Shown piece after piece: positions 1 to 54,697 of a stretch of DNA of 54,697 bases. The notes under the pieces were generated by a model. The model did not search any database. It worked only from the letters and a program-made list of their open reading frames with translations, and was not told where the DNA came from. How positions within the stretch are numbered: the stretch's first letter is position 1; each line of letters starts with the position of its first letter. The stretch is from Thermodesulfobacteriaceae bacterium (GTDB lineage Bacteria > Desulfobacterota > Thermodesulfobacteria > Thermodesulfobacteriales > Thermodesulfobacteriaceae). The DNA is taken from positions 1-54,697 of the forward strand of contig WGAR01000003.1 of the NCBI GenBank assembly GCA_015494725.1, given 5' to 3'. The translations under genes and the position numbers were made by a program.

Positions 1-917
1 AGGGCCTTGCGCTGCTCCACGGTGGGCAGCCCCAGGCGTTTGTCCAGGATGTAGGAAAGGTGGTAAAGCCGGAACTTGGCGAACCGGGCCTGGTCGGTAT
101 GGGGCCAGGCGGTGGCCAGCAGCTTGTAAAAGATGCGGGCCCTCCGGATGCGTCCCCGTCGGAAATAAGCCTCCCCGAGCTTGAGCAGGAGTTCCGGGGC
201 CTCGTTTTCACGGCCCGAGAGATTGAGATAGCGAAAGTAAGCCTCCTCAGCCTTCTTAAGCTGCCCCTTACGAAGAAAATAATCCCCCAGAAACTTAAAG
301 ATCCCGGGGGCATAAGATTGCAGCTCCGGTTGTCGGGCTAGATCCTGCTGGACCTCTTGGATCGGCATTCCCGCCTGAAGAAGCACCTCCAGGGCCTGAG
401 CAATAAAGGGCTTGGCACAACCGGACTTAAGCACCTCCCGGGCCTTTTCCGCGGCCTTGGTCTGGATGCGATTTCGTAGATAGGCCCGGGCCGCCACCAT
501 CCGGGCCGCACATATCAGGTCGGCTCTACGGGCCTTCTTTTCCACTAATCGGGCATAAAACAGGGCTTCCCCGGCCTTTTGCAGATGAAGATAGGTCCGG
601 GCCAGAAGGAGCAAATCCTCCGGGGCCAGTTCATAGGAGAGGGAGAGAGGACCTAAAAGCCGGGCACATTCCTGATATTTTCCCAGGTCGTAGAGGATAT
701 GGGCCTCCAGCACCGCGGCGGGTTGATAGCGGGGGAAACGCCGCCGAAGCTCTCGCACCAGATAAAGGGCTCCCAAAAAGTCTCCCTGCTGATAGGCAAA
801 GCGTGTTTGTTCCAGCCACCAGGCCGGGTCTTCCTCCGGTTTCTGTCCGGCCCGAACCGGGACTATCCCCCCTCCCACCCAGAGGATCAGAATTCCTATC
901 GCCAGGAGTCTGCGCAT
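1..917 (-). CDS. Secreted/periplasmic tetratricopeptide-repeat protein, 3' end outside window (not in ORF track)
   Basis: Hand translation from ATG 917: MRRLLAIGILILWVGGGIVPVRAG (signal peptide-like), then TPR-like helices (AHILYDLGKYQEC, LGDYFLRKGQLKKAEEAY, LGEAYFRRGRIRRA); frame open to window edge. Confidence 0.8.
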   Translation of the reverse strand, partial: MRRLLAIGILILWVGGGIVPVRAGQKPEEDPAWWLEQTRFAYQQGDFLGALYLVRELRRRFPRYQPAAVLEAHILYDLGKYQECARLLGPLSLSYELAPEDLLLLARTYLHLQKAGEALFYARLVEKKARRADLICAARMVAARAYLRNRIQTKAAEKAREVLKSGCAKPFIAQALEVLLQAGMPIQEVQQDLARQPELQSYAPGIFKFLGDYFLRKGQLKKAEEAYFRYLNLSGRENEAPELLLKLGEAYFRRGRIRRARIFYKLLATAWPHTDQARFAKFRLYHLSYILDKRLGLPTVEQRKA

Positions 918-959
918 CTTCGCTTGGTTCCGATCTCTGAATCTTCCCCGGAGGAGATA

Positions 960-975
960 TGCAAAAAACAGACCT
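960..975 (-). promoter_or_regulatory. Putative sigma-54 (-24/-12) promoter for the TPR gene
   Basis: Minus strand AGGTCTGTTTTTTGCA: GG-N10-GC spacing with TTGCA; 15 nt identical to the element upstream of folD. Confidence 0.6.
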
Positions 976-1929
976 TTACTCCAGCCCCAAACGCTTGATC
1001 TTTTCGATGAGGGTGGTGCGTTTTATTCCTAAAAGTTTGGCGGCCTGGCTCTTGACCCCTTTAGAGGCCCGCAGGGCCCGGAGGATGAATTCCTTCTCTA
1101 TTTCCTGCAGGGCCTTGGGAAGACTAAATTCCTCAAAGCCGAAGTCCTTGATGGTAAAGGGGGGACGATCCTGAGCCCGGACGATATGATCCGGAAGGTC
1201 CTCCGGCCCTATGGTCTCGTTTTCCGAAAGGATTACCAGACGCTCCATAAGATTTTCCAGCTCCCTAACATTGCCCGGCCAGGAATATTGTAAAAGATAC
1301 CGAAGGGCCTCTTCGGAGAGACGCTTGAGGGGTACTTCCTCCCGGGCACAGAACTGACGCAAAAAGTGTTCGGCCAGAAGCGGGATATCTTCCTTCCTCT
1401 CTCGTAGGGGAGGTAATCTGATGGGTATAACATTAAGCCTAAAGTAAAGATCCTTGCGGAAACGCCCCTCCGAAACCTCCCTTTCCAGATCCCGGTTGGT
1501 GGCGGCAATGATGCGGATGTTTACCGGAATGGGGCGTTCTCCTCCCAGACGCTCCACGGTCTTTTCCTGAAGCACCCGCAGGAGTTTGACCTGGAGCTTG
1601 GGACTCATCTCCGCGATCTCATCCAGAAAGATGGTTCCTCCCTCGGCCATCTCAAAGCGACCGGGCTTGCTGCGATGCGCCCCGGTGAAGGCCCCTTTCT
1701 CGTAACCGAAAAGTTCCGATTCCAGAAGTTCCTCGGGAATGGCCCCGCAGTTTACCGGGATAAAAGGGCCCTCTTTGCGCCGGCTCTGACGATGAATGGC
1801 CCGGGCCACCAGTTCCTTTCCCGTCCCGGATTCTCCTAAAATCAGGACCGTGCTCTCCGTGGGAGCGACCTTCTCGATGAGACGAAAGACCTCTTTGATG
1901 GCCGGACTTTGCCCGATAATCTCCTGCAT
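976..1929 (-). CDS. Sigma-54-dependent transcriptional activator (AAA+ plus Fis HTH), no N-terminal sensor domain
   Basis: Walker [15 protein letters not shown] loop, [16 protein letters not shown]-terminal [15 protein letters not shown]; protein starts directly at IIGQS. Confidence 0.93.
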
Positions 1930-1937
1930 GTATTCGT

Positions 1938-1966
1938 TTTTTACCTCTTTGCCCCTGAGGTGTCAA
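1938..1966 (-). promoter_or_regulatory. Putative sigma-70 promoter of the activator gene
   Basis: TTGACA-17 nt-TAAAAA, 8 nt upstream of ATG 1929. Confidence 0.55.
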
Positions 1967-1987
1967 ATTTTTGAACCCTCCGGGAAC

Positions 1988-2015
1988 TTGACCCCGAGGC
2001 GGTGGGGGCTACAAT
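1988..2015 (+). promoter_or_regulatory. Putative sigma-70 promoter of nadC
   Basis: TTGACC-16 nt-TACAAT, 7 nt upstream of ATG 2023. Confidence 0.6.
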
Positions 2016-2022
2016 CCCTAAC

Positions 2023-2880
2023 ATGGTACTTGAGGCCTGGAGGCTGCGACCTCTGGTGGAGCGGGTCCTAAGGGAGGATCTCTTTTTCGGGGATCCTACC
2101 ACCGAGGCCCTGGTTCCGGAGGGATTGAAGGGACGAGGAGTATGTCGAAGCAAGGAGCCACTGGTGGTTTGCGGGTTACCGGTGGCCCGGGAGGTCTTCG
2201 GAGTGGTCGATCCGGAGCTGGAAGTGGATTTCCGGGTAAGGGAAGGGGAACAGGTGGAGGCTTATACCACCCTTTTTGAGGTGCGGGGACGGATTCGTTC
2301 CATCCTCCAGGGAGAGCGGGTAGCCCTTAACTTTCTACAGCACCTTTCCGGCATAGCCACCCTTACCCGTCGTTTTGTGGAGGCGGTGCGGGGGCTTCCG
2401 GTGCGGATAGTGGATACCCGTAAGACCACCCCGGGTCTGCGTTATCTGGAAAAATACGCGGTAAGGGTAGGAGGAGGCCACAACCATCGTTTGGGTCTCT
2501 CCGAGGGAGTCCTGATCAAGGATAACCATATCCGGGCCTGCGGAGGGATTAAAGAGGCGGTGAAAAGGGCCCGGGAAAAACTCCCCCATGTATTCCGCCT
2601 GGAGGTGGAGGTAAGCTCTCTCGAGGAGCTGGAAGAGGCCCTTTCGGCCGGGGCCGAGGTCATTCTTCTGGACAACTTCGATCCCCCTCGCGTCCGGGAG
2701 GCCGTGGCCCGGGCCCGCTCCCTCCGGCCCCAGGTGCTCCTTGAGGTCTCCGGAGGAGTAACCCTGGAGAATGTAAGGGCCTTTGCCGAGACCGGAGTGG
2801 ACCTCATTTCCGTAGGACGCCTCACCCATTCCGCTCCGGCGGTGGATATCCACCTGAAGATTACCGAAACCTTTAATTGA
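2023..2880 (+). CDS. nadC: Nicotinate-nucleotide diphosphorylase (carboxylating)
   Basis: [43 protein letters not shown] motifs; start moved to ATG 2023. Confidence 0.96.
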
Positions 2881-2972
2881 AATTTTTCACTTACTATTGC
2901 CCTTTGGGTGAAGGAAATTATAGTAAGTTGGTCGGATTAACCAATTCCACAGTTCTCAGAAAGGAGGAAGGC

Positions 2973-3758
2973 ATGGCTCTGGACGAGGTGAAGATTACGC
3001 AGGCTATTGTGGAGAGGTTTATGGCCAAACTGGAGGGAGCGCTGGAGCTGGATGTGGCCATCGTGGGGGCCGGGCCGGCGGGACTCACCGCGGCCTATAA
3101 GTTGGCCCGGGAAGGGTTTAAGGTGGCCGTGTTCGAGCGCAAACTCTCCATCGGAGGAGGGATGTGGGGCGGAGGTATGATGTTTAACGAGATAGTGGTG
3201 CAGGAAGAGGGGGCCCGGATCCTCAGGGAAGTGGGAGTTCGGGTGGAACCGTGGCAGGAGGGATACTACACCGCCGATTCCGTGGAATGCGTTTGCGCTC
3301 TGGGGTTCGCCGCCCGGAAAGCCGGGGCTTCCATCTTCAATCTCTTCAGTGTGGAAGATGTCATGGTGCGAGAAAACAGGGTGGTGGGTCTGGTTATCAA
3401 CTGGACGGCAGTGGAAATGGGCGGGCTTCACGTGGATCCTCTGGCCGTGCGCTCCAGATACGTGGTGGAATCCACCGGACACGAGCTTTCCGTGCTCCAC
3501 GTGCTTCAGCGCAAGATGAATGTGAAACTTTTCACTCCCAGCGGCAAGATCGAAGGCGAGCGTTCCCTCTGGGCCGAGGTGGCCGAAACTACCACCCTGG
3601 AAAACACCCGGGAGGTTTACCCCGGGATATTCGTGGCCGGAATGGCAGCCAATGCCACCTTCGGTTCCTTCCGGATGGGACCCATCTTCGGCGGAATGCT
3701 CCTTTCCGGTGAAAAGGTAGCCCGGGAGATTGCCCGGAGATTAAGAGAAGAGAAATAA
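2973..3758 (+). CDS. thi4: Sulfide-dependent adenosine diphosphate thiazole synthase
   Basis: [21 protein letters not shown] (His where suicide THI4 has Cys), [13 protein letters not shown]; AAGGAGG SD before ATG 2973. Confidence 0.95.
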
Positions 3759-3764
3759 AAAAGA

Positions 3765-3788
3765 AAGGGCGGGCCAGGGCCCGCCCTT
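3765..3788 (-). terminator. Intrinsic terminator between convergent thi4 and ppaC
   Basis: aagggcgggcc/ggcccgccctt inverted repeat; the A-run on its left gives a U-tail for ppaC. Confidence 0.8.
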
Positions 3789-3802
3789 AAGACTCAAACT
3801 CC

Positions 3803-4762
3803 TTAGGCCCCGAAGGCCTTCTCCAGCGGCGGTACCACCTGTTTCTTACGGCTCATAACTCCATCCAGCCAGATGCTCTTGCCCTCCAGCTTCTTCCCGA
3901 AGGCCTTCTCGATTACCGAAGGATCGTCGGTTACCACCAGGAGCTCGGTTCCCTCCTTCATGATGTCGGTAAGCATAAGAACGATGGTGTGGTATCCTCC
4001 CTCGGCCTTCACCTTCTGCATCTCATCATAGATGGAATCCTTCACCTCCGCCAGGAGATCCAGGCTTACCACCTCGATCTGTCCGGCTCCTACTTTGTTG
4101 CCGGCCATGGTGTAATCCTTAAAGTCGCGGTAGAGAAGGTCGCGCGGGCTCTTTCCGGAAACATCGCTCTTGGCCTTGAACATCTCCATGGCAAAGGCCA
4201 TGATGTCATCAATGCCGGCGATCTTGGCCAGATCCTCCGCCGCCTTCTTGTCGAAATCGGTGGTGGTTACGGACTTGAAGGCCACCGTATCCGAAAGGAT
4301 GGCCGCCAGCAGGATTCCGGCGATCTCCTTGGGAATATCCACCTTAAAGAATTCGAACAGGGACTTGATAATGGAGGCGGTGCATCCGGTGGGCATATTG
4401 ATGAAGACAATGGGATTGGGAGTGGTGATGTCCCCGATCTTGTGGTGATCGATGATGGCCACGATCTCGGCCTGATCGATATTGTCCAGGGTCTGGCCCC
4501 GTTCGCTGTGATCCACCAGGATCACTTTCTTTCCGGCTCCATCGGTCATGAGCTCTGGAGTGGGAACCCCGAAGTGCTTGAGGACGAACTCGGTTTCGGG
4601 GTTGAGATCCCCCTGACGAACCGCCACCGCCTCTTCCTTATGGTGCGCACAGTAAGGGCTGCCGCTTTTTACCAGCTGGTTGCGCAAATAGGCATACCCT
4701 ATGGCAGAACAAATGGAATCCGTATCCGGACTCTTGTGACCGGCTACATAGATTTTACTCAT
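3803..4762 (-). CDS. ppaC: Manganese-dependent inorganic pyrophosphatase (family II, DHH)
   Basis: GHKSPDTDS, LVDH, IDHH, AILSDT, RDFK, SRKKQVVP motifs. Confidence 0.96.
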   Translation of the reverse strand: MSKIYVAGHKSPDTDSICSAIGYAYLRNQLVKSGSPYCAHHKEEAVAVRQGDLNPETEFVLKHFGVPTPELMTDGAGKKVILVDHSERGQTLDNIDQAEIVAIIDHHKIGDITTPNPIVFINMPTGCTASIIKSLFEFFKVDIPKEIAGILLAAILSDTVAFKSVTTTDFDKKAAEDLAKIAGIDDIMAFAMEMFKAKSDVSGKSPRDLLYRDFKDYTMAGNKVGAGQIEVVSLDLLAEVKDSIYDEMQKVKAEGGYHTIVLMLTDIMKEGTELLVVTDDPSVIEKAFGKKLEGKSIWLDGVMSRKKQVVPPLEKAFGA

Positions 4763-4800
4763 TTCCCTCCCTCCTTTTAAAAATTAGATTCAGCCAATTT

Positions 4801-4829
4801 TTGCTATCACGCTGAAGCTCTTCTGTCAA
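4801..4829 (-). promoter_or_regulatory. Putative sigma-70 promoter of ppaC within the hflX 3' end
   Basis: TTGACA-17 nt-TAGCAA with extended -10 TG. Confidence 0.5.
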
Positions 4830-6441
4830 GGAAAAGGGCGATGCGGGAGAGTAGGGGAGGGAGGGTATGAGGGTCCAGGGCCGAAATGGCTTCGGCCTGA
4901 TAACGCCTCCGGTAGGCCAGGACCTCTTCCGGAGGAACTTGATCGATCTTGTTGAAGACCAGAAGACGCTCTACCCCGAGTTCCATCTGGTCAAGGATTT
5001 CCTCCACCGCCTGGATATGTTCCTCGAAATGGGGATGGCTGATGTCCACCAGATGGAGGAGGAGATCCGCCTCATAAAGTTCCTCCAGGGTGGCCTGAAA
5101 GGCCTTGCGCAGTTCCTGGGGAAGATCCCGGATAAAACCCACTGTATCCGTAAAGAGAACCGTTTTCCCGTTGGGAAGATATACCCTGCGGGTGGCCGGA
5201 TCCAGGGTGGCGAATAATCTGTCTTCAGCCAGAAAATCTTCCCTGGAGAGGGTGTTAAGCAGGGTGGTTTTCCCGGCGTTGGTATAACCCACCAGGGCCA
5301 CCACCGGCAGACCCTTCCTCCGGCGGCGTTTGCGTCTTAGCCCCCGCTGTTTGGAGATCTCCCTCAACTCCTTTTCCAGACGGGCAATACGTTCCCGAAT
5401 CCTTCGACGATCCACTTCCAGTTTGGTCTCACCCGGACCGCGGCCACCGATACCTCCGGTGAGCCGGGAAAAGGCATCGTCCTTGGCCCGCAAGCGGGGA
5501 AGCATGTACTTGAGCTGGGCCATCTCCACCTGGATCTTTCCCTCGCGGCTTCTGGCTCGCTGGGCAAAGATGTCCAGGATGAGCTGGGTGCGGTCGATCA
5601 CCCGGAGATCGGTGATCTCGGTAAGGGCCCGGACCTGGGAGGGAGTGAGCTCCCCGTCGAAGATGAGAAGATTGGCCGAGGTCTGCATGGCCTGAATAAT
5701 AATCTCCGAAAGCTTACCTTTCCCCACCACATATCGCGGGTCCGGAGCGCTCCTCCTCTGAAGCACCTCGCCCACCACGGCTACCCCGGCGGTGCGGGCC
5801 AGTTCCCGGAGTTCCGCCAGACGTTCCTCCATGAGAAGCCGGGGGCCGGGATGGACCGCTACCAGAAGGGCCCGATCCTCCCGGTCGCTCACCTCCTTGA
5901 GCGGACGAACCCGCTCCAGTTCCTCCTCCAGCGACTCGATTAACCTCCGGTAATCGTCCCTGAGTTCCCAGGGATAGGCCGGATCCAGGTACCCGTAATA
6001 TCCGTTCTCGTCGCGCCGGGGCAGAAGATAGGCGGTGTGAAGACGCCCGGGCAGACCGTCCGCCCGCACCTCCAGGGCGCTCATGGTGTCCAGGCGAAGG
6101 AAGGCCAGATCCAGCAGGTCGTCCTGATCCAGACCTTCGTGGGAAAGATGGGTATGGACACATCGTAAGCCCAGAAGACGCCCGCTCGCTTTACGGGCCC
6201 GGGCGATCTCCGGAATCACGATCTGATGATAGCTCCCCAGGATCACGTACTCGATTTCCCCCCGTCGGTTGATCAGAATGCCTATCTGGCGGTTGAGTTC
6301 CCGGGAAAGACGGGCCATTTCCCGGCAGAGTTCATGCGTAATCAGATAATCCGGCGGAATACGACGCCGATAAAGACGTTCCAGAGCCCGGATTTCACTC
6401 GGGGACAGACCGGAGGTTTGACCGTAAACCGTGCGAGACAT
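4807..6441 (-). CDS. hflX: Ribosome-splitting GTPase HflX (long N-terminal form)
   Basis: DRTQLILDIFA, GGIGGRGPGETKLE, GYTNAGKT, DTVGFI, NKID. Confidence 0.96.
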   Translation of the reverse strand: MSRTVYGQTSGLSPSEIRALERLYRRRIPPDYLITHELCREMARLSRELNRQIGILINRRGEIEYVILGSYHQIVIPEIARARKASGRLLGLRCVHTHLSHEGLDQDDLLDLAFLRLDTMSALEVRADGLPGRLHTAYLLPRRDENGYYGYLDPAYPWELRDDYRRLIESLEEELERVRPLKEVSDREDRALLVAVHPGPRLLMEERLAELRELARTAGVAVVGEVLQRRSAPDPRYVVGKGKLSEIIIQAMQTSANLLIFDGELTPSQVRALTEITDLRVIDRTQLILDIFAQRARSREGKIQVEMAQLKYMLPRLRAKDDAFSRLTGGIGGRGPGETKLEVDRRRIRERIARLEKELREISKQRGLRRKRRRRKGLPVVALVGYTNAGKTTLLNTLSREDFLAEDRLFATLDPATRRVYLPNGKTVLFTDTVGFIRDLPQELRKAFQATLEELYEADLLLHLVDISHPHFEEHIQAVEEILDQMELGVERLLVFNKIDQVPPEEVLAYRRRYQAEAISALDPHTLPPLLSRIALFLDRRASA

Positions 6442-6444
6442 AGA

Positions 6445-7770
6445 TTAGCGCCGGGGTCTGAAAATCACCCGTAAAGGAGATTTTTGAAAACCGAGATAAC
6501 CCCGCAACCGATTACGAATAAAACGTTCTACACTTTTGGGAATTTCGTTGGGATAATTGCTGAATATCACCACCGTAGGCGGACGTATCTCCGCCTGGGT
6601 TGCATAGTAAAATTTTAATCGATGACCGGAGGGAGTGTAAAGGGCCCTTTCTCTTTTGATCTCTTCCAGGGCACGGTTTACCTGAGCGGTGGGAATGCGT
6701 CGGGAGTATTCGGCATAGACCTCCTCCACCAGAGGGAGGATCTCCTTCACCCTGCGCCCGGTGCGGGCCGAAACGGTAAGGATAGGGGCCCAGGGAACGA
6801 AGCGGGCCCCGTGCCGCACCTGCTCGAGAAGGATATTCCCCTCCTCGCGTCTTCCGTCGAGGAGATCCCATTTGTTTACCAAGATAATACAGGCCTTGTG
6901 GCGCTTTTCGATCTGGGCCAGGATCTTTTGATCCTGATCGGTTATACCCTCTTCGGCGGTAAGCACCAGAAGCGCCACCTCGGCCCGTTCCAGGGCCTCA
7001 AAGGCCTTGTCCACGCTGAATTTTTCCACCCGGGCTTTAATGCGGGGTCTGCGCCGGATGCCGGCCGTATCTATGAGAAGATAGCGCCGTCCATCCGGCA
7101 ACTCGAGAAGGGTGTCGATACTGTCCCGGGTGGTACCCGGGACATCCGAGACAATCATGCGTTCATAACCCACCAGCCGATTGAGAAGGGAGCTCTTGCC
7201 CACGTTGGGCCGCCCCAGGATGGCCACCCTGATAAGAGGTGTGGCCCGGGGCTCTTCTTCCTCCCCGGCTGTCTCCGGCAGCATTTCCCTTATCAGCCGT
7301 CTCAGTTCCTCAAGCCCCTTCTGGTGCCTGGCGGAAACGGGGACCAGGGGTTCGATGCCCAGGGAATAAAATTCGGCCACATTGAGAAGGTCCTCCCGAC
7401 CCTCGACCTTGTTTACCACCAGGATCACGGGCTTGCCCTTCTCCCTCACCCGTTCGGCCACTTCCTGGTCCAGAGGGGTTAGACCGGTCTTGGCCTCCAC
7501 CACCAGGAGGACCAGATCGGCCTCGCTTAGAGCCGCCTCCGCCTGTTTGAGGGTCTCCCGTACCAGAAGGTCCTCGGCCTCCGGTTCAAGCCCCCCGGTA
7601 TCAATGAGGATCACCTGCTGGTCCTCTATCTCCGCCTCACCATAGATGCGATCCCGGGTGACCCCCGGCGTGCGTTCCACTACCGCTTTACGCTCCCCGA
7701 TAAGGGTATTAAACAGGGTGGATTTGCCCACATTGGGGCGTCCCACCAGGGCTATTTTAGGTTTTTTCAT
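6445..7770 (-). CDS. der: Ribosome biogenesis GTPase Der (EngA)
   Basis: Two GRPNVGKS G-domains, PGVTRD/PGTTRD, DTGG/DTAG; start set at MKKPK (ATG 7770). Confidence 0.96.
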   Translation of the reverse strand: MKKPKIALVGRPNVGKSTLFNTLIGERKAVVERTPGVTRDRIYGEAEIEDQQVILIDTGGLEPEAEDLLVRETLKQAEAALSEADLVLLVVEAKTGLTPLDQEVAERVREKGKPVILVVNKVEGREDLLNVAEFYSLGIEPLVPVSARHQKGLEELRRLIREMLPETAGEEEEPRATPLIRVAILGRPNVGKSSLLNRLVGYERMIVSDVPGTTRDSIDTLLELPDGRRYLLIDTAGIRRRPRIKARVEKFSVDKAFEALERAEVALLVLTAEEGITDQDQKILAQIEKRHKACIILVNKWDLLDGRREEGNILLEQVRHGARFVPWAPILTVSARTGRRVKEILPLVEEVYAEYSRRIPTAQVNRALEEIKRERALYTPSGHRLKFYYATQAEIRPPTVVIFSNYPNEIPKSVERFIRNRLRGYLGFQKSPLRVIFRPRR

Positions 7771-7821
7771 GCGGGATTCCGAAGGTACCTGAAATTTGGA
7801 CCGGATTTCCGTTCCAGAAAC

Positions 7822-7850
7822 AAGGTAGGAAGAAGATGTGCTTCTGTCAA
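7822..7850 (-). promoter_or_regulatory. Putative sigma-70 promoter of der-hflX
   Basis: TTGACA-17 nt-TACCTT. Confidence 0.55.
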
Positions 7851-9388
7851 CGCCCCCGCCGCAGGGAGAGCTTTTTTCGCACACTGGGGAAAAGATCCAG
7901 ATTGGTATGCGGGAGGAAGAGGCTTCCGGTAAGGAGTTGCATGAAACGATTTTCCACGTTCATCTCCAGATAGGTAAGCCGGGAGAGGATGTCCCGCACC
8001 TCCTCGAAACTTCCGCGCAAAAGGAAGTGCACCGTCCCTTCCCCTGCGGCGTTTCCCAGGACCCGGAAACGTTCCCGGGGAAGATCCGGGAGCATCCCCA
8101 CGGTGATGGCCGCCTCGGGATCGATGCGACTTCCGAAGCTTCCGGCCACCATGAAACTCTCCAGATCCTGGAAATCCACCCCCAGGCTCTGACAGATCAC
8201 CGTAAGCATGGTGTACATGGCTCCCTTGGAGCGGATGAGATTCTTGACCTCTCCCTGGGTGATGTAAATAGGTTTTCCGTGGCCGGTCTCCTCCGGTTCC
8301 GCCACCACAAAGGCCATTTCCCCCTCGATCTCTCGAAAACGCTCCGGCCATCTTTCCACCTGAAAGATTCCCTGGGGATTAATGAGCCCGCTCAGGAAGA
8401 GCTCCGCCAGGAGTTCGATGGTTCCGGAACCGCAGATCCCGATGGGGGGAACGTTGCCTATGGTTTGGTACTCGATGCGATGGTCTCGAATACGAATACG
8501 CTCGATGGCTCCCTCCCGGGCCTGTAACCCGCAGGAGAGAACTCCTCCCTCCAGCGCGGGCCCGGCGGCTCCGGCGCAGGCCAGAAGAAATTCCCGGTTC
8601 CCCAGCACGATCTCGGCATTGGTCCCCACATCCACGAAGAGCCCCAGGCCTTCCTGACGATGGAGCCCGGCAAAAAGGAGCCCGGAGATGAGGTCCCCTC
8701 CGAAATAGCTCCCGCCGGAGGGAAAAACGAAGATAAGCCCCTCTCGGGCTCCGGGGAGTCCCACCTCGGAAAGCCTTAAGGGATCCACCCAGTTGGCGGC
8801 CGGAATGTAGGGTTCCCGGTAAAGCCAGCGGGTGGGAAGCCCCAGAAAGAAGTGGGTCATGGTGGTATTGCCGCAGAAGGCCACATAATATATCCGGGAT
8901 ACGTTTTCTGCGCCCACCAGGGCACGAATCTCCCGGTCCAGGGCCTCCAGGGTTACCGCGCGGAGTTCGGCCAGCCCCTCCTGCCGGGAGGCGTGGTGAA
9001 GGCGGGTGAGGATGTCCTCTCCGAAGGGAATCTGCGGGTTCCGAAAGCCCCTCTTGCCTGCCACCCTGCGGTTTTCAAAATCCACCAGATAAAGGGCCAC
9101 CCCGGTGCTTCCCAGGTCTATGCCCAGCCCCAGGACCGGGGCCTTTTCCTCCGGGGTGCGCACCTCCAGCACCCGGAAGCCCTCACCGGTGCGCCCCAGG
9201 ATGGCCCTCACCCGAAAATCCGCCCTCCGCAGGATCTCCGGGAGTTCGCGCAGCACCTCCAGGGGAATCTCTACCTCGGCCCGGAGACGTTCCTTCAGAC
9301 CTTCACGCAGACGTCTCTCATCAGAGCGCTGATCGTTCAGCGAGGGCCCGGGAAGTTCCAGATCCAGGATCTCCACCGCGGGCTTCAT
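7847..9388 (-). CDS. ASKHA-type ATPase, RACo/AcsV-like corrinoid reductive activator lacking the N-terminal [2Fe-2S] domain
   Basis: IDLGST, NPQIPFGEDILTR, GNTTM, YFGGD, VDVGTNAEI, GPALEG, GICGSG, AGSFG, GNAA; ATGA overlap with archease stop. Confidence 0.88.
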   Translation of the reverse strand: MKPAVEILDLELPGPSLNDQRSDERRLREGLKERLRAEVEIPLEVLRELPEILRRADFRVRAILGRTGEGFRVLEVRTPEEKAPVLGLGIDLGSTGVALYLVDFENRRVAGKRGFRNPQIPFGEDILTRLHHASRQEGLAELRAVTLEALDREIRALVGAENVSRIYYVAFCGNTTMTHFFLGLPTRWLYREPYIPAANWVDPLRLSEVGLPGAREGLIFVFPSGGSYFGGDLISGLLFAGLHRQEGLGLFVDVGTNAEIVLGNREFLLACAGAAGPALEGGVLSCGLQAREGAIERIRIRDHRIEYQTIGNVPPIGICGSGTIELLAELFLSGLINPQGIFQVERWPERFREIEGEMAFVVAEPEETGHGKPIYITQGEVKNLIRSKGAMYTMLTVICQSLGVDFQDLESFMVAGSFGSRIDPEAAITVGMLPDLPRERFRVLGNAAGEGTVHFLLRGSFEEVRDILSRLTYLEMNVENRFMQLLTGSLFLPHTNLDLFPSVRKKLSLRRGR

Positions 9389-9807
9389 ACGTCCACCACA
9401 CACTGAGCTACCCAGAACTCCCCCTCCCGGGCCACCCGGGCCAGGGTAAAGGTGGCCCCTTTGACCTCCACTCCGAGACGATGTTTGTCCGGATCCAGCC
9501 CCTCCCCCAGGGCCCGAGCCTCAAGCCTGTTTCCGGAAATCTTTACCCTGAATTCCCGAAAGACCATCCCCTCGAGATCCGCCAGGGTTAGGAGGCGGTT
9601 TAGCCAGAGCACAAAGAGTTCGTCCAGGAGTTCGGCCTCCACTTCCACCGGAAGATCTTTTTCAGGGGTTATTTCTTCAAAATTTTCCACTATCAGCGAA
9701 AACAGGGCCTTGGCCCCGTTGGCAAAGGCCTCCTCCGGGGTGCGTCCGTACCCCCGCACCCCGATGTCTGCTCCGTGTTCAAAGGTCTCGTAAGGTATGA
9801 AGGGCAT
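9385..9807 (-). CDS. Archease
   Basis: YETFEHGADIG N-terminus, EVKGAT, C-terminal VVDV. Confidence 0.93.
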   Translation of the reverse strand: MPFIPYETFEHGADIGVRGYGRTPEEAFANGAKALFSLIVENFEEITPEKDLPVEVEAELLDELFVLWLNRLLTLADLEGMVFREFRVKISGNRLEARALGEGLDPDKHRLGVEVKGATFTLARVAREGEFWVAQCVVDV

Positions 9808-12070
9808 AGGAATGACATCCTCCGGAAATTACATAAGGAATATAAGGCCAGAGAAGGGTTTTAGGAAGTCCTCCGGTGAGGTCCTCCATGGTACAGACCA
9901 GAAATTCTTTTCCTTTAAGAAAGACGAAGATTGCTCCCTGCTGGCCGGTTATATAGAGGGGGATTTTTTCCCTTTTAAGCCACCCTCGGACCTCACGATG
10001 AGGATGATGTCTTCCCCGGGCCAGGGCCAGAGCCACCCGGGGTTTAAGGGCCTTCCAGGCTGAGGGCAGAAAACCGTTTCGGGCCCCGTGATGGGGAAGG
10101 ATCAGGATCTCGGCAGGCAGGGTCGCAAGAACTCTTTCCATTCGCCGGAGACGGGTGCGGTCGATATCTCCGGGAAAGAAGAGGCTGAGACCCCGGAATT
10201 CCAGATACCCGACCAGTCCCTCCCGGTTCTCCAGCCTCTCCGGAGGCCGAGGCCGCCCCGGAAAAAGCCATACTTCAGCCTCTCCAACCCTTTCCCGGGT
10301 AAAGGAGCGCAGGGAAAGAGGGGAGAACCCCGGGGATACCCTTTCCCAGGAAGCCCGGCGAAAGCTTCCGGAGAGGATCTTTTTCACCAGGAGGGCCCTT
10401 TTCAGGGCCGGGAGTCCCCCGGCATGATCCAGGTCCGGGTGGGATAGCACCACCAGGTCCAGGCGGTGAAGGCCCATCTTTTCCAGCGCCGGAACCAGGA
10501 GGTACTTTCCCAGATCCACGCTTCCGAAACGTGCTCCAGCATCGAAAAGCAGATTGCGGTTTCCGGGGAGATGGACCGCCACCGCGTTGGCCTTTCCCAG
10601 ATCCAGGGCTACCATCCAGAAAAGTCTCTCCCGGGCCATCCAGCCCAGCAGGAAAAGCCCCAACGCCCCGGCCGCAAGAACCCCGGCCACGCCCCTGCGG
10701 TCGCGATAAAGGAGGCCTCCTAGCAGCAAAAATCCCAGAGCCAGAACCAGCATCCCCACCGGAAAGGGAGGAAGAAGGGAAGGGCAGGGGATAGGGAACC
10801 GCAGGGCGTATTTCAGGATTCCGGCCAGTGTTTCGGCCAGATGGGCGGCCTTTTCGGGACTGAGGAAACTCCCCAGGGCGGCCAGCATCTCTCCGGGGAT
10901 GATGACCAGGCACCACAGGGGCGAGAAGATAAGGGTGTTCAGAGGGCCGGTCCAGGCGGCCCTTCCGAAATACCACAGAACGAAGGGCAGGGTAAAGAGC
11001 CAGGCCCCCAGGGAGATCAAAAACCCCTCCAGCAGGAACCGGACCGGGCGGTTTTCGATCTTCATTTTTCGACTCCAGCGGTGCCCCAGAAGGACCCCGA
11101 TCACCGCCATCACCGAGAGACGGAAGGAGGGATGAAGGATCCAGTAAGGTTTCCAGAGCAGGGCCAGCAGTACGGCTCCGGCCAGGAGATCCGGACCGGA
11201 GACCCGGCGAAAGAGACTCCGGGCCAGGGTATAGAGAAGGAGCATGAGCAAGGCCCGTTGTGTTGAGGGCGAAAGGCCGGAAAGCAGGGCGTAAAGGAAG
11301 GCCCCCGCAAGGCCCACCCAGGCGGCGGGAACCTGGGCCGGAAGCCCCGAACGGGGAAAGATCCGGGGCCACAGAAAGCGAGCCCCCCAGAAAAGAAATC
11401 CGTAAAGAAGCCCCAGATGGAAGCCGGATACGGCCAGGAAGTGATAGATTCCCAGTTCCTGTATCCGGTCCTCCAGATCCCCGGGAAGATCCGTCTTTTC
11501 TCCCAGGATCAGGGCCCGGAAAAGTCCCCGGGCCGGAGGGGAAAGGCCCCCGGAAAAGAAGTCCAGTCGGTCCCGCAGGCTCTCCAAAAAGCCTCCCCGG
11601 GAGGGAAAACAGAGGATCCGGTTTCCTCGAAGGTAAGCCCGAAAGGAAAGCCCCCGGGTGAGAAGGACCATCCGGAGCGGAGGCCCGAAGGGGTTGAGGT
11701 GTCCGGAGGCGGGACGCACCAGGGCCTCAAAACCGGACCCCGTCGTACATTCCGGAATCCGGGTCCGGGAAAGGATCTCCCCCCGCGCCCCTGAATCCAG
11801 TTTTACCCGCAGGACCACCCCGGAGGTTCCCGTGCTCCGGCCCACAATCCTTCCGCTTATCCTGCCCGAGGGGAAAGGGCGGTTCCGGCTCTGCCGAAAC
11901 CACGCTCCGTAGAACATTCCCCCCAGGGCAAACACTCCGGTGGTCGGCCCCCCGAGGAATCCGAGCCCGCTCAGAAGGATCCGCAGCGGAAGGGATACTC
12001 CCCAGAAGGAAAGAAGCAATCCCAGAGAGAGCCCCAGGGCCGCTTTTTTTAGGGGACCTTCAGGCACCAC
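9779..12070 (-). CDS. comEC: DNA internalization competence protein ComEC/Rec2
   Basis: HFLAVSGFH competence motif, many TM segments, metallo-beta-lactamase SHPDLDHAGG and PHHG; exact start uncertain. Confidence 0.9.
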   Translation of the reverse strand: MVPEGPLKKAALGLSLGLLLSFWGVSLPLRILLSGLGFLGGPTTGVFALGGMFYGAWFRQSRNRPFPSGRISGRIVGRSTGTSGVVLRVKLDSGARGEILSRTRIPECTTGSGFEALVRPASGHLNPFGPPLRMVLLTRGLSFRAYLRGNRILCFPSRGGFLESLRDRLDFFSGGLSPPARGLFRALILGEKTDLPGDLEDRIQELGIYHFLAVSGFHLGLLYGFLFWGARFLWPRIFPRSGLPAQVPAAWVGLAGAFLYALLSGLSPSTQRALLMLLLYTLARSLFRRVSGPDLLAGAVLLALLWKPYWILHPSFRLSVMAVIGVLLGHRWSRKMKIENRPVRFLLEGFLISLGAWLFTLPFVLWYFGRAAWTGPLNTLIFSPLWCLVIIPGEMLAALGSFLSPEKAAHLAETLAGILKYALRFPIPCPSLLPPFPVGMLVLALGFLLLGGLLYRDRRGVAGVLAAGALGLFLLGWMARERLFWMVALDLGKANAVAVHLPGNRNLLFDAGARFGSVDLGKYLLVPALEKMGLHRLDLVVLSHPDLDHAGGLPALKRALLVKKILSGSFRRASWERVSPGFSPLSLRSFTRERVGEAEVWLFPGRPRPPERLENREGLVGYLEFRGLSLFFPGDIDRTRLRRMERVLATLPAEILILPHHGARNGFLPSAWKALKPRVALALARGRHHPHREVRGWLKREKIPLYITGQQGAIFVFLKGKEFLVCTMEDLTGGLPKTLLWPYIPYVISGGCHSYALHTLRDL

Positions 12071-12770
12071 CCTTGGGAGGACGCGGCCCGAAAAGCGCGG
12101 TTCCGATCCTGACCAGCGTGGCCCCTTCCTCTACCGCTACCTCGTAATCGTGACTCATACCCATGGATAGCTCCAGAGGATGCTTCAGTTCATAAAAATC
12201 TTCAACTTGTTCTTTTAACTCTCGTAATTTACGGAAAAATTTTCGAGAATCTTCCGGGTCAGGGGAATAGGGGGGAATGGTCATCAGACCCTGCAGGTCG
12301 AGGGCAGGCAGATCCTTTATCAAGCGGACCAGATCGGGGACTTTCTCCGGGAGGATTCCGGCCTTGGTTTCCTCTCCGCCCACGTTGACCTCGATGAAGA
12401 CGGGCAGGGTGCGTCCCATCTCCTGGGCCAGACGGGATAGGCGCTGGGCAATTTCCGGTCGATCCACGGTCTGGATGAGATCGAAAAGCTGCAGGGCTTT
12501 GCGGGCCTTGTTCTTCTGGAGATAGCCGATAAGGTGCCAGGAAACCGGAAGATCGGAAAGGAGGGCTTTTTTCTTTTCCGCCTCCTGGACATAATTTTCT
12601 CCCAGGATCTCAAGGCCGGCTTCCACGGCCTCCCGGATCTTTTCCGGGGGCTGGGCCTTGGAGGCCCCCAGGATCTTTATCTCCTCCGGGCGGCGCCCCT
12701 TACGCAGGGCAGCCTCGGCCACCCGTTCCCGGATAAGGGCCAGCCTGCGGGCCACGCTCTCAGAGGTCAT
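12060..12770 (-). CDS. yggS: YggS family PLP homeostasis protein
   Basis: ASK, GENYVQE, WHLIG.LQ.NK, GLMTIP, LSMGMS.DY, VRIGT. Confidence 0.96.
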   Translation of the reverse strand: MTSESVARRLALIRERVAEAALRKGRRPEEIKILGASKAQPPEKIREAVEAGLEILGENYVQEAEKKKALLSDLPVSWHLIGYLQKNKARKALQLFDLIQTVDRPEIAQRLSRLAQEMGRTLPVFIEVNVGGEETKAGILPEKVPDLVRLIKDLPALDLQGLMTIPPYSPDPEDSRKFFRKLRELKEQVEDFYELKHPLELSMGMSHDYEVAVEEGATLVRIGTALFGPRPPKGGA

Positions 12771-14376
12771 AATTTACCAGTACCTCCCGGGAAACCGAAA
12801 TTTCACGGGCCAGGGCGGGGTCCTTGTGGGGAAAATCGCGCAGATAATGCGTCCCTCTGGATTCCCGGCGGGAGAGGGCTGAGGCCACGATCAACCGGGC
12901 CACCTGGCAGAGATTGCGCAGCTCCACGAATTCCGGGGTGAGGATGTAACGCCAGTAGTGGTCTTCTATCTCTCTGGCGATAAAGGCCAGGCGCCGGCGG
13001 GCCAGTTCCAGACGATCCAGGCTGCGCACAATACCCACATAATTCCACATGAGGCGACGAATGGCATCCCAGTTATGGGAAATGAGGACCCGTTCCTCCA
13101 TATCCACCGCTCCCCCCGGATCCCATTCCGGTACCTCCACCAGAGGCAGTTTCCGCCATTCCGGCCAGAGATCCCGAATACGCAGATAGGCCTGGTGAGC
13201 AAAAACCAGGGCCTCGAGCAGCGAATTCGAGGCCAGACGGTTGGCCCCGTGAAGACCGGTACAGGCGCATTCCCCCACGGCGAAAAGTCCGGGGATATCC
13301 GTTTCGGCCAAAAGATTGGTATAAACCCCTCCGCAGAGATAATGGGCCGCCGGGACCACCGGTACGGGTTCGCGGGTAAGGTCGTAGCCGAAACGCAGGC
13401 AGGTTTCGTAAAGGTAGGGGAATCTCTTTTTGATGAACTCCGCCGGACGGTGGGAGATATCCAGCCACACGTGGTCGGCTCCGCTGCGTTTGAGTTCCAT
13501 ATCGATGGCCCGGGCCACGATGTCCCGGGGGGCGAGTTCGCCGTCGGGATGATAGCGATGCATAAAGGGTCGCCCCTGAGGGTCCAGGAGGCGGGCCCCC
13601 TCGCCCCTTAAGGCCTCGGAAAGGAGAAAATTTTTGGCCCGCGGGTGATAGAGACAGGTGGGGTGAAATTGAACAAATTCCAGATTGGTGGCCCGGGCCC
13701 CGGCCCTTACCGCCAGGGCAATGCCATCCCCGGTGGCTGTATCCGGATTGCTGGTATAGAGATACACCTTGCCGGCCCCTCCGGTGGCCAGGATTACCAT
13801 GCGCGCCCGGATGGCCTCGATACATCCGCTGGTCCATTCCTGAACATAGGCCCCCACCACCCGATTTCCGGTGTAATCTCTTTTGAGCTTTCCCAGGGTG
13901 ATAAGATCCACAGCCAGGTGTCCTTCCAGAAGCCTGATCTGGGGCCTTTCACGAACCCGGGCCAGAAGCACCTTCTCGATCTCCCTTCCGGTATGATCCT
14001 CCACATGCAGGATCCGCCGTCGGGAATGCCCTCCCTCCAGTCCCAGATCGAAGCGGGAGGGGTCCCGAGGGTCCCGGGAAAATTCCACCCCCCAGGCCAT
14101 GAGTTCTCTTATCCGTTCCGGGGCCTGGCGCACCACCAGCTCCACGGTTTCTCTTCGACACAATCCATCTCCGGCCCGGAGGGTATCCTCAATATGGAGA
14201 TCAAAGGAGTCGTCTTCGGACATGACGCAGGCTATCCCCCCCTGGGCCAGGGAGGTAGCCCCCTCGGCGGCCTTCTTTTTGGTGATCACCCATACCTCTC
14301 CCAGTTCAGACAGCTTAAGAGCCAGACTGAGTCCGGCGATCCCTGAACCGATGATCAGGAAATCCGTACTGAGCAT
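12760..14376 (-). CDS. nadB: L-aspartate oxidase
   Basis: GSGIAGL, AQGGIA, EGGHSRRRI, QFHPT, SEALRGEG, HGANRLASNSLLE. Confidence 0.96.
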   Translation of the reverse strand: MLSTDFLIIGSGIAGLSLALKLSELGEVWVITKKKAAEGATSLAQGGIACVMSEDDSFDLHIEDTLRAGDGLCRRETVELVVRQAPERIRELMAWGVEFSRDPRDPSRFDLGLEGGHSRRRILHVEDHTGREIEKVLLARVRERPQIRLLEGHLAVDLITLGKLKRDYTGNRVVGAYVQEWTSGCIEAIRARMVILATGGAGKVYLYTSNPDTATGDGIALAVRAGARATNLEFVQFHPTCLYHPRAKNFLLSEALRGEGARLLDPQGRPFMHRYHPDGELAPRDIVARAIDMELKRSGADHVWLDISHRPAEFIKKRFPYLYETCLRFGYDLTREPVPVVPAAHYLCGGVYTNLLAETDIPGLFAVGECACTGLHGANRLASNSLLEALVFAHQAYLRIRDLWPEWRKLPLVEVPEWDPGGAVDMEERVLISHNWDAIRRLMWNYVGIVRSLDRLELARRRLAFIAREIEDHYWRYILTPEFVELRNLCQVARLIVASALSRRESRGTHYLRDFPHKDPALAREISVSREVLVNYDL

Positions 14377-14381
14377 CTCCC

Positions 14382-15605
14382 TTACTCCTGAGGCAACCGG
14401 GGCTCCCGTTCCAGGAACCGGCTCATCAAGGCCTGACCGTCCGGGAGGAAGAGACCGGCCTTCTGGGCTGTGGCTTCCGAAAAGCCCTCCTGGCGGCGGC
14501 GGGAGGGGTCTCGGGAATCAAAGATAACGAAGGGGACCGGCTTGGAGGAATGGGTACGCAGGGGAATAGGGGTAAGATGATCGGTGACCGCTAGAATGCG
14601 GTATTCCTGAAACCGGGCCGCGGCTTCCTCTATCACCGTGCGCACCACATAACGATCGAAGTCCTGAATGGCCTTGATTTTCAACTCTATGGAGCCCTGG
14701 TGGGAGGCCTCATCCGGGGCCTCCACGTGCACAAAAACAAAGTCCGCCTCGTTCAGGGCTTCCATGGCCGCCAGGGCCTTTCCCTCATAATTGGTATCTA
14801 TCCATCCGGTGGCCCCTTCCACCTCAATGATCTTCAAACCGGCCAGGCGCCCCAGCCCCTTGATGAGATCCACCGCTGCCACCACCCCTCCGGAAAGCCC
14901 CCACTTCTCCTCAAAGGGCTCCAGCTGGGGAAGACGCCCCTGCCCCCAGGGCCAAAGGGCATTGGCCGGGGGTTTCCCCTCTTCGATCCGCTTACGATTC
15001 AGGGGATGCTTCTCCAGGATCCGGATAGCCTTCACCAGGAAGTCCCTCAAAAGGGGCTCCTCGCGATAGACCTGCCAGGCATGGTAAACGTTTTTCCCCA
15101 GAAGATCGTGCGGAGGCACCGTGCGAAGCCCCTCCGGCCCCCCGCGCCAGAGAAGGATATGACGATAACTTTTTCCGCAAAAGAGTTCCAGCTTGTCCGT
15201 GGCCAGTTCTCGATTTATATCCTCGATAAGGATCCGGGCCTCCTCGGTAGAGATGTGGCCGGCACTGTAATCCTCCATTACCAGCTGAGGCCCCCGTTTT
15301 TTCAGGGTTACCAGATTGCAACGAAAGGCCACGTCCTCCGGCCGCATGGGTATCCCTAGACTGGCGGCCTCGATGGGCCCTCGACCGGTATATTTCTTTT
15401 CCGGTGGATAACCCAGAAGACTCATATTAGCCACGTCACTTCCCGGGGGAAGCCCCTGAGGAATGGTCTGCACCAGACCTATCTCCCCGTGTTCAGCCAG
15501 AAAATCGAGCCCGGGGGTGGTGGCCACCTCAAGCGGTGTACGTCGCTCCAGTTCTTTGAGGGGAAAATCCCCCATTCCATCACCCACCAGTACGATGTAC
15601 TTCAT
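14382..15605 (-). CDS. apgM: Cofactor-independent phosphoglycerate mutase (ApgM type)
   Basis: GDGMGD, PGSDVAN, YTGRGPIEA, HVEAPDEASH, TDHLTP. Confidence 0.92.
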   Translation of the reverse strand: MKYIVLVGDGMGDFPLKELERRTPLEVATTPGLDFLAEHGEIGLVQTIPQGLPPGSDVANMSLLGYPPEKKYTGRGPIEAASLGIPMRPEDVAFRCNLVTLKKRGPQLVMEDYSAGHISTEEARILIEDINRELATDKLELFCGKSYRHILLWRGGPEGLRTVPPHDLLGKNVYHAWQVYREEPLLRDFLVKAIRILEKHPLNRKRIEEGKPPANALWPWGQGRLPQLEPFEEKWGLSGGVVAAVDLIKGLGRLAGLKIIEVEGATGWIDTNYEGKALAAMEALNEADFVFVHVEAPDEASHQGSIELKIKAIQDFDRYVVRTVIEEAAARFQEYRILAVTDHLTPIPLRTHSSKPVPFVIFDSRDPSRRRQEGFSEATAQKAGLFLPDGQALMSRFLEREPRLPQE

Positions 15606-16081
15606 AACTCCCTCCTTTCCTCGGAAGGCTCCGCAACCTCCGAATGCTGAACCTCCGGACGCACCTCCTCCTTTTCTACCTCCAGGATCTCTATATCGAA
15701 GCGCAGATATTTTCCGGCCAGAGGGTGATTTAGATCCACCACCGCGATATTTCGGTCCCTGCGGGCCAGCCGGGCCGGATGAAGGACTCCAAATTCATCC
15801 TGAACCAGAACGGTCTCCCCGATACGAACCTGAGAGGGAATTTTTTCGCTGGGCAAAAAACGCACCTTTTTAGGATCATATCGTCCATAGTGTTCCTCAG
15901 GGGGTACCCATACCGAGAATCGGGCTCCTTTCTCTCGCCCTAGAAAAGCCCTTTCCACCGAAGGGGGGAATCGACCCTCCCCCACTCGAATATGGACCGG
16001 TTTTTCCGAGGCGTCAACCAGACCGCCCTCGGCAAAGACCTGATACCGAAAGGTGACCCGATCTCCTTTTTCTATAGCCAT
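15602..16081 (-). CDS. slyD: FKBP-type peptidyl-prolyl isomerase, SlyD-like
   Basis: VPPEEHYG, VDLNHPLAGKYLRFDIEI. Confidence 0.85.
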   Translation of the reverse strand: MAIEKGDRVTFRYQVFAEGGLVDASEKPVHIRVGEGRFPPSVERAFLGREKGARFSVWVPPEEHYGRYDPKKVRFLPSEKIPSQVRIGETVLVQDEFGVLHPARLARRDRNIAVVDLNHPLAGKYLRFDIEILEVEKEEVRPEVQHSEVAEPSEERREL

Positions 16082-16092
16082 AAAGATAAAAA

Positions 16093-16112
16093 TCCCCCTC
16101 TTTCGAGGGGGA
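16093..16112 (-). terminator. Intrinsic terminator of the nrfD-nrfC-cytochrome operon
   Basis: TCCCCCTC-GAAA-GAGGGGGA followed by TTTTTATCTTT on the minus strand. Confidence 0.8.
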
Positions 16113-16140
16113 AGATAATCGTTAATATCCGGAGAGGCAA
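16112..16140 (-). promoter_or_regulatory. Putative sigma-70 promoter of slyD overlapping the terminator
   Basis: TTGCCT-17 nt-TATCTT; predicted +1 near 16104, in the terminator loop. Confidence 0.5.
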
Positions 16141-16154
16141 GTCTTGCTTAAGTT

Positions 16155-16571
16155 TCAGTGTTCCGAAGAGGATTCAGAGGAGTGTTGTTTTTTGAGGAGA
16201 CGTTCGTACCCCATCACCCCGATATGACAGCTGGCACAGCGGGTGTTGGAGGCAAAGGCCATCTCTCCGTTATGACAGACCCCACAGTATTTGCCCTTGT
16301 AAAGGGAGTCCATGTTGAAATCCTCGTTTTGTTGCGTGCTTCCAGCCTCCATCTTGAAGATATCCTCGTGACAATCCTCACAGGAAAGCCCGGCTTTTTC
16401 CACGTGCACCTTGTGATCGAAGAGCACCGCTTTCAGGGGTTTGGTAAAGATTATAGGATAGGTGGGATACCCCGCCTCTTCCTCACCCTCCTGACTGAAG
16501 GAAGGCCAGGCATGCAGCAGAAAACCGATTCCTACAAAGATAACCAGGAGTAACAATATATTTCTTTTCAT
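16155..16571 (-). CDS. Periplasmic triheme cytochrome c (c7/c3-like)
   Basis: Signal peptide; FDHKVH; CEDCH, CGVCH, CASCH. Confidence 0.9.
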   Translation of the reverse strand: MKRNILLLLVIFVGIGFLLHAWPSFSQEGEEEAGYPTYPIIFTKPLKAVLFDHKVHVEKAGLSCEDCHEDIFKMEAGSTQQNEDFNMDSLYKGKYCGVCHNGEMAFASNTRCASCHIGVMGYERLLKKQHSSESSSEH

Positions 16572-16594
16572 GACCGGTACCTCCTTAAGGGTTT

Positions 16595-17356
16595 TTAATT
16601 AATGGTGTAAAACACATTGGGACGAGCCCCCATGGACGGCCTCAGAACCCAGATGGCCCGGTAGGGATCGTGCACCAGTTGATAGACCCTGCTGTTGGGA
16701 TCGGCCAGATCTCCGAAGATACGCACCCCTGCCGGACAGGCCTTGGCACAGGCCGTGGGGAACTTGCCCTTCGACAGCCGGGACTCCCAGCAGAAGTCAC
16801 ATTTATCAATGGCCCGTTTTTCCTCGTTAAAGTAGCGCATATCATAGGGACAGGCAGCCATACAGGTCTTACACCCGATACACTTTTTAACATTCACTTT
16901 CACGATGCCGGTTTCCGGATCCTTATAGGTGGCCCTGGTGGGGCAGGCCCGCACACAGGGGGGTTCGTTACAATGGTTGCAGAGAATGGGCATGAAACGT
17001 CGGGTCCATTGCCCCTCTCCGCTGGGCAGATGTTGCTCCAGGATCCTGGTGCGCCAGCCGTAGGGGGGAACATGATTGGTCTTGCGGCAGGCCTCCATGC
17101 AGAGCTGACAATCTATGCACCGATCCGTACGCAGGACCATGCTGTAGTGGGGTTTGTACGGATATTTATCCACATACTCCGGAATATCCGCATACACCTC
17201 GCGCACCCGGGATACCACCGAAAGGAGCTTGCCTCCGGCATACACCCCTGTAATCACCAGGCCCAGTTTCAGGAAGGCCCTTCTTTCCTCGCTGGCGATA
17301 TGTTCAACGCCCTCGTTCTTCAAGCTCTTTACCCAATCTGCAAAGCCTTTAAACAT
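16595..17356 (-). CDS. NrfC/DsrO-type 4x[4Fe-4S] protein with twin-arginine-like signal
   Basis: ERRAFLK then hydrophobic stretch; CIDCQLCMEAC, CNHCNEPPCVRACP, CIGCKTCMAACP, CDFC...ACAKACP. Confidence 0.9.
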   Translation of the reverse strand: MFKGFADWVKSLKNEGVEHIASEERRAFLKLGLVITGVYAGGKLLSVVSRVREVYADIPEYVDKYPYKPHYSMVLRTDRCIDCQLCMEACRKTNHVPPYGWRTRILEQHLPSGEGQWTRRFMPILCNHCNEPPCVRACPTRATYKDPETGIVKVNVKKCIGCKTCMAACPYDMRYFNEEKRAIDKCDFCWESRLSKGKFPTACAKACPAGVRIFGDLADPNSRVYQLVHDPYRAIWVLRPSMGARPNVFYTIN

Positions 17357-17386
17357 GGCGTCACCTCCTTAAGTTATCTAAAATTA

Positions 17387-18547
17387 TTAATGAATAGGTT
17401 TATGTCCATCAAAGGCCATCTCCCCCCAGAGAAAGAGGGCTCCGAAAAGTCCTAGACTCCCCAGCACCACCAGCCACTCGGAAAGGGAAGGGGTATAGTG
17501 ATAGTACTCGGGAAGGCCATAGATATGCATTCCCGCATAGTGGGGTACGATCTGCCCGCCTATAACCAGGTCGTAACGCATTACGAAGATGGCCAGCAGG
17601 GCCAGCCCCGAGACCAGAGCCATGGCATTGATATCCCGGGCCCGGACCCCCACCACCACCAGGAAGGGAAGAACCAGCCCCAGGAAGACCTCAAAAACCC
17701 AGAAATTGAAGGCGAAGGGGCCCTTGAGGAAGGCCATGATGGTTTCCCATTTACCGTGGGGTTTGCCGGCCAGACTGGCGATGATCTTCCACACGGTAAA
17801 GAAGATGACCACCGCGGTGAGCAGGGCATAGACCTTTCCCGTGACCTGAAGGGCCTTGACGGTGGATTCGTCCATCTCGCGGCCGGAGAAACGATAGGCA
17901 AACCAGGTGAAAAAGATGATGGCCGCGGCCCCGCTCATCATGGCCGAGGCAATAAAGTAGATGGGCATATACGGACCGTACCAGAATTCGTGGGCATGCA
18001 GTAACCCGAAGACCGCACCCAGGTTACTGTGGGCGGCTACTCCGGCGATGACCCCCAGAAGCCCGGCCAGGGCGGCCTGTTTGTGCCGATGCAGCCGGAT
18101 AAGCCCGAACTCGATCAGCATAAAAAAGAGGTAGGCCCCGTAGAGGGTTCCCATCCACCAGATATTGGAGCGCAGGTTCGGGGAAAGAGAATTCCAGATG
18201 GGCAACCGCCAGGGGTTTTCCAGTTCCATACCGATGGCAAAGAAGCCGGCCAGAATGGTACAGATGGCCAGAAAAATGCTTCGACTGGCCACCGGCTCCA
18301 TGGGCTTATACCCGAAGACATGCCCAATGGAGGAGGTAAGGCAGAGCCCCGTGGAGGTCACCACCCAGAACACATAGGTGGAGATCAGGACTCCCCAGGG
18401 GATCTCCCGGGTCACTCCGTAGGCCTCCATGTGCCCCACTACAAAGGATCGAATCCCTGCTCCCAGACCTATAACCAATAGAATCAGGGAGACCACAAAT
18501 AACCCTACGATCTTTGAATTCTTCACTGCACCCTGTGTCGCCACCAT
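17387..18547 (-). CDS. nrfD: NrfD/PsrC/DsrP family quinone-interacting membrane subunit
   Basis: IPWGVLISTYVFW, ELENPWR, S.IWWMG.LY, RYDLVIGGQ, YTPS..EW; about 10 hydrophobic segments. Confidence 0.88.
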   Translation of the reverse strand: MVATQGAVKNSKIVGLFVVSLILLVIGLGAGIRSFVVGHMEAYGVTREIPWGVLISTYVFWVVTSTGLCLTSSIGHVFGYKPMEPVASRSIFLAICTILAGFFAIGMELENPWRLPIWNSLSPNLRSNIWWMGTLYGAYLFFMLIEFGLIRLHRHKQAALAGLLGVIAGVAAHSNLGAVFGLLHAHEFWYGPYMPIYFIASAMMSGAAAIIFFTWFAYRFSGREMDESTVKALQVTGKVYALLTAVVIFFTVWKIIASLAGKPHGKWETIMAFLKGPFAFNFWVFEVFLGLVLPFLVVVGVRARDINAMALVSGLALLAIFVMRYDLVIGGQIVPHYAGMHIYGLPEYYHYTPSLSEWLVVLGSLGLFGALFLWGEMAFDGHKPIH

Positions 18548-18713
18548 AAAACCCTCCTTTATCCTTGGAAATTAATACTTCCAAAAATGCACACGCAATA
18601 TAGGTTTTAGCAGAATTTTTTAGTCCAGGTCAAATTGAATAGGAGGGGAAGACTAGGGATTGGTGGGATATGGGGTGAAAAAAAGGATTTACCAATGAAT
18701 TTTTTAAAGAATA

Positions 18714-18737
18714 GGGGGCGATATCTCTATCGCCCCC
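18714..18737 (-). terminator. Intrinsic terminator after the multiheme cytochrome gene
   Basis: gggggcgata-tctc-tatcgccccc 10-bp stem followed by TATTCTTT on the minus strand. Confidence 0.7.
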
Positions 18738-18756
18738 CGAATATCGACGATTACGC

Positions 18757-20169
18757 TTATTGTCCTAAAAGAGTTTCTAAAATTTCCGGATTTTCTTCAT
18801 CCTCAGCCAGAATATTGTGGCAGAGGGTGCAATCCTGGGTAATAGTCTCGCCCTCGCTGTTCTCAAACTCTTCGTTGTGACAGCGCCAGCATCCGGTATG
18901 GGAGAGGAAATTGGGATAGGTGTTCCAGGAGATATTCATCTGCGGGAAGACGTTGCGCATGTAGGCGTCGGTAGCTCCCTGGATGGCCTGATTGATCTCC
19001 TGGGTCTTGTCCTTAAGGAGACGGGGGTAGTTTTTCTGATAGAAGGCCCGGATATACTGAGCGATTTTCACCCGGGCCTCTTTACGGGAGTGGTACTTCT
19101 GGGTGATGGCCTCGAGAGCCACCTTTTTAATATAGGGTAGATCGGTGGGGATACGCCCCTTTAGGAACTCCAGATCCAGGGCCTCTTCAGGAGAATAGAA
19201 GATGTGGGTGGGACGATTGTGGCAGTCTATACAGTCCATCCGGCGCACGCGGACCTCTTTGCCCTCGATCTTTTCTCCGGATCGTTTGAAAACGGTCTTA
19301 TGGCCGTTTTCTATCTTGGTGACCTCCACGATATGCTGGCGTTTTTCGTCCGTATATTTGTAAAAGATCTCCACGTCCGGAGAAACGTGCCAGTGGATAC
19401 CGTGGGGTTTTTTGGCCCACATACCACCGGTTCCTATCTTCATGAGAAGTACGGTATAGAGCCGGGTGTTCTTCTTATCCGGGGAATATTTTTCCTTGAT
19501 GACCAGTTTGTCCCCGATGAAGTATTCCGGACGGTGACATTCCTCGCAGGTCTCCCGGGCCGGACGGAGTTTGTGCAGGGGGGTGGGGATGGGACGCGGA
19601 TAGGTCTTGCTTACGTATTCCACCACCTCCTTTAAGCCGCTCAGCTTGGACTTCACGAACCAGCTGGCTCCGGGACCGATATGACATTCCACACACTTTA
19701 CATGGGCGTGGGGAGAGTAGGTGTAGGCGGTATATTCCGGGGTCATTACCCGATGACACAGTTTTCCGCAGAAGTTTACCGACTCGGTGTAGTGATAAGC
19801 ACTGTAAACAATGGCTCCCATGCAGACAAGCACAATGGTGAGGACCACCGAGGTGATAAAGGCCGTCTCCTTGAGGACCTTGGCCTTATCCGCCTTCTGG
19901 ACCAGATCGCTTATAACCTCTCTAGAAAAAAAGCCCTGCCTGGAGATAAAAATGCCTACACAGAAAAGGGCCAGACCAAAAATCATCAAAGGAAACAAAC
20001 CCAGATAGAAAAACTGCTGCCAGGCCGGCGATTCTACATGGTAAATATTATCTACAAAAGAGAAAATGGTTAGAGGAGGAACCGTCAATATAAGTATTAT
20101 AGTTCCGATAAAACAAAACTTATTTTGTCGAATAAAATTCTTAAAAAAAATCCACCCCTCTCTTAGCAT
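18757..20169 (-). CDS. Inner-membrane multiheme cytochrome c, NapC/NirT-related (ImcH-like)
   Basis: Three N-terminal TM segments; CGKLCH, CVECH, CEECH, CIDCH, CWRCH, CTLCH; FVKSKLSG and LRPARETC. Confidence 0.88.
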   Translation of the reverse strand: MLREGWIFFKNFIRQNKFCFIGTIILILTVPPLTIFSFVDNIYHVESPAWQQFFYLGLFPLMIFGLALFCVGIFISRQGFFSREVISDLVQKADKAKVLKETAFITSVVLTIVLVCMGAIVYSAYHYTESVNFCGKLCHRVMTPEYTAYTYSPHAHVKCVECHIGPGASWFVKSKLSGLKEVVEYVSKTYPRPIPTPLHKLRPARETCEECHRPEYFIGDKLVIKEKYSPDKKNTRLYTVLLMKIGTGGMWAKKPHGIHWHVSPDVEIFYKYTDEKRQHIVEVTKIENGHKTVFKRSGEKIEGKEVRVRRMDCIDCHNRPTHIFYSPEEALDLEFLKGRIPTDLPYIKKVALEAITQKYHSRKEARVKIAQYIRAFYQKNYPRLLKDKTQEINQAIQGATDAYMRNVFPQMNISWNTYPNFLSHTGCWRCHNEEFENSEGETITQDCTLCHNILAEDEENPEILETLLGQ

Positions 20170-20241
20170 TATTCTCCCTCCTTATCCAAATTTTTATAAA
20201 AATTTTATATTAAAGGGTAAAATGAAACTAAATAAAGAGCA

Positions 20242-20273
20242 TTTTAAAGGGGGGCTTGCGCCCCCCTTTAAAA
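20242..20273. terminator. Perfect 14-bp inverted repeat, probable terminator of the small membrane protein gene
   Basis: ttttaaaggggggc-ttgc-gcccccctttaaaa. Confidence 0.75.
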
Positions 20274-20305
20274 GGTGGTGAAGAGGTGGAAAAGTTAAAG
20301 TTTAA

Positions 20306-20485
20306 CTAAGCAGTGGCCGTGGCCACTCCCACCTCTTTCTCTTCCTTCGTAGAAGTATGCAGGGCCGTTCCCATGCGGGAAATAAAGGCCAGACCCGCGA
20401 TCGCCGGAATAATGGCAAACGGGCCCAGCACCATAAAAGCTACTAACCCAAGGACAACCAGGATCAACTCTTTTAACCCCTTCAT
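20306..20485 (-). CDS. 59-aa small membrane protein (below ORF-track cutoff)
   Basis: MKGLKELILVVLGLVAFMVLGPFAIIPAIAGLAFISRMGTALHTSTKEEKEVGVATATA*; AAGGAGG SD; own promoter and terminator. Confidence 0.8.
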   Translation of the reverse strand: MKGLKELILVVLGLVAFMVLGPFAIIPAIAGLAFISRMGTALHTSTKEEKEVGVATATA

Positions 20486-20515
20486 GACAACCTCCTTAAA
20501 CCTTTATTTACTTCT

Positions 20516-20544
20516 TTAATAACAAGCCCGAAGGGACTTGTCAA
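20516..20544 (-). promoter_or_regulatory. Putative strong sigma-70 promoter of the small protein gene
   Basis: TTGACA-17 nt-TATTAA with extended -10 TG; AT-rich upstream region. Confidence 0.65.
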
Positions 20545-20717
20545 TACCAAACCAAGACTTCCTTTAAATATGGAAATTGAAAATTCCAGTTTAAGGGAAA
20601 TATATCGACGACCAATAAATATGATTGGTAATATAAAAATCGGAAAAACAAAAGAAAATAAAAAGTAAAGCAGGGAACCTTTAATAAGCAAAATAAAAAG
20701 AAATGGGAGGCCACCTT

Positions 20718-21638
20718 TCATGGAATAAAGGATAAAACGGTGTGTTTATCTATCTGGTGAAAGATCCAAAGAGAAAATAAGACTGGAAAAATTATTACCA
20801 GAACGGATCCGGAGTAACGACGAAAAATTCGGGCAAAGGTCCACATGGACCAGCATTCCAGAGCGAAGGGAGGGAAGCCCAGATAGCCGGGAAGGGGCAT
20901 CTCGAAGAGTTTTACCCGCATAAGCCAGGCCCAGGGGAGGGTATAGACCCACTTGGTGCCGGCCCAGTAATTCCACGATTCCCAGAAAAGGCCGCAGAGC
21001 AGACCGGCGAGAAGCAGTAGGAACGGTCGCCGAAAAGACCCCTCCTCCAGATCGTAAAGCAGGGAATCCTCTCGAGCCAGGAGATAATTGATCGGCTCCA
21101 GGAGCAAAAAGGCCCATACCCAGACCAGAGAAAAAAAGTAGTGGGGATAGGCCACCGGCAGGATCAGAGTCAGAATACCCAGGAGGGTGAGCAGGGGAAA
21201 GGTTCGGGCGGGATCACCTAAGGGCCTGAGGGAATATCGGCCCGGAAGCACCCTTTCCAGTAGATCGTAGGTCTCAAAGATACCGGGAAGAACGGTGGCA
21301 AAGGCCAGAGTATATCCTAACCAGCGCAAAAATATGGACGATGGAACATTGATATAGGACCAATTCTTAAGAAAAAGGTTGAACCACTCAAAGATGAGCC
21401 AGAAGAAGACCGAGGTGGCGCATAGGGCGGCAAACCCTCGCGGGGAAGAGGTAAGGCGGGATGTTCCCCGGAGTTTGAGGTTGAGCCAGTCGGCAAAAAG
21501 GATGTAGCTCCACCAGGCGAAAAGATAGAACCAGGTCTTCAGGAAGGGGCAGCCCTGGAGGAGCCCCCACCAGGCTCCCGCAAAGACCAGGACCGCTCCG
21601 GGGCCATAGATACGCTTGAGGAACCCTGTCATGCCCAT
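20718..21638 (-). CDS. Hypothetical Trp-rich integral membrane protein
   Basis: Many hydrophobic segments; internally repeated WLIFEWFN..L.NWSY / LFWESWNYWAGTKWVY motif. Confidence 0.75.
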   Translation of the reverse strand: MGMTGFLKRIYGPGAVLVFAGAWWGLLQGCPFLKTWFYLFAWWSYILFADWLNLKLRGTSRLTSSPRGFAALCATSVFFWLIFEWFNLFLKNWSYINVPSSIFLRWLGYTLAFATVLPGIFETYDLLERVLPGRYSLRPLGDPARTFPLLTLLGILTLILPVAYPHYFFSLVWVWAFLLLEPINYLLAREDSLLYDLEEGSFRRPFLLLLAGLLCGLFWESWNYWAGTKWVYTLPWAWLMRVKLFEMPLPGYLGFPPFALECWSMWTFARIFRRYSGSVLVIIFPVLFSLWIFHQIDKHTVLSFIP

Positions 21639-21798
21639 TTTCTAAGTCTAAAGGTCCGGCGACGGGGAGACAAGCCGAGGGATCTTTATTTTACATAATA
21701 TCCATTATCGGACATAAGTAACGGGGCTATCCCTAAAGTAACAAAACTTTCCTCCTTAAGGATTGACTCGGGCTTAAAAATATTCTAATAAAAAATTA

Positions 21799-22887
21799 AT
21801 GCCCTTGAAATTTCTGTTTCTCTTTCTCCTGGTGGGTATCGTGCTCTATTTTTTCTACCGTCGCTTTGCGACCGGAGTTACCGTTTCCACCGAATCCACC
21901 GAAAATCGGTCCGAGACCCTTACCGATTACTCCTCCCTCCCGGGCCAGGAGTCCGGAACAGCCCCTGTATCCCCGCGGGAGGTCATCTCTTACGACCTCA
22001 CTCGCTACTCCTGGGGCGCGGCCCCGGCCCAGGCGGAGGCAGAAAAAATCCTCCGGGATTTCCTTAAAGACGTTCCGCCTCCCCGAACCATCTCCCCCAG
22101 GCTGGAAGAACTCCTCAGCAATCCGGAATCCAACGTCCAGGAGATCGCCCGGATGGTCTCGCTGGACCCTCTTCTTACCGCGCAGATCCTTAAGGTGGCC
22201 AACTCGGCCTATTTCCGCCCCTCCGGAGCCCCCCGGATCAATTCTGTTCACCGGGCTATTATCCTCCTGGGATACAATTATCTGCGCGTACTGCTACTGG
22301 AATACTTCTTCCGCAGGACCCTGGAAAAATGCACCTCTCTTCCTCCGCAGGAATTCTTAAAAATCTGGAAGCATTCCATCGAGGTATCCGCCATTTTGGG
22401 AAGCATCGCCCTTGCCCGCCGCTACGATGTAGGAGTCTATACCACCGCGGGTATCCTTCACGATATAGGAAAATTCTTCCTCCCTCTCTTTCCGTCCTCG
22501 CAGGAGTTTTCTTTCAGCCAGGGAGAGGAAGACCTGCCTCCCCTCAAGGAGGAGGAAATCCGTTACGGATTCGGCCATACTCTTCTCGGCAAACTGGTCG
22601 TTAAGACCTGGGATCTTCCCCCGGAGATAGAGGCCGCGGTGGGCTATCATCATCCGGTATCCAGGCTCGAGTTCCTGGATCTCCCTCCAGAGAGCCGAAA
22701 GATAGCCGCCTGGGTAACCCTGGCCGATCACCTGGCCCATCTCTACGGACGCTTCGGCGGAGACTATGTCTATGAGGTTCCCGGGTGGGTATATACCTTC
22801 CTGGGCCTCAAGTCTCCGGAAGGCCTAATCACCCGGGAACTCCTCTGGGGCCTTAAAAGGGCCTCCTCCCTGGCCGAGGCCCTTTAG
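21799..22887 (+). CDS. Membrane-anchored HDOD domain protein
   Basis: N-terminal TM; DPLLTAQILKVANSAYF, AIILLG, WKHS, GILHDIGK, W.LP..I..AV.YHH. Confidence 0.9.
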   Translation: MPLKFLFLFLLVGIVLYFFYRRFATGVTVSTESTENRSETLTDYSSLPGQESGTAPVSPREVISYDLTRYSWGAAPAQAEAEKILRDFLKDVPPPRTISPRLEELLSNPESNVQEIARMVSLDPLLTAQILKVANSAYFRPSGAPRINSVHRAIILLGYNYLRVLLLEYFFRRTLEKCTSLPPQEFLKIWKHSIEVSAILGSIALARRYDVGVYTTAGILHDIGKFFLPLFPSSQEFSFSQGEEDLPPLKEEEIRYGFGHTLLGKLVVKTWDLPPEIEAAVGYHHPVSRLEFLDLPPESRKIAAWVTLADHLAHLYGRFGGDYVYEVPGWVYTFLGLKSPEGLITRELLWGLKRASSLAEAL

Positions 22888-25800
22888 GAGAGCTTCTCCA
22901 GTCTTACCGCCGCCACCTTATACTCCGGAGTGTGTACCTTCACGTCCATTCCCGCACTGGTGATCGTATTGGTCAGGGGATCCAGGAAATGAAAATCCAT
23001 AAAGAGGGTTCCCACCGGCACCCGGGAGGTTACATGGACCCGGGCCACGATCTCTCCCCTGCGGCTGACGATCCGGACCTGATCCCGCTCCCTGAGTCTG
23101 AGACGTCGGGCATCCCGGGGATTCATCTCTACCAGCTCCTCCGGCAGAAGTTCCATCAGCCCTTCCACCCTTCGGGTCATGGAACCGCAGTTGTAGTGAA
23201 ATAGCCTGCGGCCGGTGATGAGAAGGAAAGGATAAACCTCGTCCGGTTCCTCCTCCGGAGGCCAGTACCGGGGGATGGCAAAACGGGCCTTGCCGGTGGG
23301 GGTGGCAAAATTCTGTTCGAACATGATCCCGGTTCCGGGATGATCCTCGTGAGGCACCGGCCAGCAGAGTCCCTGCTCCTCCAGACGCTCGTAGGTGATC
23401 CCGGCAAAGGTCGGCATAAGACGGCGCATCTCCTCGAAGATGTCCCTCGGCGAACGGTAGCTCATGGAATAACCCATGCGTTTGGCTATCTCCACCAGGA
23501 TTTCCCAATCCGAGGGCAGATCCGCCGGGGGATCCACCAGTTTGCGAATCCTCTGAACCCGTCTCTCACCGTTGTCCGTGGTCCCCTCTTTCTCGAACAG
23601 GCAGGCCACCGGAAAAACCACATGGGCGAACTCTCCGGTCTTGGGAAAGAAGATGTCGTGAACCACCACCAGATCCAGGTTGATCAGGGCCTGGTGTACC
23701 ATCTTGAGATTGGCGTGGGTCTGGGCCACGTCGTAGCCCACGATGTAAAGAGCCCGCAGGTTTCCGGAAAGGGCTTCCTGATACATCCGGGGTTCGGTGA
23801 GCCCCGATCTCTGGGGAAGGGGGCGTCCCCAGACTTCCTCAAACTTCTTGCGCACCAGAGGGTCTTCTATCTTCTGATAGCCCGGAAGAACATAGGGAAG
23901 GGCCCCCATGTCGCAGGCCCCCTGGACGTTGTTCTGTCCTCGCAGGGGCATGGCCCCGGTCCCCGGACGCCCCACGTGCCCGCAGAGGAGGGCCAGATTG
24001 GCCAGGGCCATTACCCCGTAACTTCCACTGCGGTGTTCAGCCACCCCCAGCCCCCAGAAGATGAGGGCCCTTTCGGCCCGGGCATAAAGTCGGGCCACCT
24101 GTTCGATATAATCCTTGCGAATTCCCGTGATCCTCTCCACCCGTTCCAGAGGCCATTCGGTGAGGATATAGCGGGCGTAAGCCTCGAAATCCTCGGTGCG
24201 TTCCCGAATAAACTCCTCCCGGTAAAGGCCGTCTCGAAGGATCACATGGGCTATACCGTTGGCCAGGGCCACGTTGGACCCCGGACGCAGCGGAAGCCAC
24301 AGGTCCGCAAGCGAGGCCAGTTCCGTCTTCCGGGGATCCACCACCACCAGCTTGAGCCCCCGGGAGAGGGCGTCTTTTATCTTGTAGGACACTATGGGAT
24401 GGGCCTCCGAGGGATTGGCTCCCCATAAGATCAGAAGATCGGTTCGATATACCTCGTCGAAGGTTCCTGTGGCCGCGCCGGATCCGAAGGTGGCCGCGAG
24501 ACCCGCGACCGAAGGAGCATGTCAGACGCGGGCTGGGTTATCCACGTTATGGGTCCCGATCACCGCCCGGGCGAATTTCTGAGCGATAAAGGTCTCCTCG
24601 TTGGTGGTTCGGGCCGAACACAGGACCCCGATGCTATCCGGACCGTAACGCTCCCGGATCTCCAGAAGTCTTTCCGCTACAAATTCAAAGGCTTCCTCCC
24701 AGGAGACCTCCCGGAAAGGCTGCCCCCGGTCCCTTCGAAGCAGGGGCTTTTTCAACCGATCCGGATGACGGTAACAGGTGTAACCGAAACGTCCCTTTAC
24801 ACACAAACGCCCGTAATTGGGGGGCACTGGCGCCCCGGTTACCTCCAGGATGGTTCCGTTCTTGACCCTGGCCAGGAGGTTGCAACCGGTACCGCAATAG
24901 GGACACACCGTGCGTATCTCCCGTACCTCATTCCGGGAAAAGGGCACCGTGGAGTCCTTGCGGGTCAGAGCCCCGGTGGGACAGGCATCCACACAGGCCC
25001 CACAGGAGACGCAGTGCTCGGTAAAATTAAAGTGTATTTCTTCCTCCGGAGTCCCCTGGGCGTAAATCTTCAATTCCAGCCCTTCGTGCTGACAGCTTCG
25101 CACACACCGGAAACATCCCACGCATTTGTTGGGATCCACCTCTATAAAGGGATGTTCGGTCTGGAGGGTATATTTGGCCCGCACCCTTCCCCGGGCCGGT
25201 ACATTTTCGCGTATCAGGATCTCCCTGAAGGTACATTTATGAAACCCCAGACACCCGCATTTAAGACACCTTTCGGCCTCCCTGCGGGCGGCCTCCTCCG
25301 AAAGGGTCCCCACCACCTCCTGGAAATCCTCCTTGCGTTCCTGGGCCGGACGTTCCGCCGGTTTTTCGCGGGGAACCTGCGGGAACTGGGCGTAAAACTC
25401 CAGATCCATGTCTTCAGGGCGTCTCCCCCGGTTGAAATCGAACTTGACCGTGGGAAGGGACTTTTCCTTTTTGATTCCCATAAGATAGGCATGGATGGCT
25501 TCGGCGGCCTTTCTTCCGGAGGCCACCGCCTGGATCACGGTCTTGGGGCCGGAAACAAAATCTCCCCCGGCGAAGATTCCGGGGATATTGGTGGCCAGGG
25601 TATTGCTTTGAACCTTGAGTTGTCCGGTGGGGGTAACCGCCAGCCGGGCTTCCAGTTCCCCGAAGGTCCTGAATTCGGTAAAGGATTCCTCACCCCAGGC
25701 CCGAACCACCCAGTCAAAGTTCCTTATCTCCCTGGTGTCCTCAAGGGGCATGATGCGCCGGGCCTTGGTCTTGGGATCGGGTTCGGAAAGCACGGTTCGA

Positions 25801-26984
25801 GCGATCTCCACCCGGAAGGCCTGGCCATTGCGCTCGATACGCAGAGGGATGGCCATGAGGAAGAGCTTTACCCCTTCGGCCTCGGCGGCGCGAATCTCCC
25901 TCTGGGGGGCCGGCATTTCCACCCGGGAACGGGGATAGATGAGAGTGACCTCGGCCCCCAGCCGCACCAGGGAACGGGCCGTATCCACCGCCGTGTAGCC
26001 TCCTCCCATGACCAGAATCTGCTGGCCCTTGCGGATGGGGATCTCCTCTCCCTTTTTCAGGCGATAGAGAAGGTCCAGACCGGAAAGACTGTTCTCTTCT
26101 CCCGGGATCTGGTGTTCCCTCTCCTTGAAGGCTCCCACCGCCAGGAACACGGCCTGATATCCCTCGGCCAGAAGATCCTTAAGGGTGAAATCCCTGCCCC
26201 AGGCCTGACCGGTGCGCAGCTCTATGCCCAGGGAAAGCAGTTGTTCGATCTCCCGGCGCAGGACCTCCCGGGGGATCTTGAACTCCGGAAGGACCCAGCG
26301 GGGCATCCCTCCGGCCTCGGATTCCTTTTCCAGGATGGTTACCTGGTGACCCTTAAGCCGGAGATAATAGGCTGCGGTGAGTCCGGCCGGCCCGGCCCCC
26401 ACGATGGCCACCCTTTTTCCGGTGGGAGGAGCCATCTCCACCCGGATGCCGCCACGCTCAAGGCCCCAGTCGGCCACAAACCGCTTGAGGTCGTTTATGG
26501 CCACCGGGGCATCCACCAGGGCCCGCCGACAGCGAGGTTCACAGAAACGGGGACATACCCTTCCCACCAGGGCCGGCAGAGGCAACCTCTCCTTGATCAG
26601 GGAAAGGGCCGCCGCATATTCCCCCCGGGCGATAAGAGCCACATACCCCTGAATGTTTAATCCTCCCGGGCAGGGTTGGCTGCACGGAGCCCGGCAGTCT
26701 CCGTAATGATTGGCTACCAGGGTTTCCAGAATCCTGCGTCGGGCCTCCTTGACCGGATCCGAATCGGTCCAGACCCGCCACCCCTCCCTTACCGGCGTGG
26801 TACAGGCCCGAACCAGCCCCTCCCCCTCGACCTCCACCGTACAGAGACCGCACGGAACCGGGGAGGTCTCGGCTCCGTGCAAATGGCACAGAGAGGGAAT
26901 CTCTATTCCCGCTCTCTCCGCGGCTTCCAGTAGCGTTTCCCCTTCCCTCGCCTCATACTCCTTTCCGTTCAGATAGATCTTCAT
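22884..26984 (-). CDS. fdhF: Selenocysteine-containing Mo/W-bisPGD formate dehydrogenase fused to a [2Fe-2S] domain and a GltD-like FAD/NAD(P)H module (1366 aa, Sec821)
   Basis: ORFs 24522-26984 and 22884-24392 are in frame; UGA 24524-24522 reads ARV-U-HAPSVAGL; CPYCGTGC, LRGQNNVQG, GAGPAG, multiple Fe-S motifs. Confidence 0.93.
24492..24510 (-). promoter_or_regulatory. SECIS-like hairpin of fdh
   Basis: GGUCGCG-GGUCU-CGCGGCC starting 11 nt after UGA, the same geometry as the E. coli fdhF SECIS. Confidence 0.85.
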
Positions 26985-27052
26985 TCCCTGCCCCCTGCCT
27001 GAGGATGTTTTGGGGAAGTCCGGGGGAGGGGCTCCCCCGGAGGCCTCGTAGA

Positions 27053-27949
27053 TTAAAGTTCCAGCCAGGATTCGGAAAAGATGGTCTTCCCTAAGAGGAC
27101 CCGGGTGGTCTTGTAGATTTCAAGCTCTTTGGGAGAAAGGGTCTTGGGATCGGGTTCGTCTCCGTCCATGATGTCGTGGACCAGTTTTACCCAGTCGGGA
27201 TGTTTGCCCTTGGCTATCTCTACCAGCTCCTGATCATAAACATCCAGAATGGCCGAATGGATCCCGTATTTCATGAGCATCATGAGATAGACCCGATTCA
27301 GATAAGGGCGCAGATGGGTGGCCACCCCGTTAGATACATTGGAAAGCCCCACCGTGCTCTTGGCGCCGGGAGCAATGTCCTGAAGCATGGAAAGAAACTC
27401 CAGCCCCGAAAGGATCTGTTCCGCGCCCAGGGTAATGGGAGTGGCGATGGGATCCACCCAGATCTTTTCGTTGGGAATACCGGCCTCGTTAAGCTTCATG
27501 ATCAGATCCACCGCCAGCGCCGCCCGTTCATTGGCATCCCTGGGCATTCCCTCCGGCCCCCAGAGGAGGGCTATCACCTCGCAACCCAGTTCCGCCGCCA
27601 CCGGGATGAGCTTCTCCATACGCTCGGGCTGAGCGGAGATGGAGTTCATGAGACACCGGGCCGGGTTTTTGGAGGCCTTAAGCCCCGCGGTCATGGCCTC
27701 GGGATTGGTGGTATCCAGAGAGATGGGTACATCCACCGTCTCCTCCACCACCTTTACGATCCAGGCCGCAAGATCCGGCCCGTCTTTTTTGGCCGGACCA
27801 ATGTTGAGATCCAGATAATCCGCTCCCCTCTCCGCCTCCTCCCGGGCCATCTGCTTAATGGGCTCGGGATTCCTCTCCTTCATGGCCGGACCGATACGTT
27901 TGGACATGATGTTGATGCTCTCGGCAATACACAGGACCTGCTGGCTCAT
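27053..27949 (-). CDS. acsE: Methyl-THF:corrinoid/Fe-S protein methyltransferase
   Basis: Pterin-binding TIM barrel: IAESIN, YLDLNIG, ISLDT, MNSIS, WVDP, GLSNVS; position in acs operon. Confidence 0.92.
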   Translation of the reverse strand: MSQQVLCIAESINIMSKRIGPAMKERNPEPIKQMAREEAERGADYLDLNIGPAKKDGPDLAAWIVKVVEETVDVPISLDTTNPEAMTAGLKASKNPARCLMNSISAQPERMEKLIPVAAELGCEVIALLWGPEGMPRDANERAALAVDLIMKLNEAGIPNEKIWVDPIATPITLGAEQILSGLEFLSMLQDIAPGAKSTVGLSNVSNGVATHLRPYLNRVYLMMLMKYGIHSAILDVYDQELVEIAKGKHPDWVKLVHDIMDGDEPDPKTLSPKELEIYKTTRVLLGKTIFSESWLEL

Positions 27950-28383
27950 GCCTCCCTCCTTAAAAAGTTTTTATTTAACCTTTGTAGGATCCTTTCCATG
28001 AGCTCGGCATAACCCTTAAGGCGAGGATACAGGCGTTGAGCCGTCTCCTCCCGATAGGTGTGCGAGGTAAGGTTTCGGCTCCGGAGCATCTCCAGACAGG
28101 CCTCGGTTTCCTCCGGAGAAAGGACCCCGGTCTTAAGGGCCTCCCGAAAGCAGTTTGCCGGTGAAAAACACTCCACTATTTCCCTCTCCCGTAAATAGTC
28201 CTTAAGGGTCTTCCAGAAGATTTCAAAAGTATATTCAAAACGTTGAATGGAGGCATCCCGTACGATAACATATTCCTCACTTAAGGGATCCACCCTGCGC
28301 TCCAGAATCTCTCGCAGACTTTCATAGGCCCGCCAGGCCAGATCCCACCTTTCGCGAAATCGGCTCCTTTCCTTCAGAGCCAC
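27946..28383 (-). CDS. HEPN ribonuclease toxin (HI0074-like nucleotidyltransferase substrate-binding family)
   Basis: DASIQRFEYTFE..WK and RNLTSHTY (RX4HXY). Confidence 0.88.
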   Translation of the reverse strand: MALKERSRFRERWDLAWRAYESLREILERRVDPLSEEYVIVRDASIQRFEYTFEIFWKTLKDYLREREIVECFSPANCFREALKTGVLSPEETEACLEMLRSRNLTSHTYREETAQRLYPRLKGYAELMERILQRLNKNFLRREA

Positions 28384-28661
28384 CTTTCCCCTTCTTTTTG
28401 AATCTTTTCCCGGAGCCCCTCCGGGAGTTCTTCCCAGCCTACTACGTCCACCTCGAAGGGGAAAGTGCTCTCCTCAAGAAATTCCGCCAGCCTTCTGATG
28501 CTTTTTTCCTCTCCTTTCACCGCCAGATCGAAATCCGAAGCCACTCCCGCTCCGCCCCACAGACGGGACCCAAAAAGATAGACCTCTTTTATTCCCTCCT
28601 CCTTTTTTACAAAATCCCCTATCAGACCGCGCAGTTTTTCCTTCCAGGGGTCCTCCTTCAA
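28374..28661 (-). CDS. Minimal nucleotidyltransferase (MNT) antitoxin
   Basis: LFGS-RLWGGAGVAS-DFD (GSX10DXD), VDVV; start uncertain (TTG 28661 overlapping acsC stop, or GTG 28673). Confidence 0.85.
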   Translation of the reverse strand: MKEDPWKEKLRGLIGDFVKKEEGIKEVYLFGSRLWGGAGVASDFDLAVKGEEKSIRRLAEFLEESTFPFEVDVVGWEELPEGLREKIQKEGERWL

Positions 28662-30010
28662 GCCGCCTTCCACTCCTTGAGAAAGCTCGGAAGACCGCTG
28701 GCCTCCCGGGGCCCGATGATGATCTCCCAATCCGGGAGTTCGTCTTCAAGCTCTCCCTTAATTCCCGCCAGATAACCCGGAATGACCAGCTTCCGATGCT
28801 TGACCTTCTCCGCAATTCCGCACTTTTTCACGAATTCGGCGATGGTATCCGCCCCGAATTTACCCGCAGCCCAGGCCGTAAGCACCGAAAGCCCCTCGGT
28901 GTCCTTGATGAGAAGCCAGGAGGGGACCCGACTCCCCTCTACCTCACCCGAAACGATGAAATAGGTGAGGGCGAAGTTACAGGTAATAAGCACCGGAGAA
29001 TTTTCGTCCGGACCATTGATGGGATAGATCCCCTCCTCCACCACCAGCGGTTTTTGCGGATCGGTAAAGATGTTCATCCGCTCCACCAGCAGCGGGAAGA
29101 GCACATCGGCCCGGAAATCGGACATGATGATCATGCCCGCATACTTGGGAATGAGCACCGCGGCCAGGATGGCCTCGGCCAGATATCCCCGGGCGCACCG
29201 ATAGGGAAAGGTAATGGTGGGGAACCCGAAGGGCTTGAAACGCTTTTTGATAGCCGCCCGGCGCACGATCACCTGGTCCTCGTAGAGTTCCCGCACGCTC
29301 CGGGCCCCGGTATCCAGCACCAGGTCCTTAAGCCCCATTTTGAGTAGTTCCTCGGAGATACGGGCCGTTTCCGCCAGATTGTCGCCGCGGACCGCCAGGG
29401 CGGCCTTTTTCTCCTTGGCCACCTGGCCCATTTCCTTAAAGTTGTCCAGGGTAGCGGCATAAAGAAGAGGCCGATGTTCACCACAGAGATCACAGGCCTC
29501 GGAAAGGGTTCCCGGATTCTCGCTTATGAGAACCAGCACCGCTTCCGGACACTCCTCCCGCACCCGGCGCACCAGGGAAAGAAATCCCTCTTTATCCCCG
29601 TTTACCTCCTCCAGGGCCAGGACCTCGGCGTGAAGCTCCACCCCTACCCTTTCCCACCGGAGCTTTCGAAAACTCTCCAGCCTGCGAGCTATCTCCGCCT
29701 CCTCCATATCCGTGGCCAGCCGAAGCCCTAGGGGAACCGGATTCTCAAACCTCTTTTCGTGCCGGAAAAGCACCGTCTCCCCGCCCAGCTTCAGCTGGTG
29801 CTCTCCGCTACCCAGCACCACGGTACGAATGGGCGGGGCCGAGGCCTCGGCGATCTCCTCCTTTACCGCCGGATCTACATGCGGACACTTGTCGATTTCC
29901 GCCTGCCCTGCGGCCACCTTCATGGCAAAGGCCAGGCAGGTGGGAAATCCACAATCCCCACAGTTGGTCTTGGGCAGTTTTTGCATTATCTGAATACCGG
30001 TAAGTCCCAT
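28658..30010 (-). CDS. acsC: Corrinoid iron-sulfur protein large subunit
   Basis: LPKTNCGDCGFPTCLAFA, GGETVLFRHEK, IFTDPQKP, NFALTYF, GLSVLTAWAAGKF. Confidence 0.97.
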   Translation of the reverse strand: MGLTGIQIMQKLPKTNCGDCGFPTCLAFAMKVAAGQAEIDKCPHVDPAVKEEIAEASAPPIRTVVLGSGEHQLKLGGETVLFRHEKRFENPVPLGLRLATDMEEAEIARRLESFRKLRWERVGVELHAEVLALEEVNGDKEGFLSLVRRVREECPEAVLVLISENPGTLSEACDLCGEHRPLLYAATLDNFKEMGQVAKEKKAALAVRGDNLAETARISEELLKMGLKDLVLDTGARSVRELYEDQVIVRRAAIKKRFKPFGFPTITFPYRCARGYLAEAILAAVLIPKYAGMIIMSDFRADVLFPLLVERMNIFTDPQKPLVVEEGIYPINGPDENSPVLITCNFALTYFIVSGEVEGSRVPSWLLIKDTEGLSVLTAWAAGKFGADTIAEFVKKCGIAEKVKHRKLVIPGYLAGIKGELEDELPDWEIIIGPREASGLPSFLKEWKAA

Positions 30011-30023
30011 CGTCCTCCTCCCT

Positions 30024-32246
30024 TTACATCAGGGGTTCCATTTCCACCACGGGATGTTTTACCTTTTCCACCCACTCTTTGACTTCCTGTTCGGTGTTGG
30101 CCACGGTCTCGTCGGCGATCTTGTCCAGCAGGTCCGGGACTCCGAGTTCCTCGGCCCGTTTCTGGAGTTTCTCCCGGAGTTCCTCCTTAAGCATCTTGGG
30201 CATCCAGACCACCCGCTTGAGCCCTCCCTCCGCCAGCAGGAATTTCCGGGAGGTGATGTAATGCTTGGAGACCCCCATGAACCCGGGAGTCACCTGCCCT
30301 CCCCCCACCATTCCGGCCATGGTGGAAAACTTCATTCCCGTGGGAGTCATTCCCAGATAATCCCGGTTCACAATCATGATCCCGTTTACCGAGGGAAGCA
30401 CCGCGGCGATACATTCAAAACATCCGCAGGCGGTCATGGGATCCACCAGGATACTGTAGAGACTCACCCGCTCCACCTTTCCGCGACTGGCCTTCTTTAC
30501 GAACTCGTTGACCCCGCTGAATTGACCCAGCCGCTCGTCCAGAAGCTCTCCCTTTTCGATGGGCTGATTCGGACCGGTGGGATTGAGCTCGTAACAGGCC
30601 TTTCCGTCCAGCCAGTTATAGGCCCCGCACATCCCGATCCGTTCCGGGGTAATCACACACACATGGCTGGGGGCGAAACTCTGACACAGGGTACAGGAAT
30701 AGTAAATATCCACACTTTCGTCGGTCATTCCCGCGATACGGGCATCCCGCTTGGCATAGACCTCTTTGGCCATTTCCAGGACCTTCTTGACCTTGTCCTC
30801 CTCGGTGTAGATGGTCACCTGACACTTATCCACGATGGCCCCGAATTCCTGGCGCATCTTGGCATAGAGAATGTCTCCGATATGCCGGAAGAGGAACCCC
30901 TTTTCCGCCGCGGCCTTGCTTATCCGCAACCACATAATATTTCGCTGCCCCACATGCATGACACCCTGGGCATAGTTAATAAGGTGATGGAACTGCCGTT
31001 CCAGGATGGCCTCAAAGTCCTCCTGCATGTTGGCCCCGGCCACCTCCACCACCACCGCAAAGGGAAGCCGATAGGGCGGCCCCTGAAGCCCGAGCTTTTC
31101 CACCTCGTTTATCTCCGGCCCGATGACCTCGATCTTTCCGTCCTCCACCTCTTCCAGCGGCCTGGAGAGAAGAAGCTCCACCGCCGGGGTGCGTCCACCA
31201 CCGCATTCCAGATAAAGATCGTCCTTGCGCACCCGTTCTCCCTCAAAGGCCGGGGCATAGGCCACGGGAATGTCCAGCTTCACCGTGGTGACCTTAAGAC
31301 CCCGGACCTCAATGGCCCGATCCACGATCTCCTCGTGGGGGACCTTGGACACCACATGCTCGTAAAGGCAGATACCGTAGGGCTTGATCTCCGGCTCATC
31401 CCAGTCGGAAATCACCGGAAAGCCCCAGTTTATGGCCCCGGCTCCGTTGGCGTACCATTCCTCGGAAATAGGGCCGAAGGTGATGACAAAGGCAAAGGTT
31501 CGATCCTTGTTGTAAAGGAGATTTCCCATATAGTCCCCGGGCTTGATGCCTCCGAAGGCCATGGCCACCCGGCAGGCAAATCCGATGGAGAAGACCACCG
31601 AGGTGTAATCCGGGCCGAAGGGAATGAGTCGGGTGGGCCAGCCCAGCTGTACCCCCGCCTCCTTGAGTTGTTCGGCCATCCGCACCCCGTTGGTATCCGC
31701 ATGCATGAACACATAGAGGTTCTTTTCCTGGAGTTCCTGAGCGATCCGGGCGGCGGTTTCCTTGTCCGGTGGGGCCCCCAGGATGGCCGCAAACCCCGGA
31801 GCCGTGCCATCCACAAACTCCACCCCGCGCTTCCGGAAAATCACGTCGTCGGCCGCCCCGAGCCAGATGTTTCCGTTTACGGGCTCCTCGGTCTTAGTGT
31901 AAAAATCCGGGTCCTCCAGATACCGGATGGCCTCAATGATTTCCTCGGCAAAGAAGGTGGCCATACCCGCATCCAGAGCCGGCCCGAGATAAGGGGTCCA
32001 GAGTCTTTCGTCCGGAACCGGAGGAAGAAGTTTCCTTGCCTCCTCCAGCACTTCCCCGCAGTCCCCGAGTTTTTTCACCGGATACCCGAGCATGGCGTAG
32101 ATAATGGGTAAATAGTAGGCGGTGTTGGGGAAGGCGACCTCTTTTTCCTTCCCGAATTTCTTCACCGCCTCTTCATATTTTTCCTGGGCCCGCTCCACGA
32201 TCTTATGGGCCCCGCGAATGGCTTTGGTGGCAATAATCTTAGACAT
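30024..32246 (-). CDS. acsB: Acetyl-CoA synthase
   Basis: FPNTAYYLP, CTLCQSFAPSHVC, PMTACGCFEC A-cluster ligands. Confidence 0.97.
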   Translation of the reverse strand: MSKIIATKAIRGAHKIVERAQEKYEEAVKKFGKEKEVAFPNTAYYLPIIYAMLGYPVKKLGDCGEVLEEARKLLPPVPDERLWTPYLGPALDAGMATFFAEEIIEAIRYLEDPDFYTKTEEPVNGNIWLGAADDVIFRKRGVEFVDGTAPGFAAILGAPPDKETAARIAQELQEKNLYVFMHADTNGVRMAEQLKEAGVQLGWPTRLIPFGPDYTSVVFSIGFACRVAMAFGGIKPGDYMGNLLYNKDRTFAFVITFGPISEEWYANGAGAINWGFPVISDWDEPEIKPYGICLYEHVVSKVPHEEIVDRAIEVRGLKVTTVKLDIPVAYAPAFEGERVRKDDLYLECGGGRTPAVELLLSRPLEEVEDGKIEVIGPEINEVEKLGLQGPPYRLPFAVVVEVAGANMQEDFEAILERQFHHLINYAQGVMHVGQRNIMWLRISKAAAEKGFLFRHIGDILYAKMRQEFGAIVDKCQVTIYTEEDKVKKVLEMAKEVYAKRDARIAGMTDESVDIYYSCTLCQSFAPSHVCVITPERIGMCGAYNWLDGKACYELNPTGPNQPIEKGELLDERLGQFSGVNEFVKKASRGKVERVSLYSILVDPMTACGCFECIAAVLPSVNGIMIVNRDYLGMTPTGMKFSTMAGMVGGGQVTPGFMGVSKHYITSRKFLLAEGGLKRVVWMPKMLKEELREKLQKRAEELGVPDLLDKIADETVANTEQEVKEWVEKVKHPVVEMEPLM

Positions 32247-32264
32247 AACTTATCCCTCCTTGCC

Positions 32265-34733
32265 TCAATTTTGTTGCATGAGTTCCTTAATAATTAATTT
32301 AGTTAATTCTATGGCCTTGGGGTGCCTCATGATAAAAAGGTCCCCTCCGGCCAGCGCCAGAGCCACCGAGGTAATGGCCTCCATAAGCACCCCTCTCACC
32401 TCCTGGTCCCCCATGGTCTCGTCGCTGGGAAGCCCCGCTTCCTTGGCCTTCCATACCTCCCGTCCCACGTTACAGATAAAGGGAACCTGAAGTTTATCGT
32501 CCTGAGCGTAAAGGGCCGCCAGACGGATTCGTTCCATAACCGAATAGGTATATTCCAGCCCGTAACCCAGAGCCCCGATGGAGGGGTCCATGAGGATCTT
32601 ATCCAGGGCCACCCCTACGTTCTCTAGAAGGATGTTCAACTGTTTGGCCAGGTTCACATCGATGGGGCTGGAAGCCACCACCGGAAGCCCGTAGCCCATG
32701 GCCGTTGCCCCCAGGGTGCGATGATTGGCCTCCTCCACCGGACCGATCACCGCTCCCCGATCACCTACCACCTCAGCCACCTCGCGCAACACTTCCACAT
32801 CCTTTTCGGCATGTCCCGATCCCCATACGATAAGAGGCACATCCACCGCTCCGGCTACTTTCTCCACCACCTCCCGGGCATGCTGGGCATCCAGATTGAG
32901 ATAGTTGGGGTCGGTACCCATGAGGTAGATGCACAGGGCCTCAGCCCCGTAAGTCTCCACACACTTTCTGGCCCAGGCCGCGGGATCATCCAGCACATCC
33001 GCAAAATATCGAGCTAGACTCTCGGGCCAGTTTTCGGGTTTCACATCCAGGATCTCCATGGCCACCCGCGGTTCGTGTCGCATCTCCCCCTCGAAAAGAT
33101 GGAAGGGAAGCACATTGGTGCCTCCCACCTTGAAGGCCTTTTCCCCTTTCCCGATTTCTACCTCCCGAATGAAAGCCGTCCCCGGTTCCTTATAAAGATC
33201 CTCGGGAAGACCGGCGGCTCGCTCGGAAAGCGGCCGATATTCTCCGGAAAAACTCCCTATCTCCACTCCCTCCGCCGGAGGAGCCGGTTTTTCCTCTACC
33301 GGCGGCTTCTCAGCGGGTTTTTCCTCCCTAACCTCGACCGCGGGCTTCTCCTCGGGTTTCTCCTCTACTGGAGGTTTCTCCTCTACCGCGGGTTTTTCTT
33401 CGACTCGAGCCTCCACCTCCTCCGCGGGCTTTTCCTCTTCCACCTTCTTTTCTTCCACTACCTCTTTCTCTTTTTCTTCCGGTACTTCCTTTACCTCCAC
33501 GGGCTTTTCTTCCACCGGAGGCCGCTCTTCCACCTTCACTTCCACCCGCGGAACCTCCGGCACCTCCGCCGGCACCACCTCTCCGCCCAGGAGGGCCCGC
33601 TCCAGGCGAGCCAGACTATCGTGGAGCAGGTTCACCCCCTCGCGCAGAGACTCTATGCTGGAACGCACGGTGGAAAAGACCTCCTTTACCGCCTCCACCG
33701 GAATCTCCACCTTCGGCGGGGCCTCTTCCGGCACCTCCTCTGCCGGAGGAGCCACCACCTCCACCCGCTCCACGGGCTTTTCCACCTCCACCACAACGGC
33801 CGGACGGACCTCGGCTTCCAGCGGACGCGGATGGAGACCGGCCCGTTTCACGATCTCCGGTACCGCCTCCTCCCACTCGATGGCCATAATATGCACCCCG
33901 GCCACCCCGGGTATCTCCCGCACCTGCTGGATGATTTCCACCGCCAGATTGATGCCCTCCTCCCGCTTGTCCTTGGCCTCCTTCATGCGCTTGAGAATTT
34001 CATCCGGTACATCCAGTCCCGGCACGAAATATTTCATATAGCGGGCCATCCCGAAGGACTTGGGGGGAGTGATTCCCGCCAGGATATAGGCCTTCTCCGT
34101 AAGTCCCATATCGCGGGCCATTTCCATGAATTTCCGGAAACGTTCCACGTTATAGACGATCTGGGTCTGGATGAATTCCGCTCCGGCGGCGATCTTCTTG
34201 GCCAGGCGCTTGACCCGAAACTCAAAGGGATCGGCAAAGGGATTGGCCGCTGCCCCCAGGAAGAACTCCGGACGGGCCCCGGTGAGATCCTCCCCGCACA
34301 TGAACTTCCCTTCGTCCCGCATCCTCCGAACCATGTCCAGCAATTGAATGGAATCGAGATCAAAGACCCCCTTGGCCTCGGGATGATTTCCGAATTTCTG
34401 ATGGTCCCCGGTAATACAGAGGAGATTTTTCACTCCCAGGGCCGCCGCCCCCAGAAGATCGGCCTGGATCCCGATCCGGTTCCGGTCGCGACAGGTCATC
34501 TGGATGACCGGCTCCACCCCCTCGGCCATCACCAGCACCGCCGAGGCGATGGAGGACATCCTTACAATGGCCGTTTGACAATCGGTGATGTTGGCCGCAT
34601 CCACATAGCCCTTAATCAACCGGGCCTTCTTCCGTACCACCTCTCCGTCGGCGCTCTTGGGCGGACCGATTTCCGCGGTAACCGCGAAATGTCCCTCGGA
34701 AAGGACCCGATGTAAATGGCTTCTCGGTTCCAC
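32265..34733 (-). CDS. metF-acsD: Fusion of methylene-THF reductase MetF (N-terminal) and corrinoid Fe-S protein small subunit AcsD (C-terminal) via a PEVK-rich linker
   Basis: N-term EIGPPK, ANITD, TCRDRNR, TGDH, IQTQ, GVHIM; C-term VGG..VLPFHLFEG, SPIDVNLAKQLN, GYGLEY.YSVMERIR, MRHP; single 822-aa ORF. Confidence 0.93.
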   Translation of the reverse strand: MEPRSHLHRVLSEGHFAVTAEIGPPKSADGEVVRKKARLIKGYVDAANITDCQTAIVRMSSIASAVLVMAEGVEPVIQMTCRDRNRIGIQADLLGAAALGVKNLLCITGDHQKFGNHPEAKGVFDLDSIQLLDMVRRMRDEGKFMCGEDLTGARPEFFLGAAANPFADPFEFRVKRLAKKIAAGAEFIQTQIVYNVERFRKFMEMARDMGLTEKAYILAGITPPKSFGMARYMKYFVPGLDVPDEILKRMKEAKDKREEGINLAVEIIQQVREIPGVAGVHIMAIEWEEAVPEIVKRAGLHPRPLEAEVRPAVVVEVEKPVERVEVVAPPAEEVPEEAPPKVEIPVEAVKEVFSTVRSSIESLREGVNLLHDSLARLERALLGGEVVPAEVPEVPRVEVKVEERPPVEEKPVEVKEVPEEKEKEVVEEKKVEEEKPAEEVEARVEEKPAVEEKPPVEEKPEEKPAVEVREEKPAEKPPVEEKPAPPAEGVEIGSFSGEYRPLSERAAGLPEDLYKEPGTAFIREVEIGKGEKAFKVGGTNVLPFHLFEGEMRHEPRVAMEILDVKPENWPESLARYFADVLDDPAAWARKCVETYGAEALCIYLMGTDPNYLNLDAQHAREVVEKVAGAVDVPLIVWGSGHAEKDVEVLREVAEVVGDRGAVIGPVEEANHRTLGATAMGYGLPVVASSPIDVNLAKQLNILLENVGVALDKILMDPSIGALGYGLEYTYSVMERIRLAALYAQDDKLQVPFICNVGREVWKAKEAGLPSDETMGDQEVRGVLMEAITSVALALAGGDLFIMRHPKAIELTKLIIKELMQQN
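33275..33570 (-). repeat. Low-complexity (V)EEKP peptide repeats in the MetF-AcsD linker
   Basis: VEEKPAVEEKPPVEEKPEEKPAVEVREEKPAEKPPVEEKPAPP; boundaries approximate. Confidence 0.85.
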
Positions 34734-34746
34734 CGTTTCCCTCCTT

Positions 34747-35421
34747 TTATTTATCCATCTTGAGATCTTCCCTTATCCTGTCCCGGGGGCCACCGTGTCC
34801 GGCCGGACGCCAGTCCTTGGCCGGAAAGAAATTCATGAGACGATCCAGCTCTCCCCGGGCCGAAAGCCTCTCGTAAATCTGATGCCAGACACAGGGAACC
34901 TCCGGTCGGATCTCACAGCGCCCTCCCTGGGACCCCCCGCAGGGACCGTTGAGCAGATTCTTGGCGCACCGGGCAATGGGACACAACCCCCCGGTGAGAT
35001 CCAGGATACAATCCCCACATCCCCGGCACTTCTCCTGCCATTCTCCTAGGGCCGTGTTGGCCCCGTAAAAGGTGGTATCCACCCCGGGATAGACCCGGAT
35101 CTCGGGGAAGAGATCGGCAATGAGGTTCACCCCCACCCCGCAGGCCATAGAAACCACCGCCTCATATTTATCCGCCCATTCTCGCAGCGGCGCCAGATAC
35201 TCCGGATCACACTGCCGGATGAGGGTGGCCTCTCCGGTCTCAAGCGGCCGACCGGCCCTCTTCCGGGCCAGCCTCAGGGCCGCCGCCATGGTCTCCACCT
35301 CCCGATCCCCTCCCGCCGAACAGATGGCCACACACCCCCGACACCCCAGAACCAGAACCCGCTGATAAGGCTCTATGGCCTCCAGTACTCGGCGTATGGG
35401 TTTGCGTTCTGCAACGATCAT
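34747..35421 (-). CDS. metV: Methylene-THF reductase small Fe-S subunit MetV
   Basis: MIVAERKP, GC.GC..IC, RQC, ACGVG, CRGCGDC, CPIARC.K.LLNGPCGG, CVW. Confidence 0.93.
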   Translation of the reverse strand: MIVAERKPIRRVLEAIEPYQRVLVLGCRGCVAICSAGGDREVETMAAALRLARKRAGRPLETGEATLIRQCDPEYLAPLREWADKYEAVVSMACGVGVNLIADLFPEIRVYPGVDTTFYGANTALGEWQEKCRGCGDCILDLTGGLCPIARCAKNLLNGPCGGSQGGRCEIRPEVPCVWHQIYERLSARGELDRLMNFFPAKDWRPAGHGGPRDRIREDLKMDK

Positions 35422-35433
35422 TTTCCGTTCTCC

Positions 35434-35814
35434 TCAGGACTTAGACTTCATAGTTAAAGCTATTTCAAAAGTTTTCTTTACCTCCTCCATGAAAGGCCCG
35501 GTATCCAGTCGAGGCAGAAAGGCAAAACGCACCCGTTCCGGTTCCAGCCCGATCTCCTCAAGGATCTTCCGGGCCCCCTGGACCTTCTTTTCCGCCCGCT
35601 GACTCCCGGACAGATTGTGACAGCTTTCCGCCTCGCATCCGGCCACCAGCACCGCCTCCGCCCCTTCCTCGAAGGTGCGCAGGATATCCGCCACCTCGAT
35701 ATGTCCGGAACAGGGATAACGACGCACGATAACCGTGCCCGGAATCCCCTGGAAATCCTCCTCTCCGGCCTGATTGGTGTAATGGCAACAGAGCACCCCG
35801 ATGGTTACAGCCAT
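35434..35814 (-). CDS. mvhD: Second MvhD-like [2Fe-2S] protein (all-Cys, divergent)
   Basis: LCC, PCSG, AGCEAESCH..G, LEEIGLEPERV. Confidence 0.85.
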   Translation of the reverse strand: MAVTIGVLCCHYTNQAGEEDFQGIPGTVIVRRYPCSGHIEVADILRTFEEGAEAVLVAGCEAESCHNLSGSQRAEKKVQGARKILEEIGLEPERVRFAFLPRLDTGPFMEEVKKTFEIALTMKSKS

Positions 35815-36362
35815 TAACTCACACCCCCGTATCTCAGGATTTCAAATTCCGCCGCGGGCTTGAGCTCGATGGCCCGGGCCGGGCATTCCCGCACGCATAT
35901 CCCGCAGGCATGACACTTGGCCGGATCGATCACCGCGTACCCTTCCTCACGGATACTCGGAGCCCCGAAGGGACACACCCGCACACAGGTCAGACATACG
36001 ATACACTTTCCGGGATTTACCCGGGCCAGCCTTCCGGCCTCAAACAGGGTCTCCTCGTTGGCCAGACCGGATCGCAGGGCATATTCCCGCAGCGCCCGAA
36101 TTACCTCCGCCGGCTTTACCTCCATGGGGCATACCGGGACGCAGCTCTGGCACTGGGAACAGTGCCAGAGGATGGGGGTCCCGAAGAGTTTTTCCCGCAG
36201 GCCCAGCACCGTGGCATGCACGATGACCCGGGGATCAAAGTCCCGGCGTACCTTCTTTACCGGACAGATCCCCGAACAGGCTCCGCAGCGAAAACACTGA
36301 CTGTAAGTCTCCGGCAACCCCTCCACTTCGGGTATCCATTCCCTGGCTAATTCCAGTTTCAT
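35814..36362 (-). CDS. HdrC-like domain fused to a 2x[4Fe-4S] ferredoxin domain
   Basis: CFRCGACSGICP, LWHCSQCQSCVPVCP, CIVCLTCVRVCP, CHACGICVRECP. Confidence 0.85.
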   Translation of the reverse strand: MKLELAREWIPEVEGLPETYSQCFRCGACSGICPVKKVRRDFDPRVIVHATVLGLREKLFGTPILWHCSQCQSCVPVCPMEVKPAEVIRALREYALRSGLANEETLFEAGRLARVNPGKCIVCLTCVRVCPFGAPSIREEGYAVIDPAKCHACGICVRECPARAIELKPAAEFEILRYGGVS

Positions 36363-37078
36363 GACTTTTTCCCCTTTTCCATGGCTTCAAGAATCCCCGC
36401 CAATTCCTGAGGACTGGCTCCGGTGGCCTCGGCCAGCGCATCCACACTCTGAGGCCCTTGGGAGAGCAATTCCCGGACCTCGCTTTCCAGGATCCGTTTA
36501 CGTATCTGAGGCACCAGCTTCTTCTCCACCAACTGGGCTATGTTCTCCGGACTGTAATCGCCCAGCTTCTTTATTTCCCGGGCCAAATTACCATATTGCG
36601 CCCGGAATTGCATGTTCGAGCAGAGCTTCCGCGCCGCCTCCAGCCGGAACTGTAGCCGTTCCCGGGAAAGCCCCTCGGCCTCCCCCAGGGGGCCCAGCTT
36701 CCGGATCCGCTCCGTAAAATCGGTGAGCAGCTGCACAAAGCGCGGCCCCTCCGCGGCCGAGGCCCAGTCGATATAAAAACGATCCCTTTTCACCCCCACG
36801 GTGTCCAGGATCCGCCTTACCGTTTCAGCCATGACCAGAGCTTCGAAATTACCAGACTGGTAATGGCACTCCCCGAGGTGTCACCCACCCACGAAGACCC
36901 CGTCGGAACCTACATAGAAGGCCTCCACCACGAAACGAGGATCCATCCTTCCGGTACACATGATCCGGATGACCCGGTTATTGGGAGGGTAACTGAACCG
37001 GGCCACCCCGGCCGAATCCGCCGCCGCATAGCAGCACCAGTTACACAGAAAACTTAATATTCTGGGTTCAAACCCCAT
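36359..37078 (-). CDS. mvhD: Selenocysteine-containing MvhD with C-terminal extension (239 aa, Sec66)
   Basis: ORFs 36881-37078 and 36359-36832 are in frame; UGA 36883-36881 reads GG-U-HLGECHYQSGN (MvhD motif GCH.GDCHY); FLCNWC, MCTGR, WASAAEG. Confidence 0.92.
36848..36864 (-). promoter_or_regulatory. SECIS-like hairpin of mvhD
   Basis: AUUACCA-GUC-UGGUAAU starting 16 nt after UGA. Confidence 0.75.
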
Positions 37079-37090
37079 CGTAACCCCTCC

Positions 37091-40000
37091 TTAGGCCGCT
37101 TCTTTTTCTGCTTCTTTTTCAGTTTCCTGAGCTTCCTCCAGGCCGAAGGCCCGGATCTGTTCCAGGATGGCCTCGTCGGTAAAGCCCCCCAGGCTTATGG
37201 CAAACACCGGGCAATGGGAGCCGCAGACACCGCATCCCTTGCAGGCCGCGGAAATCACCTGGGCCTTACGCCGTTTATCCACCTTGACCATCTCGATGGC
37301 ACTGTAGGGACAGAGCGCCGCACAGATGCCGCAGCCGATACATTTCTTCTGATCCACCGAGGACACAATGGGCGGAACCTCCACGAACCCCTTGGCCAGA
37401 GGCACCACCGCCTTGGCTGCCGCGGCCCGGGCCTGGGCCAGGATCTCGGCAAGGGGCTTGGGCCCATGCGCCAGCCCGCACACATAGACCCCATCCACCG
37501 CCACCTCTACCGGCTTGAGCTTTACATGGGCCTCAAGGATAAACCCCTCCGGGGTAAGCGGGGTCTTAAGGATCTGGGCCACGGGATTTTCCTTATCCGC
37601 CTCGATCCCTACGGAAAGGACCACCAGATCCGCAGGGATTTCCATCTCTTCCTTTAAAAGGGCATCGTAGGTCCGGACCACCACCCCCCGGCCCTTCTTT
37701 TCCACCCGGGGGCGGCGTTCCGGAGTATAGCGTAAAAAGACCACCCCGCGCTTCCGGGCCTCCCGGTAAAGCTCTTCATAGAACCCATAGGTACGCATAT
37801 CGCGATAAAGGACGATTACCTCCCCGTCGGGATGCAGATCCTTAAAACGCAGGGCATTTTTCACCGCCTGCTGACAGCAGAGTTTGCTGCAATGAGGGAG
37901 TTCCTCCCCGCGTGAGCCGGCACACTGAATCATTACCACCCGTTTGACCTTCCCCAGCGAGCGTTTCCCCCGCGAAAGCTTTTCCTCAAACTCAAGCTGG
38001 GTCACCACCTTGGGACTCTCCCCGTAGAGATAACCGGAGGGACGATGTTCCCGGCCCCCGGTAGCCACCACCACCACCCCGTGATTGATGACCTCGGAGC
38101 CCGCCTGGGTACGCACCGTGGAGGTAAAGTTCCCCACATACCCGGAGATATTCTCCACACTGGCCGAGGTATAAACCCGGATACGGGGATGCTTTTCCAC
38201 CCTGCGAATGAGATCCTTTAGGATCTTCTGCGGGTCTTCCCCTTCGGCCAGAAACTTTACCCGCCGAAGATTTCCTCCCAGCTCCGGCTCCCGTTCCACC
38301 AGATAGACTTCATATCCCTGTTCGGCAATGGAAAGCGCCGCAGCCATTCCCGCCGCTCCGCCTCCCACCACCAGGGCCCCCGGAGTAACCTCGACCTTCT
38401 GTAACTCCAGAGGCCGAAGTCTCCGGGCCTTGGCCACCGCCATACGCACCTGATCCATGGCCTTGCGGGTGGCAGCCTCGGGATCGTCGGCGTGCACCCA
38501 GGCGCACTGGTCCCGGATGTTGGCCATCTCCACCAGGGCCAGGTTGAGCCCGGCCTCCCGCAGGGTCTCCTGGAAGAGAGGCTCATGGGTGCGGGGACTG
38601 CAGGCTGCAATCACCAGGCGGTTAAGCTTGTGCTCCCGGATGATCTCCTTGAGCCTCTCCAGCGAATCCTGGGCGCAGGAATAGACCGTGGTGTCGGCAT
38701 AGACCACCCCCGGAAGCTGGGCTGCGTATTCCTTGACCCTTTCCACATCCACCACTCCGGCAATGTTCACCCCGCAGTGGCAGACAAAGACCCCCACACG
38801 AGGAGGAAGAGAAAGGAGATCCTGGTCCTCCGGGGGAAACTCCTTGGCCACCTGGTCTTTGCCGCGAGCCTCGGCCAGCAATTCCGAAACCTTGGCCGCC
38901 GCCCCGCTGGCCTGCATCACGCTTTCCGGAATGTCCTTCGGCCCCTGAAAGGCCCCGGCCACGTAGATCCCGGGCTTGGCGGTGAGGGGATCCGCCACCG
39001 AGGTCCGGGCGAAACCGAAGGGATTAAGTTCAATCCCGAATCTCTGGGCCAGTTCTTCCGCCCCGGCCGGGGCCGAAAGCCCCACCGAAAGCACCACCAG
39101 ATCGAAAAGTTCCCGGTGGACCTCTCCGTCCTCGGTCACATAGGTGAGCCCCAGCCGTCCGGAAACCTCCTCCACCTTGGGCACCCGGGCATAGACCGTG
39201 CGCAGTCCGTATTTTTCCACCGCCCGCTCAAAGGCCGCGTCAAAGCCCTTGCCCTGGGTGCGCACATCCATGAAAAAGAGGGTAATCTCGGCCTCAGGCG
39301 CATGCTCCTTGAGCATGGAGGCCTCTTTCATGGCGTACATGCAGCAGACCGAAGAACAGAAAGGCCTTCCGCAGGAGACATCCCTCGAACCCACGCACTG
39401 AAGGAAGGCGATCTTCCGGGGATGCGAAAGATCCGAGGGCCTTAGGATCTCCCCTCCACTGGGCCCGGAAACGCACATCAGGCGCTCGATCTCCAGACTG
39501 GTCATCACATCCGGATAGATTCCGTAGCCGTACTTCTCAAGCGCCGCCTCCGGCACCTCACCGAACCCCGGAGTCAGCACCACGGCCCCCACCTCAAGCT
39601 CCCGCACCTCGGGCTTCTGGGAGAAGTCTATGGCCTTGGGCCCGCACACATTGGTGCAGATCATGCAGGTCTCGTGGTTTAAGTGCAGGCAGCGTTCCTC
39701 GTCGATGTAATAGGCCGTGGGCACGGCCTGGGGGAAGTCGATCCGCGCCGCCCGGGTAAAGTCCAGCCTCTCGTTATATTCATCCACCGCCTCCCGCGGA
39801 CAATACTGCATACACTGCCCGCAGGCGGTACATTTATCCGGATCGATGTAGCGCGGGCGAATCTTCACCCGGGCCTTGAAGTTCCCCGGCCTTCCCGAAA
39901 GCGCCTCCACCTCGGCCAGGGTCAGGATCTCAATGTTGGGAGACCGACCGGCCTCCACCATCTTGGGCGCCAGTATTCAGATACTGCAATCGTTGGTGGG

Positions 40001-40153
40001 GAAGGTCTTATCCAGCTTGGCCATTACGCCCCCGATGGAGGCCTTCTTCTCCACCAGATAGACGTAATAGCCCAGATCCGCGAGATCCAGGGCCGCCTGG
40101 ATCCCGGCGATCCCTCCGCCCACCACGAGGACCTTTCCGGATTTTTTAGCCAT
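37091..40153 (-). CDS. hdrA: Large selenocysteine-containing HdrA with two FAD modules (1020 aa, Sec59)
   Basis: True start ATG 40153 (AAGGAGG SD) [17 protein letters not shown]...[20 protein letters not shown] 39979-39977, in frame with ORF 37091-39961; second GGGAAG module; [26 protein letters not shown]. Confidence 0.94.
39939..39956 (-). promoter_or_regulatory. SECIS-like hairpin of hdrA
   Basis: GGAGGCC-GGUC-GGUCUCC starting 20 nt after UGA. Confidence 0.78.
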
Positions 40154-40174
40154 AAAAGTCCTCCTTGTAATATT

Positions 40175-42223
40175 TTAAGCCGCCTTCTTTTCCTCCCCTT
40201 CCGGCGAAACCCTGAGGGACACCGGACCGAAACAGCCCAGCCCGTGGAAGGGACTGGTGACCTTGGGGCTTTCCAGCGCCCGCCGCATGGCCATATCGTA
40301 AAGGACTCTGGGCTTGGGCTTATCGATCCCCAGGGCCTTTCTCTTATTCTTAATGTGATCGATCATGATGGAAGCAAATTCACTGGCGCTTCGGGCCACC
40401 CGCCAGCCGGCCCCGAAGATGCGCTCCATCTCGTGGAAAAGAAAATCCGTGGCCACCTGGCTTTTAAGCGTGGGGAAATCCGGCCCGAAGACCACCGTGG
40501 CCCCGGAAGCCACAAAGTACTGGCCGATGGTGATGGCCTTCTCACTCATCCACTGCGGAGCCGAACCGATGACCGGAAGATCGCTTATATCCTCTCCCAG
40601 TCCTCCGGTATTCACCATTTCGGTTGCGGCGATAAGGATCCGGCTATTGTCCACACAGGAACCCATATGGAGCACCGGCGGGCACCCTACGGCCTCAAGC
40701 ACCTCCCGCAGACTGTCCCCGGCCATCTCCGCGGCCTCGGGCCTGAGGAGTCCGGCCCGGCCCATACCGGTGGCGGCACAGCCCGTGGTGAGCACCAGCA
40801 CATTATTGGCGATGAGCTCCTTGGCCAGCTCCACCTGGACCTCCTCGGTCACCCGGAAGTTATCACACCCCACGATGGCCGCCACTCCCAGGATCTTTCC
40901 GTTAATAATGTTTTCGTTTAAGGGCTTATAGGAGGCCCGGAAACGCCCTCCCAGCATGTAGAGGATGGTCTCGTGGCTGAAGCCCACCACCACATCCACG
41001 GAATGATCCGGTATGTTCACCCGGGCCTTGTCCCGTTTGGGAAACCGGGCTATGGCCTCGCGCAGGATCTGTTTGGCACAATCAAGGGCCTTCCGGGCAT
41101 CAAATTCTATATGCGTGGAGCCCTCCATTCGGGCCCGGGGATTGGTGGTGATCACCACGGTGTGGAAATGTTTGGCCACCTCTACCACATTCTGCATGAT
41201 ACACTGCACATCCACCACCACCGCCTCAAGGGCCCCGGTGGCAATGGCCGCCTCCTGCTGGAGAAAACTTCCGGCCACCGGGATTCCCCGCCGCATGAGG
41301 ATTTCGTTTCCGGTACAGCAGATCCCGGCGAGATTCACCCCTTTGGCCCCCACCTTCTTGGCTTCCTCCACGATCTCCGGGTCGCTCGCCGCTATGGCCA
41401 GGGCCTCGGCCAGCACCGGCTCGTGCCCGTGGACAGCCACATTGACCATATCCTCTCGGATCACACTAAGCCCGATGTTCACCCGGGCCTTGATGGGGCC
41501 GGGATTGCCGAACATGAGATCCTGGAACTCGGTAGCCACCATAGACCCGCCCCACCCGTCGGCCAGGGCCGTACGGGCGCAGGCCATGAAGATATTGCGA
41601 TGGTCCTGATCCACTCCGATGGTGGTGCGATGGGTAAGCTCCACCACCTCGCGATCCACTCCCCTCGGCCACACCCCGAGTTCCTTCCAGAGCTGCTTCC
41701 GTTTTTCCGGAGCCCGATTCAATAACGGGATCTCTCCCTCCTGCTGCCCGAAGATCCTGAGGGCCGCCTCGGCCATCTCCTTGAGAAGTTCCTGCTCCTC
41801 CTTATCCGGATCCAGCCCCAAAGCCTGCGCCACCACCCGGAGTTTTCTCTTATCCTTGACCTCAAAAGGAGTCTCTCCGTGCACGGTCTCATAAAAATCG
41901 ATGGCCACCTGGCGGCCGTGATCCGAGTGGGCCGAGGCCCCTCCGGCCACCATGCGACCAAAGTTTCGGGCCACCACCGTGGCTGCGCTGGCTCCGCAGA
42001 CCCCGCGAAGCTCCTCCACGCCCTCCACCACCTGACAGGGCCCCATATTACAGACCCGGCAGCAGGTTCCCCCCTTACCGAAAAGACAGGGGGTGGTCCC
42101 CCTCCTTTCCACCCGGGCCGGAGTGGTCAGCACCTCGTCTCCCAGACGTTCATAAATGATCTGGGCCGTGGCATTCTGCACCCGGGGCGGACTCTTTTTC
42201 CTGGATCTGGCCCTGGTATCCAT
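40175..42223 (-). CDS. cooS: Anaerobic carbon monoxide dehydrogenase catalytic subunit (CooS/AcsA)
   Basis: CCRVCNMGPC, HSDHGR, HGHEP, GICCTGNE, DVQC, VGCDN, TTGCA, GSCVDNSR, SEKA. Confidence 0.97.
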   Translation of the reverse strand: MDTRARSRKKSPPRVQNATAQIIYERLGDEVLTTPARVERRGTTPCLFGKGGTCCRVCNMGPCQVVEGVEELRGVCGASAATVVARNFGRMVAGGASAHSDHGRQVAIDFYETVHGETPFEVKDKRKLRVVAQALGLDPDKEEQELLKEMAEAALRIFGQQEGEIPLLNRAPEKRKQLWKELGVWPRGVDREVVELTHRTTIGVDQDHRNIFMACARTALADGWGGSMVATEFQDLMFGNPGPIKARVNIGLSVIREDMVNVAVHGHEPVLAEALAIAASDPEIVEEAKKVGAKGVNLAGICCTGNEILMRRGIPVAGSFLQQEAAIATGALEAVVVDVQCIMQNVVEVAKHFHTVVITTNPRARMEGSTHIEFDARKALDCAKQILREAIARFPKRDKARVNIPDHSVDVVVGFSHETILYMLGGRFRASYKPLNENIINGKILGVAAIVGCDNFRVTEEVQVELAKELIANNVLVLTTGCAATGMGRAGLLRPEAAEMAGDSLREVLEAVGCPPVLHMGSCVDNSRILIAATEMVNTGGLGEDISDLPVIGSAPQWMSEKAITIGQYFVASGATVVFGPDFPTLKSQVATDFLFHEMERIFGAGWRVARSASEFASIMIDHIKNKRKALGIDKPKPRVLYDMAMRRALESPKVTSPFHGLGCFGPVSLRVSPEGEEKKAA

Positions 42224-42284
42224 AATGTTTCAACCTCCTGCAATGTTTATTGATTCTTAGTCTAAACCACTTCTGGAAGAACGA

Positions 42285-43187
42285 CTAGCCCACCTCACAG
42301 GGGAGTCCGGCCCAGAGCTTGGCCGCCTCCACCGTGTTTTTCATGAGCATGGTAATGGTCATGGGCCCCACCCCTCCGGGAACCGGGGTAATGGCCGAGG
42401 CCTTTTCCTTCACCGCGTCGAAATCCACATCCCCGCAAAGGATGGCCTTACCCTCCGGAGTGGTGCCGATCCGGTTCACCCCCACATCGATGACCACCGC
42501 TCCCTCCTTGACCATATCCGCGGTAATGACCTTGGGACGCCCGGCAGCCACGATGAGGATATCCGCCCGGCGGGTATGGGCAGCCATATCGCGGGTTCCG
42601 GTATGACATACGGTAACCGTGGCGTTACCCACAGGCTTCCTTTTCTGAAGGAGAAGATTGGCCACGGGTTTGCCCACGATGTTGCTCCGCCCCACCACCA
42701 CCACATCGGCCCCGTCCACCTGGACCTGAGCCCGCTCAAGCATCACCAGAATTCCATGAGGGGTGCAGGGCAGGAAACAGGGCTCTCCGATGACCATCTT
42801 CCCCACGTTTACCGGGTGGAAACCATCCACATCCTTCCGGGGATCAATGGCATAAATGATCCTGCGTTCATTGATGTGCTTGGGAAGGGGAAGCTGCACC
42901 AGTATCCCGTGGATCTTTTCGTCCTTATTGTATTTGTCGATCAGGGCCAGAAGTTCGCTTTCACTGACCTCCTCGGGTAGGTTTTCCTGGACCGAATAGA
43001 ACCCCAGATCCTTGGCCGTACGCTGTTTGGCCGTAACGTAAGAGATCGAGGCCGGATTTTCTCCCACCAGGATAGTCACCAGACCGGGAGTAACCCCATG
43101 TTTTTCCTTGAGTTCCTGAACCTCTTTCCTTAGTTCTTCCCGAATTTGCTGAGAAATCTCTTTACCGCTGATAATCCTGGCCGACAT
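42285..43187 (-). CDS. folD: Bifunctional methylene-THF dehydrogenase/cyclohydrolase
   Basis: GILVQLPLP, KDVDGFHP, PCTPHG, GRSNIVGKP, TPVPGGVGPMT. Confidence 0.97.
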   Translation of the reverse strand: MSARIISGKEISQQIREELRKEVQELKEKHGVTPGLVTILVGENPASISYVTAKQRTAKDLGFYSVQENLPEEVSESELLALIDKYNKDEKIHGILVQLPLPKHINERRIIYAIDPRKDVDGFHPVNVGKMVIGEPCFLPCTPHGILVMLERAQVQVDGADVVVVGRSNIVGKPVANLLLQKRKPVGNATVTVCHTGTRDMAAHTRRADILIVAAGRPKVITADMVKEGAVVIDVGVNRIGTTPEGKAILCGDVDFDAVKEKASAITPVPGGVGPMTITMLMKNTVEAAKLWAGLPCEVG

Positions 43188-43220
43188 CACATACCTCCCC
43201 TCTGGGATTTGGAAACTATT

Positions 43221-43236
43221 TGCAAAAAACAGACCA
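43221..43236 (-). promoter_or_regulatory. Putative sigma-54 promoter of the folD-cooS-hdr-met-acs-fdh operon
   Basis: TGGTCTGTTTTTTGCA (GG-N10-GC); predicted +1 near 43210, just upstream of the GGAGG SD of folD. Confidence 0.68.
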
Positions 43237-43293
43237 TAACATACCTTCTCCTAACCCCTTAGTCTAGCGTGCTTTTCCGGAACCAACAAAACT

Positions 43294-43322
43294 CGGGGGT
43301 GAGGAAATTCTCCCCACCCCCG
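43294..43322 (-). terminator. Terminator-like hairpin after fhs
   Basis: CGGGGGTGGGGA-GAATT-TCCTCACCCCCG followed by AGTTTTGTT on the minus strand. Confidence 0.7.
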
Positions 43323-43337
43323 GAGAAAATTTCCGCT

Positions 43338-45101
43338 CTAGAAGAGTCCCTTCACCTTTCCGGTTTCCACATCCACATCGATCCGCCGGTAGGCCGGATC
43401 GGATCCCGTTCCGGGCATGAGGCTTATGTCACCGGCCACCGGGACGATGAACCCCGAACCGCGATAGATCAGGACATCCCGCACCCGGAGGTTCCAGCCC
43501 TTGGGAACCCCTTTCTTGGTGGGGTCGTCGGAGAGCGAAAGATGGGTCTTCACCATGCAGATGGGCATCTGCCGCAGCTCCGGATCGGACTCAATCAGCT
43601 TGATCTTCTCCTCGGCCGCCGGAAGATAGACTACGCCATCGGCCCCATAGACCTCGCGGGCGATCTTTTCGATGCGGTCCTTGACCGGCTCGTCAAGCTC
43701 GTAAAGGAAGCGGAATTCGCTCTTCTCCTCGCAGGCCTCAACCACCGCATCCGCAAGCTCAAGGGCCCCTTCTCCGCCCTTAAGCCAGTGTTCGGAGACC
43801 GCAACCCGCACACCGTGCTCCTCGCAGATCTTGCGCACGAGATCAATCTCGTTCTTGGTATCCGTGTGGAAGGCATTGATGCAGACCACCGGGGTGGAAC
43901 CGCTCTTTTTCACGATATTTACACAGTGAAGGAGATTCTCGCATCCCTTCTCCACCCACTCCAGGTTCTCTTCGTAGTATTCCTTGGGAATGGGTTTTCC
44001 GGGAGGCGGAATGGGCGCTCCGCCGTGGCACTTAAGGGCCCTTATGGTGGCCACTACCACCACACAGTCCGGAGCCAGCCCCGAAAGCCGGCACTTGATG
44101 TTCCAGAATTTCTCAAAACCGATGTCTGCGGCGAAACCGGACTCCGTAACCAGGTAGTCGGCGAGCTTGAGCCCCACATAGTCCGCGATAATAGAGGACT
44201 GTCCGATGGCGATATTAGCGAAGGGGCCGGCGTGGATGAGGACCGGCTGCCCCTCAAGGGTCTGAATCATGTTGGGGTTGATGGCATCCACCAGCCAGGC
44301 GGTCATGGCCCCGGCCACTTCAAGATCCTCGGTGGTGATGGGGTTTCCGAACTTATCAAAGGCCACCACGATGCGTCCGATCCGCTCCCGCAGATCCTTA
44401 AGATCCCTGGCCACAGCCAGGATGGCCATGACCTCCGAGGCCACGGCGATCCAGAACTTGCTCTCCATGGGGTATCCGTCGCGCTTTCCCCCGAGCCCGA
44501 TCACGATGTGCCGCAGGGCCTGGGCGCAATAGTCGATGACCCAGCCCATCTCCACCCGCTTGGGGTCAATGTTCAAGCGCCGAAGTCCCCGCTTGGCCAG
44601 AAACTCGTCGTCGTAGTTGGCCTCGTGCTGCATCCGGGCCGTAAGGGCCACCATGGCCAGGTTATGCGCGTTCATCACCGCGTTGATGTCCCCGGTAAGC
44701 CCCAGGGAAAACTTATCCAGCGGAATGATCTGGGCCAGGCCTCCGCCGGCGGCACTTCCTTTAATATTAAAGGTGGGACCGCCCGAGGGCTGCCGCAGAG
44801 CCCCGATGACCTTTTTTCCGCGCTTTCCCATACCCTGGATGAGTCCGATAGCCGTGGTGGACTTTCCCTCTCCGAGCGGGGTGGGAGTGATGGCCGTAAC
44901 GTCGATATATTTTCCGTTGGGCCGGTCCTTCAGGCGTTCAAGGACCTTGCGGTAGTCGATTTTGGCCACATAGTGCCCGTAGGGAAGAAGCTCCTCCTTG
45001 GTAAGGCCCAGTTCGTCGGCCAGCTGATAAACGGTCTTCATGTTCTTTTCACACTCCGCGGCAATCTCCCAGTCTTTCATCTTGGTGGGATCAAGCTTCA
45101 T
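43338..45101 (-). CDS. fhs: Formate--tetrahydrofolate ligase
   Basis: [55 protein letters not shown]. Confidence 0.97.
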
Positions 45102-45170
45102 GGCGCCCTCCTTTCCTAGACTTTTATGGCTTCATAATTTATATTTTGGAGATTGACAAGTGAGGAACCC

Positions 45171-46016
45171 ATGCTTCTGAGACTTCCTGCGTCAAAAGCG
45201 TACAGATTTTCCTTTTTTGTGGCCCTTTTTTGGTTCCTGGGCTTAAGTTTGGAGCTTTTTCTCAACCTCAAAGGGCAGAGTTTCTGTGAAACCTACACCT
45301 GCCGGGTGGTAGCCGAATTTTCCCTTCTTGATCATCAGGAAATGGTCCTGCTGGGGCTCTTTTACTTCGGGGGGCTGCTATTTCTTTTAGGGAGCAATCT
45401 TCCGGGAAAGGGAAGGATGCTCCTTATCTGGAGTACGGCGGGTCTCTCTGCGGAGACGGTCTTTCTCCTGCGGCAGGCCCTGGAGTATCGGCTTTTCTGC
45501 CCCTTCTGTCTGGGGGTGGCTCTGGGGGTCTTCCTGGCCACAGGGGCCCTTCTAAAGGATCTGGGCCGGGATGCTGGGGTCCCTTCTTCGCTGCTCGGGG
45601 CCCTGATCGGCCTTACCGCGGGTTTCCTGCTTACGGTAAATCCCCTGCTATCCCTGCGGGCCGAAGCTCAACCGGCCTTCCCGGATCGTCCGCCGGTGGA
45701 GGATCTATATCTTGTCTATTCTCCCCGATGCCCGCATTGTCACGAAGTTCTGGAATTTTGCCGGAGCATTCCCCGGGCTAACCTTAACCTGTGTCCCAAG
45801 GAAAAAGCCAGGGGACTTTTCCGCCTGCTCGGGATTCAGGGGGTCCCGGTGCTGGTGGTAATCCATCCGCCCCGCTGGGAAATTCTTGAGGGAAGTAAAT
45901 CTATAATTTCCTATCTGGAACGCAGGTTCGAGGTATCCCAACCCGCATCTCCCCTAGATTTACTCTTACCTCAGACCGGAGGTGTGTGCAGTGAACTCAA
46001 ACCCCAATGTGAATAA
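45171..46016 (+). CDS. VKOR-like membrane protein fused to a thioredoxin-fold domain
   Basis: Loop Cys pair CETYTC, membrane CPFC, soluble YSPRCPHC and GVP; GAGGA SD before ATG 45171. Confidence 0.75.
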   Translation: MLLRLPASKAYRFSFFVALFWFLGLSLELFLNLKGQSFCETYTCRVVAEFSLLDHQEMVLLGLFYFGGLLFLLGSNLPGKGRMLLIWSTAGLSAETVFLLRQALEYRLFCPFCLGVALGVFLATGALLKDLGRDAGVPSSLLGALIGLTAGFLLTVNPLLSLRAEAQPAFPDRPPVEDLYLVYSPRCPHCHEVLEFCRSIPRANLNLCPKEKARGLFRLLGIQGVPVLVVIHPPRWEILEGSKSIISYLERRFEVSQPASPLDLLLPQTGGVCSELKPQCE

Positions 46017-47073
46017 GCTTTCTGGAAAGGCCCTCCTTATCGGAAGTTTCCCCCTTCGCGACCATCGCGAGGCGGTAAGACTCATCTTAGAATACACCCC
46101 GGAGATCCCCTGCTGGCCCCAGCTTCCGAAGCTTCCCTCCGAAGGGATGCTCCTTCAGTTTTCCCGGGGCCTTCCGGGCTTTGAGCCGGAAAGACTCATG
46201 CTGAATCCCGAAAGAGAGGACTTTGAGGAGGACCGTCTTCGCTTTTACGAGGAATACCTTGCGGTGACCGAGGCCGGGGCCCCGATCTCCGAAACCCGTT
46301 TTGCCCTCTTGCCGGAGGACGCCCCCGGGCTTTACGCCCTGCTTGAGGCAGCGGAAGATCGCCGCCCCCCGGCGGTAAAGGGTCAGATCACCGGGCCCTT
46401 TACCCTCGCAACCGGGCTCAAGCTTCCCGACGGCCGGGCCGTCTTTTACGAGCCGGAACTCAGGGATCTGGTGGTGAAACTCGTGGCGCTTAAGGCCCGT
46501 TTTCAGGTGGAGACCCTGCGAAAACTTTCGGAGACGGTCATCATCTTCTTTGACGAGCCCGCACTTTCCGGCTTCGGCTCCTCGGCCTTCATGGGGGTCT
46601 CGGGCGAGGAGGTCCTTTCCTCTCTTTCCGAAGTGGCCGAGGCTGTAGCGGCTGCAGGCGGCATCCCCGGAATCCATGTCTGCGGAAACACCGACTGGAG
46701 CCTCCTTCTCTCCAACACCCCCTTCCGCATTATAAACTTTGATGCCTACGATTTTTCCGAAAAATTTATAAGTTATGCTAAAGAGCTAAAGGAATTTCTT
46801 AAAAGGGGTTTTGTGGCCTGGGGGCTGGTCCCCACCCTTCGGGCCGAGGCCTTAGAGAGGGAGACCCCGGAGACTCTTTCCGAAAGGTTAAACGCCCTTC
46901 TTCAGGAGACGGCCCGGCGCACGGGCCTTTCCCCTGAGGAGATCCTTTCCCGCTCCCTCCTCACCCCCTCCTGCGGCATGGGCACCCTCTCCCCTGAACT
47001 CACCCTCAAGGCCCTGAAAGACCTCCGGGCTTTAAGTTTCACCCGATCACCTTCGGGGAGGACGCCTGTTTAG
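45991..47073 (+). CDS. Core (catalytic-domain-only) cobalamin-independent methionine synthase, MesB-like
   Basis: IGSFP, IPCWPQLP, KGQITGPFT, FDEP, GIHVCG (HxC Zn ligands), FDAY, TPSCG; GGAGG SD before GTG 45991. Confidence 0.8.
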   Translation: MNSNPNVNKLSGKALLIGSFPLRDHREAVRLILEYTPEIPCWPQLPKLPSEGMLLQFSRGLPGFEPERLMLNPEREDFEEDRLRFYEEYLAVTEAGAPISETRFALLPEDAPGLYALLEAAEDRRPPAVKGQITGPFTLATGLKLPDGRAVFYEPELRDLVVKLVALKARFQVETLRKLSETVIIFFDEPALSGFGSSAFMGVSGEEVLSSLSEVAEAVAAAGGIPGIHVCGNTDWSLLLSNTPFRIINFDAYDFSEKFISYAKELKEFLKRGFVAWGLVPTLRAEALERETPETLSERLNALLQETARRTGLSPEEILSRSLLTPSCGMGTLSPELTLKALKDLRALSFTRSPSGRTPV

Positions 47074-48408
47074 ATGAGGTCCCGGCTGGCTCTTCTCCTG
47101 AACTTCTGGGGTAAGAACCCGGGGAATGTTTTCCGCCGGGGCCAGGCGCCGTTCATGAGGGCGCAGGTTCCGGATATGGGTATCTTCCGTATCCTCCATG
47201 GTTATGTTGCGAAAATCCGGAGACTGGCAGCGTAGGACGAGCTTGACTTCCGCGGGAACCAGATCCCGATTGTCGATGATCCGGCACCTCTGTTCCTGGA
47301 GCTCCTCCTCCCGGCAAATCCCCGGGACCCTCCACCGATACACATAATAACCCCCGAACTCCTGCGGAATGGCATCTAGCATTTGACCGTAGATGAAGGT
47401 CCAGCTGGCTTTTCCCGGAATCTGATAGTAAAGTTCCGCCCGCGGCTGGCAGCGATTCTCCCAGACCCGTTCCTCAAGCCCGCGCGGTAGGACTTTCCAG
47501 CTCAACTTAGAGGTTCTCCCCTCCACCATCTCTCTGGGCACGCTGAAAGTGAGGTCCACATCATCTATCCGTTGCACATTAACCGGACACCGGAAAACAT
47601 TGTTTCGGGTGTTTACCTCCTGATAACCGGAAAGGACGCGGGCTTCGACCAGCAGCTGGTAGTTTCCCTTGGAGGTTTCCGTCGGCACTCTGGCGGTGAG
47701 ATTCAGGTTCTGGGACGCGGAAACCTCGGTCCCTCCCAGACGGATCTTTCTCCCGCTCCGCTCAAGAAACATCTCCACCGCGACCGGAGCCTGAGGATCC
47801 ACCTGAAAATTTTTTTCAACCTTAGCCTCAACGCGTACCTCCTCTCCTGCCATCACCCTTGCCGAAGGACAGGAGATCTTTGAAAGGGCCACATCGTTAC
47901 AGGTATAGGAAAAGGTAATCAGGTTGTTATTCACCTCAAAACTCTCAACCAGATGTCCGTCTTCAAATTTTCCTTCGGTGACCTGATTGAGGGGGTCCAC
48001 TTTGAGTTTGAATTCGGCACTTTCCCCGCTTCTGAGATAGGGCGTATTGATGGCATATTCCAGACAATTCGCCCCTCGGAGACTCGTCCTCTGAGGGTCG
48101 ATCTCGGAGATGGTTATCTCTTCCACCCTCCTTCCGTTCTTGAAGACCCAGAAGAGCGGAGTGTTCCTCTCCCATAGGGACTCGTTCCAGTAGGGCTGGT
48201 AATTTCCCACCAGAAGGGGCCGGAAGGAGAGTTTCAGGTAGCAGGAGCGTTGATCCGCCCGCGAGATATAAAGCTGCGGCCAGAGGTTAAAGACTCCTCC
48301 ACAACCTATAATATCCACATAGGTCGTCTCCGCCCGCACCGAGGAAAGTATGAAAACCACCGCTCCTAGCCCGAAAAGCCAATTTTTAAAGTTTTTGAAT
48401 TTTCTCAT
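47047..48408 (-). CDS. Secreted modular protein with CARDB/Ig-like domains
   Basis: Signal peptide; VDPLNQVTE...NN and EVNTRNN motifs; N-terminal domain paralogous to 48444-49889. Confidence 0.75.
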   Translation of the reverse strand: MRKFKNFKNWLFGLGAVVFILSSVRAETTYVDIIGCGGVFNLWPQLYISRADQRSCYLKLSFRPLLVGNYQPYWNESLWERNTPLFWVFKNGRRVEEITISEIDPQRTSLRGANCLEYAINTPYLRSGESAEFKLKVDPLNQVTEGKFEDGHLVESFEVNNNLITFSYTCNDVALSKISCPSARVMAGEEVRVEAKVEKNFQVDPQAPVAVEMFLERSGRKIRLGGTEVSASQNLNLTARVPTETSKGNYQLLVEARVLSGYQEVNTRNNVFRCPVNVQRIDDVDLTFSVPREMVEGRTSKLSWKVLPRGLEERVWENRCQPRAELYYQIPGKASWTFIYGQMLDAIPQEFGGYYVYRWRVPGICREEELQEQRCRIIDNRDLVPAEVKLVLRCQSPDFRNITMEDTEDTHIRNLRPHERRLAPAENIPRVLTPEVQEKSQPGPHLNRRPPRR

Positions 48409-48443
48409 TTTTTCCTCCCTTTAGGAGTATTCAAAAACAAGAA

Positions 48444-49889
48444 TCAATGTATTTTTAGAAATGTTTTGGGTTTAGCACTATTTGGCTCCTTTCCACTCTG
48501 GCGGCAAATCCATCGGAGGGTAGCGGAGTTATTAGCTCCATTGCTTTCTATAAAACTCCTTTGGGGGTTGAGAGTCACCGTTACTTGAGATCCAGGAGTA
48601 AAAGATGCTTGCCCCCTAGTTGGCCAAATAAAAGTCACCTCTCCTCTGGTTTTTAACTCTTTACGAGGGTCTACTTGAGAAAGGGTGAAGTTCCAAAGTT
48701 TAAGGGTACTTCTATCTTTAATAGTTAAAAATATAGCATTTCGAACATAATCTTCGTCTTTAAGAGGTTTCCCTTTATTTGCAATCTTCACTGTGAGCTT
48801 ACATTTCGGTGTAATGAGAACTTCTCTTAATACGAAATCAAAAGATGCGGCTTCTATTATTCGCTCGACTTTCTGCATCCCGGGCTTAAAAGGTATCCGT
48901 CTTTCGGGTGTCATCTCCTTACTAAGGTGTTGAGCGGTAGATTGGATCCTTAATAGACAATAGGCCTTATTGTTGTCTGGATTTGCGTCAGATATTCCTC
49001 TATAAAGTTCGGCCTTTATTATCAAGTAATAATTTCCAGGCTTAATGTTTGAAGGTATTTTTCCTTTTAAAGTTACTAACTTTTTTTCTGCAAAAGCAAA
49101 ATCTAACACCTCGTAATCCAGATATGGTTCTCTGATTCTGTTATATTTATCCTTACTTAATTTAGCCCAAACTATTATTCTTCTCTTTTGAGGATTGAAT
49201 GCTCTGTAAGTTCCTCCCGGTCCAGTATAGTAGTTTTCGATATAATAATTTTCTACCACAGTATTCACTGTAATTTCTGAACCAGGCCATACCATTGAAG
49301 ACGGACAATTGTTTACAGTTAATTTAATATCATTACATCCTAATCTAAAAGTTTTTTCATTGTTGCTTTCGTAGTCTGCAATTTGGGTTCCATCAACCCT
49401 GAATCTTCCTTCACGCACTACGTTTCTTGGGTCCATAACTACTCTGAAAGTTGCATATTCTCCGGGATTTAAGGCAGCTGGGAGTGAAGAATGGTAATGT
49501 CTGTCGCTGTATCGGTAACATGGCTTCAACTGGGAAGAACAGTTAGGTAACTCACGAAACATTTCGTCACAGGAATCAAGGGTCAATGATCGAAGGTCTA
49601 TCTGTTCTACCAGAGTTCCATTTTTGTATACAGCCAAAATGGGGATGCGATTCTCGCAAATCTCCCTATTCCAATAAGGAGAGACATTACGAGTTGTATC
49701 AACTTCTATCCGATAATATATTCGGGGCACACATTGTCGAGAATAAACAGGATCCCATTCGAGATCTTCCACTTCCAGATCTATCGTACTATCTAGAAAA
49801 CCAGCTAAAGCTGAACTTTTAAACAACAAGGAAAAGCTAAAAACAAAAACTGTTACCAACACCCATAACATAATCTCTCTTATCCTCAT
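48444..49889 (-). CDS. Secreted modular protein with CARDB/Ig-like domains (AT-rich)
   Basis: Signal peptide; MDPRNVVRE..ESNN, DANPDNN, IESNGANN; GGAGG SD. Confidence 0.78.
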   Translation of the reverse strand: MRIREIMLWVLVTVFVFSFSLLFKSSALAGFLDSTIDLEVEDLEWDPVYSRQCVPRIYYRIEVDTTRNVSPYWNREICENRIPILAVYKNGTLVEQIDLRSLTLDSCDEMFRELPNCSSQLKPCYRYSDRHYHSSLPAALNPGEYATFRVVMDPRNVVREGRFRVDGTQIADYESNNEKTFRLGCNDIKLTVNNCPSSMVWPGSEITVNTVVENYYIENYYTGPGGTYRAFNPQKRRIIVWAKLSKDKYNRIREPYLDYEVLDFAFAEKKLVTLKGKIPSNIKPGNYYLIIKAELYRGISDANPDNNKAYCLLRIQSTAQHLSKEMTPERRIPFKPGMQKVERIIEAASFDFVLREVLITPKCKLTVKIANKGKPLKDEDYVRNAIFLTIKDRSTLKLWNFTLSQVDPRKELKTRGEVTFIWPTRGQASFTPGSQVTVTLNPQRSFIESNGANNSATLRWICRQSGKEPNSAKPKTFLKIH

Positions 49890-49930
49890 GATTGCACCTC
49901 CTCATTTTAAAACTTTAAAGTTCAACTCTT

Positions 49931-52900
49931 TTACTTTATTCTAAAGAAAACAATATCTTCAAACCTGGTTCGTGAGTCGAATCTAGTGCGTGGTTTATTC
50001 CATATGATTTTAAGCTGGGTATCCTTTTGGTAAGCTTCTATAGTTGGCGCTACCCAGTTGTAAAAGCCATTAGAAGCAGGAATATCATCTGCAATCAGAA
50101 TCCACTCCTGCCATAGAGCTCCGGGCCTAATACGATAATAAAGGCTTACCGTTCCACCTCTTTCGTTTTCCGGAGCCCGAAGATCCCATACGATCTGAAC
50201 CGGACCAGCCAGAATATCATCGGTAGGATTTATGATTTTGATTCCTATCTCAGATACCCCTTGAAACTCACTGATACCTTTCAAAAAAGGAAAAGATCCG
50301 GGTTTGATGATCTTTATATATCTGCACGAAGTTACAAATTCATGGGTAGGGGTCCAGAGGTAGCTACCTGTATCGGGCATTGGTCCCACGATACGGCGCC
50401 CAGAACCAGGGATAGAATCAGTACCGCACAAGATCTCTACTTGACCGCTTTTGTCTGTAGAAAGCCATGTTATCAGATAAGGACGGCCAACATAGAGTCT
50501 TTCTCCTAACTTAGGATGAAGGATAACTAAATTCTTAAAAGCATATTCTTTCGTCGCTGAATCTATAACTGTTCCCCTACTATTTATCCAATCTAACTTG
50601 AATTTGACTTTATTCCCAACATAAGTTTCAGCAAGATCTTTGAGCGAAAAGCTTAACTTATCACTACCAACAAGCGGACGATCTTTTCCAGACATGCGGT
50701 TTAACTCCAGCCAAGAATGGCTTACGGGATCAAAGTAATAAAGTACAAAAGTGCCAATTGTTATCAACTTTGAAGTGTTAAAGACCAGAATATATTCGTC
50801 AGGAGTTAAATATTGAACATCTCCTCCTAAAGGTGTAGTTATTCGTTCTATCTTGACTTCAAGAGGTTTAGCCTCCTGTTCTGATATATCGTCATAAATT
50901 ACAATTTTCTTAGGAACAGAAAATGTATATCCACAAAATTCTATCTTAAAAGTAATCTCTGTCATTCCTGGTCCTATAAGATTAAGAGCTAGTGTAAGAT
51001 CCGGAAAATAAATTTCGTTTCTATTAATAATAAAATTATCCCCCAAAACAGCCCAATCCATATCTACTTCTATGTCCTCTTCATTTTTCGGAAGGTATTT
51101 AGCTTCAGTAATTAACTTAGTAGTGTTCCTTATGGCTTCTCTTAAAGAGCTATATCTGTTTCTATCGTAATTACATACATCTTGAATATAACTACCATCT
51201 TCTGTTCTAAAATTAAGCTCAAGTCCTGTAAAAATAAAACCTGAATACTCTTTCCCTGGAACATTTTCTTCTGCCTTTAGAACTCCAGGACTCATAAGAT
51301 TTTCGTTTTGCCACCTAAACTCCATCACAAAGGGATTGAGGATGAATGCAGATTGCTCTAGGGTACCTTCTGCTTCCCCAAATTCAAATTTTTCAGGATT
51401 GTACCAATTAAGCGTAAAAATACCGGTTCTATAAGTAGCAACTGTTAAATTATTTCTATCTCTTATGGTTAATACAACCTGATATCTTCTACCAGAAGGA
51501 GGGGGGTCTTTGTAAAAATAGTTTATCATATCTCGTTCGTTGAAAGGCAAAAAATCTTCCGGTAAAACAGTAAAGATTTCAATTCCGTCATCAATTCCTA
51601 CTAACTTGTAGGAAAACTTGTAAGATTCGTACCCTGGAGTATGACGATTAGGCCAATTACACCCTCTTACTACTAAATAATTCCAATCGTGTCCATTTTC
51701 AGAAATCTCCAACTGTCCCCAATTTCTTTCTGAGTGTTTATAATAATAAGCTTTACCTTGTTGAGGGCAAAATTCCCTGGAGACTCTTTGTGCAAATATT
51801 TCGCTTCCGGAAACTATTTCTTTAACCTTTTCGGTCTTACTTAATGGAAAACCTTTCAAAACGTTTGAAGTAGGAGGAGTGCTCATGTGCTGTAACTCTC
51901 TTTTATCTCCTAATTTTGAAAATTTTTTTGCTTTTTCTGGCAGAATGTTTAATTTTTTAGAAGATAGCCTCCGTTCAAGCCCCGGTGTCCTTTCTGGCAA
52001 TGGTTTTCCCTGAACGGTTTTTTCTAATTCTTTCGGTCTGGGAAAACCACCAGTGGATGGTTTTCTCGTTCCCGGCTTTCGGGGTCTGCTAAGACACTGC
52101 TGAGGAAGAATCAAGTCTTGGGTTAGCTTTTTCTGCCCCTCTTGGCTAAGATCATGCCTGAGATTCACAAGCTCCGCGGTAACATGGTAAATCTCTGAAG
52201 CGCCCAATGAAATGCCGGTGTTGAAATCCACGCTCATACCAGGTCTCTTCAGGACCCTATGTGTATCAACCTGTGAGAGGGCAAAGGTATGAGTCCTGCC
52301 TCCACCCTTTGGAACCCTCCAGTGGAGTTTCACTCGGAGTTCTCCATTCCGGTAATCCTCATCCGTCACCCCTGCAGAACCCCTGTTTTTCACCAACACC
52401 TGCACCTTACAGTCCCGGAGATACACCCTCTCAATGGATAGGTCGGATGCCCTCCCTGGCAGAGGAGTAAGGGAGAGACCCTTCAGGCCCTTCCCCTGAG
52501 GATAGGTCCCCTTACCAGCAGGGGACCTGACTGCCGCGCCCCTGAGGGTTCCAGAGGAGGTCTTAGACAGGCATCTTTCAGGAACGGATAAAACCTGTCT
52601 GAGCTCCTTCCTCCCCTTACCACGGTCATCCTTAAGACGCTCAAGTTTTGCCCTTATAGTGAGATTCGGGTGTCTCCCCCAGACCCTCGTGTTGAATTCG
52701 ACCCAGCCACCGGGCCTTCCCAGCGCCCCTTTCGGATCAACCTGCTTCAGGGTGAAAACACGAGGTTCAAGCCCCGCGGAGGTGCCTGTCTGCCACTGAA
52801 GGGTCAGGGAGAGTCTTCCGTTGTTGTAATCCCTTAAAGAAAGCCCTGCCTTGCCCCTGTTTGCCACCGTGATGTAAACCTGACATCCTCTCACATATAT

Positions 52901-53119
52901 CCGCTCAATGGAGAGGTCGGAGGTCACCTTCTGGGGTTTTGTCGGGAGTTTTCTCTCTTTTACGGCAGGGGTAGGGGGTGAAACTGTTTGTAAGTCTTTT
53001 GAGCGTGGGTTTAGAGGGCCCGGGGCTTTGAAAGTCTGGCTCACGGCCTGCGCTGCAACAACCAAAAGGAGAAACACTCCCCACCCAAACCCTCTTTTTA
53101 GAAGACTATTTCTCCTCAT
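49931..53119 (-). CDS. Large secreted mosaic protein: two N-terminal repeat modules, AT-rich middle, C-terminal Ig-like modules
   Basis: Signal peptide; SDLSIER...QVD...FNT repeated twice; C-terminal P..GE....G..Y.ITW...G.Y.W-type modules; GGAGG SD. Confidence 0.8.
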   Translation of the reverse strand: MRRNSLLKRGFGWGVFLLLVVAAQAVSQTFKAPGPLNPRSKDLQTVSPPTPAVKERKLPTKPQKVTSDLSIERIYVRGCQVYITVANRGKAGLSLRDYNNGRLSLTLQWQTGTSAGLEPRVFTLKQVDPKGALGRPGGWVEFNTRVWGRHPNLTIRAKLERLKDDRGKGRKELRQVLSVPERCLSKTSSGTLRGAAVRSPAGKGTYPQGKGLKGLSLTPLPGRASDLSIERVYLRDCKVQVLVKNRGSAGVTDEDYRNGELRVKLHWRVPKGGGRTHTFALSQVDTHRVLKRPGMSVDFNTGISLGASEIYHVTAELVNLRHDLSQEGQKKLTQDLILPQQCLSRPRKPGTRKPSTGGFPRPKELEKTVQGKPLPERTPGLERRLSSKKLNILPEKAKKFSKLGDKRELQHMSTPPTSNVLKGFPLSKTEKVKEIVSGSEIFAQRVSREFCPQQGKAYYYKHSERNWGQLEISENGHDWNYLVVRGCNWPNRHTPGYESYKFSYKLVGIDDGIEIFTVLPEDFLPFNERDMINYFYKDPPPSGRRYQVVLTIRDRNNLTVATYRTGIFTLNWYNPEKFEFGEAEGTLEQSAFILNPFVMEFRWQNENLMSPGVLKAEENVPGKEYSGFIFTGLELNFRTEDGSYIQDVCNYDRNRYSSLREAIRNTTKLITEAKYLPKNEEDIEVDMDWAVLGDNFIINRNEIYFPDLTLALNLIGPGMTEITFKIEFCGYTFSVPKKIVIYDDISEQEAKPLEVKIERITTPLGGDVQYLTPDEYILVFNTSKLITIGTFVLYYFDPVSHSWLELNRMSGKDRPLVGSDKLSFSLKDLAETYVGNKVKFKLDWINSRGTVIDSATKEYAFKNLVILHPKLGERLYVGRPYLITWLSTDKSGQVEILCGTDSIPGSGRRIVGPMPDTGSYLWTPTHEFVTSCRYIKIIKPGSFPFLKGISEFQGVSEIGIKIINPTDDILAGPVQIVWDLRAPENERGGTVSLYYRIRPGALWQEWILIADDIPASNGFYNWVAPTIEAYQKDTQLKIIWNKPRTRFDSRTRFEDIVFFRIK

Positions 53120-53266
53120 TTTGGCCTCCTGAGGATGAATTCTATGTTTTTAGTTCTTTTTTCCTGTCTATAGGTTCAATCCTGTGATAGCTGGGAAGCT
53201 ACAAGAGGGTCAGCTAAATAACCCCGTCTGAAGCATTACTGCCAAGTTCACGTTTTCTATTAAGAA

Positions 53267-54133
53267 TTACGGAACCACATATCTCCATACCCTCCGGACA
53301 TTTGTTCTCCCGGAGGAAGTCCTTTCATCAATGTAAGTCACCTCACAGGACACCCCCTGAGTCCAGACAAATGGCTGAACTTTTGAAAATACTCCGGGAT
53401 TGGTAGTCTCTTCTGTAAAAGTGACCTGTCCACTGAAAGCAGGATGGCTGGTTTTCACAAAGGCATTAATGGTTGCTGCACCTGCCTTGTCCAGATCGGT
53501 AATGGTTATTTTTATGTAACCTGTGCCTGCTTGGGAAAAATCTGCTGTAGCGTCGTATCCCCTTGATGATACAGAACAAGGAGATAAGGATATCTTTTTT
53601 GAGTCAGTAAGGGTTACACCCGTAAATATTTCCATTGCCATGTCTATATTTCCTCTTACCCGAGGACTTACATAGGCAACCTTTCTGATGGAAATTCTGC
53701 GTGTCTTTTTGTCAATTTTGACCTCTAATACATCGCCATCTAATCTTACCTTACAAAAAGTGGTTTTAGGTCCGCAAAAACTCCTAATTGCTTGGGTAAG
53801 GTTTATCTTCTTTGTGAACTTTTCAATATTGCTGTGCCAGTAAAACTTTAAGGTTAAATCTTCACAGGTCGCAGTCTTTGTTATTCCTTTGCCTGTGCAT
53901 TCAAAGATGGCATTGATTTCAATAGGTATATCTCTTGTGGAGGGAACAGTATAACATTGAGGTTTAGTCCAGAATCTTGTTATCTTCCATATACCCTTCT
54001 CAGTTGACAAATAAGGATTAAAAGGCTTAAGCGGTATTGTCTTTTTTTGAGCAGAGATATTTTCCGGTGCTAAAAACATAGCGAACACAAACGTCAAAAC
54101 TAAAACCAATAAGGAAAGGTCCTTTCTCAACAT
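53267..54133 (-). CDS. Secreted hypothetical protein with C-terminal beta-rich surface-protein-like module
   Basis: Signal peptide; ITITDLD...FTEETTNPGVF...VTYID; GGAGG SD. Confidence 0.75.
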   Translation of the reverse strand: MLRKDLSLLVLVLTFVFAMFLAPENISAQKKTIPLKPFNPYLSTEKGIWKITRFWTKPQCYTVPSTRDIPIEINAIFECTGKGITKTATCEDLTLKFYWHSNIEKFTKKINLTQAIRSFCGPKTTFCKVRLDGDVLEVKIDKKTRRISIRKVAYVSPRVRGNIDMAMEIFTGVTLTDSKKISLSPCSVSSRGYDATADFSQAGTGYIKITITDLDKAGAATINAFVKTSHPAFSGQVTFTEETTNPGVFSKVQPFVWTQGVSCEVTYIDERTSSGRTNVRRVWRYVVP

Positions 54134-54163
54134 GTAGCACCTCCTGCAATATTTTTATGAGGT

Positions 54164-54697
54164 CTAAAAGTCGTAATATACATACCTCCAGTTATCGTTC
54201 TCGTTCTTCTCTTTTATGACATCCCACCAGTCGAGAAAGACCTCCACGGCCACATGCTCCCTTCCGCCCAGACGCCTCACCTCCGAGGCACTGAGGGTAA
54301 ATTCTACGGGGCCCCGTTCTGCCTGAAGGTCCCTCCGGTAAATTATCTCTCCGCCGGGCTTGGTAAGTCTTAGACGAACCGTGTGAGACCTAAGGCACCA
54401 GTCCGGGCCATCGTAGCCGATGATTGACCTCACCTTCACCTCATCCCCCCTTCGGGTGATCCTTAGGGCCCGTCTTCCCGCAAAATAAAGATTGGGTCGG
54501 GGATCAATGGTGAGATCAAAGTGCCTGCCCCGGGAGTTGTTAGAGAGATTATCGTCTGTCCAGGCACCCTGAGGTTTCAGTTTCGCCCCCACGGTGAAGG
54601 AGGTGTCCTGCAGACATATCCCCAGGTCGCCTCCTAAGGAAATAGGCATTACCCCATTGACCGGGATGGCAACCCTGGGATGGTATTCCTTTGGATA
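54164..54697 (-). CDS. CARDB-like domain protein, 5' end outside window
   Basis: Frame stays open upstream of ATG 54649 to the window edge; DDNLSNN and DWWDVIKEKNENDN motifs. Confidence 0.7.
   Translation of the reverse strand, partial: YPKEYHPRVAIPVNGVMPISLGGDLGICLQDTSFTVGAKLKPQGAWTDDNLSNNSRGRHFDLTIDPRPNLYFAGRRALRITRRGDEVKVRSIIGYDGPDWCLRSHTVRLRLTKPGGEIIYRRDLQAERGPVEFTLSASEVRRLGGREHVAVEVFLDWWDVIKEKNENDNWRYVYYDF

What the first reader, a model, noticed from the sequence alone, without database searches (positions are those of the whole stretch)
27946..28661. HEPN/MNT toxin-antitoxin pair inserted between acsC and acsE and translationally coupled on both sides
Seen: MNT (GSX10DXD) and HEPN (RX4HXY) with intact motifs. 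MNT overlaps the acsC stop, HEPN overlaps MNT, and the HEPN stop overlaps the acsE ATG (ATGA), leaving no intergenic room for a promoter. Known: in HepT/MntA systems the MNT AMPylates the Tyr next to the RNase motif. Inference: an ATP-dependent RNase switch is co-expressed with carbon fixation. It might stabilise the operon, gate acsE/fdh translation or tie growth arrest to energy status, or it may be a passive passenger.
Basis: partly seen in the sequence, partly recalled or inferred. Interest (0 to 1): 0.75.

Follow-up and report, generated by a model that had tools for sequence, protein, structure and literature searches.

The report
Toxin-antitoxin passenger inside carbon-fixation operon
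A likely RNA-cutting toxin gene and its predicted antidote sit wedged between two carbon-fixation genes of a deep-sea vent bacterium, but most relatives lack or have broken the pair and similar pairs sit inside many unrelated housekeeping operons, so it is most likely an ordinary hitchhiker rather than a control switch for carbon fixation.

Summary
Observation confirmed: an MNT gene (28374-28661, GSX10DXD) and a HEPN gene (27946-28383, RX4HXY) lie between acsC and acsE with overlaps of 4, 10 and 4 nt. They form a class I HEPN/MNT pair of the HI0074/HI0073 branch, under purifying selection (dN/dS 0.08-0.16).

The link to carbon fixation is not supported. Of 54 readable acsC-acsE junctions in the order, 5 hold an open pair, 3 a broken one or remnant, 37 are direct and 9 are fused. 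The ATGA overlap occurs in only 3 of 7 carriers, and a close relative lacks it through a 1-nt deletion. The same genome holds at least 4 more MNT/HEPN pairs inside unrelated housekeeping operons, and relatives add 8 further junctions. Such insertions were described in 2009 (Thermus lysine operon), and this scan noted a similar HEPN cassette in another genome (e1-3109191).

Best reading: an old, likely promoterless toxin-antitoxin cassette riding on the operon's mRNA, repeatedly decayed, lost and probably swapped. Toxicity, AMPylation and co-transcription are inferred, not tested.

The parts
28374..28661 (-). MNT (minimal nucleotidyltransferase, predicted antitoxin), 95 aa, inferred TTG start overlapping the acsC stop; short form without the C-terminal helix of Shewanella MntA
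   Evidence: PF18765 E 1.2e-11, PF01909 E 1e-8; closest PDB HI0073 1no5; NF047752 below cut-off, 39.3 < 60
28527..28571 (-). GSX10DXD motif (G31-D45) of MNT
   Evidence: read from the sequence; G31, S32, D43 and D45 invariant in alignment A2
27946..28383 (-). HEPN (predicted RNase toxin), 145 aa, HI0074 / NTase_sub_bind branch
   Evidence: PF08780 E 7.1e-29; TIGR01987 78.9 > 55.8; PDB TTHA0636 E 6e-26, Legionella HEPN 8xdj E 6e-10, HI0074 E 2e-6
28234..28245 (-). Q47-x-x-E50, aligning with the Mg2+ site Q44/E47 of the Legionella HEPN (predicted catalytic site)
   Evidence: alignment; invariant in A1; PMC11586414 section 7
28054..28077 (-). RX4HXY motif (R103-Y110); Y110 is the predicted AMP acceptor
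   Evidence: read from the sequence; R103, H108 and Y110 invariant in A1
27951..27966 (-). Shine-Dalgarno of acsE inside the HEPN 3' end, preceded by a T-run whose length sets whether HEPN overlaps acsE
   Evidence: 1-nt deletion at 27962 in X5-X7 and in G005
28658..30010 (-). acsC, corrinoid iron-sulfur protein large (gamma) subunit: upstream host gene
   Evidence: NF003195 587.6 > 306
27053..27949 (-). acsE, methyl-THF:corrinoid protein methyltransferase: downstream host gene
   Evidence: PF00809; NF005719 and NF040758 best hits, below their cut-offs; name also from synteny
22884..45101 (-). Host Wood-Ljungdahl cluster: fhs, folD, cooS, hdrA-like, hdrC-like, mvhD-like, metV, metF-acsD fusion, acsB, acsC, [MNT-HEPN], acsE, fdh
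   Evidence: hdr/mvh/metV labels partly recalled from the Pfam domains

Best explanation
This is a class I HEPN/MNT (type VII-like) toxin-antitoxin cassette that likely has no promoter of its own and likely rides on the Wood-Ljungdahl operon mRNA as a long-term passenger, with no special role in carbon fixation. Shown: the genes, motifs, overlaps, purifying selection, one clade of copies at this junction, patchy presence with broken copies and a remnant, and 12 other occupied junctions. Inferred from homologs: HEPN forms a dimeric or tetrameric Mg2+-dependent RNase (Q47/E50), and MNT, placed upstream and translated first by re-initiation at the acsC stop, neutralises it by transferring AMP from ATP to Y110. 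Inferred history: the cassette entered right after the acsC stop, and its HEPN frame ran into the spacer holding the acsE ribosome-binding site. It persists because losing MNT alone would be lethal and clean deletion must spare that site. It leaves by toxin inactivation followed by deletion, and is probably swapped between vent relatives by recombination in the conserved flanks.
For: (1) Junction census over 63 genomes of the order: 54 readable, with 5 open pairs (G000, G005, G006, G008, G029), 3 broken or remnant (G001, G027, G028), 37 direct and 9 acsC-acsE fusions. In 80 metagenome acsE loci, 28 had acsC upstream: 19 direct, 8 fused, 1 remnant, 0 intact pairs. (2) The ATGA overlap occurs in 3 of 7 carriers and the TTGA overlap in 4 of 7. 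(3) Own genome: 5 of 7 MNT/HEPN loci lie between co-directional housekeeping genes: acsC|acsE, lysA|purD, acsA|cobB, ahbB|hemL (split over two contigs) and nadA|purL. Relatives add fixC|fixX, gatB|mtnA-like, purF-like|ubiD, infB|DUF503-rbfA, fbp|cysS, pmbA|trpD, cation ATPase|unknown and hsdS|hsdR. Four of these are empty or scarred in G000. (4) Junction HEPNs form one clade, 97/93. The cassette DNA tree rejects monophyly of genus g1 (p-AU 0.015), whereas RpoB supports it at 99. (5) In the 5 cassettes seen with only one partner broken, it is HEPN in all 5 (found by eye). (6) dN/dS is 0.11-0.16 for MNT and 0.08-0.16 for HEPN in unsaturated within-family pairs. GC3 is 0.57-0.58, against 0.65-0.75 for the 12 other ORFs scored in the cluster. 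(7) Precedent: an MNT-HEPN module inside the lysine operon of Thermus thermophilus HB8 but not HB27 (PMC2701414). (8) Complex prediction, weak support only: 0.56 against best control 0.01, runs agreeing in at least 76% of contacts, partner pLDDT at least 84. The mark was reached by 116 of 157 solved complexes and 2 of 215 mismatches, but at 0.60 or under by only 18 of the 157 and both mismatches; like complexes are solved, so the pass may be from memory.
Against: The cassette is old and has stayed under purifying selection at one junction across two families (HEPN 51-59% identical between families), longer than a purely neutral passenger should last, so some benefit such as defence cannot be excluded. 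My automated test of embedding on both sides did not separate this order from outsiders (2 of 16 against 7 of 58). It missed short or mis-called flanking genes, so the 13-site list is curated by eye and is not a census. The upstream-only test gave 12 of 19 against 17 of 65. Lack of an internal promoter is not shown: the scan found none in 26800-30200, but also none ahead of fhs, folD or cooS. The RpoB tree is the quick version. The lateral-swap signal could partly reflect a fast-evolving G006 copy, and the converse test on acsC+acsE was not significant (p-AU 0.068). The G027 frameshift lies in a homopolymer and could be a sequencing error.
Confidence: 0.72

Rival explanations
1. The cassette is kept for the host's benefit as an anti-phage or general stress RNase, and uses strongly expressed essential operons only as a constant source of expression. 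The site is incidental but the pair is selected, not selfish.
For: Long purifying selection. Relatives of this HEPN also sit beside Csx1/Csm6 genes and between hsdS and hsdR. Type VII systems have been proposed as ATP sensors in antiviral defence (PMC13000451, passage). The MNT weakly matches PADLOC PDC-S09 models (E 8e-9).
Against: HEPN has no PADLOC match. Repeated toxin-first decay and loss. The acs site has no defence genes around it. The explanation is compatible with the best one, and sequence data cannot separate them.
Confidence: 0.16
2. One reading: the pair has been domesticated as an ATP-sensing RNase switch for the Wood-Ljungdahl operon, gating acsE/fdh translation or tying growth arrest to carbon fixation.
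For: Overlaps on both sides in this genome. One clade of copies persists at this junction in two families. MNT uses ATP in characterised homologs (PMC7641770 abstract).
Against: Absent in 46 of 54 junctions and broken in 3, in genomes that keep acsC and acsE; 9 even fuse AcsC to AcsE. The 3' overlap occurs in 3 of 7 carriers and differs by 1 nt between close relatives. acsE has its own Shine-Dalgarno site. Twelve other junctions hold similar pairs. The closest characterised HEPN cuts rRNA non-specifically (PMC11586414).
Confidence: 0.08
3. The pair in this genome is an inactive relic that is decaying neutrally.
For: Broken copies in G001, G027 and G028; a one-codon deletion next to the motif in G029; an F-to-S change in G008.
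Against: All motifs are intact in G000. dN/dS against G005 is 0.107 (MNT, 2 nonsynonymous and 5 synonymous changes, p 0.006) and 0.160 (HEPN, 4 and 7, p 0.004).
Confidence: 0.04

Closest known systems
Legionella pneumophila HEPN-MNT module (PDB 8xdj, 8xeh, 8xeo; PMC11586414)
   Same: Same HEPN branch (E 6e-10) with the Q-x-x-E metal site, RX4HXY and acceptor Tyr aligned; short MNT with GSX10DXD and no C-terminal alpha4 helix; MNT upstream of HEPN.
   Different: Activity was shown there and not here. This copy is from a vent thermophile and is embedded in an acs operon.
Thermus thermophilus TTHA0636 / TTHA0048 and Haemophilus HI0073/HI0074 (PF08780, TIGR01987)
   Same: Closest solved sequences (E 6e-26, 1e-20, 2e-6). 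An MNT-HEPN module inserted in the lysine operon of HB8 but not HB27 is the same life style (PMC2701414).
   Different: That insertion was described as recent and strain-specific. Here one clade of cassettes holds the same junction in two families, with decay stages and probable swaps. I did not check which Thermus gene pair is the lysine-operon insert.
Shewanella oneidensis HepT/MntA (SO_3166/SO_3165; PMC7641770, PMC4621449)
   Same: Class I definition (PF08780 or PF01934 plus PF01909), both motifs, gene order and overlapping genes.
   Different: Below the NCBIfam HepT and MntA cut-offs (21.7 and 39.3, against 60). MNT is 95 aa against 139 aa, lacking the C-terminal helix. The Shewanella pair has its own autorepressed promoter, for which there is no intergenic room here.

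Membership tests
Class I HEPN/MNT module (type VII TA, as defined in PMC7641770) | PF01909 MNT gene next to a PF01934 or PF08780 HEPN gene, MNT upstream | tested here: met
   definition read in section 22
Class I HEPN/MNT module (type VII TA, as defined in PMC7641770) | GSX10DXD motif in MNT | tested here: met
   G31-S32...D43-F-D45, invariant in A2
Class I HEPN/MNT module (type VII TA, as defined in PMC7641770) | RX4HXY motif with acceptor tyrosine in HEPN | tested here: met
   R103, H108, Y110 invariant in A1
Class I HEPN/MNT module (type VII TA, as defined in PMC7641770) | HEPN is a toxic RNase | not testable with these tools
   indirect only: purifying selection; HEPN is the broken partner in 5 of 5 singly broken cassettes seen
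Class I HEPN/MNT module (type VII TA, as defined in PMC7641770) | MNT AMPylates the HEPN tyrosine and neutralises toxicity | not testable with these tools
   inferred from motifs and homologs
Class I HEPN/MNT module (type VII TA, as defined in PMC7641770) | MNT and HEPN bind each other | tested here: inconclusive
   weak support, 0.56 against best control 0.01; at 0.60 or under the mark was reached by 18 of 157 solved complexes and both of the 2 of 215 mismatches that passed; like complexes are solved
HI0074/HI0073 subfamily (TIGR01987, PF08780) | Score above the curated cut-off | tested here: met
   TIGR01987 78.9 > 55.8; PF08780 100.8 > 31.8
HI0074/HI0073 subfamily, Legionella-type mechanism | Q-x-x-E Mg2+ site in helix 2 of HEPN and a short MNT lacking alpha4 | tested here: met
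   Q47/E50 align with Q44/E47; 95-aa MNT ends where position 94 of the 139-aa MntA aligns; sequence-level test only
NCBIfam HepT/MntA equivalogs (NF047751, NF047752; Shewanella-type) | Score above the curated cut-off of 60 | tested here: not met
   21.7 and 39.3 bits; not filed under these equivalogs
Shewanella-type HepT/MntA operon | Own promoter, repressed by the antitoxin | tested here: inconclusive
   0 promoter-like sites in 26800-30200, but the scan also finds none ahead of the cluster's first genes; no RNA run listed

The most novel reading that the evidence does not exclude
In these vent thermophiles, promoterless MNT/HEPN cassettes are a distributed alarm wired into a dozen essential operons (carbon fixation, purine, lysine, haem, NAD, translation). 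Each takes its expression from a host mRNA, so that a fall in ATP or a shut-off of host transcription leaves HEPN unmodified and arrests the cell. They move between relatives by recombination at fixed junctions, like homing cargo without a mobility gene. The acsC-acsE copy would be the arm that reports on carbon fixation.
Probability: 0.12. Interest if true: 0.65.

Novelty: new member of a known kind. Interest (0 to 1): 0.25.

Why it matters
As one locus it matters little: the family, its mechanism and its habit of landing inside biosynthetic operons of thermophiles are published. I found no paper on this particular site (searches returned 0; one search listed 4 papers with single passing mentions, not read). 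The more useful by-product is the comparative series: one junction showing intact, frameshifted, deleted, remnant and empty states, plus 12 further junctions in the same order. That series could test why chromosomal toxin-antitoxin pairs persist (addiction or benefit) and how a cassette without a mobility gene spreads. It is also a warning against reading function from gene neighbourhood for this family.

Tried and rejected
Expression: no RNA holder was listed among 9 runs, which is no evidence either way.

Internal promoter: the sigma-70 scan is too insensitive in this genome to decide.

Junction duplication, a lead from e1-3109191: none found (p 0.31, 0.68 and 0.32 against shuffles).

Empty spacers as scars: of 11 spacers tested against 5 cassettes, G028 is a clear remnant and G002 matches the G000 HEPN tail (0 of 300 shuffles with the Shine-Dalgarno included; p 0.006 without it, 1 of 13 scored). 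The rest gave no convincing match.

Recombination breakpoints: third-position identity windows along acsC and acsE showed no clear step near the junction.

Automated embedding count: uninformative on the two-sided test. My first reading of thiC as a co-directional neighbour in G016 was wrong; it is convergent.

Tree caveats: the G001 HEPN fragment included about 9 out-of-frame residues and the G001 lysA-site MNT row was a truncated fragment, which explains the unresolved MNT junction clade (2 changes; one clade in 66% of bootstrap trees). The careful RpoB search did not finish; G038 was left out as too short.

PADLOC: no HEPN match. Rfam: no match in the window at gathering thresholds.

Earlier scan notes: nothing for relatives or this genome.

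No structure prediction of single chains was run, since sequence hits to PDB were clear. No paper supplements were read; the supplementary tables of PMC7641770 list about 19,000 class I modules and may include these loci.

Full report
OBSERVATION. The window carries a complete Wood-Ljungdahl cluster on the minus strand, from fhs (45101) to formate dehydrogenase (22884). Between acsC (28658-30010) and acsE (27053-27949) lie a 95-aa MNT (28374-28661, inferred TTG start in a TTGA overlap) and a 145-aa HEPN (27946-28383). The gaps are -4, -10 and -4 nt. GSX10DXD and RX4HXY are intact. A titled record whose HEPN is 96% identical is labelled Thermosulfurimonas (L131), and the DNA is held mostly by hydrothermal-vent metagenomes.

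FAMILY. HEPN passes PF08780 and TIGR01987 (HI0074); MNT passes PF18765 and PF01909; both fall below the NCBIfam HepT and MntA equivalog cut-offs. By the definition in PMC7641770 (abstract and section 22 read) this is a class I HEPN/MNT module. The closest solved proteins are Thermus TTHA0636 and TTHA0048, the Legionella HEPN and Haemophilus HI0074/HI0073. In the Legionella protein the RNase site is a Mg2+-binding Q44/E47 pair, the RX4HXY tyrosine takes AMP, and the MNT lacks the C-terminal helix (PMC11586414, sections 7, 8 and part 1 of 12 read). Q47/E50, Y110 and a short MNT match this here. A complex prediction gave weak support only: 0.56 against a best control of 0.01, with at least 76% contact agreement and partner pLDDT of at least 84. 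At this level the mark was reached by 18 of 157 solved complexes and by both of the 2 of 215 mismatches that passed, and like complexes are solved.

THE JUNCTION IN RELATIVES. I searched all 63 genomes held for the order (55 with an acsE match at 1e-20, one more from partial hits). Seven had no acsE match and two were unreadable (G047 at a contig start, G061 with another gene fused upstream), leaving 54. Five hold an open pair (G000, G005, G006, G008, G029). Three hold a broken one: G001 has an MNT frameshift and a deletion of about 210 nt in HEPN, G027 has a HEPN frameshift in an A-run, and G028 has a 198-nt remnant confirmed against shuffles. Thirty-seven are direct: 36 with spacers of 1-77 nt and one of 320 nt without MNT/HEPN similarity. 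Nine have AcsC and AcsE in one frame. Among 80 metagenome acsE loci, 28 had acsC upstream: 19 direct, 8 fused, 1 remnant, none intact; 52 had no acsC in range. The pathway therefore runs without the pair in most of the order.

COUPLING. The HEPN-acsE overlap occurs in 3 of 7 carriers (G000, G001, G006); in the others the HEPN frame ends 2-13 nt before the ATG (for G027 the would-be frame behind its frameshift). G005, whose AcsE is 100% identical, lacks one base of a T-run, so HEPN stops 10 nt before the ATG. Both alleles are real: the long one is in runs X1-X4 (one study, possibly the source) and the short one in X5-X7 (two studies). The acsE Shine-Dalgarno lies inside the HEPN tail in every carrier, and the G002 empty spacer resembles that tail. 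The simplest inference is that HEPN reads into the old spacer, so the overlap is a by-product. The 5' overlap occurs in 4 of 7; the other family uses an ATG 4 nt after the acsC stop.

SELECTION AND HISTORY. dN/dS is 0.107 and 0.159 for MNT and 0.160 and 0.084 for HEPN (G000 against G005 and G008), compared with 0.02-0.07 for acsC and 0-0.02 for acsE in the same pairs. The copy is maintained but less constrained than its hosts, and has lower GC3. The junction HEPNs form one clade (97/93) split by family; the MNT tree agrees but is not resolved. On the quick RpoB tree carriers are scattered. By eye this needs either one gain and about 8 losses, or two gains with transfer and about 4 losses, and I cannot choose between them. 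Within the family the cassette tree rejects genus monophyly (p-AU 0.015). G008's cassette is closer to G000's at synonymous sites than its flanks are (0.55 against 0.67, p 0.007), and G006's is more distant (0.78 against 0.56, p 5e-7). This suggests replacement at the same junction, although no breakpoint was visible and the converse test on the acs genes gave p-AU 0.068.

NOT A SPECIAL SITE. G000 has 7 MNT/HEPN loci (one PF01909 hit in a longer unpaired protein was excluded). Five lie between co-directional housekeeping genes: acsC|acsE, lysA|purD, acetate-CoA ligase|cobB-hslO, ahbB|hemL (split over two contigs here, contiguous in G005) and nadA|purL. One has an oppositely oriented upstream neighbour and one is at a contig end. 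Relatives add fixC|fixX, gatB|mtnA-like, purF-like|ubiD, infB|DUF503-rbfA, fbp|cysS, pmbA|trpD, cation ATPase|unknown and hsdS|hsdR (the mtnA and purF labels are recalled from domain and sequence). In G000, purF|ubiD, infB|DUF503 and fbp|cysS hold no pair, and fixC|fixX keeps a scar of the MNT start. G003 and G004 show the mirror image: a fixC|fixX cassette and no acs cassette. In the five cassettes where only one partner is broken (G027 acs; G001 and G002 fixC|fixX; G006 fbp|cysS; G002 cas locus), it is HEPN each time. That is the order expected if HEPN is toxic. These lists come from the loci returned (30 per search) and were read by eye. An automated test gave a same-strand upstream gene within 40 nt in 12 of 19 copies in the order against 17 of 65 outside, but only 2 of 16 against 7 of 58 for both sides, because it missed short or mis-called neighbours.

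WHAT IS KNOWN. Makarova et al. 2009 (PMC2701414; passages and section 20 read) describe MNT-HEPN as abundant in thermophiles and mobile, with an insertion in the lysine operon of Thermus thermophilus HB8 but not HB27. The ATP-sensor idea is already a published proposal for type VII systems (PMC13000451, passages). The Shewanella pair has its own autorepressed promoter (PMC4621449, passages). Papers on Thermosulfurimonas and on Wood-Ljungdahl evolution in Desulfobacterota do not contain the word 'toxin' in their main text (PMC9676032, PMC12827605; passages only). Searches for this specific site returned 0 or four listings with passing mentions, which I did not read; the library lacks most subscription journals. 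Searches were seen as listings only.

VERDICT. A real, intact, ordinary class I HEPN/MNT pair, likely a promoterless passenger on the acs mRNA (0.72). Rivals: selected defence or stress function with an incidental site (0.16), a carbon-fixation switch (0.08), a dead relic (0.04). New member of a known kind; interest 0.25.

Noticed in passing
L066, L074, L075, L081-L086 (9 genomes of genus g6); 8 metagenome loci such as L223, L226, L233: AcsC and AcsE are encoded in one open frame of about 780-820 aa, joined by a Glu/Lys-rich linker: a natural fusion of the corrinoid protein's large subunit with its methyltransferase. A four-term paper search found nothing.
   Followed up: partly
L027:1188-1400, L061:1106-1321, L062:1021-1225; probably L092 and L213: A second acsE copy outside the cluster lies behind a cobalamin riboswitch (RF00174) in G025, G027 and G028. 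In G025 and G027 both copies score identically, which suggests recent duplication or gene conversion.
   Followed up: partly
window 22884-26984 (-), TGA at 24522-24524: The formate dehydrogenase gene reads as one 1366-aa protein (oxidoreductase domains fused to the molybdopterin subunit) if one TGA is read as selenocysteine (U821). A hairpin follows the codon and selA is in the genome; my filtered aragorn check showed no tRNA-Sec.
   Followed up: partly
window 32265-34733 (-): metF and acsD are fused in one 822-aa frame with a long Glu/Lys/Pro/Val-rich linker.
   Followed up: no
L072 (G061): acsE is fused in frame to an upstream MvhD-like protein (label recalled), with no acsC nearby; this may be a deletion or a misassembly.
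   Followed up: no
L289:1-2977 (G000:C20); L306-L308: A DUF86-type HepT/MntA pair passing both NCBIfam cut-offs sits between acetate-CoA ligase and the sirtuin deacylase cobB, an enzyme and its likely regulator, in 4 genomes of the genus (HEPN frame not recovered in G001).
   Followed up: partly
window 47047-54697 (-): A run of large, apparently secreted proteins of unknown kind (453, 481, 1062, 288 aa and a cut one) with repeated CARDB-like segments (label recalled) lies upstream of the Wood-Ljungdahl cluster.
   Followed up: no
PDB 9z7q: The MNT profile also matches a solved 'Cmr1-MntA' fusion (E 5e-10), and several relatives of this pair neighbour Csx1/Csm6 genes, so this MNT branch has ties to type III CRISPR loci.
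   Followed up: no
L095 (G008), acsC 3' end: acsC has a TAG three codons before the usual end, removing the overlap with MNT; this may be an assembly error.
   Followed up: no

What the first reader, a model, noticed from the sequence alone, without database searches (positions are those of the whole stretch)
32265..34733. MetF tethered to the corrinoid protein subunit AcsD by a ~200-aa PEVK arm with a central amphipathic helix
Seen: one 822-aa ORF with MetF (about 34733-33830), a Pro/Glu/Val/Lys-rich segment, a ~35-aa amphipathic helix (VKEVFSTVRSSIESLREGVNLLHDSLARLERALL), EEKP repeats, then AcsD. Known: MetF makes methyl-THF, which AcsE transfers to AcsCD; in characterised acetogens these are separate proteins. 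Inference: the fusion links the reductase to the methyl carrier. The linker could act as a flexible arm and the helix as an oligomerisation or docking site, giving a Wood-Ljungdahl super-complex (Hdr-Mvh-MetVF-AcsCD-AcsE-ACS). I cannot tell from here how widespread or how well described this fusion is.
Basis: partly seen in the sequence, partly recalled or inferred. Interest (0 to 1): 0.85.

Follow-up and report, generated by a model that had tools for sequence, protein, structure and literature searches.

The report
MetF-AcsD fusion with self-bundling linker helix
One real gene in this bacterium's CO2-fixation cluster joins the enzyme that makes methyl-folate (MetF) to the small subunit of the corrinoid methyl carrier (AcsD) through a 200-residue linker that is predicted to be floppy apart from a central helix predicted to bundle several copies together; the fusion is common in related sulfur bacteria and already named in one genome paper, and many relatives, though apparently not this lineage, likely also make a short AcsD form from a second start inside the gene.

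Summary
The fusion is real: one 822-codon frame with MetF, a 203-residue linker (69% Pro/Glu/Val/Lys) and AcsD. Contigs from two studies span the linker in frame, and 120 of 120 top homologs share the layout. It is not new. Melton et al. 2016 list an 'mthfr/acsD fusion', and this scan found it, and the internal start, before on other genomes. I found no functional study.

What I add: (1) The helix has a clean heptad repeat and is predicted to form an antiparallel four-copy bundle (0.63, best control 0.01). That resembles the archaeal CdhD coiled-coil scaffold, which a 2026 preprint says bacterial AcsD lacks. (2) In a quick tree, fused AcsDs form one group. Seven split relatives nest inside it and restart exactly at the helix, so the helix belongs to AcsD. 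(3) A ribosome-binding site plus ATG sits at the helix start in 48 of 48 Desulfobulbia-like genes and 17 of 19 sister-genus genes, in different codon phases. It is not conserved in this window's lineage.

Best reading: a scaffold that clusters corrinoid proteins and tethers MetF. Direct channelling is unlikely, because AcsE, not AcsD, takes the methyl group. No mechanism is shown experimentally.

The parts
32265..34733 (-). metF-acsD fusion gene, 822 aa
34740..34745 (-). Shine-Dalgarno AGGAGG, 6 nt before the GTG start
   Evidence: sequence
33828..34733 (-). MetF (methylene-THF reductase) barrel, residues 1-302; E21, D110 and Q191 invariant in 118 of 118 aligned homologs
33699..33827 (-). Arm 1, residues 303-345, 77% P/E/V/K, predicted disordered
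33771..33789 (-). Possible internal start (GGAGGTG, 9 nt spacer, GTG = V321); unsupported: strong in 4 of 7 close relatives and reached by 18% of synonymous shuffles
33591..33698 (-). Amphipathic heptad helix, residues 346-381 (core V349 F353 V356 I360 L363 V367 L370 L374 L377 L381; small residues at 359, 366, 373, 380; G366 invariant in 45 of 45 close homologs); predicted antiparallel four-copy bundle
33249..33590 (-). Arm 2, residues 382-495, 82% P/E/V/K, 8 EEKP, net -19, predicted disordered; carries TPR inserts in many relatives
32268..33248 (-). AcsD (small subunit of the corrinoid Fe-S protein) with short conserved lead-in; barrel from about residue 515
34747..35421 (-). metV (DUF5981/MTHFR_C)
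35434..40153 (-). hdrA-like (UGA at 39977-39979), mvhD (UGA at 36881-36883), hdrC-like and second mvhD-like genes; no HdrB-type hit among the 16 cluster proteins scanned
40175..45101 (-). fhs, folD and CO dehydrogenase (acsA)
27053..32246 (-). acsB (30024-32246), acsC (28658-30010), inserted nucleotidyltransferase/HEPN-like pair, acsE (27053-27949)

Best explanation
The gene encodes a true MetF-linker-AcsD fusion whose central helix is predicted to self-associate into an antiparallel bundle, likely gathering several corrinoid Fe-S proteins (AcsC/AcsD) on long flexible arms and holding MetF next to them as a loose Wood-Ljungdahl scaffold. Shown: the reading frame, both domains, invariant MetF active-site positions, conservation of the helix, its retention on AcsD after gene fission, and a conserved internal Shine-Dalgarno plus ATG in two relative lineages. 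Inferred: MetF, with MetV and probably HdrA/MvhD, makes methyl-THF near the clustered carriers. AcsE, a separate protein, still moves the methyl group to the cobalt on AcsC, and AcsB receives it. The benefit would be local concentration and fixed stoichiometry. In lineages with the internal start, short helix-AcsD chains would co-assemble with full-length chains, giving fewer MetF than AcsD. In this window's lineage the start is not conserved, so the ratio would be 1:1.
For: Frame and domains. 120 of 120 homologs are fused and keep a central helix. Heptad pattern with invariant G366; AlphaFold2 helix 346-381 between low-confidence arms. Four-copy model: score 0.63, best of 3 controls 0.01; the mark was reached by 20 of 30 solved pairs and 1 of 23 solved monomers; runs agree in at least 91% of contacts; pLDDT at least 76; contacts such as 353-374, 356-370 and 360-371 are antiparallel. 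Quick AcsD tree: 60 fused plus 7 split rows are separated from 40 unfused rows at SH-aLRT 100, and the 7 split rows form one nested group (94). All 7 split AcsDs begin with Met directly before the helix, and their MetF frames are only 304-308 codons stop to stop where complete. Internal start: Gly codon GGA in 48 of 48 against 338 of 2840 background, and 1 of 48 and 1 of 38 at two control glycines; 24 of 24 named records agree and may overlap that set; 17 of 19 sister-genus genes have GAG-NNN-NNN-ATG. Precedent: the archaeal CdhD N-terminal helix forms hexa- to octamers (bioRxiv 10.64898/2026.07.07.736967, sections 9-12 read).
Against: No biochemical, proteomic-peptide or structural data exist for this protein in what I could search. 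Amphipathic helices can score as bundles. The complex job used my own alignment and four copies, unlike its calibration, and tested no hetero-partner. Homology between the Thermodesulfobacteria-type helix and the Desulfobulbia-type hairpin is not shown (hhalign probability 2.7% and 27%). Five short-linker relatives keep only about half the helix. Many relatives fix carbon with a plain 313-345 aa AcsD, so the scaffold is not essential. The tree is the quick version, midpoint-rooted, with 60 of my 100 fusion sequences and no one-clade test. For the Desulfobulbia-like set the anti-SD energy exceeds synonymous shuffles only modestly (-7.7 vs -6.9 kcal/mol). Kin are not independent.
Confidence: 0.6

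Rival explanations
1. The helix is a docking site for another subunit (AcsE, AcsA/AcsB, MetV or Hdr), not a self-association element; the fusion is a simple tether.
For: The helix is retained on AcsD after fission, which fits any AcsD-side docking role. No hetero-partner was modelled. The archaeal preprint proposes that the disordered CdhD region also binds CODH and ACS tails.
Against: The self-bundle model passes its controls, with a hydrophobic heptad core and small residues at the close-packing positions.
Confidence: 0.2
2. In this organism too most AcsD is made or left as a separate chain (internal GTG at 33773, or proteolysis in the arms), so the tether matters little and the fusion mainly couples expression.
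For: There is a strong SD-like motif 9 nt before V321 (-14 kcal/mol). An internal start is conserved in sister genera. One fission has occurred in the family. In Desulfurivibrio dismutans proteomics the fused protein's riBAQ (0.93-1.06e-3) is under half that of AcsC (2.08-2.53e-3) (PMC12142623 Table S1 rows).
Against: The motif is strong in only 4 of 7 close relatives, no column is conserved across 19 sequences of this lineage, and 18% of synonymous shuffles reach the same energy. The riBAQ gap is small for that method, and MetV is at 1.56-1.58e-3, which does not suggest scarce MetF.
Confidence: 0.12
3. The tether serves direct chemistry: methyl-THF is channelled from MetF to AcsD without AcsE, or low-potential electrons from Hdr-Mvh-MetV reactivate the cobalt in place of the activator RACo.
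For: acsE and metV are absent from the acs cluster in the Desulfobulbia-like loci.
Against: AcsE matches in 98 of 121 genomes of that class, about the same set as the 99 with a MetF or AcsD match. MetV is present in 5 of 5 and RACo in 5 of 5 genomes tested, including this one for RACo. Arms of about 43 and 114 low-confidence residues cannot form a channel (inference).
Confidence: 0.06
4. The fusion is an assembly or read-through artefact, or a neutral recent loss of a stop codon.
For: Adjacent but separate metF and acsD occur in the same gene order in relatives (L037-L039, L235, L237).
Against: Contigs of two studies span the linker in frame. 71 of 121 genomes in one class have a single near-full-length match in one 861-945 aa frame. 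Fused forms group together in the tree.
Confidence: 0.02

Closest known systems
mthfr/acsD fusion of Desulfurivibrio alkaliphilus AHT2 (DaAHT2_0827) (Melton et al. 2016, PMC5016858; I saw the carbon-fixation section, the Fig. 3 legend and the abbreviation list)
   Same: Same domain order, and the named D. alkaliphilus protein P0106 is among the 120 homologs.
   Different: The paper only names the fusion. That lineage has a helical hairpin, Ala/Lys/Glu-rich arms and a conserved internal start, and in the loci I fetched metV, hdr and acsE are not beside it. This window has a single long heptad helix, PEVK arms, no conserved internal start and the full cluster.
Archaeal CdhD N-terminal coiled-coil scaffold of Methanosarcina acetivorans ACDS (Zimmer et al., bioRxiv 10.64898/2026.07.07.736967; abstract and sections 9-12 read)
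   Same: A helix embedded in a disordered region N-terminal to the small CoFeSP subunit, forming an antiparallel oligomer, with catalytic modules on flexible arms.
   Different: The archaeal scaffold was shown experimentally (hexa- to octamer); ours is only predicted. It has no MetF attached and works with a CdhC lacking domain A1, whereas this cluster has a full AcsB. The preprint states that the region is not conserved in bacterial AcsD and that no bacterial CoFeSP oligomer has been reported. Homology was not tested; convergence is my inference from plain AcsDs being the nearest unfused relatives.
Bacterial AcsD of Carboxydothermus hydrogenoformans (2H9A, 2YCL, 4C1N), Moorella thermoacetica (4DJD) and 9FZY (organism names recalled)
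   Same: Full-length sequence match of the barrel, E 1.5e-82 to 8e-67.
   Different: Those are stand-alone 309-323 aa chains with no linker, helix or MetF.
MetFV-HdrABC-MvhD methylene-THF reductase gene cluster of Moorella thermoacetica type (passages in PMC5736913 and PMC10553843)
   Same: metV, metF, mvhD and hdrA/hdrC-like genes are adjacent.
   Different: MetF is fused to AcsD. There are two mvhD-like genes, no HdrB-type hit among the 16 cluster proteins scanned, and in-frame UGA codons in HdrA and MvhD.

Membership tests
MetF / MTHFR (PF02219) | Profile match above the curated cut-off over the whole barrel | tested here: met
   146 bits vs cut-off 24, profile positions 2-287 of 287
MetF / MTHFR (PF02219) | Catalytic Glu, Asp and Gln positions (roles recalled from E. 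coli and human MTHFR) | tested here: met
   E21, D110 and Q191 align with the Glu, Asp and Gln of human MTHFR 6FCX and are invariant in 118 of 118
MetF / MTHFR (PF02219) | FAD binding and methylene-THF reduction; identity of the electron donor | not testable with these tools
   needs an enzyme assay
AcsD/CdhD small CoFeSP subunit | Family profile match and likeness to solved AcsD | tested here: met
   Pfam CdhD 148 bits vs 24.8 and NF003376 374 vs 280 pass; NF040759, NF003377 and TIGR00381 score below their cut-offs; PDB AcsD matches at E 1.5e-82
AcsD/CdhD small CoFeSP subunit | Encoded with acsB, acsC and acsE; only copy in the genome | tested here: met
   one AcsD hit in G000, which is 86% complete
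mthfr/acsD fusion (Melton 2016) | MetF and AcsD in one frame, related to the D. alkaliphilus protein | tested here: met
   P0106 among the hits; fused AcsDs group together at SH-aLRT 100 in a quick tree
Internal-start form of the fusion | Conserved Shine-Dalgarno plus in-frame start at the helix | tested here: not met
   No conserved start column in 19 sequences of this window's lineage; met in 48 of 48 and 17 of 19 relatives of other lineages
Archaeal CdhD oligomerisation scaffold | Helix within a disordered region N-terminal to the barrel | tested here: met
   AlphaFold2, (prediction)
Archaeal CdhD oligomerisation scaffold | Antiparallel homo-oligomer of six to eight copies | tested here: inconclusive
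   A four-copy antiparallel model passes controls; six or eight copies cannot be modelled; no experiment
Archaeal CdhD oligomerisation scaffold | Sequence homology of the helix to CdhD residues 45-68 | not tested
   No archaeal CdhD was fetched
MetFV-HdrABC-MvhD complex | hdrA, hdrB, hdrC, mvhD, metV and metF together | tested here: not met
   No HdrB-type (CCG) hit among the 16 cluster proteins scanned; the rest of the genome was not searched for hdrB

The most novel reading that the evidence does not exclude
Thermodesulfobacteria and Desulfobulbia have independently evolved a bacterial counterpart of the archaeal CdhD scaffold. A helix bundle on AcsD clusters several corrinoid proteins and carries MetF (and through it the MetV-Hdr-Mvh module) on flexible arms. 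In many lineages a conserved internal start in the same gene yields long and short chains that set the MetF-to-carrier ratio, and one lineage has split the gene exactly at that start.
Probability: 0.4. Interest if true: 0.75.

Novelty: new variant of a known kind. Interest (0 to 1): 0.48.

Why it matters
The Wood-Ljungdahl pathway in sulfur-disproportionating and related bacteria is usually assumed to be built like that of acetogens. A 2026 preprint contrasts an oligomeric archaeal scaffold with a non-oligomeric bacterial corrinoid protein. This family would be a counter-example, and it is cheap to test with the same helix-GFP assay and with cultured relatives. Databases mostly name only one half (AcsD or MetF) of these proteins, which hides the architecture. 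The fusion itself is not a discovery: it is in print and common.

Tried and rejected
Artefact: rejected. Bypass of AcsE or MetV: rejected, both genes lie elsewhere in those genomes. Substitution for RACo: rejected, RACo is present in 5 of 5 genomes. Internal start in this window's gene: not supported. Profile homology between the two helix types: weak. Expression: no RNA holder listed, which is no evidence either way. D. dismutans riBAQ values: inconclusive. Two 499 and 939 aa 'split' cases (L184, L185) break at runs of N and were dropped. The careful tree did not finish, and no one-clade test was run. Literature: 10 full-text searches. Term look-ups in PMC4911364, PMC9676032, PMC7117923, PMC12142623, PMC12827605, PMC10553843 and PMC5736913 showed no mention of this fusion (passages only). 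Pierce et al. 2008, which Melton cites for the MLMS-1 cluster, is not held and may describe it. Figures, bioRxiv supplements (Extended Data Fig. 1B of the preprint) and most subscription papers were not visible.

Full report
OBSERVATION. The minus-strand frame 34733..32265 gives 822 aa without a stop and starts at GTG 6 nt after AGGAGG. Pfam places MTHFR at 7-299 and CdhD at 524-765. The C-terminal 308 aa match solved AcsD chains end to end (E 1.5e-82). The 203-residue linker is 69% P/E/V/K with 8 EEKP motifs. AlphaFold2 on a 118-sequence alignment gives two barrels, a helix at 346-381 and low-confidence arms on both sides (pTM 0.50). Contigs from two studies run across the whole linker with in-frame indels only; one run may be the source sample. 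The four best-holding runs are hydrothermal-vent metagenomes of one study, and the closest named proteins are from Thermosulfurimonas marina and T. dismutans (86% and 83%). The gene sits in a complete Wood-Ljungdahl cluster: fhs, folD, CODH, hdrA, mvhD, hdrC-like, mvhD-like, metV, metF-acsD, acsB, acsC, acsE, fdh.

SPREAD. All 120 listed homologs have both domains; named ones include Thermodesulfatator, Caldimicrobium, Thermosulfuriphilus, Dissulfurirhabdus, Desulfobulbaceae and Desulfurivibrio. In a phylum sample, 196 of 301 genomes matched AcsD. Of the 150 rows listed, 18 (this genome included) were MetF-AcsD fusions that I confirmed in fetched loci. The other forms seen in fetched loci were plain AcsD, AcsD with a long C-terminal tail, and five AcsD-CODH fusions. 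In the class of G278, which I call Desulfobulbia-like from its linker motif, 71 of 121 genomes gave one near-full-length match in a single frame. A quick maximum-likelihood tree of 107 AcsD barrels (60 of my 100 fusion sequences, 7 split, 40 unfused; midpoint root) separates the fused and split rows from all unfused rows at SH-aLRT 100. Relatives with the same gene order but separate metF and a plain acsD exist, so one fusion of neighbouring genes is the simplest history. That is an inference, not a tested root.

THE HELIX. A central helix is present in 120 of 120 homologs, 105 by pattern and 15 by eye, although linkers range from 109 to 450 aa and often hold TPR or coiled-coil inserts. Here it has five clean heptads, small residues at 359, 366, 373 and 380, and a glycine invariant in 45 of 45 close homologs. 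Four copies folded as an antiparallel bundle: score 0.63, best of three controls 0.01; the mark was reached by 20 of 30 solved pairs and 1 of 23 solved monomers; contact agreement at least 91%; pLDDT at least 76. This supports binding but does not show it, and the job differed from the calibration. Seven same-family genomes have metF and acsD split. They form one nested group (support 94), and in all seven AcsD starts with Met directly before the helix, so the helix travels with AcsD. Against over-reading: the single-helix and hairpin types are not convincingly homologous by profile (probability 2.7% and 27%, versus 99% between the two hairpin groups), and five short-linker relatives keep about half the helix.

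INTERNAL START. In 48 of 48 distinct Desulfobulbia-like fusions, the helix begins at an ATG preceded by GGA-GAR-NNN-NNN. The Gly codon is GGA in all 48, against 338 of 2840 glycines elsewhere in the same genes and 1 of 48 and 1 of 38 at two conserved control glycines. The site has less predicted mRNA structure than its flanks (-3.0 versus about -10 kcal/mol) and than synonymous shuffles (-4.5). It also resembles the GGAG motif before the true acsB starts. Its anti-SD energy beats shuffles only modestly (-7.7 versus -6.9). 24 of 24 named records show the same codon, with possible overlap. In sister genera of this window's family, 17 of 19 long-linker genes have GAG-NNN-NNN-ATG, 16 of them with a G before it, so GGAG is written in another codon phase (anti-SD -9.5 versus -5.0 in shuffles). 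In nine Dissulfuri-like genes the site is clear in five, weak in one and absent in three. In this window's own lineage (19 sequences) and in five short-linker genes no start is conserved at the helix. The window's best candidate, GTG at 33773, is strong in 4 of 7 close relatives and is matched by 18% of synonymous shuffles. Kin are not independent, and no product has been observed.

MECHANISM. MetF active-site positions are invariant. By established knowledge (recalled), methyl-THF is a stable diffusible carrier that AcsE passes to the cobalt on AcsC, so a tether to AcsD gives proximity and not a channel. AcsE, MetV and RACo are retained in the genomes tested, which removes the bypass and reactivation ideas. 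The most likely picture is a helix bundle clustering several corrinoid proteins with MetF on flexible arms (0.6). Rivals are a hetero-docking helix (0.2), mostly separate products here too (0.12), direct chemistry (0.06) and artefact (0.02).

WHAT IS KNOWN. Melton et al. 2016 (PMC5016858) list an 'mthfr/acsD' fusion for D. alkaliphilus without studying it. Passages of seven other genome or pathway papers did not mention it. Zimmer et al. 2026 show that an N-terminal CdhD helix oligomerises archaeal CoFeSP, and state that the region is not conserved in bacterial AcsD and that no bacterial CoFeSP oligomer has been reported. This protein works like that scaffold in layout; membership of that family was not shown. 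Earlier notes of this scan report the fusion in at least eight other genomes and the internal start in three. I had reached both readings before those look-ups.

VERDICT. Real, widespread, named in print and, in what I could search, functionally unstudied: a new variant of a known kind. The added value is the predicted AcsD-borne bundle, the fission at the internal start and the lineage contrast in that start. Interest 0.48.

Noticed in passing
window 24522-24524, 36881-36883, 39977-39979 (minus strand): Three in-frame UGA codons join apparent ORF halves in formate dehydrogenase, MvhD and HdrA, as expected for selenocysteine. The real starts of hdrA and mvhD are at about 40153 and 37078. ARAGORN found no tRNA-Sec in the 86%-complete genome.
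   Followed up: partly
window 27946-28730 (minus strand): A nucleotidyltransferase plus HEPN-like gene pair (toxin-antitoxin-like) is inserted between acsC and acsE, inside the carbon-fixation cluster.
   Followed up: no
L031, L032, L035, L148, L156: AcsC and AcsE are fused (776-821 aa) in four genomes with split metF/acsD and in one near relative that still has the MetF-AcsD fusion; probably one event.
   Followed up: partly
L051-L055: AcsD-CODH fusions (1111-1146 aa) in two separate tree positions. In L053-L055 the linker has a helix preceded by Met and an SD-like stretch, and a similar helix ends the C-tailed AcsD of L084.
   Followed up: partly
L056-L070, L083, L085, L086: Many unfused AcsDs of this phylum carry a 110-240 aa Ala/Glu/Lys/Pro-rich C-terminal tail ending in a short conserved helix-like motif, so appended tethers on AcsD recur.
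   Followed up: no
L033, L034, L153-L155: Short-linker fusions (109-118 aa) occur in clusters where the CODH position holds a shorter protein (470-630 aa) with only a partial CODH match plus a ferredoxin-like end, and hdrA is not adjacent.
   Followed up: no
window 47047-54133 (minus strand): Four consecutive ORFs (453, 481, 1062 and 288 aa) with signal-peptide-like starts and no Pfam hit at E 1e-15.
   Followed up: no
window 16595-20169 and 7847-9403 (minus strand): A five-CxxCH cytochrome gene followed by NrfD-like and 4Fe-4S genes, and a RACo-family gene, lie in the same window. A second, distant metF/metV pair lies on contig C186.
   Followed up: no
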